A stretch of DNA of 62,950 bases, counting the filler, from Kipferlia bialata (Eukaryota), in NCBI GenBank assembly GCA_003568945.1. It is 3 parts of 3 records of this genome, joined end to end, with 100 filler letters (N's around TTAATTAATTAA, not from the genome) between each part and the next. Parts side by side here need not be neighbours in the genome. Positions count along the whole stretch, not along the records: positions 1 to 22,952 come from BDIP01000270.1; 2 more parts are not named here. The stretch is one strand, 5' to 3'. A program made the translations under genes and the position numbers. Within the stretch, counting starts at the first letter, position 1; each line of letters opens with the position of its first letter. Positions 1 to 62,950 of this stretch are shown one piece after another. The notes below the pieces were generated by a model that saw only the letters and a program-made list of their open reading frames with translations, did no database searches and was not told where the DNA came from.

Positions 1-48
<48 letters not shown>

Positions 49-63
49 TCTCTTATACCCCAG

Positions 64-3000
64 AGCTGTGCTGCCTAAGCTCCGTGTAGACATGCCCAAG
101 TCCCTTGGTCTGCCCCTGACCTGTGTGGGGGAGGTGTCCAGCACACCCCTTACACTCACAAACACAGGTATATATATATATTATATAACTAATGTATATA
201 TGTATATATATGTATGTATGGGTCTGACCTGTGTGGGGGAGGTGTCCAGCACACCCCTCTCACTGACAAACACAGGTAGCCTCTCTCCCTCTCTCTCTCT
301 ATACACTCTCAGTATCTGGCCTATTAGTAGTATGTCTCTCTCTTTATCTCTCTCTCTCTCTCTCTCTCTCTACACCCTTACTGTCAGGCGATGTCCCAGC
401 TGTGTATGAGTGGAGGGCCAAGGCACCCTTCTCCCTAGAGCCTAGGACAGGGGTCATTGGAGTGGGGCAGAGGTATACTTATAGTATTACAGATATACAT
501 GATGGTATATATGTGTATAGAGAGAGAGAGAGAGAGAGAGTACCCTTCTCCCTGGAGCCTAGGACGGGGGTCATTGGAGTGGGTCAGAGGTATATATATA
601 TAAAAGTATCATATGATCCTTGTACTTCTATCCTAAGTGCCCCTGTCACTCTCTCCTTCCCCCCCGAGTGATGATTGTATTTTACACATTAATAATATAT
701 AGTGTAGACAGTGACTAACCCTAGCGCCCCTGTCACCCTCTCCTTCCACCCCGAGTCGGGTGGCACAGTGGAAGGCTCTGTAGTCTGTGTCCTATCACCT
801 AGTGGGATGGATAAGGGGGTCAGTGGATCATACCAGGTAGGGGAATCGAACCCAGGACCATGTGGATATCAACTGATGTCATTAACATGTGTTTTGATAC
901 CAGGTTGTCTCTGTCTGTGGCACTGCCAAGTACGCCTACCTCAAGTGCGAGGTGGAGAGAGAGACTACCCTAGACGCCGAGGAGGACAAGGAGGTGAGAG
1001 GCGTATGAATAGTGTCTTCACCGGGAATCGAACGCTGACCCTCAGGACCTCATGAGCGGGCGCGAGAGAGGTCTTGCCGCTAAGGAGGAGGAGGGAGAGC
1101 GGTCTCTGTCCTTTGGGGATGTGGCTGTGGGTACCAGTGAGAGGAGGACATTCTCACTCACAAACCTGAGCGAGGTAAGAGAACAGGTGATAATAGTGTA
1201 GTTACTGGGAATCGAACCCACACCAGGTGCCCGTGACTGTTTCCTCTCGGCTACTGAGTGAAGAGGAGGGTAGCAGAAGGGTTGGGCCTGGCAATGCCTT
1301 CAGCGTGTCCCCCAAGGTATGGTCTCTCTCTCTCTCTCTCTCCTTGCTTCCCCTGCTACGACCTCAGTCATTGGAAGTGTGCCCTCCGTGATCTCTCTCT
1401 CTCTCTCTCTCTTTGGACCCTTACTTAACCCCAGGATGGCGTTGTTGCCCCCTTTAAGAGTGTCACCTTCACAGTGAGGCACAAGTGCAACACACCGGGT
1501 GAGTATCTGTGTCATACAATAGCTCCATGTAAATATGTAATACTATTCGTTAATAACGATTCTCTATATACCTGTGTTAATGGCTCACTCCCAGGTGCCC
1601 AGAACACTGACACCGCAGTGGTCACCACCAAGGGCGGGATAGAGACTAGGGTGAGTGGATGTGTGTCTATATGTGTCTATATCACCGTCTCTCTCCCTCC
1701 CTCTAAACCCTTAACACCAGGTCTCTCTCTCTGCCCACACCATTGGACCCACCGTGTCTCTCTCTGAGAATGCAATGTACTTCGGAGGGGTGGTACCCGG
1801 GGAGTCAAGGTACCTTCTCTCTCTTTCTATCTCTCTTTAGACCAGTTCAATTTACATGTCCCACTATATTTCCCTCCCTGCTCCACGATCTCTCTCTCTC
1901 TCTCTCTCCTCCTTGCCCCTTATATCAGGTCCCACTTTGTCTCCCTCAACTCCACCTTCTCCCGCCCCGTTGCCTTCTCTCTCTCCCTGCCCGAGGCCAA
2001 GGTATCAGAATGTGTACATATACTGTTCCTACAATATGTACCTACAATATCAGTATATATAAATTCTGACACTAGGAGAGGGACACTGGCCCAGGTGTAT
2101 CTGCACCCCTATGTGTCAGTCCCTGCAGTGGGGTGCTGCAGCCCAATACCCCCATCAGGATCAAGGTATACTCTATATGCTACATATGCTACTCTATACA
2201 GTATATAGTATATATATATATACTATAAATATACTCTATATATATACACTATATATATATATATGTGTGTGTGTCAGTCCCTGCAGTGGGGTGCTGCAGC
2301 CGAACACCCCAATCAGGATAAAGGTATGTTATGTCTACGCAATTTTCACTATATATAATATGTGTATATATATATATACTATATATATGTGTCAGTCCCT
2401 GCAGTGGGGTGCTGCAGCCCAATACACCCATAAGGATTAAGGTACAGAGCATTCACAGTATATACCATTTACTTCTATACTTGGTATATGCACCATTTGA
2501 ATGTGTGTCAGTCCCTGCAGTGGGGTGCTGCAGCCCAACACCCCAATTAGGATTAAGGTATCACATATCTACTTCGACACACAAAGATATAGATGGTTCT
2601 CTCTCTCTCTCCTCTCTCACTCTCAGGTCACTCTGTGTCCCCCCGCGTCCTGTCCACCCATGCCTGTGGGGTGAGTTCTCTCTCTCTCTCTCTCACACAC
2701 ACACTTCCTTTCTATCAATATGAATGTATATATCTATATAGAGTCACAATATAGTCTCTCTCTCTCTCCCACCTCACCATTTGGCCTAAAGCCTCTCCTC
2801 ATCGATAGATATGTAGGTGTTGTGTCTGTTGCTGGCACTGCCCCTGTCCCCTTCACATATATACTACATGCACACTATGAATGCATATAAATTTGTGTAT
2901 ATGTATGTATGTACGTCTAACGTTAGTTACGTAGGAGCAGTCTCTGTGGCTGGCACTGCCCCTGTCCCCTTCATCTGTGCTGGGTCTGTGGTGCCATCAG

Positions 3001-4748
3001 ATCAGGACAGTGTTGCCAGGTATGTATACAATATATATATATTATATTTATATTGTTTCTCTATCTCTCTCTCTCTCTGTCTCTACACCCTTATTGACCC
3101 TAGGCCTGCCTTTGTGACCCCTGCCATGGTACTCAGATACATGGGAGTCAGAGAGAGCCTATCCTTCGATGATGTCCAGAGCTGGGTCGGAAAGGTAAGA
3201 CCAATTATCCGCCTCTACAGGGATTCGAACCCAGGACCTCACCCCCAGGAAGCTGGTGACGATGACACTGACATGTCTGAGTCCCCCCTCTATGATGCTG
3301 GGTATCCCGAGTATGCTGGTCCCACACCCTCTCTGTCCTACATGCCATTGCACCCATCGTTGGGGATGGCAGCGGCACTAGGTATATAAGTATTGAATAT
3401 AGAAGTGTGTGTGTGTCATATATATATACCCTCCCTTAGCTACATGCCCTTACACCCGTCACTGGGGATGGCAGCTGCGCTGGGTATGAGAAATGTATAT
3501 ATATAGATATACATGCATATAGCTACATGCCCGTACATCCACCACTCGGAATATGTATTGATACATATATGTATTTGTATAGAGATGTATGGTGTTTATT
3601 CAATATATACTCATCCTCAGGCTTCTCCGAGGGCCCCAATGCCATGAGTGCCAGTCCCCTTGTCCTCAGCACAAGGACAGTGGTGTTCCCAAGGTCTACA
3701 GGGTTAAGGTATGGGTATATATTTGTGTATCACACGTTGGCATTCACATTTGTTCATGTACAGATATATGGAGCAATGCACTCTCTCTCCCTCTACACCC
3801 TTATTCCAGGGTCGAGAAGGAAGTCTTGGTCTCCAACACATCATCCTACCCACTGCGGTGCATTGTGTCATCAGGTAAGAGAATAATAGAGAGAGGGGAA
3901 GAGATTAGTGTAATGAGCGGGAATCGAACCCAGGACCACCCTCACCCCAGGTGGCATGGGCACAGGCCACAAGGGAGACTTCTCCCTGTCTACCGAGGCA
4001 TTCCTCGTGCCACCCAACTCTGGGTTCCCTCTCCAAGGTATTTTACTCCCTCTTCTCTCTCTCTACACCCTTATATGAGGTGTCCTGTTGCAGGTACCAA
4101 TCCCTCTCTCTCTCTCTCTTCCTACCCGTTTCCTTGAGGTGCAGTGTCATCATGCACTCTTCTCTCTCTCTCTCTCTTTCTCTAACCCCTAGTACGCTAC
4201 ACCCCCAAGAGGCTTCGTACTGTTTCCTCCTGCACCCTGACTGTGATGGCATTCACCCCTGACTGCCTGAGGTGGCAGCTGTTCAAGAGACAGGTAATAA
4301 CCTACTATATATATATATATCCATAATATATTTTACCTATTATATATATATTTGTATATATCCATGTATAATATGATATATACTGACTCTCTCAGATGGC
4401 AGCTGTTTAAGAGACAGGCATGTACATGTGTACATATACACACATATATATGTACATATTTTTCAGGCCATCTTCGCCCCCCTATTTGCCTCTATTTTTC
4501 CATTCTCTTATTTCTCTCTCTCTCTCTCTCCCTCTAATTCCTAGGCAATCCCCGCCCCCCTGTGCGCCTCCATTTCCCTTGTGGGCAGCTCTGTCCCCAC
4601 CACATCCACTCCCCCACCCGTGTCCCTGTCCCTCCACCCCACCCACTCACCCCTGCCAATCGCAAACGCAGAGGTATATATGTATACTAATAGTGGTTCT
4701 GTTTTCAACATATTCTTCCCGTCGAACGTGCAGAGCTAGATTGTCTAT

Positions 4749-4794
<46 letters not shown>

Positions 4795-5737
4795 GCACAG
4801 GTTGACCAGTACCTGTGCCTCCCCCCCTCTGCCCCAGGGTGTGCCACCTCAGTGTCTGTGTCAGTGCACAACCCAGCTCAGGTAATAATATATATATAAT
4901 ATATATATAATATACGTATATATTCATATACTCTTTGTATATGTCATGTAGTGATATAGTCTCCTCCTTATCTCAGGACCGCATGGTTGTCCTTCCAGAG
5001 GGCATGTACCTCTACACCCTTATTCTCTTCTACACCCTTATCTCAGGATCCCATGGTTGTCCTCCTAGAGGGCATGTCCCTAGGCACCAGTGGAGACACC
5101 TCAACACAGTGGACACCAGGAACAGGGGTATGTACTCATAAAGTACACCCAGCGGGAATCGAACCCGCATCTCACCCCCAGGCAAGCGGCCTCCTCCTGG
5201 CAGACACTGACGTCATCGCCTTACCCCCTGGTGCCAGTAGTGTCATCACACTCGCTGGGGTGCCCCCTCAGCACTCTCTCCTCGGGAGGTACGTCTCTTT
5301 CTCTCTCTCTCTCTCTCTCCATGTACACACAAACATTAGAGAGGTCATATATACTCTTTGAAGAACCTCGGAAGGTACCCTTACTGCTCCTCTCTCTCTC
5401 TCTATATATATACTCTTTGAAGGTACGTTTCATGTCTCTCTCTCCGAGTGTAACATTTGAGCGATATCATTTGAATACAATGATATATTTTATTCTTTCT
5501 TCCTATTTCTCCCTTATTGTCAGAGCAAAGTCCAAGAGTGCCGAGAGCACCATACCCCTGACACTATATATAATATAAATATTAATATCTATATCTACGT
5601 TAGAAGATATTTTGCTCTCTTCTCTAACTGGCGCCTTACTGTTAGGGGAAGGTCCAAGAGTGCCGAGAGCACCATCCCCCTCAGGATGAGGCTGAATGCA
5701 TCCAGTAACAGTGTGGTCAGTTGCAAGGTATACACTC

Positions 5738-5770
<33 letters not shown>

Positions 5771-6488
5771 GCATATATATCCCCCTGAGGATGAGGCTGA
5801 ATGCATCCAGTAACAGTGTAGTCAGTTGCAAGGTATGTTCTAACATAGACAGTACTTTTGTTTGCTTGCCCTCACATCCCTAATACCAGGTCATCCCCTC
5901 TGGTTCCCACTCTCTCTCTCTCTCTCTCTCTCTCTACCCCCTTACTTCCAGGTCATTCTCTCTGGCTCTACCCCTGACATCCGTGTGAGGACAGGGCTCG
6001 AGACAACACCTCTCGTCACTGGGAAGGTACCGTGAGTATGAACAGTATACTCATTTCCAAATTGATATGTGATGTAATATGAAGTCACATGTTGTTGCAT
6101 GGTGGAAAATATTGTTTCATTAACATATTGAAGTATACTATTAGTACTGGTCTCCGTATACTTATTGTAGAGTGGCCCCCGTATGCACCGACCCATATAC
6201 TGTATATGAGTGACCTCTCTCTCTCTCTCTCTCTCTCCCTCTCTAGTACTAGTATATTGTACTTACAGCAGGGTGGCCCCCGTATACACAGACCCATTGT
6301 TGCCCTGCCCACTGTGTCTGTGGGCAGCAGGGTCAGTGCGGTACTGTCACTGGTATCTAGGTTAGTAATGTAATGGTATATATATGCAAGTATATATACA
6401 GTGTATATATATATTATACTAGTATATATGCCCTGCCCACTGTGTCTGTGGGTAGCAGGGTCAGTGCTGTGCTGACACTGGTGTCAAG

Positions 6489-6519
<31 letters not shown>

Positions 6520-9443
6520 CCCCCCCCCTCTCTCTTACTCTCTCTTACTCCTAGGGCCTCCACCCCCACTGACATATCCATCCGTGCCCCCCTGTGCTCT
6601 GGACTGGACTGTCTATCCATATCACCAGAGGCACTGACACTCGGACCTAGAGAGACAGCGCAGGTATATTAATATATGCATCAATATATATATATTAATA
6701 TATACTATTGTACGTATAGTGTATATATAGTAGTATATCACCAGAGGCACTCACACTTGGACCTAGGGAGACAGCGCAGGTATGTATATATATACTGGCA
6801 TTGAGTGTTGTGAACTATATATGAATTGTGTGTCCTAACCCCCAGGTTCAGGTCACTCTCAGAGGTGACACCTTTCCCCCTTCATATACATAATCATTCA
6901 TATATATATTTGAATATTTCTCTTATATTTGTTATATGTACTCACTGTTAGGTCCAGGTCACTCTCAGAGGTGACACCTCTCTCCCTCTGGGTCCCTTTG
7001 ACGAGTCACTGTCCCTGTCTGTCACACCAGGTGTGTGTGCGTCTCTCTCTATCGCTCTCTCTCTACATATGTATATATTCTAATGTATATATATATGTAT
7101 TGGGTCCTATCCTCACCCCAGCTGGCATGGCACCATCACCCCTTTCGATCCTCAGGGCATTGGGATCAGGTATAGCAACATATGTATAGAATATATACTG
7201 TATATACTATATATATATTATTAATGTTGGCATGGCACCATCATCCCTCTCCATCCTCAGGGCACTGGGATCAGGTATGCATCTGTATATGTATATATGT
7301 ACTGTATATATACTATATATATATATATAGTATAGTAGTTGGCATGGCACCATCACCCCTGTCCATCCTCAGGGCACTCGGATCAGGTATGCCTCAGTAT
7401 ACGTATAAATATATGTATATATATGTATTACTGTATATCAATATCTATAATAGGTATATATACCCTCTGTCAATCCTCAGGGCACTCGGAACAGGTATAA
7501 CTGTATATGTATACTCTATATACTCTCTCTCTCTCTCTCTCTCTCTCTTACTCTTAGGTGGAACTGCCCTGCCTGCCAGTGCCTTCCCTGCCCCCCTGTC
7601 AGGTGTAGTAGAGACAGAGGAGGAGGAGAGAGAGAGAGAGAGCGCCATGGTCAGACTGGTGGGAGAGGTGGTACGCAGAGACGTCACGGCTGAGCCAGCA
7701 AGGTAAGAAAAGAAGAGAGAATGTACCAAGCTGGAATCGAACCCACAGCCTCCTAACAACCAGACTGTCCCTGGACGCTGTCAAGGAGAGGGAGGAGGTC
7801 TCCTTTATCGTGACACTCCATAACAACGTGGCTAGCGCTGTGCCATTTGCTGTGCAGATGGATGAGGGAGAGAGAGAGGACATGGAGGGTACCAGTAAGG
7901 GTGTAGCCTCTTTGAATAAGGGTGTAGTGCCCTTTGGCTCTGTGGAGCAGGGGACTGGGCATGTCATGGTGGAGCCTTGCTCAGGTACATATGTATATGT
8001 ATACACACACCCATATGTATATATATATAGAGAGTGAAAGAGAGATAGGGAGCATGTTATGGTGTAGCCATGCTGATATATGTATCAGTAGTATGAATTA
8101 TTCTCACTCTCTCCCCCTCTACACCCTTAATATCAGGTGTGATCCCTGCCGATGGCAGAGTGAGACTCTTTGTCAAGTACTCCCCACAGCGGCTCGGCCT
8201 GATCAGGTACCCAGCTCTACGTTTCTCTCTCTCTCTCTCTCTCTCACACCCTACACCCTTTTCTCACAACTAGGGCCTCTCTCAATGTCAACCTCTCTGC
8301 CTCTGCCCTCTCTGGTGTATCTCTCTCTCTCTCTCCCTATATTTATACAGACTTACCCCCAGGGCCTCTCTGAATGTCCACCTCTCTGCCTCTGCCCTCT
8401 CTGGTGTGTGCACCGGAGGAGAGGATGAGGGGGAGAGAGAGAGAGATGACGAGTGTGGTGCAGTGGTGAGGGTACCCGTGACACTCGAGGCTAGACTGCC
8501 TAGCCTACTGATCAGGTATGTATATGAACACACTGGGAATCGAACCCACGCCCTCCGAGTCTAACACTAGCACGGTTGCCTCCAACTGCACCTCCACCCA
8601 GCTCTATGACTACATATATGTACACACAGGGAATTGAACCCACGCCATCTGAGTCTAACACTAGCACGGTGGCCTCCAACTGCACCTCCACCCAGCTCTA
8701 TGACTACATCGATGTCAATGCACTCAACAGACACCTGCAGGGAGAGAGAGACATACACGAGATCACTCTCACAGAGGGTATGGGTGTATTAATACATATT
8801 TATATGACCAAATTGTACATATATATATGGGGAATGTGTATATGTTGAGATATACCCTCATTGCTACAATATTCTTGATGCTTACACCGATATAGTTAGT
8901 ATGTGTATTGTTATGTGCTTACACCTAGGTACCTTGCAGGAGCAGCAACTTGCTCTGGAGCACATTGAGACGTTCCCAGTACTGTTCAGGTATCTCTCTC
9001 TTGCAACCTCCACTCCTAAGGAATTGTATGAAAATCTATCCTTCACTCGTCTTCCTAGGACTCTTTAGATACATGTGTCTCTACCTCTCTCTCCACATTA
9101 ATTGTTTACTCACTCCAGACCCTCTGTCCCTGCCTCCACACCCCTCCTCTCTCCCCCCCCCCCCTATGTATGTATATATGTAGCCCATTATAGTTTCTAA
9201 TCCTAGGCCCTCTGTCCCTGCCTCCACCCCCCTCCCTCTGGGTGCACCCTGTGCAGACCCAGATGCTCATAGGTATATGTATAGATAGAGAGAGAGATTG
9301 ATATATAGAGAGGTAGAGAGGTTGATAGATATAGATATATTTGCATGTGTATATATACATCTTCCACTGGGTACACCCTGTGCAGACCCAGACGCTCATA
9401 GGTATAAGGATAGATGTGTATATATAGAGAGAGAGAGAAAAGA

Positions 9444-9486
<43 letters not shown>

Positions 9487-9767
9487 CATCTACCACTGGG
9501 TACACCCTGTGCAGACCCAGATGCTCACAGGTATGTGTATATATACTGGTAGATATATATTAGTATATATATTATATCTTGTTAACGTCCCTCTCACTCC
9601 CAGCACTGACAGGGTCACCCTGGGACTGGAGAACCCTGGACCACTCACGGTACGTCAATGATACATATAAGTGTATGCATATACGTATATAGTGTATATA
9701 CTGTATGTATCCTTATACATCAGGTCACCCTCAGTATATCTGTCCCAGGTGTGCAGCAGGACATGCC

Positions 9768-9808
<41 letters not shown>

Positions 9809-10010
9809 CTAATATCAGGTCACTCTTCGTATACCTGTCCCAGGTGTCCAGCAGGACATGCCCTCTCTCTCTCTATATATATATATATATTTATACTAAT
9901 ATCAGGTCACCCTCCGTCTATCTGTCCCAGGTGTCCAGCAGGACATGCCCACTGCACCATGGGCCAAGCAGCCACCTACTAAGGTATGTATAGTATATAT
10001 ATAGCACATA

Positions 10011-10047
<37 letters not shown>

Positions 10048-11997
10048 TTGTGTATATACTCTATATATATACTTGGACATGCCCACTGCACCATGGGCCA
10101 AACAGCCACCCACTGAGGTGTGTGTATTGTTTATAGTATAGTACACATTGTGTATGTGTGTTCCCTGTGTCCTAACTCGCGTTATTCTCTATGCTAACTC
10201 GCGTAGGAGGAGGCCACCATCCGTATGTATGTAGACAACGGTGTCTTTAGCACCTCCTCTGTGACTGTCACCCTGGCCCCACAGGAGAAGGGGCGGATAT
10301 CACTCTTCCATAGGCACATATACAGGTATGTATATGTATATATATATATATACAGGTATATAAATGTGTATGTATACTGTCACCCTGGCCCCACAGGAGA
10401 AGGGGCGGATATCCCTGTTCCACAGACATATATACAGGTGTGTGGATGTATATTCATATATATATATATGGGTATATTAATGTATATGTCAACTGTCACC
10501 CTGGCCCCACAGGAGAAGGGCCGGATAACACTCTTCCACAGACATATCTATAGGTGTTGTATGTAGTGTATATACAAAATTACATATAGACATATATACA
10601 TAGGTGTATATATATATGGTACATGTGGCATTTCATGAGAAGGGGAGAATATCTCTCTTCCACAGACATATCTACAGGTATGGAAGAATATATCCTTCTC
10701 ACTCTCTCTGTCTGTCTCAACACCCTTAATGTCAGTGGGGTGCATGAGCTCCGTCTGCTCTCTCTCTCTCTCTCNNNNNNNNNNNNNNNNNNNNNNNNNN
10801 NNNNNNNNNNNNNNNNNNNNNNNNNNNNNNNNNTCTCTCTCTACACCCTTAATGCCAGTGGTGTGCATGAGCTCCGTCTGCTCTGTCAGGTGGATGACGG
10901 GAGGGCATTCCTCCTATTGCTGTTAGGTTAGTAATAATATATATATATGTAGTATGTACATATACTGATACTGAAGTACTCTCCCTCTCTAACCGGCAGG
11001 CCAGACCCTTAACACACACACACACACGCGCTCTCTCTTTCGCTCTCTCTCTCACTCTCTCCCTCCCTCTCTAACTGGCAGGTCAGACCCTGACCACTGC
11101 ACGTGTCCCCACCCCGTCCTATCTCTATTTCTCTCTCTCTCTCTCTCTCTCTACACCCTTATTCTCTCTCTTACCTTCAGGTCAGACCCTGACCACTGCA
11201 CGTGTCCCCACCCCGTCCTCCCTCAGAAGGCCTACCCGCTCCAGAGAGAGACTGTCTGCAACAGGTATATTGTACCAATGCTAGATTCCGGGAAAATACA
11301 TTCTCATGGGCTAACGTGGATACAAGTTCTACGCACTATCATCTCTGTAAAGAGAGACTATTGCGTGCTTCTGAGTGTATACCAACTCCAGGTGCCAGCA
11401 GGCGTGGCATGTACACCAGGGACGCAGAGAGAGAGGCAGAGGCAGAGGGCACAGCCTCCCCTGTCGTGCTGACCCCACTCTCACTCCCACTCGTACCAGT
11501 GGCACTAGGTATGTATATATATACACAGATATATGTATTCATTCCACTCATTCCACTAACATTGTACATATGAATATACAGTATTAGTATTGTGGGTATA
11601 TACTTATGCCATGTATATTAACCCCAGGCGAGGCCTGTCCCCCTGTGCAGCTCCTGACCCTGTCCAACCCAGCGGCAGAGCCAGTGGTGTACTACATACC
11701 TCAGGTAGTGTGTGTATATATTATTATTCATATACGTATATGTATGTATATATGTGTGTTCATGTATATACTCTGTCCAACCCAGCTGCAGAGCCAGTGG
11801 TGTACTACATACCTCAGGTAGTGTATATATATATAAAGATATTAATGCATATGTGTATGAATATATGTGTGTCCTTGTATATACTTTGTAGATATGTGTA
11901 TTGTGTGTGTGTGTTGTGAGAGTATGTGAGTCTCGCTCTCCCCCCTTCAGCTACCTTGACTCTCTCTCTCTCTACATATATACATATATACACACAC

Positions 11998-12028
<31 letters not shown>

Positions 12029-13272
12029 AGATCAACTACCTCTTGGCTGGGATGACTCACTCTCTACATTTATATGTGTGGCTAATTCCAGACTGCTCTT
12101 GACAAGATTAACTCCCTCCTTGGCAGGGCTGACTGCCCAGTGCTGCACGTACTGAACCCCCTCGGCATTATCCCAGGTTGGTGTACTTACTGTACAGTTA
12201 TAGTATATGTATACATATAAATATATATATAGAGAGAGAGAGGGTCAGAGCTGACCGATACTAGCCATGGATATTGTATGGTATTGTTTCTATGTTAAAG
12301 TACACACATATGTATCTAACCCCTCCTGATGTCCGAGTCCTCCATAGTCCCTATTCTCTCTCTCTGTCTCTCTCTAACCAAAGGCCACTCCTCTACCGAT
12401 GTACGTATCCTCCACAGGCCCCTACAGGCATGCAAGTTCAGAGTGCCCCTGCCCATACACGTCATGTCCCAGGTACTCTCTCTCTCTCTCTCTCTCTGTA
12501 CACCCTTTATAGGTTACTGTATGAAGATTTTGCCCCTGATGGGAATCGAACCCATGGCCTCCCCCCTCTAATAGTAGGCCTCTGCGTCTGGTGCCTCCCA
12601 GGATGATGAATATACAATTACTATTTTTGCCCCTGATGGGAATCGAACCCATGTCCTCCACCTTTTCATACTAACCCTAGGCCTCTGCCTCCGGTGCCTC
12701 CCAGGATGATGTGGCACCAGTGGAGGTCACAGAGACACAGCTGGAGGTACGTAAATATAGATATGTGTGTGTGTACGGTATGGGGAGAGAGAGGGAGAGA
12801 GAGACTAGTGGATTTGACGGAGACACAGCTGGGAGTGTATTTAATATTTGTGTGTAGATATAGATACATGGGTAGAGAGAAATGTAAAGGGCCCACGTAC
12901 TTCTCTCTCTCTCTGTCTGTTATAGGTATATAGTGAAATTTCTCCCTTTCTAACACCCTTACCCCAGGGTGTGTATGACCTGCTTAACTCGCGGTTCGGA
13001 GGAGACAGGGAGAAGGAGAGCGTCACAGGTTAGATTGATATGGTATATGTTTGTAGTAAGACTCTATTGATGTGGGCTCGATCCGCGCTGAGTATATGTA
13101 TATTCTAGATAGGCTGAGTATATATTCTAGTCGTTGTGTCTTCCCCGAAGTGCTTCTGGGAGGACCAGATATACGACTCATCATTTAGTACTTGTACAAG
13201 TATTAGTCTTACCCTCACTCCTAGGCCCTGACACTGTTACCTTCAGACCCACCGGCATGAACATAATAGTAT

Positions 13273-13303
<31 letters not shown>

Positions 13304-13449
13304 AGTATATATACATATAATACACACTATCATATATACATATATGTGATATGCTATCAATAGGCCCTGACACTGTCACCTTCAGACCCACTGGCATGAT
13401 ATACATATACACATATTACATAGCTATATAATGAATTGGACATTTTATG

Positions 13450-13487
<38 letters not shown>

Positions 13488-13584
13488 CATTAGTATGCTT
13501 ACCCCTAGGCCCCGACACTGTCACCTTCCGCCCCACTGGCATGAACAGTCCCAGCAGAGTAACAAGGGCATTGCAGGTATTGAC

Positions 13585-13616
<32 letters not shown>

Positions 13617-16600
13617 CATACTCCTTATACATATAGTATATATATGTGTATATATACATATACAAATTTCTATATACCACTGGCATGAACAGTCCCAGCA
13701 GAGTAACAAGGGCATTGCAGGTATTCTACACCATGTTTCCTATATTTTACATATACTCTATTACTAATGTGTTCCTACTAACCCCCCAGAGATCCAGGGC
13801 CCGTTCCCAGATGAGGGACAGAGAGTATATATATATAACATAATAAGTATATATAGTATATTTAACCCTCCAGAGGTCCAGGGCCCGATCTCAGCTGAGG
13901 GACAGAGAGGCAGATAGGGAGGAGGGAGCACTGGTGCTAGGAGACGATATGGAGAGGTAATGTGTATATACTCTCTCTCTCTCCCTCCCGAGCCCCTTGT
14001 CATCAGTAGCAGAGGTCCTCCCCTGCCCTTAGATATATATATATGTATGCGTATGTTTTAATGAATATGTATATGTATAATCGTTACCACTTACTTATAC
14101 CAGCAGAGGATCTAGCCCTGCCCTTGGGTCTATCCCCCCCCCCCCCCCCCCTTTCTCTCTTCCCCCCCCCCCCCCCATAGCCCCTTATCATCAGCAGCAG
14201 AGGATCCTCCCCTGCCCTTGGGTCCAGGGGTGGAGACATGGGCACTAGGGATAATGCCCCCACCCCCTTTGCCACTGTGGAGATCATCGGTCTATCCTAC
14301 GACCCTAGGTATAGTGTACCTATATATACATATATATACATATGTGTGTATACAATCTGCCGCTTACTCTTAGGGAGCTTCTCATCGAGCCGTCCCAGCG
14401 GTCCCTCAGTGCTCTCTCCCTCCCACCCCACCTCTCTCGGTGCGAGGTGGACAGGCCCCTCAGGTCAGTATATACCTCTCTCAATATAGTATATCAGTGG
14501 TACATTTACACTAGTGTATTCATATATAGCTATACCGATAAAGAGGTGGACAGGCCCCTCAGGTCAGTAATTATGTATATGTGTGTACTATATCAGTGCC
14601 CACACTATCTGTGGCTCTCTCTCTCTCTCTCTCTCCACCCATGTGTCAGTGGTACCCTCACTGTTGGTGGTGCCCTCTCTCTCTCTCTCTCTCCCCGCCC
14701 CCCGACAGTCTTCTCTCTCTCTCTATTTATGTATATGTATGTATACCTTATTTCAGTGGTGCCCTTACTGTCGGTGGTGCACTAGGCTGTGAGGGAGTGG
14801 GACTCGCCACACTCAGTGCTGGAAAGGTACTTGCTAGTAATTGACTATGTACATAATACTATATTGAGAGATAGTGTGTGTGGGTGTGAGGGAGTGGGAC
14901 TCGCCACACTCAGTGCTGGAAAGGTATATACATGTATACTATATTATATATACTATTGTATATATACTATAGTTTATATACTTATACATAGCGGGTGTGA
15001 AAGTGGGACTCGCCACCTTGAGTGCTGGAAAGGTATGTTTATATATATATATATACTAAATATATAGAATATACTATGTGCTGTATGTGTATATATAGTG
15101 GGTGTGAGGGAGTGGGACTCGCCACACTCAGTGCTGGCAAGGTATATACATACATGTATATAAGTATACTGTTATATATATGCAATGATATATACGCTAT
15201 TTTCACTATATTCACTATATGTTTATATGTCATTATTTTATATTGTGTAGGCTGTGAGGGAGTGGGACTGGCCACACTCAGTGCTGGAAAGGTATACAAT
15301 ACAGTATATCTAGCCTCTCATCATTCTTCCACTGCTCTTCAGTGACTCTCTGTCTCTCTCTCTCTGTCTCTCTCTCTCTCTCTCCCTTTCTCACTCTAGG
15401 TCTCCTTCTGCGGTGTGCCCTGTAACTCAGTGTCCAGTACCGTACTGACTGTGGAGAACACACACTGCGAGCCCATCAGCTTCAACATCATAGAGCCACA
15501 GTCACTAAAGGTATAGATATAAGTATACATGTCCTTTGGCATATATTCAATTGTGGATAGTATTACATTTGAAGTATATACCAACTGCCACTAACCTCAG
15601 GGCTTTGGCCACCTGTCTGCCTCCCCATCCTCTGGCACACTGGCAGTCGGAGGGACCATCAATGTGAAGGTATTGTCATCACTGCTTGTATATACCTCTA
15701 TTCAAATACGTATATATTTCTGTGTATACATATTGATATATACACCTATATTGACGTCAAGGTTGAGTTGCACGTGTACGACGTCCCCGTTGCCATCCTA
15801 GATGACATCGGTGTGCACGTGGAGGCCCTAGGTACAGGTGCCAGGGTATCAGACGACAGCTCCTGGCAGACCTCTCTCGCCAACACATCCCGCACCATAG
15901 AGCACTCCATGAACGGTGCTATCTCGCGTATGTCTGATGTCGGTGGCGGCATGCGCCCAGAGTCCTCTACTAGAGGTGGGAAGGGCGCCCCTAGCAAGCT
16001 GGCCTGTACCATAGAGGAGCGCCTCACTGGGTTCAAGCCTGTTGCCAACGAGGACACCCTCTATGCCATCCTCTGCGTGCACTCTCACTTGTCTAATGCC
16101 CTGCCCCTGTACGAGGGTGCCCCCAGTGGCCTGTGTGCATCCAACAACGCCATATGCGTACCCACCGTGGTGCCAGGTGGTAAGCCAGCCTCATATACAC
16201 CAGATGCCCTACTAGTGGGGTCTGTCGTCAATGAGCTGGTCTCCGAGGCTCCAGTTCAACAGTACGTCGCTAGTGCAGTCGCCCACGGTCCTGCCCCCGC
16301 TGCCTACCAGGTCTTCGGAAGTCAGGCGACCGCTGAGACCTCTGAGGACTATGAGGGTGTAGACGGTGACTTTGAAGAGAGGCAGGGAGAGAGAGAGGTT
16401 GCAAGAGAGAACGTGGACATTGACTCTCTGGAGTACGCTGCCAATATCGGAGGGGAGGCGGCGCTCTCATTTGATATGGTTGCAGATGCAGTGGATTACG
16501 AGGTTAGTATGTCTATATCTCGCATTATTTGATAGTGTTGTATCTATATCTCGCGTTGATTTCACTAATATCAGGTCATGTATGCACTTGAGAGTGTCTT

Positions 16601-16775
16601 CAGAGGTGTTGTCTCTGACGTTGTATCTGGTGCCGAAGAGGGAAAGAGAGAGGATACTGCTGAGTATGATAGGTACGAGGAGACTGCTCCCCTAGAGTAT
16701 GAGGGAGAGGGAGAGGGGGAGAGAGAGGATGACTACTATGCAGATGAGCTTGCTCAGAAGAGCATGGCCCGGTAG
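64..16775 (+). CDS. Very large multi-exon ciliary protein with tandem Ig/ASH-like domains, CFAP65/CCDC108-like; 5' end outside window
   Basis: Manually spliced GT-AG exons give repeated ASH/PapD-like segments (e.g. STPLTLTNTG-DVPAVYEWRAKAPFSLEPRTGVIGVGQ; LSFGDVAVGTSERRTFSLTNLSEVPV; VSPCSGVLQPNTPIRIKVTLCP), a large exon at about 15762-16503, and an acidic C-terminus ending TAG at 16775. The family call comes from recalled CFAP65 architecture, not a database search. Confidence 0.6.
2111..2560 (+). repeat. Exon-end plus donor-site echo array (4 copies)
   Basis: TGTGTCAGTCCCTGCAGTGGGGTGCTGCAGCC...AAG|GTA at about 2111, 2269, 2387 and 2501, separated by (AT)n-rich spacers. Confidence 0.9.
10775..10833. 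other. Scaffold gap inside a (CT)n microsatellite
   Basis: N run flanked by CT repeats, with no linker sequence. Confidence 0.9.
14786..15295 (+). repeat. Exon-end plus donor-site echo array (5 copies)
   Basis: GGnTGTGAGGGAGTGGGACTnGCCACACTCAGTGCTGGnAAG|GTA at about 14786, 14882, 14993, 15100 and 15250. Confidence 0.9.
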
Positions 16776-16962
16776 TCACAGTGTATTCAATAGAACATAG
16801 AAATGTGTGTTTCTGGAACACTATATGTTGTGTATACTGTGGGAGTCCATCAGTGGACACGAAGAACACGAGAGGTAGAGAAAGAGACCCAAACGCATAT
16901 ACTTGTGTACTCCCCTACTATATTTGCCATGATGTGACACTGATTTCATACAATGAAGCTGG

Positions 16963-17475
16963 TCAGGAACTAGGAGAGAGAGAGAGGAGAATCACAGAGT
17001 ATCTTGTATGGGCCGATATATGTGGGATTCTCGAATTCAGTCTTGTCCACAGGGTAGTTGAGGACATCAACTTGAGGTCACACAAGCATGGGCGAATTGG
17101 AATATTGGCAGTTCTCTTGAAGAGGATGATGTTGCCTGGTCGCACGTCGCGGTGAAAGATACCTAGCTTGTGGAGTGTGTCAGTAGCGTGCAGTACCGGG
17201 GGGTAAGCTAAGAAGCAAAGACATTGAGAGATAATTACTTCTTTAATCCTTGTGTGACTACTACACACTGAGGAGATAGATTGGATTGTTAAGGGGCGGC
17301 AGATTAGAGGTATATCCTCTTCAGTGCCTACCAGTAGTGCATTCAAAAATGAGACACTATAATGTATGTTAAGTGAGGCAGGATATTCAATACACATGTG
17401 AGAGGGAGTTTGTGGGTATGTGCTGAATCCTCACTGCTGGTGGAGTGTATCCATGACAGCCACAAGCAGAAAGAG
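16963..17475 (-). pseudogene. Protein kinase catalytic-loop relic
   Basis: Minus strand reads DTLHKLGIFHRDVRPGNIILF...CLCDLK (HRDxxxxN loop; DFG degenerate). The putative acceptor reads CTTACCCCCCG instead of ...AG. An upstream degenerate copy (VMDTLHQQ*) contains a stop. Confidence 0.5.
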
Positions 17476-17479
17476 TGAC

Positions 17480-17517
<38 letters not shown>

Positions 17518-18649
17518 TTTCCGGAGTGACTGGACGGAAGTCTTTAGCATAAGACACACACCTGCAGAGGCCAAATTGAAGATGTGGTTCAGAGTCTGAG
17601 CCTCAGACTACCTTCTAACCAAAACTTGAAAAAGGGTGTAGTCGATTCACTGTCCACAAGGGAACGAGGCACTCACTACCTGCAATGTATTTCACTACAA
17701 ATGCCATGATGTGACATCAGGGCAAAATATATGCATCATTTATGTTATGGATTCCATGACAGGGAATGACACTGCTCAAGAAATAATATAGAGGCAATCC
17801 TTCCCCCATTGTGCCCAAACAACGAGAAACATGTCATCACAAAGGATACTAGGTCGTCACTCCTGTTTATTCTAACACACTCAGCTATCAATACGTATCA
17901 TTCAATGTGTTGGAACCCTAGCCTCCCAGTGACCCCCTGTTGTGGCCATGGCAGTGGAGTCAATCATACATTTGCAATATATATATACACTTATTCACAC
18001 ATATATATAGATATAGATATATAAATGGAGAGAGAGAGAGAGAGAGTAACACCAGGTCGTGGCGATTCTAGTGGAGAGCGGGCTACTCCATCGACCGCGG
18101 AGTACCTGAAGTAGACTTGAGAGAATAGTAATGAGAGAACTATATATATTCAAATGTATAGAATTCAAATGTATAGAATTCAAGAATAATAAGAGAACAA
18201 TGAATGAGAACTCTGTAAGGTTGGAATGGGTGTGCAATTCTTATGCACCATTCCCTGGCCTTAGACTCAGGTGTGTATCTATCTATCTGGTTGCTGATAA
18301 CTCATTAGTGATGAGTCATCATTGATGATTGATGATCAGCCCTCTGAAGCAGGTGTTGTGTTCTATTGCTCTGGCCTTTTGGAATTATTGAGCTGTGGCA
18401 CTTGAGAAAATTATTTGTGAATTCCATTCACTATAGTTGCTTAAGAAGGGGAGTATTCGAGTAGAGCCTAGAGTGATGACATACTCTTGCTAGCCTCTCT
18501 TAATTGGCAGCAGCTAAGGGAGACCCCATACGAGTCATTCTCAGTATGCTCTCTGTCTATTCTCTACTTGTTACCCTAACAGCATACTTGCTGTCAAGAG
18601 TTGTGACGTCTTACCGGCACTTTGAGACGGTGAGGAATTTCCTGTGACT

Positions 18650-19830
18650 CTAATCAGCAGAGTACCCTCCCCCACCCCCATTCTGTGCAATGCCAGAATC
18701 AACCATGAGGACACTCACGTAAACACCAGAATCATCTGACACAATTCTAACAGGACTCATCTCACCATAGCTGAAACCAGGACACCCAACCATGGAATAC
18801 TCAGCCCCTGCTCTCTCCCCAAAGAGCGCCTTGACCTCCCTGATGGTGTGTACCCACTCTCCTGCGACGGAATCATACACTGTTGGAACCTCCATGATGG
18901 TCTCATACTGACGGCATACCAGGTGAGGTCCCACCGGAGTGCATATGAGGCCCTCTATGTTATCGGGGACGGGTCCCAGGGACCGCCACTGGTCACTTGA
19001 ACCAGGTGTGTAGCTGTAGACCCCTGTTCCAAAGAAGATTGCAAACATAGTTGTGGTCGTGGTTGCAATCACTCTAAAGCCACCGGAGTCCGCTTCATCG
19101 GATACGATGGGACATAAAGGCAACACCTCCCACAGTGCTGTCTCTGGAGTGTAGCGCCAGAGCTTGGACACACCAATTGTGTCAGAGAGGACGGGTACGT
19201 AGAGGCACTGGTCGATAGCAAATATGTCACAGGGCTCAATATCCCCCTCTTCATGACTGAAGGCAGGGAGTGCGCTCCAGTTCTTGGTCTCCGGGACATA
19301 GACATAGATGGCCCTCACTGACACGTAGGGGTCTGGGATAGCATATACTTCAGAGCCTACAACCTTGAGGTTAGCTTAGGAGCATAGCAAAGGGGAGAAC
19401 GACGAAAGCAAAGGAGAGAGTATTGGCAGAAGTTGATTTGTTGGATATATATAACCTGTTGTATATCAGGTCTGTGAGTATTGATCAATGATCACATAAT
19501 AGAAACACATATATCTATATATATAAACATATAGTACTATTCAATATATACATTAGTATATATATATATATATATACTAATACACTAGCATACATATACC
19601 TGGAATGACCAATCTTCCCTCTCAAAGTCATCAGTGGGCACATGGACTTGCTCTACAGTACACGGTCTTCCTAGACTGGGGCTACCGTCCACTGCTCCGC
19701 CCTCCGGTAGAGTAACTATACACATAGCTACCTCTTCTGCGTCACCTACAGTGCATAGTACTTCGGTGGGTGAGATCACTGCCACACCTAAAGGGTTAGA
19801 ATCAAATACTACTTCTGACAATAGAGTTTC
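18650..19830 (-). CDS. Kelch-like/beta-propeller hypothetical protein (at least 2 exons; start uncertain)
   Basis: Repeated YxP-W motifs (IYVYVPETKNWSAL, LWRYTPETALWEVL, VYSYTPGSSDQWRSL, VYDSVAGEWV). Intron at about 19364-19598 joins ...DWSFQ to VVGSEVYAI. Confidence 0.6.
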
Positions 19831-20074
19831 CTTTAGGATTAGAGTATATCATTAGAATCACACCACTCTTAATGGCCAGCGGCACTGCGTTTCATTGCTT
19901 CCGCCTGAAAGTGCATTACAATTCAGAATACACATAAAACCATCCTGGACATGGTTATACAAGTGAATACTGATATATAAAATGTTACTGTTATACAAAT
20001 ACTGATCTGCACAAAAATATGGACTTCAATATGAAATCAATATGAAATCAATATGAAATCAAAATGAAATGAGC

Positions 20075-20347
20075 ACCTGTAGGAGTGTTTCCAAAGACAT
20101 TGAGGTCTTCACCTCTAAACTCTCTACGAGGGGCTGGAAGCATATGGATAGGGTAACGCTGGAAACGCAAGGGGAGCTGGGCCTGATATCATATGAGGAT
20201 AACTCTATATACTATAACTTTATATACTAGTTTCTATTATATATACTAAAAATTATATGAGGAGAGAAGAAGATGGGGACACACACTTAGAGAGGTATAT
20301 GCTGTATACTATATATGCTATAATAATATCTATACGAATATATATTA

Positions 20348-20389
<42 letters not shown>

Positions 20390-22528
20390 TTGATATGCCA
20401 GGGGAGCTGGGACTGATATGAGGAAAGGATAGGACAGAGATGAGGTGGGTCGTTGGTATCGACACGTTACAAAGGACTGGGTGCTTCTCAACCGTATGTG
20501 TAGTCGTATATATGTGTGTGATTACGTTAGGGGTGCTGGGACTGATATTACATGATACATATATATATATACTACATTATATATATATATATAATATTGG
20601 AGGAGAGAGAGTTGAGAGCAGTGAGCTGGCTACTGGCTGTGATAATTCATGGTCAGTATTAAGTGGAACATAAATATACCGTAACATCACTATATTTTGC
20701 ATATATGACATACCATGATGTTGCATGCATCAGAGTGTTCAACTAAATGAATATATTACATACTATATATACCTACTATATATATATATATATATAAGTA
20801 TATATACATACTATAGTACATATATATAGGCTACTATATATATATGACATACCATGATGTTGCATGCATCAGAGTGACCGTAACGCTGTGTCTCATCGAT
20901 CTCCTTCAGGCACCACCCGTCCTCAGAGGACACAGGCACCTGACACTAGAGAGTTAGTGTGATACTATGTGACTATATAAACACAGTGTACATATATATA
21001 TATATAAATATTTATATATATTATACATATATATTATATATATGTATCCTTAGAGAGGACACGTGCACTTGACACTAGAGAGTGAGAACCATATAAATAG
21101 TAACACAGCGTGTACTGCACATACCTATATAGACAAACATATGTTTATCTATTTATCTATGGTGATAAAAATACTAGATAGTATTCAAATCAGACAGGCA
21201 CCTCACACTGGACAGTTAGGGTGAAATTATTGACTATGTATATACACAGGGTACATACTCAGAGAAAAAAGGGAAAAAAAAAAGAACAAAAAAATAAACA
21301 CAGACACCTCCCACCAGACAGCGAGTACTATCATTGTACTCTATATATACATATATATATACATACCTACAGAACTGTATACAAACACACACAAACACAT
21401 ACATATATGTATATATATATAGATCTACCGTGATACTCATAAGTATACGTACTACGTATAATACGTAGAGTATACACTATATCTATATACGTACTCAGTA
21501 TATACCCACCCTGCATCCCCTATCGGATACACCCATGGTGGCACATTTACTAGTCTAATTACATAATATCAATTATACATATATATACATATATATATAA
21601 ATATCAATGTATATATATATACCCACCCTGCATCCCACATCGGATATACCCATGGTGGCACACTCTAGGAACTCATCATGTTCTGGAGTAAGAAAGATTT
21701 AGAACATACTCTAAATATCAAGTGACATATATATATATATAGCTAATTATAACTGATATATATTGACAATTACTCTTCTGGATTCAGTTACAAAATCATC
21801 ATAGCCTAGGAACTCATCATCTTCTGGAGTAAGATACATATATCATTCTATATAGTATACAATTGTGGAGTTACATTCATCACTCTCAATAATTCATTGG
21901 ATATGTCACAATATTAGGATTAGCAATAGTGGCACACTCTAGGAACTCATCATCTTCTGGCGTAAGATACATTTAGAAGCATTTTAGTTACATTTTTAGT
22001 TACATTTGGTACTCAAGAGTAACAATCATTCTTTGAACCCATCATCTTCTGGAGTTTAGTTACATTTAGTAGATCTATTCTAAAGAGTTTACAATTATGG
22101 AGTTACACTCAGCATTCTTTACAATATACAACCATTCACCATTGAACTATGCACACAAAAGAAGGATTTGCAATATATATTAGACTTGCATTGATCACTT
22201 ACTACTGGTACTAGCAGTAGATTGAAGAAATAATTGATATTATATCCAAAGTATATGTATTAGAGGGAGTGTGTGTGTAGGGGAGTGTGTGTGTGTTGTG
22301 GGAGGGGGGAGAGAGTGAGAGAGTGTGTGAGAGAGAGGTATGAACGAGGGATATGACCTGAGAGGCAGACACTGCAATGATAAGACAGAAAGGCAAGAGA
22401 TCTCTCTCTCTGATAAATACTAATACATACATATGCTCCCTATATGTACACTTTATGTTTTTTTCCTATGAGATCGCTTCTTTGATCAGGTGCACATATA
22501 GTATTGCATGTCTAACCAGTAAAAGGGG

Positions 22529-22560
<32 letters not shown>

Positions 22561-22952
22561 TAGAGAGAAGGTGATCTGATACACCTCCAGTATTGCATGT
22601 CTAATTACCACACTCACTCTATCCAAAGTAGTATACATAAAGGTATATATATATATATATATACTCCCTATGATATATATATATATACTATACTGTGCAT
22701 GCATCGCCATCTATACATGACCACACTCACTCTATCCGAATACATGCGTATATGGGGGTACATGTTGACACTACTACACTATATATACACTTTACTACAC
22801 ATAATGTGTCCAGAAATTGTATACATGTAGACACACACCTGATAAGCACCACAGCCTATCTGACTCTGCCTCCACTGCTGCTACCAGGGCTTCAGGGGTG
22901 TCAAACCTAACACCCCACAGGGAGAGGGGTATGTGGGTGCCTAAGTGGCCTT
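20075..22952 (-). CDS. Partial multi-exon hypothetical protein, cut off by contig end
   Basis: GC-richer islands flanked by AG/GT on the minus strand translate openly (GHLGTHIPLSLWGVRFDTPEALVAAVEAESDRLWCLS; HDEFLECATMGISDVGCRV; CQVPVSSEDGWCLKEIDETQRYGHSDACNIM). No family recognised. Confidence 0.45.
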
Positions 22953-23052
22953 NNNNNNNNNNNNNNNNNNNNNNNNNNNNNNNNNNNNNNNNNNNNTTAA
23001 TTAATTAANNNNNNNNNNNNNNNNNNNNNNNNNNNNNNNNNNNNNNNNNNNN
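22953..23052. other. Artificial contig-concatenation spacer
   Basis: Exactly N44 + TTAATTAATTAA (stops in all six frames) + N44 = 100 bp; identical to the spacer at 45992. Confidence 0.95.
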
Positions 23053-23108
<56 letters not shown>

Positions 23109-23127
23109 ATGTATATCTAATATTCAG

Positions 23128-26100
23128 GTCCCCACTACTCCAGGTGCCCCTGGTGCATCCAGTACATCCATATCTGGACTGGACAGAGGGAAGGTAGGGT
23201 ATATGTGTATATATAGACATGTATATAGACATGTATATGCATATGTAATATAGTACTGGTATATGCATGTATTTCATATGACTCTGGTGCCTCTAGCTCA
23301 TCCATATCGGGAGTGGACAGGGGGAAGGTAGGGTATATGTATAGACATATATATAGTATAGTAGTGGTACATATGCATGTACTATATGTGACTCTGGTGC
23401 CTCCAGCACATCCATATCGGGAGTGGACAGGGGGAAGGTAGGGTATATCATCATGCATATATATGTGTATATGATATAGTAGTGGTATATGCATGTTCTT
23501 TTATGACTCTGGTGCCTCTAGCACATCCATATCTGGACTCGAGAGGGGGAAGGTATTGTTTATGTATTGATATCAATATTGATTCCAGGTTGTTGTCCAC
23601 ACCCCTGAGCGCCTCAGGAACAGAGAGAGGGTGAGTAGTCCAGCACATCCATCTCTCTCTCTCTCTCTCCCTCCCTCTCTCTCTCTCTCTCTATATCTAT
23701 ATGTGTATGTATGTATGTATGTACATATGTATCTTACCTTCAGGTGAGGCAGAGGGGCAAGGAGGACGGGTTTGTGAGGCAGACTGTCATCAGAGACCTC
23801 AACATACCACTCCCTAAAAGGGACACGACTGGGGTATGTATGGTATATACTCATTCACTGATATGTATATATGTATACGTATTCCTATCACTCACTCTCA
23901 GGGCAAGAAGAATGGTATTTATATATACATATATATATATGTACGTATGTATGGAGAGTACTCACTCTATATATGATTTTATGTATATATGTATCTGTCA
24001 CTCACTCTCAGGGCAAGAAGAGACGTTCATCTTCTACTGGCAAGGGGTCCCTCCGTGACGCCAGGTAATACTAACACTTCTTTTGTAATTTCGTTGCTTC
24101 TCCCCATTGGAACCAGCCAGTTATTAATATATTATATATATTTATTTTATATTATATATATTTATTGTATTTATGAGTCTAACTCATCTTCTGACCGATC
24201 TGACTAATCCTGCTATATTCAATATTGTAATGAATTTGTGTCGAATTTTGTATTCTTACTCACTGTTCCTTTCTCACCCCAGGGAACCACCCACCCCCGC
24301 TCACCCTGCGTCCCAAGAGAGACAGACAGAGAGGGAGAGGGAGGAGGAGAGAGAGGAGGAGAGAGTGGTGTATACTGGAAAGGTTGATAGCAGCTCAGGG
24401 GGGGGATCTGTAGAAACTGCAGAGAGGCCTAAGCGTCAGATGTCTGCTAAGTCTATAGGGAGGGAGAGAGAGAACCCTCCACGCAGTATGGCCGTGTCGC
24501 GGGAGGGGGTTAGGGAGAGGAGGAGGGAGAGAGGGGAGTACAGTGATGATGAGATTGATGTGCCACCCCCTGAGCTCATGGCACTCTGCGACATGGAGAT
24601 ATACACACCTAGGTACGTGTAATATATTGCATTACCATATTAGTTAGTCTCTGACTAAACTTCACTCTTAGTACTGCTCTCTCCATTTCTCTCTGTGTGT
24701 ATATCCGAATATTTTCACCTTAGTACTGCACCCGGGACCCCCCAGACACCCCCACTCAGACATATCCTCTCTCTCTCTCTCTCTCTTTACCTCTCTCGTT
24801 TTGACTGAATGTGTACTTTTATATATATATATATGCTCACCTCAGTACTGCACCTGAGACCCCCCAGACCCCTCCACGTGCAGTTAGGCGCAAGGGAGGA
24901 GCCAAGTCTGGAAGAGGGGAGAGAGAGAGAGAGAGAGGCAAGGTGAAGCCAAGGCGAGGGGAGAGTGAGAGACAGCCCATGACTCACCGCCCGAGACAAC
25001 GGTCCTCTGAAGTCAACAGGTCTTCTGAGGTCAAGAAGCCTCGCAGACACTCTCTGCTGCCCCACCAGGCTGTTGTGGGGGATAGCCTAGAGAGGAAGAA
25101 GGCTAAGGGGCCAACACCTATCCCCACAGGTATTACTATTGTCTTCAGTATCGTACAATCTATAAGACATTGCTATTGTACTGACTATTTCAGTATTCTC
25201 CCTCTCCCTTCCCTTCCTGACTAACTCTTACTCACTTATCCTATGCGTATCAATTATGTATATAGTTGCTTCATTAAAACTGAAGGTGTTTGTATAGACT
25301 GGTAGTATAAGACCTTATCCCAGGTTGTGACTGTCCGTCCTCCTATGCCATGCATCTGTTAATATATATAGTTGGTATACATATATAGTTGGTATACAAT
25401 TATTGTATTTACTGATAGAGGTACTTAGATGATACATATATGATCTTATCTTATTCTAGGTCGTGACTCTCCGTCCTCCTATGCCATGCGTGGCCATGTG
25501 TACAAGGGAGGGGACGAGGCTGTAGGTAGAACTATATGTTAGTGTATAAAGTATGTATACTAGTGATATATACTATGTGTGTAGACTCATTTACATACTA
25601 CGTGGCCATATGTACAAGGGAGGGGACGAGGCTGTAGGTATGGACATATTAGAGTGTAAATGCATGTGTACCCGTATGTATATAGGTGAGTATATAAGCG
25701 TGGCCATGTGTACAAGGGAGTGGACGAGGCTGTAGGTGTGTATGTGTATATTGATATTCATACAGTATATGTACTCTCACGTCTCTTCCAATATTCCATA
25801 TATATCTCTCTTATCGTTTATATAATGAGTCTGACCTCTAGGCGTGCAGCGGGTTGTCTCCTCCTCCCAGTTGGCGCAACTTCAGCGAGATAAGGAGAGG
25901 GAGAGGGAGAGAGAGAGAGAGAGGAGCAGAGGGGGTGTGCAGCCTGTGAGCCTTGGCGATGGACTTCCGACGATGCCAGAGAGAGAGAGAAGGAGGGAGA
26001 GAGAGAGTATGCAGAGGACGGAGGCCTCACAGGGTGGCTACGACTCTAGGGAGTCTTCTTCGGTTGTGGTTAACACTCAACCATCTGAGAGAGAGAGAGC

Positions 26101-26179
26101 AGGAGAGAGAGATGAGTATGGCTATGAGGAGCCAGAGTGTCTCTTACCTGATGACTCAGATTCAGAGTCCAGCGATTGA
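23128..26179 (+). CDS. 3' part of a multi-exon low-complexity (ER/S/R-rich) hypothetical protein
   Basis: GT-AG bounded exons, e.g. VRQRGKEDGFVRQTVIRDLNIPLPKRDTTG and 24283-24612; last exon ends ...PDDSDSESSD* at 26179. Confidence 0.55.
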
Positions 26180-26790
26180 ACTCTGTTTTAACTCTGTTTC
26201 ACATTGTTTTGACTCAGAGTCCAGTGATTGAACACTGTCTTTGACCTGGTTAAGACAGTCTGTGATTGATTCTACTTCGTAGCTAGGTGATTTCCCGTAT
26301 ATATGCTGTGAGCATTTCGACAGCATTTCATTATTGTAGCTACATTGTCATCCAGAGGCTTGGGATTGGCTGAAAGAGTAAATCACGCTTTATCCTTAGG
26401 TGCATGTGCTCTATATAGGAGCCTACTTCTAGTACAGGGTATCCTTAGCCACACCCACTTCGAAAGACAGTCTAATTATGACTCTAAGTATGCGCAGTAA
26501 CACTGCCATCTGAAAAACACACTCACAACCAGCGAGAAACTCCCTTGACAAAGAAACTAAGATACACCATTTATGCACATTAGTCACCACATTGAGGCGA
26601 TATTACTCACACAGCCACCCATAAATAAAATCTGGCACCGGTAGAGGGCGAAGATAGACATCTTGCAGGATACATGCAACACATGTACCAGTACACAAGA
26701 CCCTGAGACTCTCTGGTGCTCTGTTAATCCACAACATACACCTACAGCACTCGCAGTACCTATATAGCCAATACAAGGCTATTGGATAAT

Positions 26791-27579
26791 CTACTGCTCA
26801 CTGTACATGGCCACAAGAGCGGCACCAATAGCCTAAGGGGTGAGAAAAGGAAAATAACTACAAGGGGAATCGAACCCAGAGACATGAGAGAATGAGACTG
26901 TTACCTGGCTAAGCTCTCCGAGAGTGGCTGGCACAATCTCCATGCACTCCCTCTGCTTGGGGAAGAGGTAGGGCTCGGCAGCGGCCTTGATGTTGTCGAG
27001 GTACCTGGCACGGAACTCATCGCTGGTATCAGTAAAAAACCTAGAGGACCTGGGTTCGACTCCCACTCGATGCAGTTACTCTCTTACCTGGTGCTCTCGG
27101 GGTCCATGAGTCCTCCTCCCAGGACAAAGTATGCGGGGTCAAGGGCCATGGCAAGGTTGGCAACGTGCACACCAAGGGCCTTGGCCTGGTATAAGGGGCT
27201 AGATAGAGAGAGAGAGATTGGTTGGCAACGTGCACCCAAAGGTACCTTACTCTGACGCCGTATAAGGGGCTAAAGAGAGAGAGAGAGAGAGAGAATTACC
27301 TGGAGGTCGAAGATCTCGGTGGCCATGGCATCACCCTTCTGGGCCAGGCCCCTAAGGGAGAAGGCCTGCTCCTAAGGGGTGAGAGGTGTGGGTTCGATTC
27401 CGTTAACTAACACATAGAACTGAACATATGCATGCTACCTGAGGAGGAAGGAAGTGATTATACTCACTTTATAGTACTATATAATACAATGTGTATGTAC
27501 CTTGGGGGGGAGGGTGCTGTTGTTGAGGGGGTGGTCTGGGTACTTGGGCAGCAGGTGCTGGATGTACTGGGGGAGGCCA
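26791..27579 (-). CDS. ROK-family sugar kinase (glucokinase-like), C-terminal half, 5 exons
   Basis: Spliced product GLPQYIQHLLPKYPDHPLNNSTLPPK/EQAFSLRGLAQKGDAMATEIFDLQ/AKALGVHVANLAMALDPAYFVLGGGLMDPEST/DEFRARYLDNIKAAAEPYLFPKQRECMEIVPATLGELSQ/AIGAALVAMYSEQ*. Contains the ROK C-terminal motifs A..GD..A..IF, LDP..FVLGGG and IGAAL. Confidence 0.8.
26855..27415. repeat. Three tRNA-3'-half-like elements in ROK gene introns
   Basis: Cores at about 26865 (minus strand), 27052 (GGTTCGACTCCCACTCGATGCA) and 27390 (plus strand). Confidence 0.75.
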
Positions 27580-27587
27580 CTGAGGGT

Positions 27588-27634
<47 letters not shown>

Positions 27635-27728
27635 TGGGTGAGCTGGGTGCGGTTTGTTGCTCTCGTAGATGGGAATTACCCCCCCCCCCCCATCTCTCTC
27701 TCTCTTAACGGCCAAGCTGACTATCTAG

Positions 27729-28306
27729 CTGTGCTGGGCGTATAATCAACTCTCACCTGGGGACACAGAGGGACGTCAGACACTGATGCGTGATATCATG
27801 CCTAATGCCAAGGGGACGCCGCATGTAGAGACCACCTTTCAGTGTGACTTCGGATACAACATTCACTGTGGGGAGAGGTTCTACTGCAACCACAACTGTG
27901 TGATACTCGACACGGGGAGAGTGGATATAGGTGACGATGTGATGCTGGCTCCGTCTGTGCAGATATCATGTGCGTACCATCCCCTTGACGCACCGACGCG
28001 GGTGTCAGGTGGGTGGCATTCATTCTTGTATATATATAAACTCTAAGACATTATAGTTCTGTCAGAGAACCAGACGGACCAACCAAGTACCCCCATCCTG
28101 ACTCCCTAGGTCTGGAGCTGTCTAAGCCTGTGACCATAGGCAACAGGGTCTGGCTAGGTATGGGGGCACAGATACTGCCAGGTGTCACCATAGGGGATGA
28201 CTGCGTGGTGGGTGCTGGGTCAGTGGTCACTAGGGACATACCCCCTGGGTGTGTGGTGGCTGGGGTACCCGCCAGGGTCATCAGGCACGTGGGGGACGAG
28301 GAATAG
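27729..28306 (+). CDS. Maltose/galactoside O-acetyltransferase (hexapeptide repeat, Maa/LacA-like); first exon not found
   Basis: [51 protein letters not shown]...[intron about 28009-28109]...[54 protein letters not shown]. Confidence 0.9.
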
Positions 28307-28638
28307 GGTGGGAGGTCAGAGGTTGTCACAGACAGTGAATGAGGCTGGTATCAAGACTGCACCCTATGGATATATGAGACAGAGGCTCCTGCCTCTCAGT
28401 ATTCGTCAAAAGGTGCAGGTGACTTGCTAGCTTGTCACAATACCAAGTGAGTTAGGCATCAATACAACACACACGATCCATTGAACACCGACACATCCAT
28501 CCCTCGGATACTAGTGTAACCACTAGTGCACGGAAGGATTATAGACACAAATAGTAGAAACAATGCTACTAGGCTAGAAACTACCGGGACACACACGAAA
28601 TCCAGAGCCATTATACACTACACACACACCCTCTCCCC

Positions 28639-31165
28639 CTACATCTGGCCTGCCCTGGCCACTGCGTCGTGGAAGGTGGCCTCTGCACCCCATGCATCCT
28701 TACTATCACTGGGGAGGGAGAGGGGAGGGGACCCGTCCTCCACACCCTGGGACACCAAGTACTGGGAGAAGGAGAGGGGCAGGAAGAGCTTGGGGTCCAC
28801 CTTGTTCTGGGGTCAGTGATGGACAGGGGTAGGAGGTGTATTGGGGATCTAGAGGCACCTACAATCACAACACCAATTGATGTCATAAATCACACAACAC
28901 CCCCCCACCTTGATCTTGACGCTGAACCTGATGCGCCAGTCCACCCACAGGTGGTCGGAGACAGCACCTGGGAGTGAGGGCAGAGAGGTTACACGAATCC
29001 ATGGTATAAATACACATATACACTAATATAGATATGCCCCACCTGGTGTCTTGAACGTGGACAGCTCTGGCTTGGAGCAGTCGTTGCTAGGGGCACAGGG
29101 CCAGAACATGAGGCGTTGCATGGGGGAGAGGGACGGGATGGCGTATGTGCGGATTGTCTTTGTGTCCTGGACTATATCGTGTGCCTCTGAGGCGTCCTGT
29201 CTCTTGGCTAGGTCCTTCCTGTCGGTCTCATCGGCCTGATGGGTGGGGTGGAGGGGGGAGAGAGAGAGGTGGTCACTGCCGACCTTGACATCTGCTCTGC
29301 GTAGTGATATATATATCATATATATATATACCATATATATATATATATATATACCTTCACGTCTGCTCTGCGTTGCTGGGGTGATGCGTCGTAGGGGTGG
29401 GCAGGGGTGGATGGATCATGCCCTGTCAGTGCCCCTAGACCCTTCTCTGGCGACATCCAGTCTGGGACACATGCATCATTGCCAGGGAGGAGGTATGGCA
29501 CTAACTCTGGCAGAGACAGGGTGACGGCACCCTCTGAAGTGTCAGATACACACATATATTCACAGAGCGTATATACCCCCTACCTGCGTGCGATGCCGGG
29601 GGCACCAGCACTGTCTGGGACACTCTGCACAGTCTCATGCGTGTCCAGGCACTGTCTGCTACCAGTGCCTTGATGGTACCCGTCCTGCTACGTCTATACA
29701 CCATTCTCTCCAGGCAGCACCTGACAGCCTCCACTGGCTGCTGAGAGGCATTGAACACACAGTACCTGAAGGGTCAAACATTCCAATGATGATTATACTA
29801 TAATATATACTACAAGTACCTGATCTCTATGGGCTCTGTGGGGTGGAACAGGCCCTTGGACAGCATGGCCTGAAGGGTCACCTCCCCACTCCCCATGAAC
29901 CTGACGCTGAGCAAGATATACAGACAGAGACATACGGACACTGATACCTCACACTGAGCTCCCTAGCCAGGGGACCTGTCTCCTCAGGGGTGGGGGGCCT
30001 GGGTGTCTGGAGTATACAGAAGTCCCTCTCTACACTCATGCGGGGACAGGGGCAGGAGTCGAGGTCCAGCACCAGGATCTACACATCAGTAGATACAATA
30101 ACAGAGAAGAAGGTGTGATAGTCGGCATATGCATGTATCTCTGGTACCCCTACCTGCACACTGTATATGACGCCGTTCCCTCTGAAGGGGGTGATGCAGC
30201 TAGGGGGCAGGGGGGTGCACCCAGCCTCGCCGAATCCTCTGGAGTTAGATGACAGGATGATTGGCCAAAGCATCGCGTAGTAATTGTTACACTGAAAACA
30301 TGTATTCTCCTATATCCCCACCTCAGTCTGGTGTATCCAAGTGGGTTCCCCTTCTCCATCTCCTCCTGTAGGGGCTGGGTACGCATGGGGAGGGCGTATT
30401 CAAACTCCCAGATGTACTCACCAACTGGGTATAAGTAGAGACAGAAGGATGTGGCAGACACACAGCACAACAACTGCAATGATTCCACAATAGGCACTGG
30501 ACACGCACCCGGTATAGCGCTGGCCCCCTCGGCAAGGGGCACCACTCTGCTGACCACATCTTCGTTACACTGCAGCATGTTGAATCTCATGTTGTACTCT
30601 AGATCACGGAAGGTGTCAACCAGAGGCTCCTCCACATTGGTGGGGCCAACAAACGGTAGGCCGGACGGGAAATGGCTTTCAACCCTGTATTGAGAGAGCT
30701 GTCATGGTACTTGATAATACATGTGTCACTGAGACTATATACGACTACCACCAGAATAGAAACAGGAATGAGGGGATACATATACACATCGTGAAGGCTC
30801 TGGAACTATACCTCCCAAATACCCTGAAGAACAGATTGGTCAGCTGCACTGGCTGTCCGGCATGGAGCAGGACCTGACGTCAGAGGAAGGGAAGCCACCC
30901 ATAGAGAGAAGACACCTTAGGATAATAGACGGTACTAGTAGACTGGTACCTGGCACTTCAGAGTATCACCAGGGTACAGCTTCTCCTGGTCAAACTGAAT
31001 ATGGAACCTAGAATGAGGGGGGCTGCCTTCGTATGATTGTGTTGGTACTTGAGAGTGACAAATAGGCTATGGACCCATCACTCACCACGAAACCTTGGGG
31101 GCGTCTTGTATCTTGTGTAGGATCCCTGCCCCAAACAGCTCCTCGACACGGGCATAGTCAGCCAT
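28639..31165 (-). CDS. Multi-exon hypothetical protein, possibly with an arrestin-N-like fold
   Basis: Spliced N-terminus MADYARVEELFG...RFHIQFDQEKLYPGDTLKCQVLLHAGQPVQLTNLFFR and later YPVGEYIWEFEYALP resemble the arrestin_N motifs (YxPGD.v.g.V; G.y.f.F.f.LP). Ends ...ARAGQM* at 28639. Confidence 0.45.
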
Positions 31166-31306
31166 CAGGTGTTGCTGAGGCTGAGACAAGAGTCTTAAAG
31201 AGAGGGTCCTAACAGAGTGTGACCTGATCTACACCCCCTTGACCTTGGCAAAAACCGAGCCAGCTTCAGTCACACGGAAAGCACCCTTCTACCCCCACCC
31301 AGCAAC

Positions 31307-32502
31307 ATGAACAGATACGACAGGGCCCTCACTGTCTTCTCCCCTGATGGGCATCTGTTCCAGGTTCGTATTACTGCGTCTGTGGTCGTTTTCAGTGCCC
31401 ATAGGCAGGAAATCCAGTGATTATCATTGTCTCTTTTCCTCTTACGCCAGGTTGAGTACGCCATGGAGGCTGTCGGACGCGGAACCACTGCTGTAGTGGC
31501 TAAGTCCCCTGGTAACATCGTGATTGGTCTTGAGAGGAAGGCTGCAGCCCGTCTTCAGGATCCTAGGTCCCTGCAGAAGGTCTACAAGCTGGATGACCAC
31601 ATCTTCTGTGTGTTTGCTGGGCTCACTGCTGACGCCCGTGTGCTGGTGAATGACGCCCGTGTCGAGTGCCAGAGCCACAGGCTCTTTGTAGAGGACGCCC
31701 CCACTGTGGAGTACATTGGTAGGGCCATACACTGTATACCCACACAATTGTGTATTCATGGCGCCTTTATCTCTAATCGGTATGCCCAATAATATTTTGA
31801 TGTGTGGTGTGACCTATATATCCGCTAAACCTCAGGGTCTGCTTCACTAAGCGTCTTTGTCCAGTGTGTCTTGTTCCTAATACTTCCCTTTGTGTTTCAG
31901 TGTGTATGTATCTCTTCCCAACCCCAGCTCGGTGGGTTGCTCGTAGGCAGCAGAGGTACACCCAGAGTGGAGGTGTGAGGCCCTACGGTGTGTCTCTTCT
32001 GATCTGTGGGTGGAACGCAGACGGCACAGGTGAGTGGGTGTTATGTATTCATTGTTCCCTCGGTTCACTTGTATGGATATATAGGCACACATCACGTCCC
32101 CCCTCCCACCTTCCCCTATCTGCCCCCAGGCCACGTGTACCTGACTGAGCCATCCGGTGTGTACAGCACGTGGCACGCAGCTGTCATTGGAAGGTACGGG
32201 AGTTTCAGGATACATGTGCCTATATATCCTCACTCTCCTCCTCTTCCTAACCCCCTAGGAACAGAAAGACTGTCATGGAGTACCTGGAGGGTAGGTGGGC
32301 TGAGGGCCAGGCTCCTACTGAGGAGGGAGAAGGAGAGGGCGAGGCAGAGGCAGAGGCAGAGGGAGAGGGAGAGGCTGAGGCCGATGAGGAGACCCAGGGG
32401 TGGAGCACCGAGGACTGTGCGGGTGTGGTCAGGGCAGCCCTGGAGGAGGTGGCCGAGAACAGAGAGAGGCTCGAGTTTGTCAACATCCCCAAGCCCCAGT
32501 AG
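31307..32502 (+). CDS. PSMA7: 20S proteasome subunit alpha-4
   Basis: [27 protein letters not shown]...[24 protein letters not shown]...[19 protein letters not shown]...[17 protein letters not shown]; 5 exons. Confidence 0.95.
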
Positions 32503-32772
32503 ATATATAACTAGTAGGCATGGAGACCCACATCGCATATGGCCAGCCTATGACACTCACCAAGAGTAAAACAAAAGAAACCGCAGTGCATTCAATATAA
32601 TGACATCCTAGCATTTATCGTTGTGAGACTGTATTGTTGTATACAGTAACAAGTACGGTATTAATCATGACATTACGCATGGTACGAAAGGGTTGGTTAG
32701 GAAGCAACCATATATGAAAGAGATATGTGTGTATCGATAGTGTTACATAGGGTACAAGTGGGAGAGTTCCAA

Positions 32773-35700
32773 TCAGAGCCCCCCCGACATATGGGCCACA
32801 TCTGACTGCAGCAGAGACAGCTTCCTCTGCAGCTCGTCTGTCCCCAGTCCAGCCGAGGCGACCCTAGTTCTGGCACTGCGCACCTTCCTCTGCAGTGCCA
32901 GTCTCTCTCCCTGCTGCCTCTTGAGGGTGATGGCTCTCAGCCTCTCCATGCCGTCTGTCTCCTGAGGGACAGGGGCAGCCGACACCACAACGCGGGTGCG
33001 GCCTGACTCTCTGTGCCTGCCCTGGTCCCTAGAGGCATGCTGATTAGAGGGAGGGCGGTCCCTGGGGGAGGGCCTCTGGTCACGGGGTCTGTCCCTCTCT
33101 CTGAGGCCAGACCCACTGCCCTCTCTCCTAGCAGTAGTGCTAGAGGCATGCTCTGAGGCATGGTGGTCAGGGCTACGGGCATGCATGGTGTGAGGGCGTG
33201 AGGGGCGTGTGGTGTGGGGCCGAGAAGGGTGTGACACAGTGGGTGTCTGGGTAGATACTCTCATCTTCCCCCTTCCCGCCAGAGTCTTGTGCCCAGCCCT
33301 GTGCTTAGGGGGTGATATGTTGGAGGAGCGGCGGTCCCTCTCCCTCTCCATCTCCTCCCGTGCGTCCAGACGGTGCCCCCTCCCCAGGGTATGTGATGCC
33401 TTGCCAATGCGAGAGTTGGAGTGCACCAGAGACCTAGTCTCGGTGGGGTGGGCCACGTGTCTGTCTCTGTCTCTGTCTCTGTCTCTGTCTCCCCCCTTGT
33501 CTACACCACGCTTCGGACGAGTGGGAGATGTGGTGGCTCGGGACGAGTGCCCTGGGGACCTATTCTTCTCCCTCTCCCTCTCCCTCTGCCCCCTGGTGCC
33601 TCTGTCCCTATGTGCGTCTGAGGGAGGGGTCAGGTTGACAGAGAGAGTGACAGCACCGCTTGGGTCTGTCCTATCTCTCTGCCGTTCTCTCCTGCGCTCC
33701 CTCTCCCTCTCCCTCTCCCTTTCCCTCTCCCTCTGCCTCTGTGGGGACACAGGGCCATGCCTCAGATGACTGGGGACATCGGAGGTGGAGTGCCGGTGCT
33801 CCCCACCCTCTCTCCCCCTCTCCCTCTCCCTCTCCCTATCCCTAGTGTCCGATACACTCTTCCTACTCGACCCCACAACCTTGTGTCTGTCGAGTAGGGA
33901 GGGAGGGCCTCTGGGGGTGTGGGTCTTGGCAACCACAGACGATACAGTCACAGGACGGTCACCAACATAGGCACGGCGGGTCTTGTGGAGACGCGCCTTC
34001 TCCCGGGCTCTCTCTCTCTCTCTCAGCTGCTCCTTCTCAAGCTTGCGCGCCTTGTCTCTCTCTCTCTCCAGATCAGCGTGATGTCTCAGCATTCTCTCCG
34101 CCTCCTTCTCCAGGTTCCTCTCCCTTTCCTTCTCAGCGGCAAGCTTCCTCTCTCGTTCTCTCTCCCTCACCAGCTCTCTCTCCCTCTCCCTCTCTCTTTC
34201 AGCCTCAGCCTGCCTCTCAAGCTCAGCCTCTCTCTGACGCTGAAGCTTACTCTCCTCCTCCATCGCCCGCTCTCTCTCTCTCTGCCGTTCAGCCTCCTTC
34301 TCCTCCTCCCGGGCTCGTCTCTCCTTCTCCACACGTATCTGCTCTCTCTCTGCGTCCCTCCTACTCCTCTCCATCTCCACCGCTCTACCCATCTCAGACA
34401 CGGTCGAGTCCCGCCTGGGCTTATCACCACTGCACACAGCAGCAGCTGCTCCCATGGGTGCTTGACTCTCTCTCTGTGGCCTTGCCTTGGGGGTAGTGGC
34501 ACATGCTGCATAGTCCAGGGGTAGGTGGGACAGAGACCTGTCACTAGGCATCTGCAGGTCGAGGGACAGAGGGGGGAGCTTTGACAGATGCTCTGCTACT
34601 GTAAGGGAGTTTGATGCAACACGCTCGGCACTGTCTCTCCCTTCCCCCTGTCCACTGTCTCTCTCTGCCACCGTGTGCGTGGCCTCTGCCACCAGACTGT
34701 CTGTGTCGCATATGGGTGCATCCACCCCCGAGGCCACTGACTGCACAGACTGTACAGCGGACAGACCAGACATACCTCTGGAGGGGGCACCCCTGGTCGG
34801 GGACTGCTGCTGGCGCTTCTCCCTCTCGCTCTCCCTCTCTCCCTCTCTCCTCCCTCTCGCCCTCTCCCTCCTTGGGCTGACTGTCTGTGCTCTCTCTCTC
34901 TGCCTCTCCTTGATGGCAGAGATCGCATCTATAGAGGCAGTGATGTCACGTCGGGTCTTGGGCGGGGATCTGTTCCGCTGTCTCTCCAGCTCTCTCCCCT
35001 TGCCCTCTAATAGCATCGTCTGCCGCATACTGACCTTGGCCTCCACTAGCGTTAGGGCAGCTGACCCCATTCCAGACAGACGGGCTCTCTCTCTCTCCGT
35101 ATCAGCAGCGTTCTGCTCCAACTCCTCACGCAGGGCAGCGCATCTAGGGTCAGAAAGAGACTTCATATGTACATGAGGATACATGAGATGCTATATAGAT
35201 GGACCCTACCTAGCCTCCAGCCTCCCTGCTGCCTGCCTGAGTCTGTCTAGTTGGGTGTGCAAGGTGACACGCCTCTCTCTCTCCCCCTCCCTCTCGCCAT
35301 CCACAATGTTACTGTATTCCTGTCTTTAGACATGCAATGGCCCGGGGTGTATGTAAGTGGCTATACACCATTACCTGTGTAACTGCGGCCCTCAGCCTCC
35401 ACAACCTCAGTAAGGCATTGGTCTGTGCCGCAAGGGCCGCTCTCAGCTCCAGCCTACCCTCAAACAGTGCCACCAGCCTCAGGGCCACACTCTGCACCAC
35501 TGCATCCCCAGAGGCAGCCTCCTCATCGGTGTTGAGAGATGCCACACTGGATGCCCCTGTCGTCCTGACCCGTGCCCTATCCCCCCTATCCTCCAGGTGA
35601 GTGGTCTGGGGTGTAGCCTCGTCGATGTTGAGGGTAGTGGGCTGTGGGTCTGCAGCTGTCTCACTAGCATGACCCAACTCGCCCTGTTGCCCCCTGCCAC

Positions 35701-38016
35701 CTTGCACTGGTGCTGTGTCTCTACCCTCTGCCCCATGGGTATGGCCAGTGTCCATGGAGGGCACAGTGAGGGGCACCTCAGATTGGTGTAGACCGCTGAC
35801 ATTGGGCTGCCCAGAGGAGTGCCGGTTCTGACGCTGTACATTCCGCAGTTCCTGCCGTGAGACAATATACCCCTACATATACCTAACACAACGGATGCAA
35901 AGAGTACATTTGGGTATCCACATACATGCATATATCTATACACATCTAGATATACCTCGCTCAGTGCCGCCACCGTGGCACTCAGTCTGTCCACCAGGGC
36001 CTGGTACTGGCCAGCCTGGGCCTCGACTGGTATCACCACACGGGTCAGCTTCGACCTAGTGACTCGCTGGGCGGTGCCTGGGTTAAGAGGATCACGGAGA
36101 CGCAGGCATGCCTGTATATACAATGGATATGATATGGGAATACACATATGTGGGTTACCTGCAAATGCCAGTGTATGCATGGTATCGTCGTAGTGAGCGG
36201 CAACGGGAGACAGAGCAGCAATGATAACGGTCTGACTGTTTCCGCCTGTGGGTGAGACGGGCAATCATGGGCTTGTGATGGCTACCAATGACTGATAATG
36301 AACCATTGTACATGTGAAAGGTATATACAACACAGCATAATGACACGCACCGAGGGACGGCCTGAGTAGCCGGGTCAGCTTGCAGCTTCTGAACGGGACG
36401 TGCCCTGCCCCGCTGGTCATGGCTGTGATGACCCTGCCTAGGCCTAGCAGGGAGGTGTTGATGTGGCTACCGGTCACGAGGCTCTCCTTCTCTCTCTCCT
36501 TGGCCCTGTCAGACTCTCGGGCCTCTCTCTCTCTCTCCCTGTCTCTCGTCTTGTGCCTCTCACTGCCAGCAAGGTCCACCAGCACCAGCTTAGCCTCAGT
36601 AGGGGCCACCCCCCCATCCGGGTCCCCACCCTTGTGCACAGACACAAACACCAGGCAGTGGCTGCGACTGCTGCTCAGATTGGCAGAGGTCTCAGCGGTG
36701 TGGCGCCTCTTGTGGGCCTGGGGTGAGAGCATGCCACCAGTGAGTAACTTGCACCCTAGGCTTACACCAAAGTGATATATGTAAATACCTGTTTGACCAG
36801 GGATAGTGCATCTGGGGCTGACGGCACCACATGCCACTGGAGCCCTACCACATTGTCAGAGGTCGAGCCTGCGGGTGGGAACATCGTAATATACCGTATA
36901 CCATGATATAATAAACCATGCATATGTGGTGAGGGCAATATGCAGTGCAGTACGATTCACTTCAGCAGATATATACAGATTAACTCCTACACACACCGTA
37001 CCTGTTCCTGAGTTTCTGATCTGGAGGGGGGCAGGATCAGCCTCTGAGGGCAGGAGGTCATGCAGGGTATCGTTGTAGACCTAAGGGTGGGAGGAGAACA
37101 GAACATAGAAAGAGAGTAGGGTGCAATGAATGAATGAATGAATGGATCCAGAAGTAGTGCTCACTGTCACTGAGCTACATGCATGAACTATGTGTCCCCA
37201 CCTCTACGGCTGCCACCGACACTGTCACTGTGCCTGTGGGAGCTGAAGGGGAATCGGAATCTGATACACCTCTATCAGCTGTGCCGCTAAAGAGAGCGGC
37301 TAGCGAGAGGGGGATGATACCGGGATCAGACTCCGACCCAAACATGGTGTAGGTCTTTCCTGGGGTGAGATCCTAATTACATATAGCAGGTTAACCCCAT
37401 ATACTGAGTATAGGTAGTAGAAGATAGCACATGGACTCCCACCTGCCCCTGTGTGTCCATAGGCCAGTACAGATGCATTGAACCCGTCCAGCACGTAGTC
37501 GATCAGCGGGGTGACCACATCTGCATACACAGTCCTAGGGGTGAGAGGACACCACCGAGAACTATTTGCATAGACTAAATTGACTCCAGCATACCCCTCA
37601 TCTCATTTCAGCACATGCACCCACCTCGTTCCACTGCCAGGCCCGTACACATGATCCAAGTGGAACTCTCTGCTGTTCCGCAGCGTGTGGTGCACCCCTC
37701 GGGACGGCTCAGTGACCACCTGCAATGAGCGTAATAATGCATATGTGAATACACTCAACACCCAGAAGTGGGAAAGTAAAGAGGGGATATACAGAGAGTG
37801 ACACCAACCACTTACCACTGAATTGGTCCCCTCCTTTACCTCTAGCACATCTGTCGATGTATAGAGGGAGTCGGCATCCAGAGGGGAAGGGGCACCGGGT
37901 CTGATGCGAGCAGCAACCAGAATCCTACCCTGTCGTGAGGAAAACACATGCAACAAACACATCACACACACATGAATATGAAGGCTGAATTGCAATCACC
38001 AGCCGCTGCACTCCTG

Positions 38017-38067
<51 letters not shown>

Positions 38068-38163
38068 GTCAGAGGACTGAGGCATCCCCTGTGGGGTCCC
38101 CTGCTCCTCTCGCTCTGCGACACCCGCTCTTCCCTCGGACACAGGGTCCTTGGAGGCGGGCAT
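32773..38163 (-). CDS. N-terminal-motor kinesin (kinesin-8-like motor) with a long ER-rich coiled/disordered tail
   Basis: ILVAARIRP, EFHLDHVYG, GFNASVLAYGHTGAGKTYTM (P-loop), SANLSSSRSH, LVLVDLAGSER, INTSLLGLGRVI, HVPFRSCKLTRLLRPSLGGNSQT; 2.4-kb terminal exon at 32773-35150. Confidence 0.9.
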
Positions 38164-38358
38164 CTCAGTATCTAGTACCTAGTACTATCTAGGTGAGGGA
38201 GTCACAGTCAGAGGCCTATTGATAGAGCATCATATGGTCGCCACTTGGACCTGTCCCAATGTTGAATCAAAAGGGTTCAGTGTTTTTGGAACGCCGAAAG
38301 CTCTGACAGTCGCCCTGCAACCTTCTCAAGCACCATTTAGCGTTTCCAAGAGCAATAG

Positions 38359-40275
38359 ATGGGTGGCGATATCTCGCCTCTGGCTGAGGGTATGTTTTAG
38401 CAAGTCCATGGGTCCATTTGTGTTCCGACACATTATATTGCCGGTTTTTGTAATTCTTCTATCGTCTTCTCGCTTTCCTGTATTCCTTTATGCACTGTAT
38501 GCATGGTTCCTTTTATTATCGATCGGGGTTGTTCTGTTTTACCGATATTTAGCAGTGAAGGGCCATGTTTCATGTGGATTTACCAATTCTTATGTGCACC
38601 TTCCCTTCTCACCCCAGGCATCACATGGGCCATGACCTGCTCTATCGTGGTGGTTGCTGTGGTGATTGACCTTGTCAACAACCCCCTCCACCACCCCACC
38701 CCCTTCATCCGCTACCGCACCATCAACTGGCTGCTCTGTGGACTGTCCTATGCTCTGTCCTACATGGGACGCTACAACATCAGCGTGGCCAACGTGGATG
38801 CTGTCAAGAACTACTACGACTGCCAGGACTCCTATGGCACCATCATCCTTGTGGGTAACGTGGCCTATGCCGCCTGTGTCATCATCAACGGATACATGGT
38901 GGACAAGATTGGGGCCCGCAAGGGAATCATCATAGGTATCAATCCAACGATGTCATTATGCCCATGGGGTTACTGAAGAATCAGTTATAGTTTATGTGTC
39001 CTGTTTCGACTATTACTGTGGTCCAGATATCCGTTGCATATATAGTCTCTCAAGTATCCCCCCACCCCCAGGCACCCTCGGATCTGGCATTCTCAACCTG
39101 CTCATGGGCCTTGTGTGTCTGTCCGACCTCAAGGGCACCTCCTGGGTCACCCTGATGTCCATCCTGTATGCCATCAACAACTACTTCCAGACCTACTCCA
39201 CCTCCTCCATCTGCAAGGCAGGCGTCAACTGGTACCACATCAAGGAGAGGGGCGTCTTCTCAGGCATCTTCGGCGTGGTCATCTCCTTCGGGTTCTTCCT
39301 GGCCTACGGTGTGGACGGGGCCCTCCTCCACAACGATGCCACCAACACCCCCCTCATCTTCTTCATCCCCGGTGTCATCCTCCTCATCTTCTGCGTGCTC
39401 GACTACCTCTTTGTGCGTGCCCTCCCCGAGGACCAGTTCGATGACGAGATGCTCGTCAACCTGAGGCCCCCCGGCTTCGACCGCAGCACCCTGTGCAACC
39501 AGAAGCCTGCCTTCATGACTGTGATCAAGCCCATCATCTCCCAGTCCATCTTTGCATACCTCGCCATCATTGAGGTGTTCATCGGGTGGTGCAGAGACGG
39601 CATCCTCAACTGGTACCCCTCCTTCATCCAGGTCAGGGCCTCTCTCTCTCTCTCACTCTTTCTCTCTCACTCTTGACTGACGCCAGGACCATTACGACCA
39701 GAGCTCCTCCTCCATCGTGTACACTATTGCCTACACCGGAGTGACTGTGGGAGGCATGTTTGGGTCTCTCTTCACCGGCACCATCTCGGACAAGCTGTTC
39801 AACGCGAGGAGGCAGCCTGCCGCCCTGCTCGACCTTGGTCTCCTCCTTGTTATGCAGATGGGCATGGCGTTCTGGTACGGCAGGACCGACACCGGTATGG
39901 CAGAGGCCTGGCTCATTACGGGTGCCTCTGTCTTCTTCAGCGGAGTGCATGGCATTGTGACATCCACCGCTGCCATGGACTTTGCAGGGTCAGGTGGGGG
40001 GGATGTGTATATATGTGTATATATGAATTATATATATATATATCTGACCCCAGGTGCCACTGGCACTGCTGTCGGTATGCTCGATGGCATCCAGAAGCTG
40101 GGCAGTGCCGTGACTGGCCCGGGCATGGCCAAGATTGTGAACAGTGGCCCCGATGGATACTACTGGTGGATCATCTCGATGATGCCAGCTGCCATTATCG
40201 ACATCATCCTCTTCCTCATCATCCTTAAGAGAAAGCCCAAGGAGGTATGGACACACACACACTCTCTCTTATATA

Positions 40276-40309
<34 letters not shown>

Positions 40310-40419
40310 GTCTCCCACCCCAGATGGTCGAGGAGTCCAAGATAGACGGCAGGGAGACCAGCACCCTCATCCACTCCAGACAGTCTGCAGAGGACCTCCT
40401 CGACGACGCAGAGGTCTAA
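38359..40419 (+). CDS. MFS transporter, organophosphate:Pi antiporter (GlpT/UhpC-like) family
   Basis: Multiple transmembrane segments; YALSYMGRYNI, INGYMVDKIGAR, NWYHIKERGVFSGIFG, GTISDKLFNARR, ATGTAVGMLDG motifs. First exon MGGDISPLAE splices in phase. Confidence 0.85.
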
Positions 40420-40722
40420 GGCATCGGGATAGTACAATAGAATGTGAATTTCCAGAATGTATGAGTGGTTAGCAAAAAGTATGTCATTATGTTCTGGGTA
40501 TTGTGGAGTAGATATTATGTCAAGCATGAAAACATTGGACACCCAGGCCTGTCTGGCTCTGATTAGGAGATTGACAATAGATATCCACTGACATAGTGAG
40601 CCTGTGACAGGGTGTCATTGACAGTGTCAGGGCTGACTCAGCGACTGAGTTCTCAACAAAAATAGGGCTCCAGAGTGTCGAGGCCCTTCCCGTACCACTT
40701 CTCTGAACGGTCAGACAGTCTG

Positions 40723-42476
40723 ATGGTTCCGGACCCGACTTGGCAGGCCAAGAGGATACGTATCAAGGAGAAGAAGAGGTGAGGCCACTCTGTCTCTCTT
40801 TCAACTATCTCTAGTGTGTCAACAGTATTGATTTGATTACCCTTAGTCTCTCTCTCACTCTCAGAGAGGAGCGCAAGGCTCGGAATGCTGCTGCCAGAAA
40901 GGTGCTTGTGGATGAGCTAGGTGAGTAACCATATGGGCATATAGTAGTATAGAGTCTAGCACGGCAGGGAAGTGCATCCACAGATTATATACACTGTGTC
41001 TTGTATACCACATAGTCTTGCCTGACCCAGGAGAGGAGGCCGCCGTGGCCAAGATCAAGGAGCTGGCCATCGTCCATGCCCAGTGGCACAGAGACAAGAG
41101 ACAACGCCTCCTGGAGGACAAGGCCCAGTACGTAGACACTTATAGATAGAGCCTACTCTCTCTGCCCAGCCTTTCTCCTCTTCTCACCCAGCTTCATTGA
41201 GCTCTCTGCCGCCAATGCATCCCGCCCAGTCCCCCTACCTATCATATGTATGGACTTCCAGTTCTCTCCCCTGATGACTGACAAGGAGACACGCTCCCTG
41301 GGACAGCAGATGAGCCAGGTGGGGATACTGCTCATTGTATATAGTGATACATCTATATACTAGATCTTCAAGTCGTTAACCCTCTCACGATAGCTCTACG
41401 GTGCTGCCTGGCGCCACAAGAACCCCCTCCCTGTGAGTGTAGTGGGACTGACCCCTGGTCCCATGCAGGTGGGGGATAGTGGGTGTATGAGGCATAGACA
41501 TGTGTGACTGTGGTCTTAATGGCCTTCACCCCTGACCCCTAGGATGTGATGGACAGATACCCGGGGTTCCCCTGGGAGGGCGTGGACATCAGGCCCACCT
41601 CCTTGCTGGAGACATACCCCAGGGACAAGGTGCTGTACCTCAGTGCAGATGCAGACGAGGAGATCGAGGGACTGGAGGGTACGGGCCTGACACTGATATG
41701 ATATGAAGTATCCCAGTCACACAGTCTGACGGCTATGTGATATCCCCTCTCTCTTGCTATGTGACTAACCTCAGACGACCACGTCTACGTGATTGGAGCC
41801 TTTGTGGACAGAAACAGACACGTACGTATATGAGTTTAGTATTATTGCTGGGTCTCCTTGTGCAATGTCAGTTACAGTATACAACCCCTCCCCTATCCCC
41901 TTATCCCCAGAAGAACTGCACCAATGACTGGGCTGTCAAGAATGGTGTACGCACTGTACGTCTACCTATCCAGAAGGGGTGGATGACGGCATCGAGTGTG
42001 CTCACAGTCAACCAGGTATGTACTAGTATATACCTATCATTGGATGATAGCTACGGTCTCTCAGATACCATACTCCTCTAACACCCCTCACCCCCCAGTG
42101 CCATGCATACCTCAAGGCCCTGCACGATGGCATGAGGGGAAGGGAAGCCTTTGAGGCAGTAGTGCCACCGAGGAAGAGAGGCCTGGGGAGGAAGAAGCCT
42201 AAGGGAAAGAGAAAGGGAGGTGATAGGGAGAAGGAGGCCGCCAAGAAGGCTGAGAACACCCCATGTGAGGGTGTGGTCCCTGGTGAGGGTGGCCAGACAG
42301 AAACACCTGCAGAGACTGAGACAGAGACACCGGCAGAGACTGAGACTGTGACTGAGACTGTCCAGACAGCAGGTGATGCAGATGGCAGTGCCCTCCCCCC
42401 AGTCGACTCCCCCCTGCCCAAGAGACCGTCATGTGACCCAGAGAGAGAGACAGAGGCAGAGGCAGAGGCAGAGTGA
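40723..42476 (+). CDS. TRM10: tRNA m1G9/m1A9 methyltransferase Trm10 family
   Basis: Spliced motifs ICMDFQFSPLMTDKETRSLGQQ, KVLYLSADA, HVYVIGAFVDRNRHKN, GVRTVRLPI, VLTVNQ, VVPPRK. Confidence 0.9.
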
Positions 42477-43114
42477 ATGGGATGGTGTGCGCAGAAACGT
42501 GTGTTCACATGGCCTCAGTGGCAGAATAGCTCGTGATTCATTCAGTACTACAGTATATATACAATTTCTAGGATCTTGATCCAATAGACAAGCGTGAACC
42601 CTGTATCTATGCCGCAACACCAGCTCTATGGTCTCCATTGTGTGTACCTCTCACCAAATAGACAGTAGCAGATAATACAAAAGGAGTGAATCCTATACTC
42701 ATACAACCTCCGACTAAAACCCAAAGGACTGGATACGACTCGGCGGATTCAACTGGCTCCCAAGCCCTTGACCATAGAAAGCGGATGCTTAGGTTAACCA
42801 CACCAAAGACATCCCTCCCGTAAGACGTATGGATGAAAGCTTCTCAATCCAAACGACCCTGCTCCCGATAAACTGGCCGAGAACTGGTCTCGGCATATTC
42901 ACATATTGTACACATAGAGTGTCACGGAGGTGTACAGGAACACCAGGCACACATCCAAGGGGATGTGAAGTCTGATGGGGATGCATGAGACACATACCAA
43001 TGGAGCAGGAGGAGAATAGGTCAATGGAAGGCCTCACTGTATCTGTTGGTGGTCTGTATGAGGAAGGGACCGAGACCCCTAACTAACCAGCCCTAGTCCC
43101 TGATGCATATACCA

Positions 43115-44894
43115 TCACTCTCTGCCCACCAGCTGGGGCAGGTCAGACATATCACTGTCACTGTCACTGCCGGAGGACTGAGACTCTGGGTCATGGTGCC
43201 CACCCTCCCCCTCACTCTCTGTCCCACTCTCCTCCCCCTCATCCTGGGGGGTATAGGGCTCCACTGGGGGTGGGATGTACTGCCCCTCCTCCACATGCAT
43301 GTGTACCCTCAGGATACCAGTCATGCCCACACGTCTGGCTGTCACACCCTCAGTGCGCACCTCCCTGGGCAGCCTCAGTTGGAGGGGCTTGTGCTGAAGG
43401 TGAGGGGGATGATACGCCTTGGTGGAAGGTCTCTCATTTCGGCTACCAAGTATACACACACCCACCTTGACCTCCACCCTGATCCAGGTGGGGTGCACCT
43501 CCACCTCACAGTGAGAGGTGTCCAGATGGACAGGGAGGGCTGGGGGTTAGGGGGGGATACATCAGACACATGTACACACACTCATATATATCTATATATA
43601 CATACACATACCCATCTCAAACACCACGCACTGTGTGGCATGCTCCTCAGACAGCAGATACTCAAACTCAGTATCATTGAACTGTAGTACCCTGTAGTCG
43701 TTGGAAGCACAGGGCCGGTCCCTCTTGCCCTAGGTGTCAACATCATATATATCTCTATCAGTACCACTCAGACACAACGCATGTGCCACATACAGTGAAT
43801 AATGTCGGATCCACTCCTACCTTCATCTGCGTGGCTGCCTCTCTGTCGATGTCGTCTGCCTTGGTCTGTCTGGCTGCTGTCCTCAGCTTCTCTGCCGCAT
43901 CGTTATCCTCATAGTCACTCCCATCACTCTCAGGGTGGTCGAGGGAGGGGAAGTCCTGGGGGGTTACTTACAGCACCACATAGTCTATATATGATATCCT
44001 GTATCAATGGTAGTCACTCCTATCATCAACGCACAGCAACCCGTACCAGTGAGTCGATGTACTGTCCGTGAGATGCAATGGTCTGTGCGGCCACGATACG
44101 CTCAGGCCTAGTGATCTCAGTGCCATCCAGGAGCTAGGGGTTAGGGGTCACATATCAGCGGAGAGACAGTGAGACAGTGACACACAATAGCAGAACCAAT
44201 ACATGTGTCTAGGAGTACCTTGAGCTGTGGCAGAGTGCTGATGACATAGGCCCTGTAGTGCGGGACCTTGCAGCAGGGGTTGCCGAGGAGATACAGGTCA
44301 GACAGAAACTCTAGGCCTTGAAGGCACTTCACGCCTCTAAAGTGAGTAGGGGGAAAACATCGGAAAGAAACAACCACCCAGCATGTATGGTGAAGACACG
44401 CGGATAGTACACCCACACCCACACCTGTAGTCTCCGATGTAGTTGGCTGTGAGGTCCAGCTTGGAGAGAGACTCACACCGCTCCAGGTTCTCAATCACAT
44501 CTATCCTGGAGTCAGGGCGGGATAGGGCTTGGGTGGATGAGCATAACTACATAGGTACACTCATATATTTATCATGTACCTGTTAATAGCCAGGTTGAGG
44601 TATTCCAGACTCTTGAGCTTGTTCAGTCCCTCAATCTTGGTAATGCGATTGTTCTGGAGGTAGAGAATCTTGAGCCGCTTGCAATATGTACCAAGCGCCT
44701 CGATCTTCCGAATCTTGAACTGGTGGAGGGTGACCTCCTCTAGTGTAGACAGAATCTGGGGGTGAGGGTGAGACTTTGAAGTATGCAGTGAGATGTTCAT
44801 TCTGTGGATACTCATCAACCCAACATTCCACTCCACCCACCATCTCATTGTGTTCGGCACGCTTACGCAGCAACTCGGGAGTAATCACCACCAT
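43115..44894 (-). CDS. LRRC6: Leucine-rich-repeat axonemal dynein assembly factor (LRRC6/DNAAF11/TilB)
   Basis: MVVITPELLRKRAEHNEM-ILSTLEEVTLHQFKIRKIE...LYLQNNRITKIEGLNKLKSLEYLNLAIN...LDLTANYI...LYLLGNPC..PHYRAYVISTLPQLK; C-terminal HPTWIRVEVK..PLQLRLP segment. Confidence 0.92.
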
Positions 44895-45016
44895 TGATTT
44901 GCTTAGTATGGAAAGGCACCCAACACATCAGCTAACGTTACTACACCCTTATGAGGCAAACACTGTTTTTGAGTTACCCCCTTTGTAATGTACAGTACTG
45001 ATTGCTTCTCTCAGTG

Positions 45017-45991
<975 letters not shown>

Positions 45992-46091
45992 NNNNNNNNN
46001 NNNNNNNNNNNNNNNNNNNNNNNNNNNNNNNNNNNTTAATTAATTAANNNNNNNNNNNNNNNNNNNNNNNNNNNNNNNNNNNNNNNNNNNN
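45992..46091. other. Artificial contig-concatenation spacer
   Basis: N44-TTAATTAATTAA-N44, same as the spacer at 22953. Confidence 0.95.
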
Positions 46092-46161
46092 TTTATTAAA
46101 CGAGTACTCATTTTCCCCCCCCCCCCCCCCCCCTCTCTCTCTCTCTTCTCTCACCCCTCAG

Positions 46162-49100
46162 TCCTTCGAGGTGCTCTGGGACTCCAGGCTCAACACACCT
46201 GGGAGTGTACTGTGCAATGCATCACACCGGTCCAGGTATGTATTTGTATATGTGTTCACGTGCTCTCACTCTCTCTTCGATATATGTATCGGCACTCCTA
46301 TCACTGTCTGTATCTCACTCACCCCTTTAGGTTCTACCTAGCCCTCCGCACCAGCACTGGATGTATGGTGGTCAGTGGCAGGGAGAGGGAGAGAGAGGCG
46401 CCCTTGTGGACAACGGTATGTGACCACTACTCTCTTATACACATACACAATCATATCCCTTACCTCAGATAGAACTGCATGATGGAGTCACCCCCTACCG
46501 CATGATTCTCTCTCTCTCCCCCCCTTTCTCTCCCTAACATCAGCTTGAGTTGCATGATGGCGTCACCCCCTACAGCATGATTCTCTCTCTCTCCCTCTCT
46601 CTCCCTAACCTCAGCTTGAGTTGCATGATGGTGTCACCCCCTACAGCATGGTTGTATCCTCCCACATCGGTGTGGTCACTCAGAGAGAGGATACCGCAGA
46701 GGGAGAGAGAGAGAGAGAGATGGACGATGGTGATGTGCGTTCCACCTCGTATACCGAGAGTGACAGTGAGGGAGAGGGGGAGAGGGAGACAGAGAGAGAC
46801 CTGCTGTGGCTCCTGTGTCCTGAGAGGATACTCGTCTACGATATAGCACTCGGTGAGTATGGGCATGTCTCTCAATCGTGGAACTCTATATGTTGTAATA
46901 CTCTATTACTCACCTAATAGGCACTCTTGTATGCTCTCTCTCGCACATCCAGATTGAGAGGGAGAAGGAGAAGGGCGGCAAGAGGCGTGAGCGTCTGTCA
47001 GTGCGTGACGTTGTCTCTCTGACCCCCTCCCCTTCTTCCTACCCCCTGGTACTCTCTGGGTCTGGGTCTCTATACACTCTGGCGGAGGGTGTACTGGAGG
47101 AGGAGGAGGGTGCAGAGGGAGAGAGAGAGAGGGGCTATGTCTGCAAGAGAGTGGCCAAGGGCGTCATGGTGGCCGGTACTGCCAATGCGGTGGTCCTACT
47201 GGGAGACAGAAAGGGACACAAGGTATACAGGGAATCGCATATATATATATATATCATATGCGCATTCTACGTATGTATGCGTGTATACTGTCCATTTCCC
47301 CCCCTCATCCTCCAGGACGGCTCTGTCACTGTCTACCCCCTCTCTTCCAGACCTGTCACCCTATCCCTACCTCTTAGGGAGGGGGAGAGGTGCACCGCCG
47401 TTGGGGCAGGTATCATTGTGTGTATAAGTATTCACTATATGGTAGTTTAATGTTGCGAAGAAGACTGTTTCTTTGACACGTATTATGTTGCATTTCTGGG
47501 AACTAGATATGTTCAGTGTATGTGTACCTCTCTCTCCTCACCCCAGGTCTCTCCCTAGTGTGTGTGGGCACCAGCATGGGATCCATCTATGTATACGACA
47601 CAAGGTAAAGACAGCTACGATGAGAAACATCTCTGTGTTTTCCCCTCTATATGTTTACCTATGTATGGAATATGAATCACTTATATATGTGTTTCTGATA
47701 TAAGGGATGACGAGTGTTCTCTTGTCGGCACCCTCCATCCATCAGAAGGGACAGACAGTAAGAGAGAGGTGACTGCCTTATCTGTCCTGACAGTTGGTAC
47801 AGACACATACCTGTGCAGCAAGGGAAAGGGTGCAGAGAGGGTGCATCTGTACAAGATACCCACTGCCACTGATGCAGAGAGAGACAGGGAGAGTGAGAGG
47901 GAGAAGGGGCTGGTGCCGGTACCAGTGCCTGTAGGGACAGAGGTATGGGTGTGAATATTCATTATTTCATAATTGTATATATATATATGGAGAGATAGAG
48001 GTTGAAAGGGGTACAAATGTATATATGTATAGGTCTCTTTGTATACGTCTAATTATCAGGCCGTTGTGACTGGTGGCAGGGGCCTCCTTCTGTGTCACAG
48101 ACCACCCACCCCCTCCCCCTCTCCCTCTCTGTCCCTGTCCCTCTGTGCCCCCCTGTCCATGAGTGCAGCAGGCAGACTGGCCACAGCATGTGCCTCAGGG
48201 ACAGTGAAGGATATAGAGAGGATGCTCAGGTATGACATTGTGTATATGTATATGTGATTCCATTATTGTTATAGTGAATATATTAGTAGAAGACGGTGTC
48301 TCGCTTGGATATACCCAAGGGAGGCCGACCCCACCCCCATATTGAATTATATACAATGTAGCATACACAGTGTATATATCTACTCTCTCTCACCTCAGGG
48401 AGGCCGAAGCCCCTCTCCTCATTGCACCCCATGCCGTGGTGTCAGCAGTGCTGTTTGCGGCATATGAGGCCAAGCTGAGGGCAGAGAGAGCCAGTGAGTC
48501 AGGGTCATACATAGTGACAGAAGAATCAGGTATCTCTCTCTCTCTTCCCACACTTCAGACTGAGACTCATATATCAATGGATATATGTATACACTTACTT
48601 ACACCCAGCAGAGGGAGAGAGGGACACCTTTGCCCAGAGGCACCAGAGGGAGAGGGAGAGAGAGAGAGAGATGGTGCACGGGGAGAGGCACAGAGAGATT
48701 GAGAGAGAGGCCGTGGCCAAGCTCGACGCCCTTCTCGAAGGTACTATAGTCTCACGATTTATCATTTACTACACGACACCAGCACTAACTCGATAGGCGG
48801 CATCCTGCACCCCTCTGGTGCTGGTCTCACCCACTGTCCTGTGTATACAGTAGGGGGAGTGTGCATAGACCCCATGGAGGTGCTGCTGGATAGGGCACCC
48901 CCTAGCCCCATGTGTCGAGATACATCAGTATCCATGCCTGTGCTGCACCTGGCAGTGCTGCTCGATAACGCACCGGTAGTTAGGTAGGGGGGGTGTATAC
49001 TTTCAATTGTACATGTAAACGTGGCCTCACCCCCATGTTCAGAGACATCCTTTGACAACCCTATACTTATTAACACGTACCTGTGTATATATACGCAGTA

Positions 49101-52100
49101 CACTACCTGCATAGGTATATCTCTTATCATTGTTGACCCCCAGGTGGTGTCTGTCCCATGGGTTCACAGACACCCGTCCTGTGGAGACACTGGAGAGAGA
49201 GAGAGAGGGAGAGGAGGGTGTCTCTGCAGTGAGTGCTCCCCTGGCACTAGTACACTCCCTCACACTCACTCCCTTACATGTGGCATGCATGTGCAACAGG
49301 TACAGTGTAGTGTGTTCCTTAATTATACACATATCCTAGCCCTAGCATGAGTGCCCTCCATGCCCTGCTGACATACTATATTCATTCTCTCTCTCACTGT
49401 CTAAGGATGTACTGGATATATACAATTTCCCTATCCTAACCCCACAGTATGAGTGCCCTCCATGCCCTGCTGACCTCTCTGCATAGGGGCCCAGGGGGCA
49501 CAAGGGAGAGAGAGAGGGAGAGAGCAGACATGCTCTACTCAAGGTAGGGGTAGACGTAGTATCTCTCCTATTTGACCCACCTTGTTACCTGACTCTCTCT
49601 TCTTCTATTCTTTCTCTGATACTCTAGAGATTCCCTGCTCCGCACTGCCTTCCACTGTGCATGCACCAGCTACTGCACCCCTAAGACAGACACCCTCGAC
49701 ACCCCTCCCTCCCACCCCACCTCTGCTCTCCCTGTCCTCCTCAGGGCACTCTCTCCTATGGACGCTGTCTCTCTGTCAGGCCTGGCATGCCTCAAGGGAG
49801 ACACCCCATTCACTATACTGCTCAGAGGGCTGTTGAAGGGGGAGAGAGAGGGATCTATCTCTGCACAGGAGGGGTTCCGCTACCTGACACAGACTGTAGA
49901 GCTCATAGGTTGGTGCACTGTCTACCTCTCTCTCTCTCTCTCTCTGCTTCCTATCTTTTATCTGTCTTACCCTTCAGGTTCTGCTTCTCTGTGTGTGTGT
50001 GACCCTCTGACTGGTATGCCTCCCCTGGTCACACTGGCACAGAAGGAGGACACAGAGGTATGTATATATATGTGTATAGTGCATCCGTGTAGAGTGTTCA
50101 CTACATATGCATGCCACCCATAGTGACACTGATCACCATTGACCTAGAATCTAGAATGACAGCTGTATTGGTGCTGTCGTTGTATTTACGCATGTATTAT
50201 CTCTCTATCTTTCTTTACACCAGGCCATCGCTGGTCTTCTGAGTGCTGTCAGGTACACACCAGATGAGACAGAGAGAGAGAGAGACAGGGACCTCGAGGC
50301 AGAGAGAGCGATGAGGAGGGAGAGAGAGGCCGGAGTGGCAGCGTGTCTAGCATACACGGGTAGGGATGGGCGTACCCCCCTCCTAACCGCACTCCTACAC
50401 TGTCGACAGACTACAGCCGCTGCACTGATAGCTCTATCCATACCCCCTGTGACAGAGGGAGAGAGACAGGGCAGGAGGAAGAGCATAGGCAGGATGGGGA
50501 GGAGAGAGAGAGTGACGCCCTGGGAGAGAGAGAGGGAGGGCGCAAAGGGAGAGGGTGATGGGGAGAAGGACTACGCCGCTGGGTGTGAGAGAGTGCTGAA
50601 CACACTCAGAGAGAGAGAGAGAGACCTAGAGACGGAGAGAGGGTCTGGCATGGAGTGTACTACACTCACAAGCGCACTCGGACACATACTGGAGTCAGAT
50701 GTGAGTGGTTGTTGAGTCATTCTCTTCTCTCTCTACATATGAAAGTGAGTCAATCTCTGTTTCCGTATTCATCTTACCTTCCAGGTACATGGCATCTCCC
50801 CCCTCCATGCTGCTGTGCTGGCCTGTCCCCATGCTCTGCTCTCTCTCTCCCTCCTGCCCATATCATGCCTCATATCACGTCTCTCAGTGACTGCTGGGGG
50901 GGAGAAGGAGAGAGACGCCGCTGTGTCTGGCCTGGTCAATGCCCAGGACAACTTCGGATGTACGTCTCTCTCTCTCTATACATTTTTACTATAACTATTG
51001 ACTATTCGGCCTCATACCCAGGCACCCCCCTGCACTACTGCTTCTCCGAGACCCGCCCCCTGTCTGTCTGTCTTGGGTCTGCCCTTGTGCAGAGGGCACC
51101 CTTCCACATACACAAGGCAAACAGTATCATTATCTGGATCATCAGTACCAGAACCTGTATCATCAGTATCAGTATTTGTATCATCAGTATCAGTATTTGT
51201 ATATATAACGATTGTCATTATTCTGACACTAGGCCAAGGCATCCCTGGCACTCACACTCATGGGGGCATCGGTACGTGGCATTATATGTGTATATTGGTA
51301 TCGTGAGAGCTCATCATTGGAATACTGAATCTGACGGTCTCTCAGTTCAGTGATAAATTGTTGTATTATGATTGTAACTTGCTTTCTCTCTCACCCTAGT
51401 ACAGCGCTGTGGATATGGCCAATGCGTCCCCCTTAGCACTGGCAGTCAATGTACCCGCACTCACAGGTATACCATGTATCTATATCTGGACACAGAATCC
51501 ATACACAGTATTTTCCTTACCCTCAGGTGTCCTGACCTCCCTTGTGTCCAAGCAGGACGTGTCCAGTGCAGACTCAGACGACGAGGGGTATGCACATGGA
51601 TGGCACAATATATATACGTAGTAGTATACATATGAATAATGAATATTTCATTGTAATTCTGGTTGATAAACTATTGTTATTCATATGTGTGTCGTATGTT
51701 TTTCTCACCCTAGAGGCCACTCGCGGCGTCTGTCCAGAGACATGGAGAGGGACAGGCAGAGAGACTCTGAGAGAGAGAGAGACAGATCCAAGGCCAAGGG
51801 GGCCAGACCCCTACCCACCACTAGGGTGCTAGTGGACTATTGCGACAGGCTCAAGGTGGGTGTTTGCACTTGTGCTCTGAATAGAGTCTATTCATATATA
51901 CACTTGTACATTGTACCATTTTGCACTTACTCAGGGGGCCTGACCACCTGTTATCTGCTTAGTATACCCTTCGTCTTCGTTGAGAGTACTTTGAATAGTT
52001 GCTGAATTGATACACTTACACTTAGGGCCTGTCCACCTATGCAGATATGGACACCCCCGCCGTCACGGATCCCCTGCCACCCCTGGACTCCCTGGACAGC

Positions 52101-55100
52101 GATGCAACGTGAGTAGATGTATATCTGCTAATTAGTGTGTCCACAATATCCACATGATATATACTCTCTCTGACCGCCAAGTCACTCTCTCTCTATGTTG
52201 CCTTGTTCTAGTCTCTCTCTATATATATATTGACACTCTCTCACCCCCAGCCAGTCCCTGCTGCACCAGGCCTGGACCTGTGGCAACACACAGCTGGTCA
52301 GACTGCTGCTCAGGTACAGTTGATGTACACTATACATCAGTATATATATGACCCTTGACATGTAGTAACACATAGCTAGACTACTCCTGGAAGTAGAATT
52401 CCTTAGGCATTCATTGGAATATTTGGAACTATGTTCAAATACTTACTAGCAGAGTTGGCAATTGTGATGCTGTGGATGGCCAGGGCCGCACCCTCCTTCA
52501 CCTGGCAGCACAGGCAGGGGACATTGTCATGGTGTCAGACCTCATAGGGTAGGGTTGAGACGTTTGTATATAATATGTGTTGATATTGGGACTCTCTACT
52601 GGATACTGCGGATATTTTCAGACTCACCCCTGCACCGACTGGACAGGACCATCTCTCTCTCTCTCTCTCTATTTATGTATCCCTTCTCTAACCCCAGCAC
52701 CGACTGTGACAAGAGTGTGCAGGACAGGCATATTCTCTCTCTCTATCTCCCCATCTATGTATATAGATTGTATTTATACCCTCTCTCATACTAGCACCGA
52801 CTGTGACAAGACAGTACAGGACAGGGCAGGGGATGTGGCACTCCACGTGGCAGCCAGGGAGGGGCACCAGGTATAGATACATATGTAGAGATATAGATTA
52901 TTGAATATATATAGATATATCAGTACTGATACTGATACTGATGTGGCACTCCACGTGGCAGCCAGGGGCACCAGGTATATTTACACACATACCCATATTC
53001 CTCCATATGCATGGCAAGTGAGGTCACCTGGTATGGAGTCCCTTCCACATATGTATGTGTTATTATTGTCTAGTATTTACTTACCCCCAAGGCCGTTGTC
53101 GCCCTCCTCCTCAGAGCCAGGGCCAGAGTACAGGCACAGACACGGAACCACGACGGACTCACTCCTAGGTAGGGTGGATATATCCAATATCCATATATAC
53201 CTTGTATATTGTTCATACCCTCATCCCAGGGACGTAGCCTCTCTGTCGTGCCAGTCCCTCTTTGACGACATATCCATAGGGTGTCTGCCCTGTACTGGTA
53301 TGGCCAGGGTGGGGAGGGAGAGGGGGTGTGCAGAGGGAGAGGGGGAGAGAGAGACTGACAGTGCAGAGAGTGTCTCTGACAGTGTGCAGCGCTCTGTCTT
53401 CTACCCCCTCCGTACCAGGTCCCTACCCATCACACTCTCTGCAGCAGAGGGAGACGGATCACATGCTAGGTATGGATCTATGAATTCACAATTCTCTCTC
53501 ATCGAGGCCATTTTCCAATGTGATACGTATATGTGCCACACTCACTGTACTAAACTGTTGCATCCATCTATATATGTGTCGTATGGATACTCACTTCCCA
53601 TCCCTCACCTCAGGGACATGGTGCAGGAGCTTGGCGAGGGAGAGGCCGATGCTGAGAGCACCGGAGAGCTATCCATGGGGGAGATGGAGAGAGAGGGAGA
53701 GAGAGACACCGAGGAGGAGAGGGTGCTTGTCGTCGGGGATGCCCTGTGGGTAGTGGGACACCACGCAGTGCACGTGTTCAATGCTAGGTGCGTTCTACAT
53801 ATACATGGAGTTCATCCCGTACTAGTGTATGGTCCTTACTGTCTTACCCCAGCGGTGCTTCCTTCGTCGGTTCGTCCTCCCTGCCTGAGGGTGTGTCTCC
53901 CGATGACCTGCTACCCCTATCCACCCCACCCCTTGGCAGAGGGAGAGGGAGAGACACGGAGAGAGAGGGCCCTGTTGTGTGGGCCCTGCCCTCTGTGGGT
54001 CAGGACATCACCCCTCTGCCACAGGAGGAGGGGGAGGATACCCCCGCTCTCTACACTCACTCTGTGCCTAGACTGCTGTCTAGAGCGGGTAATGCCCAGT
54101 CGTCCCTAGCTGCTTCGTTTGACGAGGGTGACATTGACCAGCTAGAGAGAGAGAGAGACGGGGAGGGCGAGGAGGAAGACGTCGTGTCTGCCGCTGCCAC
54201 TGGCAGAGCACTCTCCATATACAACGGGACACCTGCCGCTCTGATTATGGGCAGCGCTGCACCAATCATTGGAATTAGCGACGCGTACGCAGAGGTATCA
54301 TTGGAATAATCTAAGAACTACTCGATATTTACATTGTGTGTATATATATACTTGTCATGTCTGACCCCTCAGCCGTCTGTCCTTGGCGACAGATCCACCG
54401 AGGGTGTCTACCACTCTGGGTCGTCTTCCAAGAGAGGTCCCTCCCCCGTACACTGTGTGTATGCCCTGACTGCTGATGGCACCCTGTACCTACTCAAGGA
54501 GAGAGAGGGAGACCGGGAGGCAGAGGAGGGGGAGAGAGAGAGGGATGAGTACGATCCCCGTGGCACTATTGAGAGAGAGAGAGAGAGGCGCAGAGGCAGG
54601 CAGAGAGAGGGACAGCATGTTTATGATGTCGTGGCTTCTCAGGACTTAGGCATTCTGCAGGTACCGACAGTTTCTTACATCACTGTATGTGTACATTCAT
54701 CGTGTTTCTTACCCCAGTCCCGCCTGACCGACACTATATCCTCCCTGTCCCTCCCGTCCTTCACACTGTCCCCTGTGCACTCCCAATCATCTGGATCATC
54801 CGGATCATCTGGCCTGTCACACCTAGGCTGTGTGTGTGTCAGTGAGGAGCTGGGTCTAGTCCTTTACGCAGATCCCAGGTATATCTAAGCTTCTATGTCA
54901 TTTCTATACTCATCACCGTATGTGTGTTAGAGTTCTGGGTTCTTCACACTTGTTCTATCCCCTCACCCCCAGGGAAGGTGTCGAGACCTGTCTGCTTAGT
55001 GTCAACACAATGTTCGCAGAGGAGGGGTGAGTGTATTCAAATCATATAGCCGCCAATACTACCACACGGGTTTCTCTTGCTCTCTCTCACATCAAGTGAC

Positions 55101-55355
55101 ACGTCCATCTCGGGTGCCATTGTGCACATGACTGTACTCTACTTCCGGATCTCCTACACTGTCTGTATATATACTTGTCCGTGCCATCTTATCCTCAGTG
55201 ACACCTCCATCTCCGCTGCCATTGTACATATGACCAGTGACACAGAGAGAGAGACAGAGGCAGAGAGTGAGGCAGATGCCGCAGAGCATGCCCTCCAGAC
55301 ATCCCTGGACATATCCACGCCCAGGACACGGCAGACATCCTTGCTCATTGGACAG

Positions 55356-55394
<39 letters not shown>

Positions 55395-58300
55395 TATTGG
55401 ACAAGCCCTTTCTCCATTTCCACATGTCATATTGGTATCACATATGAGGACATGTATCTACTTACATATCCCCCACTCTCAGGGCAGCACTCTCATCCAG
55501 ACATATATATGGACATTGAGTGTCTCTCTCTATGTACATACCTCCTTCTCCTCTTCTCTAATGTCAGGGTAGTACACTTCATGTCATTCCAGACATATCA
55601 CGTCTCTACATCGACCAGACACACACCAGAGGTGGGTGTGGCGATAAGACCTGTCTAGATATGTTAAGTGTATCTCTTACACCCAGGTCAGAGTGATGAC
55701 CTCTCTGGAGACTCTGCCACCAGCCAGACAGGTGTGTCTCTATTTATGTCGTAATGTTTTACATCATATAGCAAGATCATGTCAAAGAGCATTCCATCCT
55801 CCTACGCCTGATGTCGTTTCAGTCAGAAATTTACCCCCAGGTGTCTCCATTGCCTCTGTGGACATCGACGCCGTGTATGGACCCCTGCACAGACACGGGT
55901 CACTCACTAGGCACCACATCAGGTAGCCTCTCTCTATCTGGTGTTTATTAAGATATATTTATATATATATATACATAGTATATGTATATTTGTGTTCATA
56001 TATATATATCTCTTGCCCACCTATGAATACTTGGCACATTGTGCAGAATGATGACCCTCTCTTCTGATGTTTAATGGTGGGACTGTACCTCCCTCTCTCT
56101 GACACCAGGCACATTGTTCAGAATGACGACAAGATCTGTGTCTTCAGCACCTTAACATCGACTGAGGCAGAGGACACACCCCGGAATGGGAGGGAGAGAG
56201 AGACGGAGAGGGGTGACGAGAGCTACATGCTTGTCCTCGCTGCCACTCCCTCCCTCCCCACCTCCCTAGTGAGTGCCACCAATGACACCGAGTGGGACGG
56301 AGAGGGTGCACACAGGGAGGGAGACAGTGACCTATCGGCATTCTACAGAGAGAGGCTCAGGAAGCTGGGTCTGGCCTGTGTGAGGCTGCCCCGCTCCTAC
56401 AACACTGCATTTACAGGGTCTAGGGTGGGATCTGTGGACCTGCAGGGAGGCATGTACTCACAGAAGAGAGAGAGAGAGAGCGGAGAGCACTTTGACGAGG
56501 GAGAGAGGGAGAGAGAGGCCCAGATGCAGCAGTACAACGATGCCAGGGACAGGGCTATTAGGGAGCAGGGGAGGTAGGAATCACCGTGTACTGTGTGTGT
56601 CACAGTCATGTGCAAGTAGAGTGCATATATAGGGATTACTCACGCTAGATACATCTACACTCTGCACGACTCCACCCTGTGTCAGTGGAGTGCCTCTGGC
56701 CGGTCCTTCCTGCACCTGTGCACGGAGGAGGCTGGCATACTGCGGTACGTGAATGTGTGTACTTTATACACTATTTGTGTGTACTTTATACACTATTGTG
56801 TGAGTTCAGTACTAGTATCACTATTATGTGCACCTGTGCCCGGAGGAGGCTGGCATACTGCGGTATGTTATACAGTAATAACTTACACTATATTTCATAT
56901 TCAGTATCACTAGTATGCATATTGCTCTTACCCAAGTACCGAGGCTGCTCTCAATCGTGTCAAGCGGCTGTGTCGCACCTTCCTATCCATCGAGAGGGAG
57001 AGGGAGAGAGACTCCACCTCCATGGACTATAGGAGGGCAGGAAGGGATACCTCCAAGGAGAGAGAGAGGGTCTGTCCCTCCTGGGCCAGGACCTTTGGGG
57101 GAGAGACACCACTGATGCTGGCAACAAGGCTGCAGGTATAGGAACCGCCATGGTCGAATGTTCATTTCATTGTTTGTGCATCCACTTGGTATCTCTAAAG
57201 TGTATCGTATTTTCTCGCCTTACCCCCCCAGGCCACCCAGACTGTGTCTGTCCTTGCCTCGTGTGGCATGGCCCATGCATCTGTACAGACAGTGTCAGGG
57301 GTCAATGCACTCTGGATAGCAGCCGTGCTCAACTCTCAGGTATCCTATACTATTATTCTACATTTGCCTTCTTCATACATCTTTCCCTCGCGTCATATTG
57401 TTCAAGGTTCAGTATATTATATTTACCATACAACTATTGTCCTACTTTGGCATGCTGTTGTATACCTCTCTCACCCCCAGGCCCTGTTGTCCCAGTAAGT
57501 ATATAACCCTTCCTCACTCCGATAGCACTATGTATTCCTATCCCCTTCACCCCCAGGCCCTTCTGTCCCAGGTCGTGGCAGCAGGAGGAGACGTCACACA
57601 AGAACTGACGGCATACCCAGGAGGTGGGATTCAGAAATCAAGCTTGACATACTATATTCCATAAAAAACAGTCTACTGTCTTCACTCCTAATTGTGAAAG
57701 ATGCCCTGTAGCTGAACGCTACTCTCTCCCCTCTTCCTCTCTCTCGTTCTTCTTACACTGCAGGTGCAGTTCTGGGTGCTGGTCTCCTCCACATCCTAGC
57801 TGCCACGGGTGACATGCAGAGACTGCACAGGGTGCTCAGCTGTGTGGACCCATCGAAGGTTAGTATAGTAATGCATTATAGATAGATGGAGATGTGTACA
57901 TGTATATAGTTGGTTATGTGTATAGATGCATGCAGAGACTGCACAGGGTGCTCAGCTGTGTTGATCCTTCTAAGGTTAGGATACTATTTATTACAGATAG
58001 ATGCAGATGTATATATACATATAGTTGGTTATGTGTATAGATACATGCAGAGACTGCACAGAGTACTCAGCTGTGTGGACCCATCGAAGGTAAGTATATA
58101 TATGTTCGGGTATCTACTATTTCATGTGTAGTCCGGTTCCAATACCATTGCTGTCTTAACCTTAGGTCCGTCTTGTTGTCAACACCATTGCCATCGGGGG
58201 GTGGTACAGGGGGGTCAGCCTTGAAGGTGTGTGGACTTCGTTTCGCTTTTGCTTCTCATTCGGAACCTCCAGCCAGATATGTACACGAGTATCTGTATGT

Positions 58301-60757
58301 AGTGTCTCACCCCAGGCACCCCCCTCACTATTTAGTCATGGATATAGTCTTTCTATAAGTCTCACCTACATGTAGTATATCCCTCACCCCAGGCACCCCC
58401 CTCCACGTGGCATGCCGTGCCAACAGGGTAGAGATGGTGGATGTGCTCATATCCAGATACGAGGTACTCTCTTTTCGCTCCTTACTAGACTCCCACTCAT
58501 ATCTAACCACCCCAGGCCGTTGTGAATGTCACCACGATGAGGCGACAGGAGGACGAGGGGGAGAGAGAGAGTGGCCAGACAGAGAAGGGCAGTGTGGGCT
58601 CTAGGTCTCCCTTGCACGTCGCACTGGTCCACAGGGCGGATACCCGTATAGTGGAGAGACTGCTCAAGGCCAGGGCAGGTGGGTGGCACATCGCGTACTT
58701 ATTGAGTCTACCAATCGTGTAGAGTATGTGTCTTCTCACCCCCCAGTTGTCAATGCCCCTGACCAGTCTGGGAAGACACCCCTGATCCTGGCTGTCTACC
58801 ATGCATCCAGGGACAGCACGAGGTATTGAGAGGGTGTTGTGTGTATATATATATGTAGAGAAATTGGGAGGGAGAGTGTGTGGCTGTGTACCATGCATCT
58901 AGAGACAGCACAGGGGATTGTATATACATGGAGAGAGAGTGTGTGCGTGAGAGGGAGTGTGTGTATGTGCGCTATGCATCTAGGGATAGTGCAAACTAAT
59001 ATCCTTACGTATATGTGTGTATAGTTGTTGATATCATACATGTACCCTAGTCTTACCCTCACCCCCAGGGATGGACGGGCCGAGGACAGTGTCAGGCTTC
59101 TCATCGAGGTATGGGCGAATTCTCACTCTCTCACACCACTTCTCTCTTGGTAGCAGTGTTCCTACCCGAACTGATCTTGCAAGCTGTCTTTATGTCTAAC
59201 TTCCCCAGGCTGGTGCTGACCTCGCCGTCCAGGACAACACCAACACCACGCCCCTCCACCAGTGTGCATTCTTGGGGTCGGAGAGCCTGCTGAGGTATAG
59301 TCATATACGTGTGTACTATACATACTGTATATTCATATATCCAGTCCTCTTATCTATCAGGTCGATGCTCGAGGCCCACACCCTGAGGCAGAGTGCGTCT
59401 GATGAGTCGGATGCCTCTCTGGTACTCAATGCACTCAATGCCAGGGGGAGAACACCCCTGGTACTCTCAGTGGAGTCCCATAGCATAGGTGGGTATATAT
59501 ACATATTTCCATATATTCATATTTATGTGGATAGGATCTCATACCGCCACTGGTACTCTCAGTGGAGTCACACTCCATAGGTATACTATATATATACATG
59601 GACACATATAGATATGCAGTGTATTATGTATATATATATACATTGACATATATATATGGATAGACTGGTCCTGTCAGTGGGTCGCATAGCATGGGTATGT
59701 ATATGTATATGGTATATTTATATATATATCTATATACATGTGTATGGATTGATTCTCATACTGCCACTGTTACTGTCGGTGGAGTCACCCAGTGTAGGTA
59801 TACTATATGGATACACATATATTTAATGATATTACACTGTGTAGTATATCCCTTACCCCCAGGCAAGGTGCAGGCCCTCCTGGAGTATGGGGCCAAGGTC
59901 AACCACGCAACGACTCTGCTGAAGAGGTATGGGGATGTAAGTAATGGTGTATTACTACATGTACTCGTTTGGATACTTGTCTGATCCCTCAGGGCTCAGC
60001 GTGAGAGGGAGAGAGAGAGAGAGAGAGACATGCAGGGAGACATGAATGGTGGACACCGGGTGGTGGAGAGAGAGAGGGTCGTGTTCCCTCTGCACTATGC
60101 AGTGCGGTACGTGCACTATCTAGTCTCATATGTATATATGTATATATATGTATATGTGTGTGTGTATGTCTCTGTTACTCACTCTCAGCACCGGCCAGCG
60201 TGACATTGTGAGACTGCTGATTGAGGCAGGGGCTGACCCCTTGGCCATGAACGAGGATGGGGAGACAGCGTACGAGGTACATTGCAACAGACTCTAGTCT
60301 TGTGTTCTGCCTTGCATCAGTATGTATACTCCATGTAGGATGTGATACTGACCCCAGGTTGCCTCTGACGATGTAGACATCCTCAACCTTATGCTCGGGT
60401 ACACCAGGAAGAGCCAGGGTACGCTTGGTTGCTATATTAGTCATACTAGTTATATTAGTTATTTAAGTTATATTAGTTATTATTAGTAGCTATATTTGTT
60501 GGCAGTAATTTCGAGTCCAAACAACAAATCCAGTATCAATGACTGATGATGTCATTTTGCAGTTGTACGTATACAGAGTACCTTCCTCTCTGACCCCAGG
60601 CACAGCTGCCGGGTGGGTGCCTGACGAGAGTGCCCCTAAGTGTCAGGTATCAATATCAGTAGATATATGTATTATATATATATATAGTGACCGACACTGC
60701 TCCAAAGTGTGTCAGGGTTTTTCTCTTTTACGAGTGTTAGGCCATTCTGTTGGCCGA

Positions 60758-60799
<42 letters not shown>

Positions 60800-61152
60800 C
60801 TCCTCATCCTTCTCACTAGTAGGTGTGCAGAGAGGTCTTCAGCACCACAGTTCGCAGACACCATTGCAGGTATGCTTGTACCATTATACAATGTAATGAC
60901 AACACTTCCATCACTGTTACACGTACAAGTTCACTATTACATCTGCTGGCTCTTACTCTAGGAACTGTGGCCGTGTGATATGCGATGAGTGCTCTATCAG
61001 AAAGGTCCCAATCACAAAGTTCAGACGCAAGGTATGCCTCTTCTCTCTCTACTTCTCTTCATAGATATATATATATATATATGTGTGTTTATGTGTAGCA
61101 ACAGTGCATGTGTGTATTCTTCTCGACATCAGGAGAGGGGGTTCAAGGAGTG

Positions 61153-61193
<41 letters not shown>

Positions 61194-61395
61194 GGCCCTC
61201 TTGCTTCCTCTCTATCTGGGCATGTGTCCATACCATTCTAACCAGGAGCGTGTGTTCAATGTATATATATATTGTATTATTCTATAAAGATATACATCTC
61301 ATCCTCAGGAGCGTGTCTGTAAGCAGTGCAAGGCAGCAGGTGGCCTGGATGCACTGACCCAGTTCAGATACTACGCCACACCCAACCAGTGGTAG
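46162..61395 (+). CDS. Giant multi-exon ankyrin-repeat protein with C-terminal FYVE zinc finger (possibly more than one gene; 5' end missing)
   Basis: Ankyrin motifs GRTPLLTAL, GRTLLHLAAQAG, GDVALHVAAREGH, GTPLHVACRAN, GKTPLILAVYH, GRTPLVLSVES. Terminal FYVE: GWVPDESAPKCQVCREVFSTTVRRHHCRNCGRVICDECS...ERVCKQC; stop TAG at 61393-61395. Confidence 0.8.
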
Positions 61396-61457
61396 TATCA
61401 ATAGACAGACTATAGTAGTAGTACGTAGAGTGCAATTTATGAATCAACGGTACATGA

Positions 61458-62430
61458 CTAGTATCCAGAGGCGCTGTGCCCCGGGTTACCCTCTCTGTAC
61501 TCTGCAACTCCCCTCCTCACCGCCTCCACCCTCTCTGCATCTGTGAGAGAGGGGTCGTTGACAGGACCCGCTATCTGCATCAGGAGCCGCCTGGCGTCGT
61601 TCGGCCTCACACTCTCTCTGCCGCTATGGGAGCGTATGTTGACACACCAGGGGGAGGGAACGTCCAGCCACTTAATCTGAATCTCTGAGGGGCGACCGTC
61701 CGTTAGAGCATCACGTAGGGGAATCATGGCCTCCACCTCACTGTTGCAGGCACCACGTGGCAGCGTGTGTACCAACCACCCGAGAAAGGGGTCAAACCTA
61801 TGTGGTAAGAGTAAGTGTGTGTGTGTGAGAAAGAGAGGGTAAAAAAGGGACCGACTTGGAAGGTGAGACAAGGGAGATTAGAGAAGAGTGGAACCTATAT
61901 AATGAGCCTAAGAGAGTGGGTGAATCATGAATTATTATGGATGAATGTGAGAGAAAGAGAATGTGATAGAAAGAGAATGTGTCAACTATGGAAGGGTGAA
62001 AAACTAGTATGGTAACAGGTAGAGTTGCAAAGGGAGGGGGAGATCGTATTGCAGTATGGGGCACTCACCTGTACTTCCTCCCATCCATCTTGGCCTCGGC
62101 TCTGCACTCCTGCTGCCATTTCTCATGCTGCTCTCTGGTCTCCTGACTGGTCTCCAAGCTCCACTCCTCACCCATATATCTCTCCTTCTCCTCCATCTCC
62201 TTCGCCTCCTTCTGGGTCAGCTCAGTGGGGTTCTCGTTCGGGTACTTAGCATTGTGCTCCCTCAGAAGCCCTAGAGCCCTCTGCGACAGATATAGGCCCC
62301 TGTTAATATAGGAGATGTCATACGCTACACACGTCTGGCCCTGGTGCCGCTGCAGGTATGCGTCGTAAGTATCACCCCCATGTATGTAGATGTCACCCTC
62401 GTGCTGGACTGTAGGCACAGTTGATTGCAT
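61458..62430 (-). CDS. Hypothetical protein, 2 exons (intron about 61798-62068)
   Basis: MQSTVPTVQHEGDIYIHGGDTYDAYLQRHQGQ...KYR/FDPFLGWLVHTLPRGACNSE...GRESV; in-phase GT-AG intron; paralog adjacent. Confidence 0.75.
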
Positions 62431-62595
62431 GGCTCTGTAAGAGGTTAGAGAAGTGCTTGAGCATTCACAGAGCATGTGTGTGGAGAGTTTTGAAAAGGGG
62501 TCTGGAAGAGAAACCGGAAAGTCTCAAAATCTCCGATTCTGATCTCCGATTCTGATGCCTTCGCTGGACTCTCTCTCCACACACTTCGCTGACAG

Positions 62596-62950
62596 ATGGC
62601 ACAGACGGCTAAGGAGGCACCCACTGAACATGACATGCCTCAGGCACAGCACGTGGGTGATATCTACGTGCAGGGTGATGACACGTACGATGCATACCTC
62701 CTGAGGCACAAGGGAGAGACATCCTGTGTATACAGTCCCGCTTATGGCTCAGGCGGCGTCACTATCTCAGAGAAGGCCAAGGCCCTGCTCAAGCAGCACT
62801 GGGAGCTATGCACTGCAAGGGGTATTGAGGAGAAGAAGAAGTACGGGGACAAATACGAGCCATACAGATTCCAGCCCTTTCTGGCCTGGCTCCTTGAGGT
62901 GTATCTGCCAAAGGGGGAGGGGGAGGTAAAGGAGATGTATAGAGGCCGTA
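62596..62950 (+). CDS. Hypothetical protein, paralog of the 61458-62430 gene; runs off the window
   Basis: Open frame MAQTAKEAPTEHDMPQAQHVGDIYVQGDDTYDAYLLRHKGETSCVYSPAYGSGGVTISEKAKALLKQH...YRFQPFLAWLLE aligns with the neighbouring gene. Confidence 0.75.
   Translation, partial: MAQTAKEAPTEHDMPQAQHVGDIYVQGDDTYDAYLLRHKGETSCVYSPAYGSGGVTISEKAKALLKQHWELCTARGIEEKKKYGDKYEPYRFQPFLAWLLEVYLPKGEGEVKEMYRGR

Follow-up and report, generated by a model that had tools for sequence, protein, structure and literature searches.

Lone B-box-like motifs in short introns of Kipferlia bialata are candidate TFIIIC sites

Fourteen motifs resembling the B box of tRNA genes, equivalent to the T arm, were identified in a 62,950-nt window of the Kipferlia bialata genome (GenBank assembly GCA_003568945.1); 12 are independent, and every one lies in the introns of two genes. 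The survey covered the whole window, made up of three contigs. Our preferred reading, which we hold with about as much confidence as doubt, is that these lone, extended B boxes are selected protein-DNA sites, most likely for TFIIIC in the manner of yeast ETC sites, probably seeded from tRNA-gene DNA and marking a short-intron class of their own. Judged by which letters are conserved, the motifs are candidate TFIIIC docking sites rather than the reverse-transcribed tRNA 3′ halves from which the original prediction derived these introns. TFIIIC B boxes had been raised there as a side option and appear to fit best among the options offered.

K. bialata is a free-living anaerobic protist. Host gene 1 (65..16775, plus strand) is 5′ partial and encodes a CFAP65/Hydin-like multi-Ig (ASH) protein with Pfam Ig_CFAP65/HYDIN/ASH domains. 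The annotated protein P0134 (1,942 aa) maps exactly to this gene via 55 GT-AG introns, nine of which carry the motif. A spliced contig of run X2, which is presumed to be RNA, spans positions 800 to 2150 and skips introns 837-903, 994-1045, and 1175-1226 as GT..AG, providing read evidence of splicing for 3 of the 12 host introns. Host gene 2 (26786..27579, minus strand) is the C-terminal part of a bacterial-type ROK sugar kinase (P0121) with four introns, three carrying the motif. Its spliced product agrees with the last 110 aa of P0121 and is colinear with glucokinase-type homologs of 342 to 351 aa (58 to 63% identity); the introns cut a gene whose 12 relatives, among the matches listed, are bacterial-type (judged without a tree). 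Only 2 of the 10 genes in the window carry motifs (P of about 1e−4), as do 12 of 173 introns, a set comprising the 55 mapped in gene 1 and 118 predicted outside it by a predictor that, in its own training gene (gene 1), placed 44 of the 55 exactly.

Twelve copies match the core GGTTCGANTCC exactly, against 0.04 expected by chance from shuffles, and two more have one mismatch, which bears out the predicted 14 sites across two genes. This core is the B-box consensus as printed in the accessible text of PMC3395662. The exact copies in the window are all intronic, with none intergenic. Recounting returned the predicted values for A73 (13 of 14 copies), C72 (11 of 14), CTA at positions 74 to 76 (three copies), and antisense orientation to the host pre-mRNA (13 of 14; 11 of 12 independent copies, P = 0.006). 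The 14 copies are not all separate, because 8546/8640 and 12552/12649 are tandem duplicates, each pair within one intron, and 12 are therefore independent.

In gene 1, all copies are on the minus strand. Motif 1 (831..860, tRNA numbering 44 to 73; site 852) lies at the 5′ end of spliced intron 837-903. Its positions 66 and 67 are the GT donor and 68 to 73 fall in the upstream exon, so the "acceptor strand + A" described for this site is not intronic, although all motif cores are in introns as predicted. The same intron has a 9-nt direct repeat at its borders, the sole such case. Motif 2 (1013..1042), with C at position 52, and motif 3 (1197..1226) occupy the spliced 52-nt introns 994-1045 and 1175-1226; motif 3 adjoins the 3′ splice site, and its predicted branch A, placed from the AG spacing, is the complement of T50. 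Motif 4 (3210..3239; 54-nt intron 3195-3248) is the sole copy with G73. Motif 5 (3909..3938) lies in a 76-nt intron (3875-3950), motif 6 (5144..5173) in a 54-nt intron (5128-5181), and motif 7 (7722..7751) in a 61-nt intron (7703-7763). Motif 6 has a full 5-bp stem and a weak 23-nt match to Escherichia coli tRNA-Gly (E = 0.07). Intron 8516-8664 contains an internal tandem duplication with motif 8a (8525..8554) and its duplicate 8b (8619..8648; A57; 4 differences over 30 nt), and intron 12473-12680 likewise contains motif 9a (12531..12560; full 5-bp stem) and 9b (12628..12657; 1 difference over 30 nt). The ROK gene carries motif 10 (26855..26884, minus strand) in the 72-nt intron 26833-26904, the sole sense-oriented copy, and two antisense plus-strand copies, motif 11 (27045..27074; 65-nt intron 27023-27087) and motif 12 (27383..27412; intron 27372-27500).

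Alignment of the copies revealed an invariant core at positions 51 to 62 and conserved bases at fixed spacing at 45-46, 48, 50, 66, and 72-73, with 64 to 70 free. Y48 (12/12), T66 (9/12), C72 (9/12), and A73 (11/12) each exceed position-matched introns (P ≤ 3e−4), some of the tested positions having been picked after inspection of the data. The tRNA-like register is thus genuine, with 48, 66, 72, and 73 conserved beyond position-matched nulls. Half of the copies have T48, position 72 is a pyrimidine in all 12, and the CA dinucleotide peaks at 72 only. Position 71 is a purine in 10 of 12 copies (G in five), and G71-C72 occur jointly in three. For comparison, 57 reference tRNAs were used, which are metagenome loci, mostly tRNA arrays, and not host tRNAs. 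A metagenome scan with the core and a Kipferlia-like acceptor yielded 24 loci and no Kipferlia-like introns; on inspection these loci proved to be tRNA genes or to resemble tRNA, and they served again as the reference tRNA set. T50 and T59 (each 10/12) are more uniform than in this mixed set. Positions 49 and 65 keep a tRNA-like composition, with T49 and A65 absent. Positions 67 to 71 contain 7% C compared with 31% in reference tRNAs (P = 2e−4), their GC content is indistinguishable from intron background, and pairwise identity at 64 to 71 is 0.30, equal to that of unrelated tRNAs.

As a correction to the predicted tRNA geometry, just 2 of the 12 copies have a full T-stem, and pairing is at chance level for 49:65 (6/12 versus 5.7 shuffled) and 50:64 (7/12 versus 7.2), whereas the reference tRNAs pair at 55/57 and 56/57, respectively; no T-stem covariation was detected among the 12 copies. 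None of the 12 has a 3′ CCA, although C74 occurs in five and C-T-A in three (P of about 0.01). Grouping the three CTA copies as a subfamily is not significant (11/17 identity, P = 0.08 per pair). ARAGORN found no tRNAs in the window, and the sole tRNA match of the tRNA clan in Rfam over 700-13000 was tRNA-Sec (E = 8.1). An A-box-like match lies upstream of 1 of the 14 copies, at background (0.06 per copy). The motifs thus stand outside any tRNA gene or polymerase (Pol) III unit, with no cloverleaf and no A box above background.

The cores themselves appear protected. Outer T-stem pairs are broken in 11 of 24 cases, which needs about 35% divergence, while the cores comprise 12 exact and 2 one-mismatch copies; 10% divergence would already predict about 12 one-mismatch cores (P = 3e−4). 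Cores with two or three mismatches show no excess in the 173 introns; a decay tail is missing. This within-window decay test favors selection.

The motif tags a distinct short-intron class. Nine of the 12 host introns are 52 to 76 nt, and within gene 1 the motif occurs in 7 of 11 introns of ≤80 nt versus 2 of 44 longer introns (P = 5e−5). A GTRAGA donor is found in 6 of the 12 motif introns and in none of the other 161. Ten of the 12 introns have a copy placed 10 to 33 nt from their 3′ end; a proposal that the 3′ splice AG corresponds to tRNA positions 32-33 was dropped given this spread. Motif introns have few microsatellites and abundant local duplications, and their 5′ parts are purine rich, with mutual likeness no higher than in other short introns. 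Boundary repeats average 3.7 nt versus 3.5 nt. The motif is missing from no fewer than 34 further short introns. An RNA structure common to the class was rejected, as one of nine introns folds better than shuffles. DNA-run depth is flat across three copies, and therefore no further contig aligned there at 85%. A link between the motif and intron gain may exist, in view of the distinct short class and of introns in a bacterial-type gene.

Several other origins were weighed against the preferred reading. Error-prone break repair or ectopic conversion could have copied short tRNA-gene pieces into introns with a template switch in the TΨC core, leaving functionless mosaics with a uniform core and two halves from different tRNAs. 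The tRNA-like composition at 48, 49, 65, 66, 72, and 73 without covariation, the perfect stems of two copies, the tRNA-Gly match of motif 6, and the local duplications agree with such mosaics, as does the lack of canonical NHEJ in metamonads noted in the available text of PMC8516963. Set against them, the C-poor positions 67 to 71 differ from reference acceptor strands and have background GC, T50 and T59 exceed the uniformity of a mixed tRNA set, and exact copies are confined to introns; we regard this origin as unlikely but deserving of some weight. Alternatively, a single old mobile element of tRNA origin (SINE or Introner-like) could have made the introns and left relics that are now functionless, which would account for the bias to short introns, the shared donor, the scarce microsatellites, the purine-rich 5′ parts, and the motif in three of four introns of the ROK gene. 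Such an element is nonetheless quite improbable: neutral decay cannot leave the core intact, and no target-site duplication (TSD) or terminal repeat, boundary-repeat excess, or additional contig accompanies the copies. The 0.30 identity at 64 to 71 and the background-level 5′ parts provide no whole-element similarity, which also tells against a single SINE family as source.

The single orientation of 11 copies and their placement near the 3′ end would suit a signal at the RNA level, with the pre-mRNA strand serving as a splicing enhancer, hairpin, or tRNA-fragment target that aids very short introns, and 3′ tRNA fragments some 46 nt long are abundant in the fornicate Giardia (PMC2577346). We think this very unlikely, given one reversed copy, one copy at the donor, the near absence of better-than-shuffle folding, and the many short introns without the motif; binding of tRNA fragments, one of the predicted options, is weakened because stem complementarity, which such a target should retain, is at chance. 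Most improbable is the predicted route in which the 3′ half of a mature tRNA was reverse transcribed to build each intron. The register ending at 72-73, the C74 and C-T-A counts, and the 3′ halves of Giardia speak for it, but CCA is absent, stems are broken without covariation, 67 to 71 are unlike tRNAs, there is no decay tail, and TSDs are lacking. A modified base at A58 is expected to give misreads or stops, and no A58 variants occur among the copies. In addition, known tailless retropseudogenes, as described in the accessible part of PMC5322556, are 3′-truncated L1-made copies with TSDs and so retain the opposite half. The Kipferlia copies resemble them as partial tRNA-like sequences without a poly(A) tail but comprise the 3′ third only.

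The preferred TFIIIC reading was compared with yeast ETC sites, in which, according to the accessible text of PMC3395662, the B box is followed on its 3′ side by 10 further conserved bases. The 23-mers in Table 1 of that paper, lined up by eye on TTC, span positions 50 to 72, and 8/8 end in G71-C72. Both sets, on this alignment, are lone B boxes without an A box, in which the middle is unconstrained and the tRNA-72 equivalent is a conserved C (8/8 in yeast versus 9/12 here); because all the yeast sites keep C72, this base does not in itself identify an acceptor stem. The rest of the extension compares less clearly, with purine 71 in 10/12, G71-C72 in 3/12, and A73 in 11/12 here. The eight yeast loci in that text are intergenic, with G71 throughout and frequent departures at 52-53, whereas the Kipferlia core is canonical, 71 can be G or A, conservation includes T66 and A73, and the motifs are strand biased and occupy half of tiny introns. 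TFIIIC binding has been demonstrated for the yeast sites and is a prediction for those of Kipferlia. In yeast, the position equivalent to 48 (offset set in this analysis) is a base contact of tauB, and bases farther downstream that ETCs conserve are contacted by tau91 (PMC11724288). Against the ETC reading, A73 lies outside the yeast 23-mer, G71 is a minority base here, the yeast 48-equivalent contact is a G:C pair but half of the copies have T48, and the absence of T49 and A65 fits a mosaic of tRNA genes. Strand bias and the GTRAGA donor are not known ETC features and point to a common origin or an RNA-level effect. TFIIIC was found in Trichomonas but not in Giardia, a fornicate relative (PMC3369914).

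Other systems share some of these features. According to the accessible text of PMC6950938, Caenorhabditis elegans extra-TFIIIC sites are clustered (median, 1,207 bp apart), over-represented in introns, and often within putative tRNA pseudogenes. The Kipferlia motifs likewise form dense intronic clusters about 1 kb apart, as at extra-TFIIIC/CeRep3 sites, but have no A box or family similarity beyond the motif, whereas the worm sites carry A and B boxes and a recognizable repeat family. As with Introners (available portions of PMC9860276 and PMC12130899), there is a distinct short-intron class with its own donor motif that includes introns in a gene likely intron-free on arrival; unlike Introners, whole-intron similarity, terminal repeats, and TSDs are lacking. 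The word tRNA is absent from the main text of both papers as available. Judged by its listings, a literature search that covered subscription journals poorly returned nothing on introns of Kipferlia or Perkinsus that contain pieces of a B box or tRNA.

On the preferred reading, purifying selection would act on the double-stranded motif. TFIIIC, through its tauB part, would span roughly positions 38 to 77 and bind without Pol III recruitment, and bound TFIIIC may form a chromatin anchor or boundary within the host genes; it may also make Pol II pause locally where introns are very short. The antisense bias may arise as the G-rich 44-53 flank, which is C rich in the pre-mRNA, blends into the branch-point/acceptor motif, itself C rich, and it is because of this merging, we propose, that motif and acceptor fit in about 52 nt. 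The three ROK-intron motifs were likely gained late because the gene is bacterial-type; at least three sites would thus have arisen after it left bacteria and acquired introns.

The K. bialata genome contains 124,912 introns, argued to be ancestral (PMC5874029), and in this setting the motif marks out a separate class of introns that were probably gained late. Scaling up 12/173 from just three contigs suggests, as a rough figure, about 9,000 motif introns genome-wide. It is conceivable, though we consider it doubtful, that a genome-wide class of micro-introns, perhaps thousands, was born from tRNA-gene promoter DNA, the antisense piece supplying branch point and acceptor, and was kept as TFIIIC anchors that organize chromatin or pace Pol II. 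Were this so, a route of intron gain would also install a site for an architectural protein. If the motifs are TFIIIC sites, a metamonad would be using very short introns as slots for a chromatin-organizing factor reported missing in Giardia.

Exact matches to the B-box core GGTTCGANTCC were found at 12 sites in the window (0.04 expected), and two further sites carried one-mismatch versions of it. Searches for tRNA genes in the window using ARAGORN, and using Rfam over positions 700 to 13000, identified none. P0134, a CFAP65/Hydin-like protein, maps exactly onto the first host gene (65..16775, +) with 55 introns, nine of which harbor the motif. Two of these nine contain tandem duplicates of it; counting the ROK gene (26786..27579, −) as well, the motif is thus present in 12 introns, each representing one independent copy. 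A single spliced contig from run X2, presumed to be RNA, skips introns 837-903, 994-1045, and 1175-1226. Splicing out the four ROK introns generates a product matching the last 110 amino acids of P0121, the annotated ROK protein, and colinear with bacterial-type glucokinases. The N-runs at 22953-23052 and 45992-46091, flanking the TTAATTAATTAA linker, are contig joins, and genes on either side are therefore not neighbors. The genome of the free-living fornicate K. bialata contains 124,912 GT-AG introns, and the word "tRNA" is absent from the main text of the paper describing it (PMC5874029).

With the core and flanks numbered as tRNA positions 44 to 73, the counts of the original prediction were correct (A73 at 13 of 14 sites, C72 at 11, CTA at three, antisense at 13). 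The intronic tRNA geometry it described was borne out as a register, but at site 852 (831..860, −) positions 68 to 73 are exonic. The intron at this site, 837-903, is flanked by a 9-nt direct repeat that covers its two splice junctions; no longer repeat of this kind borders any of the gene's 55 introns, and 837-903 is a candidate for recent gain by duplication or break repair. The tRNA-like register is real. Relative to the same offsets in motif-free introns, conservation (each P ≤ 3e−4) was found at G45-G46 (8/12), Y48 (12/12), T50 (10/12), G51 (12/12), C63 (10/12), T66 (9/12), C72 (9/12), and A73 (11/12), C72 and A73 alone having been fixed in advance and the remaining positions picked after the data were inspected. 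CA falls at position 72 in eight copies and in at most two at any other offset from 64 to 88. Antisense within intron 13029-13508, a B-box-like variant at 13060-13085 bearing A54, C60, T66, and A73 is a possible degenerate 13th site; two-mismatch matches occur at chance level.

The motif introns form a distinct class. Within the first host gene, the motif occupies 7 of the 11 introns of ≤80 nt versus 2 of the 44 longer ones (P = 5e−5). A GTRAGA donor is present in 6/12 motif introns and 0/161 others, and microsatellites are rarer (2/12 versus 89/161). Eleven of the 12 independent copies are antisense (P = 0.006); on the pre-mRNA strand, the G-rich 44-53 flank reads C-rich and continues into the C-rich branch/acceptor motif, and the branch A that spacing predicts for intron 1175-1226 lies opposite T50. 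Read in antisense, a eukaryote-like sequence of tRNA-Pro type (L001:271-301, −) is nearly identical in layout to the 3′ end of a Kipferlia intron, with branch motif, C-run, and CAG; an acceptor can thus come from the 3′ part of a tRNA in antisense orientation. Most long introns in 1-16775 and 46092-61395 often hold degenerate tandem copies, from one to several, of the adjoining exon end or start. These duplications carry decoy GT/AG sites and are spaced by (TA)n or (CT)n (e.g., 2100-2560 and 14820-15300), and the long introns look like rampant local duplication converted into intron.

All 12 non-self ROK matches shared 70 to 76% identity over the matched exon, and those named were bacterial glucokinases; the ROK introns and their three motifs thus likely postdate a gene transfer. 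The ROK kinase (26786-27579, −) comprises only the C-terminal ∼135 amino acids of a 342- to 351-amino-acid bacterial-type glucokinase (58 to 63% identity), and its annotated N terminus is unrelated sequence from the opposite strand of the neighboring gene. The gene is truncated or misassembled, and the fragment was likely acquired laterally, with introns gained afterwards. Back to back with it lies a one-intron gene (27729-28305, +), bacterial in type by eye and presumably maltose/galactoside O-acetyltransferase-like, possibly a second transferred gene.

The origin from reverse-transcribed tRNA 3′ fragments that was first proposed is not supported, and mature tRNA halves copied in this way are the least probable source. 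Complete T-stems occur in 2/12 copies, and stem pairing is at chance: 49:65 pairs number 6 versus 5.7 in shuffled copies and 50:64 pairs 7 versus 7.2, compared with 55/57 and 56/57 in reference tRNAs, which are to be read as metagenome loci and not host genes. With site 852 excluded, C makes up 7% of positions 67 to 71 versus 31% in the reference tRNAs (P = 2e−4), and GC there equals the intron background. No copy has a CCA 3′ end, and intron boundary repeats are ordinary (3.7 versus 3.5 nt). A modified A58 is expected to cause misreads, and no copy in the window has an altered A58. A young repeat family was rejected: pairwise identity at positions 64 to 71 is 0.30, as between unrelated tRNAs, the 5′ parts of motif introns resemble each other no more than other short introns do, and depth in the DNA run X1 is level over three copies, so that among the matches listed no other contig is placed there at 85%. 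The longest string common to copies is 20 nt.

Outer T-stem pairs are broken in 11/24 cases, implying ∼35% divergence. At only 10%, ∼12 one-mismatch cores are predicted, whereas the 173 introns contain 2 (P = 3e−4), alongside 12 exact cores and no excess at two to three mismatches. This spectrum rejects neutrally decaying intact copies but not mosaics. Functionless mosaics of tRNA genes would give the tRNA-like composition that positions 49 and 65 retain, and metamonads are described as lacking NHEJ, which makes templated capture plausible (PMC8516963); we consider such mosaics unlikely, and leftovers of an old tRNA-derived intron generator improbable. An RNA-level splicing signal or target of tRNA fragments would accord with the 3′ tRNA fragments described in Giardia (PMC2577346), but no shared RNA fold was found among motif introns (1/9), and this role is quite improbable.

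The TFIIIC B-box option, also raised in the original prediction, is favored among these readings, the motif being ETC-like (extra-TFIIIC) in sequence pattern and a putative member of that class. In yeast, ETC sites are bound by TFIIIC in the absence of Pol III and combine a B box with a conserved 10-base 3′ extension. The eight 23-mers tabulated in PMC3395662 (Table 1), aligned by eye on TTC, span tRNA positions 50 to 72; their middles vary, and every one terminates in G71-C72. C72 thus occurs in non-tRNA TFIIIC sites and does not by itself prove that an acceptor stem was present. In the yeast structure, τB covers 40 bp with a base contact upstream of the box (position 48 by our own one-base offset), and τ91 touches downstream bases conserved across ETC loci (PMC11724288). 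In C. elegans, extra-TFIIIC sites form clusters with ∼1.2-kb spacing, are enriched in introns, and frequently coincide with putative tRNA pseudogenes (PMC6950938). The Kipferlia motif clusters in 2 of 10 genes (9/55, 3/4, and 0/114 introns; P about 1e−4), the 118 introns outside the first gene being our own predictions. An A-box-like match lies upstream of 1/14 copies, the background rate. Against an ETC-like role, the extension reads R71-Y72-A73 rather than G71-C72, and TFIIIC was reported as found in Trichomonas but not in Giardia (PMC3369914); an orthologue survey (PMC11811891) has no metamonad among its taxa.

Among the papers listed by the literature search, none was on B-box or tRNA-like motifs in Kipferlia introns, and the term tRNA gave no match in the searchable text of two introner papers (PMC9860276 and PMC12130899). 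We hold with roughly even confidence that the copies are selected ETC-like B boxes inside a class of very short introns. They would probably have been seeded from tRNA-gene DNA, and they may have helped to create the class.

What the first reader, a model, noticed from the sequence alone, without database searches (positions are those of the whole stretch)
3327..3552. Intronic exon 'echoes' that diverge almost only at synonymous sites
Seen in sequence: the exon end at 3327-3381 (CCC TCT CTG TCC TAC ATG CCA TTG CAC CCA TCG TTG GGG ATG GCA GCG GCA CTA G|GT) recurs inside the following intron at 3429-3483 (CCC TCC CTT AGC TAC ATG CCC TTA CAC CCG TCA CTG GGG ATG GCA GCT GCG CTG G|GT). Eleven of 18 codons differ, yet both encode PSLSYMPLHPSLGMAAAL, including a Ser TCC/AGC switch. 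The echo keeps the 5' splice site but is preceded by (GT)/(AT) repeats with no acceptor at its start. A third, more decayed copy starts at about 3520. Inference: a neutrally decaying duplicate should not preserve the peptide. Echoes may cycle into coding position by recombination or deletion, be spliced in by a non-canonical route, or be captured from very divergent alleles. I do not recognise this as a described system.
Basis: partly seen in the sequence, partly recalled or inferred. Interest (0 to 1): 0.88.

Follow-up and report, generated by a model that had tools for sequence, protein, structure and literature searches.

The report
Introns archiving diverged allele exon halves
In a free-living single-celled eukaryote, a third of the introns examined hold a stray copy of half of the neighbouring exon that differs from the real exon almost only at silent positions, likely because these copies are exon halves of other, very different alleles left behind by recombination, which would make one genome a record of outcrossing and extreme diversity in the species.

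Summary
The window is Kipferlia bialata DNA. 41 of 123 modelled introns hold 61 same-strand copies of the adjacent exon half, against 0 of 1452 control scans; 57 keep GT or AG. Copies differ from the exon at 86/434 fourfold sites but 17/780 second positions (ratio 0.11; 0.17 with looser ends). Neighbouring intronic copies differ at 28/114 versus 1/221. Duplicate-and-decay gives at least 0.33; conversion or pop-out in a clone gives about 0.5 or more.

Structurally these match amphioxus 'mirages'. This scan noted similar silent-biased copies in sea urchin and called them expected; that explanation fails here.

Best reading (about 0.55, inferred): the copies spent most of their divergence as coding alleles and were captured or refreshed by recombination in an outcrossing population with silent diversity near 20%.

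The focal echo is atypical: it alone of 35 has a real-range acceptor, which also accounts for the TCC/AGC switch. No reads were available, so expression and phasing are untested.

The parts
64..16776 (+). Host gene, CFAP65-like ciliary protein (5' part missing); 56 exons, 55 introns, 28 with echoes (43 echoes)
   Evidence: Model; identical to P0121; Pfam CFAP65 Ig and ASH domains; catalogue
3249..3381 (+). Exon 15, the coding exon; donor GT at 3382
   Evidence: donor at 67th percentile
3382..3428 (+). AT/GT-repeat spacer between real donor and echo
   Evidence: donor-side spacers as a class are 75% AT and 50 nt or longer
3429..3483 (+). Focal echo of the exon-15 end; acceptor-like AG at 3438-3439; donor GT at 3484 (9th percentile)
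3521..3550 (+). Third, decayed copy (SYMPVHPPLG), same AG register, no donor; closer to the echo (6 nt) than to the exon (11 nt)
3621..3708 (+). Exon 16, true acceptor of this intron
2270..2557 (+). Stack of three donor-side echoes of exon 2076-2165: four distinct versions, no amino-acid change, two three-state sites, incompatible site pairs
10376..10677 (+). Stack of three donor-side echoes of exon 10207-10325; spacers 1 and 2 alignable (82%)
14885..15291 (+). Stack of four donor-side echoes of exon 14757-14826
5524..5832 (+). Exon 5646-5727 with an acceptor-side echo upstream (5524-5559) and a donor-side echo downstream (5779-5832) that are complementary halves of the exon
23128..26179 (+). 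Second gene (8 exons modelled, 423 codons open): 7 echoes in 4 of 7 introns, including a three-copy stack at 23284-23552 with 84-91% alignable spacers
46162..61395 (+). Third gene (58 exons modelled, 2571 codons open; ankyrin/FYVE-like by eye, label recalled, not scanned): 11 echoes in 9 of 57 introns, including the stack at 57929-58089

Best explanation
The echoes are real half-exon-plus-splice-site duplicates lying in the adjacent intron, and their exon part likely comes from other, strongly diverged coding alleles of the same gene, put or kept there by recombination, so that selection would have acted on them while they were coding elsewhere and not in their present place. SHOWN in the sequence: (1) polarity: exon ends recur only in the following intron, exon starts only in the preceding one; (2) intact splice dinucleotides; (3) about 20% silent and about 2% second-position difference from the exon, and 25% against 0.5% between echoes; (4) up to four distinct versions in one stack, with incompatible site patterns; (5) one preferred internal breakpoint per exon; (6) silent difference highest next to the splice site. 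INFERRED: a break or template switch inside an exon is repaired on a diverged homologue, where only exon sequence can pair. Synthesis runs through the splice site into a TA-rich piece of the donor's intron and is joined back inside the old exon, so one allele's exon half stays coding and the other's is stranded. Later unequal exchange and conversion with coding alleles would expand stacks and overwrite echoes faster than they decay. This needs silent diversity near 0.2, conversion some 20-25 times faster than mutation, and recombination between lineages (sex or parasex). The spliceosome is inferred to use the splice site nearest the intact exon and to ignore the orphan site. The echoes need no function of their own.
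For:: 61 echoes, 0 of 1452 control scans; differences by codon position 34/17/145; fourfold 86/434, second position 17/780 (donor-side 54/267 and 3/493); echo against echo 28/114 and 1/221; the pattern holds in three genes on three contig segments and for each of the four bases; snapshot-and-decay with the same detection gives a ratio of 0.33 or more in 99.5% of runs; two coding alleles with short non-coding time reproduce both ratio and divergence; in a clone the ratio is 0.5 analytically (0.49 and 0.69 forward); with between-lineage recombination it is 0.09-0.10 analytically at coding silent diversity about 0.2 (0.20 in a small forward run); spacers within stacks are homologous in 7 of 21 pairs (82-91% in the clearest), so junctions are old relative to echo decay and echoes must be refreshed or have been coding; stacked copies share breakpoints (median 2 nt, null 9.7, P=0.003); the two kinds on one exon meet near one point (P=0.013 for 9 exons, 0.036 for 6); third-position difference 26%, 18%, 12% with distance from the splice site, flat in simulation. 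PMC8516963 (passages): metamonads lack canonical NHEJ and are argued to depend on homologous recombination.
Against: No second allele or strain was seen. Two metagenome scans found nothing and both test proteins are single-member clusters, so silent diversity of 0.2 and outcrossing are deduced, not observed. No reads were available. The ratio depends on where echo ends are drawn: 0.17 overall with looser ends, and the second gene then gives 0.41 (not below 0.5). Acceptor-side echoes are less clean (0.26). Three echoes in an incompletely modelled minus-strand gene gave 1/10 and 2/31 and were left out of the final count. The spacer is usually no more like the terminal intron piece than unrelated introns are (5 of 64 above the control 95th percentile), and flank similarity does not track silent divergence (rho -0.06), which a single one-step capture does not by itself explain. 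A crossover-only model predicts the opposite gradient. Co-occurrence of both kinds on one exon is not significant within the focal gene alone (P=0.18). Echoes are not independent of each other, so P values are optimistic.
Confidence: 0.55

Rival explanations
1. Echoes are translated: an unusual RNA-level route (or a transient DNA rearrangement) swaps the echo for the exon half in part of the mRNA, so selection acts on them directly.
For: It would give the codon pattern without any population assumption. Echo donors score as high as real donors (9.36 against 9.43; 0 of 35 mismatches at the last exon base). The focal echo has an acceptor at the 21st percentile, and joining it to internal donors after 3301 or 3310 keeps the frame.
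Against: 34 of 35 donor-side echoes lack a real-range acceptor. An in-frame GT/AG route exists near the far end in only 7 of 64 (about 12 expected by my rough estimate, not a computed control). The focal internal donors are at or below the 1st percentile, and use as a cassette shifts the frame into a stop. The annotated protein matches the exons throughout, though that is a gene prediction.
Confidence: 0.13
2. The donors are a few long-diverged homologues or homeologues within one cell lineage (ancient hybrid or asexual diploid), exchanged by mitotic repair; no outcrossing population is needed.
For: Silent divergence is fairly uniform across echoes (dispersion 1.46, against 1.85 or more in 95% of exponential-age simulations), as two fixed subgenomes would give. 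It also escapes the 0.5 floor.
Against: Stacks hold four distinct versions with three-state sites, more than two haplotypes supply while echoes are still undecayed. No second copy of either test protein is in the collection.
Confidence: 0.12
3. Assembly artefact: haplotypes of a mixed culture strung together at repeats.
For: No reads could be examined. Units (median 112 nt) are near short-read length; 30 of 61 exon/echo pairs share an exact run of 21 nt or more and 10 of 33 nt or more, so copy number and order within stacks could be wrong. PMC3087553 reports one mis-assembled mirage.
Against: The spacer-to-mid-exon junction is new sequence: 24% identity in the 20 nt beyond the far end, so it cannot arise by a jump between two echo-free haplotypes. 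No run reaches 55 nt. Junction-side spacers are shared with divergence between copies. The three modelled genes stay in frame through 8, 56 and 58 exons. Decayed copies exist. A published K. bialata assembly reports one eukaryote coverage peak (PMC5874029, passage); whether this window is that assembly I did not establish.
Confidence: 0.08
4. Ordinary mirage: a same-allele duplicate that keeps an older version of the exon and decays, or cycles with the exon by conversion or pop-out within a clone.
For: Known layout (PMC3087553). Decayed copies exist.
Against: Simulated ratio at least 0.33, median about 0.58; clonal floor about 0.5; two non-coding copies differ at 28/114 fourfold sites but 1/221 second positions.
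Confidence: 0.04

Closest known systems
Amphioxus 'mirages' (Adh3, globins BflGb6 and BflGb9, troponin C, PGBD5): PMC3087553 and PMC3902484, passages read; the original Adh paper PMC117041 is not held and was not read
   Same: Tandem duplicates spanning an exon-intron boundary, of both 5' and 3' kind, often keeping AG/GT, units 10-160 bp, reported not to disturb splicing.
   Different: Reported there for a handful of loci; here in 41 of 123 introns. The word 'synonymous' does not occur in either main text. Here copies differ almost only at silent sites, intron parts are often unalignable, and breakpoints are shared between the two kinds.
[quoted passage not shown]
   Same: Non-coding exon copies in introns, often with splice sites, proposed to re-enter coding position by recombination.
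   Different: Whole repeat-module exons, often inverted, confined to receptor families under diversifying selection. Here half exons of ordinary single-copy genes, adjacent, same strand, with purifying pattern.
Intron gain by tandem duplication of splice-site-bearing sequence (Rogers model; mirage exonisation model of PMC3087553 Fig. 7 legend)
   Same: The focal echo has both an acceptor-like AG and a donor, and could become an exon if an internal donor strengthened.
   Different: 34 of 35 donor-side echoes lack the second site; the annotated splicing ignores them.
Mutually exclusive tandem exon duplicates (recalled)
   Same: Intronic exon copy with synonymous-biased divergence.
   Different: Those are complete exons with both splice sites; echoes cover about half the exon and carry one site.
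Gene-end replacement by integrating elements, e.g. phage 21 at icd (recalled, not checked)
   Same: Incoming DNA supplies a silently diverged gene end and strands the old one.
   Different: No mobile element or common spacer family was seen here; donors appear to be alleles.

Membership tests
Mirage repeats | Tandem duplicate spanning an exon-intron boundary | tested here: met
   61 anchored echoes, 0 of 1452 controls
Mirage repeats | Both 5' and 3' exon boundaries can be duplicated | tested here: met
   35 donor-side, 26 acceptor-side
Mirage repeats | Many copies keep AG/GT | tested here: met
   57 of 61
Mirage repeats | Unit length of tens to about 160 bp | tested here: met
   70-158 nt for 62 of 64, median 112 (first catalogue; one of the two longer values spans a copy that catalogue missed)
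Mirage repeats | Concerted evolution within clusters | tested here: inconclusive
   Spacers homologous in 7 of 21 pairs, but copies differ from each other as much as from the exon
Mirage repeats | Normal splicing undisturbed | not testable with these tools
   No RNA reads; only the annotated protein agrees
Mirage repeats | Copy number varies between haplotypes or somatically | not testable with these tools
   No second haplotype found
Mutually exclusive or cassette duplicate exons | Copy has both acceptor and donor | tested here: not met
   1 of 35 donor-side echoes has a real-range acceptor; that one shifts the frame as a cassette
Ectocarpus-type exon shuffling | Whole modular exons of a repeat family, also from other loci | tested here: not met
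   About half exons; no match to sampled non-adjacent exons of the same gene
Ectocarpus-type exon shuffling | Inverted intronic copies | not tested
   All self-comparisons were same-strand only

The most novel reading that the evidence does not exclude
Kipferlia routinely repairs or recombines its exons on highly diverged alleles and strands the displaced half-exon in the intron, so that a single genome carries thousands of 'fossil alleles'. These would show outcrossing and roughly 20% silent diversity in a free-living metamonad, and mark a general, undescribed route of exon-half replacement that may also underlie mirages in highly polymorphic animals.
Probability: 0.45. Interest if true: 0.85.

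Novelty: new variant of a known kind. Interest (0 to 1): 0.72.

Why it matters
Sex and population diversity are unknown for free-living fornicates (my search on Kipferlia with sexual, recombination and population listed 5 papers, none on this by title or abstract start). If echoes are stranded alleles, silent diversity, recombination and conversion rates can be read from one assembly, with a direct test in a second isolate. Full-strength orphan donors in a large share of short introns also say something firm about how this reduced spliceosome chooses sites. The echoes inflate introns and can seed new ones, which bears on whether Kipferlia's roughly 125,000 introns (PMC5874029, section read) are ancestral or recent. 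If instead the echoes are translated, that would be a new RNA-processing route.

Tried and rejected
No whole genome is held for this window, so the genome-wide count could not be made. No sequencing reads were available, so expression, phasing and heterozygosity are open.

A protein scan (224 pattern matches, none confirmed) and an intron-motif scan (0) of the metagenome collection found no related strain.

Mutation-spectrum or composition bias was rejected: second-position differences are low for each base (2/160, 8/250, 5/167, 2/203) against fourfold (20/92, 32/184, 19/82, 15/76), and in the wrong frames the signal inverts. Detection bias was rejected by simulation. GC at fourfold sites shows no monotonic trend with distance from splice sites (0.52, 0.59, 0.62, 0.62, 0.56), so a mutation halo is neither shown nor excluded. 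AT drift in echoes is weak (57 against 48).

The first catalogue (looser ends, 64 anchored of 67) missed some copies through its complexity filter and was replaced. The minus-strand gene near 19.6-22.9 kb was dropped because its model did not stay in frame past four exons. Genes between 27.3 and 46 kb were not modelled, except part of one minus-strand gene; a self-match scan there found only one weak 21-nt candidate.

Ten literature searches listed no paper on silent-biased intronic half-exon copies or on such repeats in Kipferlia; most subscription papers are not covered. PMC117041 is not held. No supplements were read; those of PMC3087553 hold mirage alignments that could show whether amphioxus copies are silent-biased.

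Full report
Setting. The window is intron-dense eukaryotic DNA in three segments joined by N linkers. An exon of a proteasome gene and the long exon of the focal gene are 100% identical to proteins named Kipferlia bialata; the next proteasome hit is 70% identical. No whole genome is held and no reads were available. I modelled four genes by hand. The focal gene (64-16776, 56 exons) gives one 1942-codon frame, identical to annotated protein P0121, with CFAP65-type Ig domains. Two other plus-strand genes are open for 423 and 2571 codons, and five exons of a minus-strand gene were modelled.

The observation. Confirmed as written, with one correction. The AG of the echo's AGC codon is a plausible acceptor (score 8.4, 21st percentile), so four of the 12 differences may be splice-signal sequence. 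The other eight, in 42 nt, are all silent (1 of 200,000 random placements; 546 of 200,000 if only four had to fall on the echo).

It is general. A codon-blind scan anchored at splice sites found 61 echoes in 41 of 123 introns (28/55, 4/7, 9/57, 0/4) and none in 1452 scans with non-adjacent exons. Exon ends recur in the following intron (35) and exon starts in the preceding one (26); the only 'wrong-polarity' hits were two near-complete copies of one 48-nt exon. 57 of 61 keep GT or AG. Echo donors score like real donors; echo acceptors are weaker (8.0 against 11.0, P=0.012). Where both kinds share an intron, donor-side copies come first in 4 of 4, so no false exon forms. Echoes are 20-62 nt; units have a median of 112 nt; donor-side spacers are TA-rich and at least 50 nt.

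The silent bias. Differences by codon position are 34, 17 and 145. Fourfold sites differ at 86/434 and second positions at 17/780 (ratio 0.11; donor-side 0.03, acceptor-side 0.26; nearest copy only 0.14). With looser ends the ratio is 0.17 overall and 0.41 in the second gene. Three echoes in a gene I could not close gave 1/10 and 2/31 and were dropped from the final count. Neighbouring echoes, both non-coding, differ at 28/114 fourfold sites and 1/221 second positions. Echoes within a stack are not independent, so P values overstate certainty.

What cannot explain it. A duplicate that keeps an older version of the exon and decays gives a ratio of 0.33 or more under the same detection (median about 0.58). 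Conversion between exon and echo in a clone, with replacement changes lethal in the exon, gives 0.5 analytically and 0.49-0.69 forward. Pop-out deletes the echo it exposes, so surviving echoes are unselected (inference). Base composition and detection bias were excluded.

What can. The ratio falls to the observed range only if the echo's lineage spent roughly nine tenths of its divergence as coding sequence, or if echoes are translated. In the two-copy model, adding recombination between lineages gives dS about 0.24 and ratio 0.09-0.10 at coding silent diversity about 0.2, with conversion some 20-25 times mutation; a small forward run gave 0.20. Stacks hold four distinct versions with three-state sites and incompatible site pairs in 3 of 4 large stacks, as recombining alleles would. 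Spacers inside some stacks are homologous at 82-91%, yet the echoes stay clean, so one-time capture is not enough and refreshing or repeated capture from coding alleles is needed.

Clues to the molecular route (inferred). Stacked copies begin within a median of 2 nt of each other (null 9.7, P=0.003). On exons with both kinds, the two are near-complementary halves (mean offset 6.4 against 12.5 nt, P=0.013 for 9 exons; 6.0 against 12.0, P=0.036 for 6). At least 20 nt of exon is left un-echoed in 48 of 49 exon ends, as a pairing anchor would need. Silent difference falls from 26% to 18% to 12% away from the splice site and is flat in simulation. This fits repair of a mid-exon break on a diverged homologue with run-through into its intron. 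Metamonads lack canonical NHEJ and are argued to rely on homologous recombination (PMC8516963, passages). Loose ends: spacers seldom resemble the terminal intron piece (5 of 64 above control); flank similarity does not track silent divergence; a crossover-only model predicts the reverse gradient; and echoes are patchy, with almost none seen between 27.3 and 46 kb.

Rivals. Translation of echoes has no general canonical route, but the focal echo is the exception: joined to weak internal donors it keeps the frame, as a cassette it hits a stop. A pure assembly artefact cannot create the spacer-to-mid-exon junctions, though stack number may be unreliable. A few diverged homologues in one lineage fit the fairly uniform divergence but not four versions per stack or the single-member clusters.

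Comparison. The layout is that of amphioxus mirages (PMC3087553, PMC3902484; passages); the lead came from earlier notes of this scan. It meets the structural tests; splicing neutrality and copy-number variation could not be tested. It is not a mutually exclusive exon and not Ectocarpus-type shuffling (PMC3341825; passages). In PMC5874029 (passages and one section) the word 'duplicat' does not occur and 'repeat' occurs only in unrelated passages among those shown. PMC6679479 (passages) reports a reduced spliceosome in this species and no snRNA candidates. Ten searches listed nothing on the silent-site pattern; the original mirage paper could not be read.

Verdict. Real, widespread and not explained by ordinary duplication. 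A new variant of a known kind of repeat, most likely stranded alleles (0.55). Interest 0.72.

Noticed in passing
841, 1023, 1207, 3220, 3919, 5154, 7732, 8535, 8629, 12541, 12638, 26865 (+); 27052, 27390 (-): A 13-nt word (GGGAATCGAACCC type) occurs 14 times against 0.07 expected, all in introns, 13 of 14 on the gene's sense strand and mostly shortly before an acceptor. It resembles the reverse complement of a tRNA T-loop/B-box (recalled); ARAGORN finds no tRNA. Possibly a tRNA- or SINE-derived intron family.
   Followed up: partly
3429-3483: The focal echo is the only one of 35 donor-side echoes with a real-range acceptor; a candidate for exonisation or intron gain in progress.
   Followed up: partly
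7228-7274 and 7340-7386: Near-complete copies (47 of 48 nt) of exon 7122-7169 with donors; the second has an in-register AG but no pyrimidine tract.
   Followed up: partly
19600-22950 (-): Minus-strand gene with very AT-rich introns and many echoes (several acceptor-side copies near 21800-22060). The model did not close, and its three scored echoes were not silent-biased.
   Followed up: partly
27300-45990: Several compact genes (proteasome subunit, others labelled by eye only) with almost no echoes; one weak candidate at 29282/29353. Echo density varies strongly between genes.
   Followed up: partly
introns throughout, e.g. 361-380, 3071-3103, 8111-8136, 10834-10858: A recurrent CT-repeat plus CTACACCCTTA word just upstream of many acceptors, likely the branch-point context; absent from the metagenome collection in the form searched.
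   Followed up: partly
51117: A GC-AG intron is needed to keep the third gene in frame; one echo donor at 4418 also reads GC.
   Followed up: no
22953-23052 and 45992-46091: N-run linkers with a short stop-codon word: the window joins three separate contigs.
   Followed up: yes
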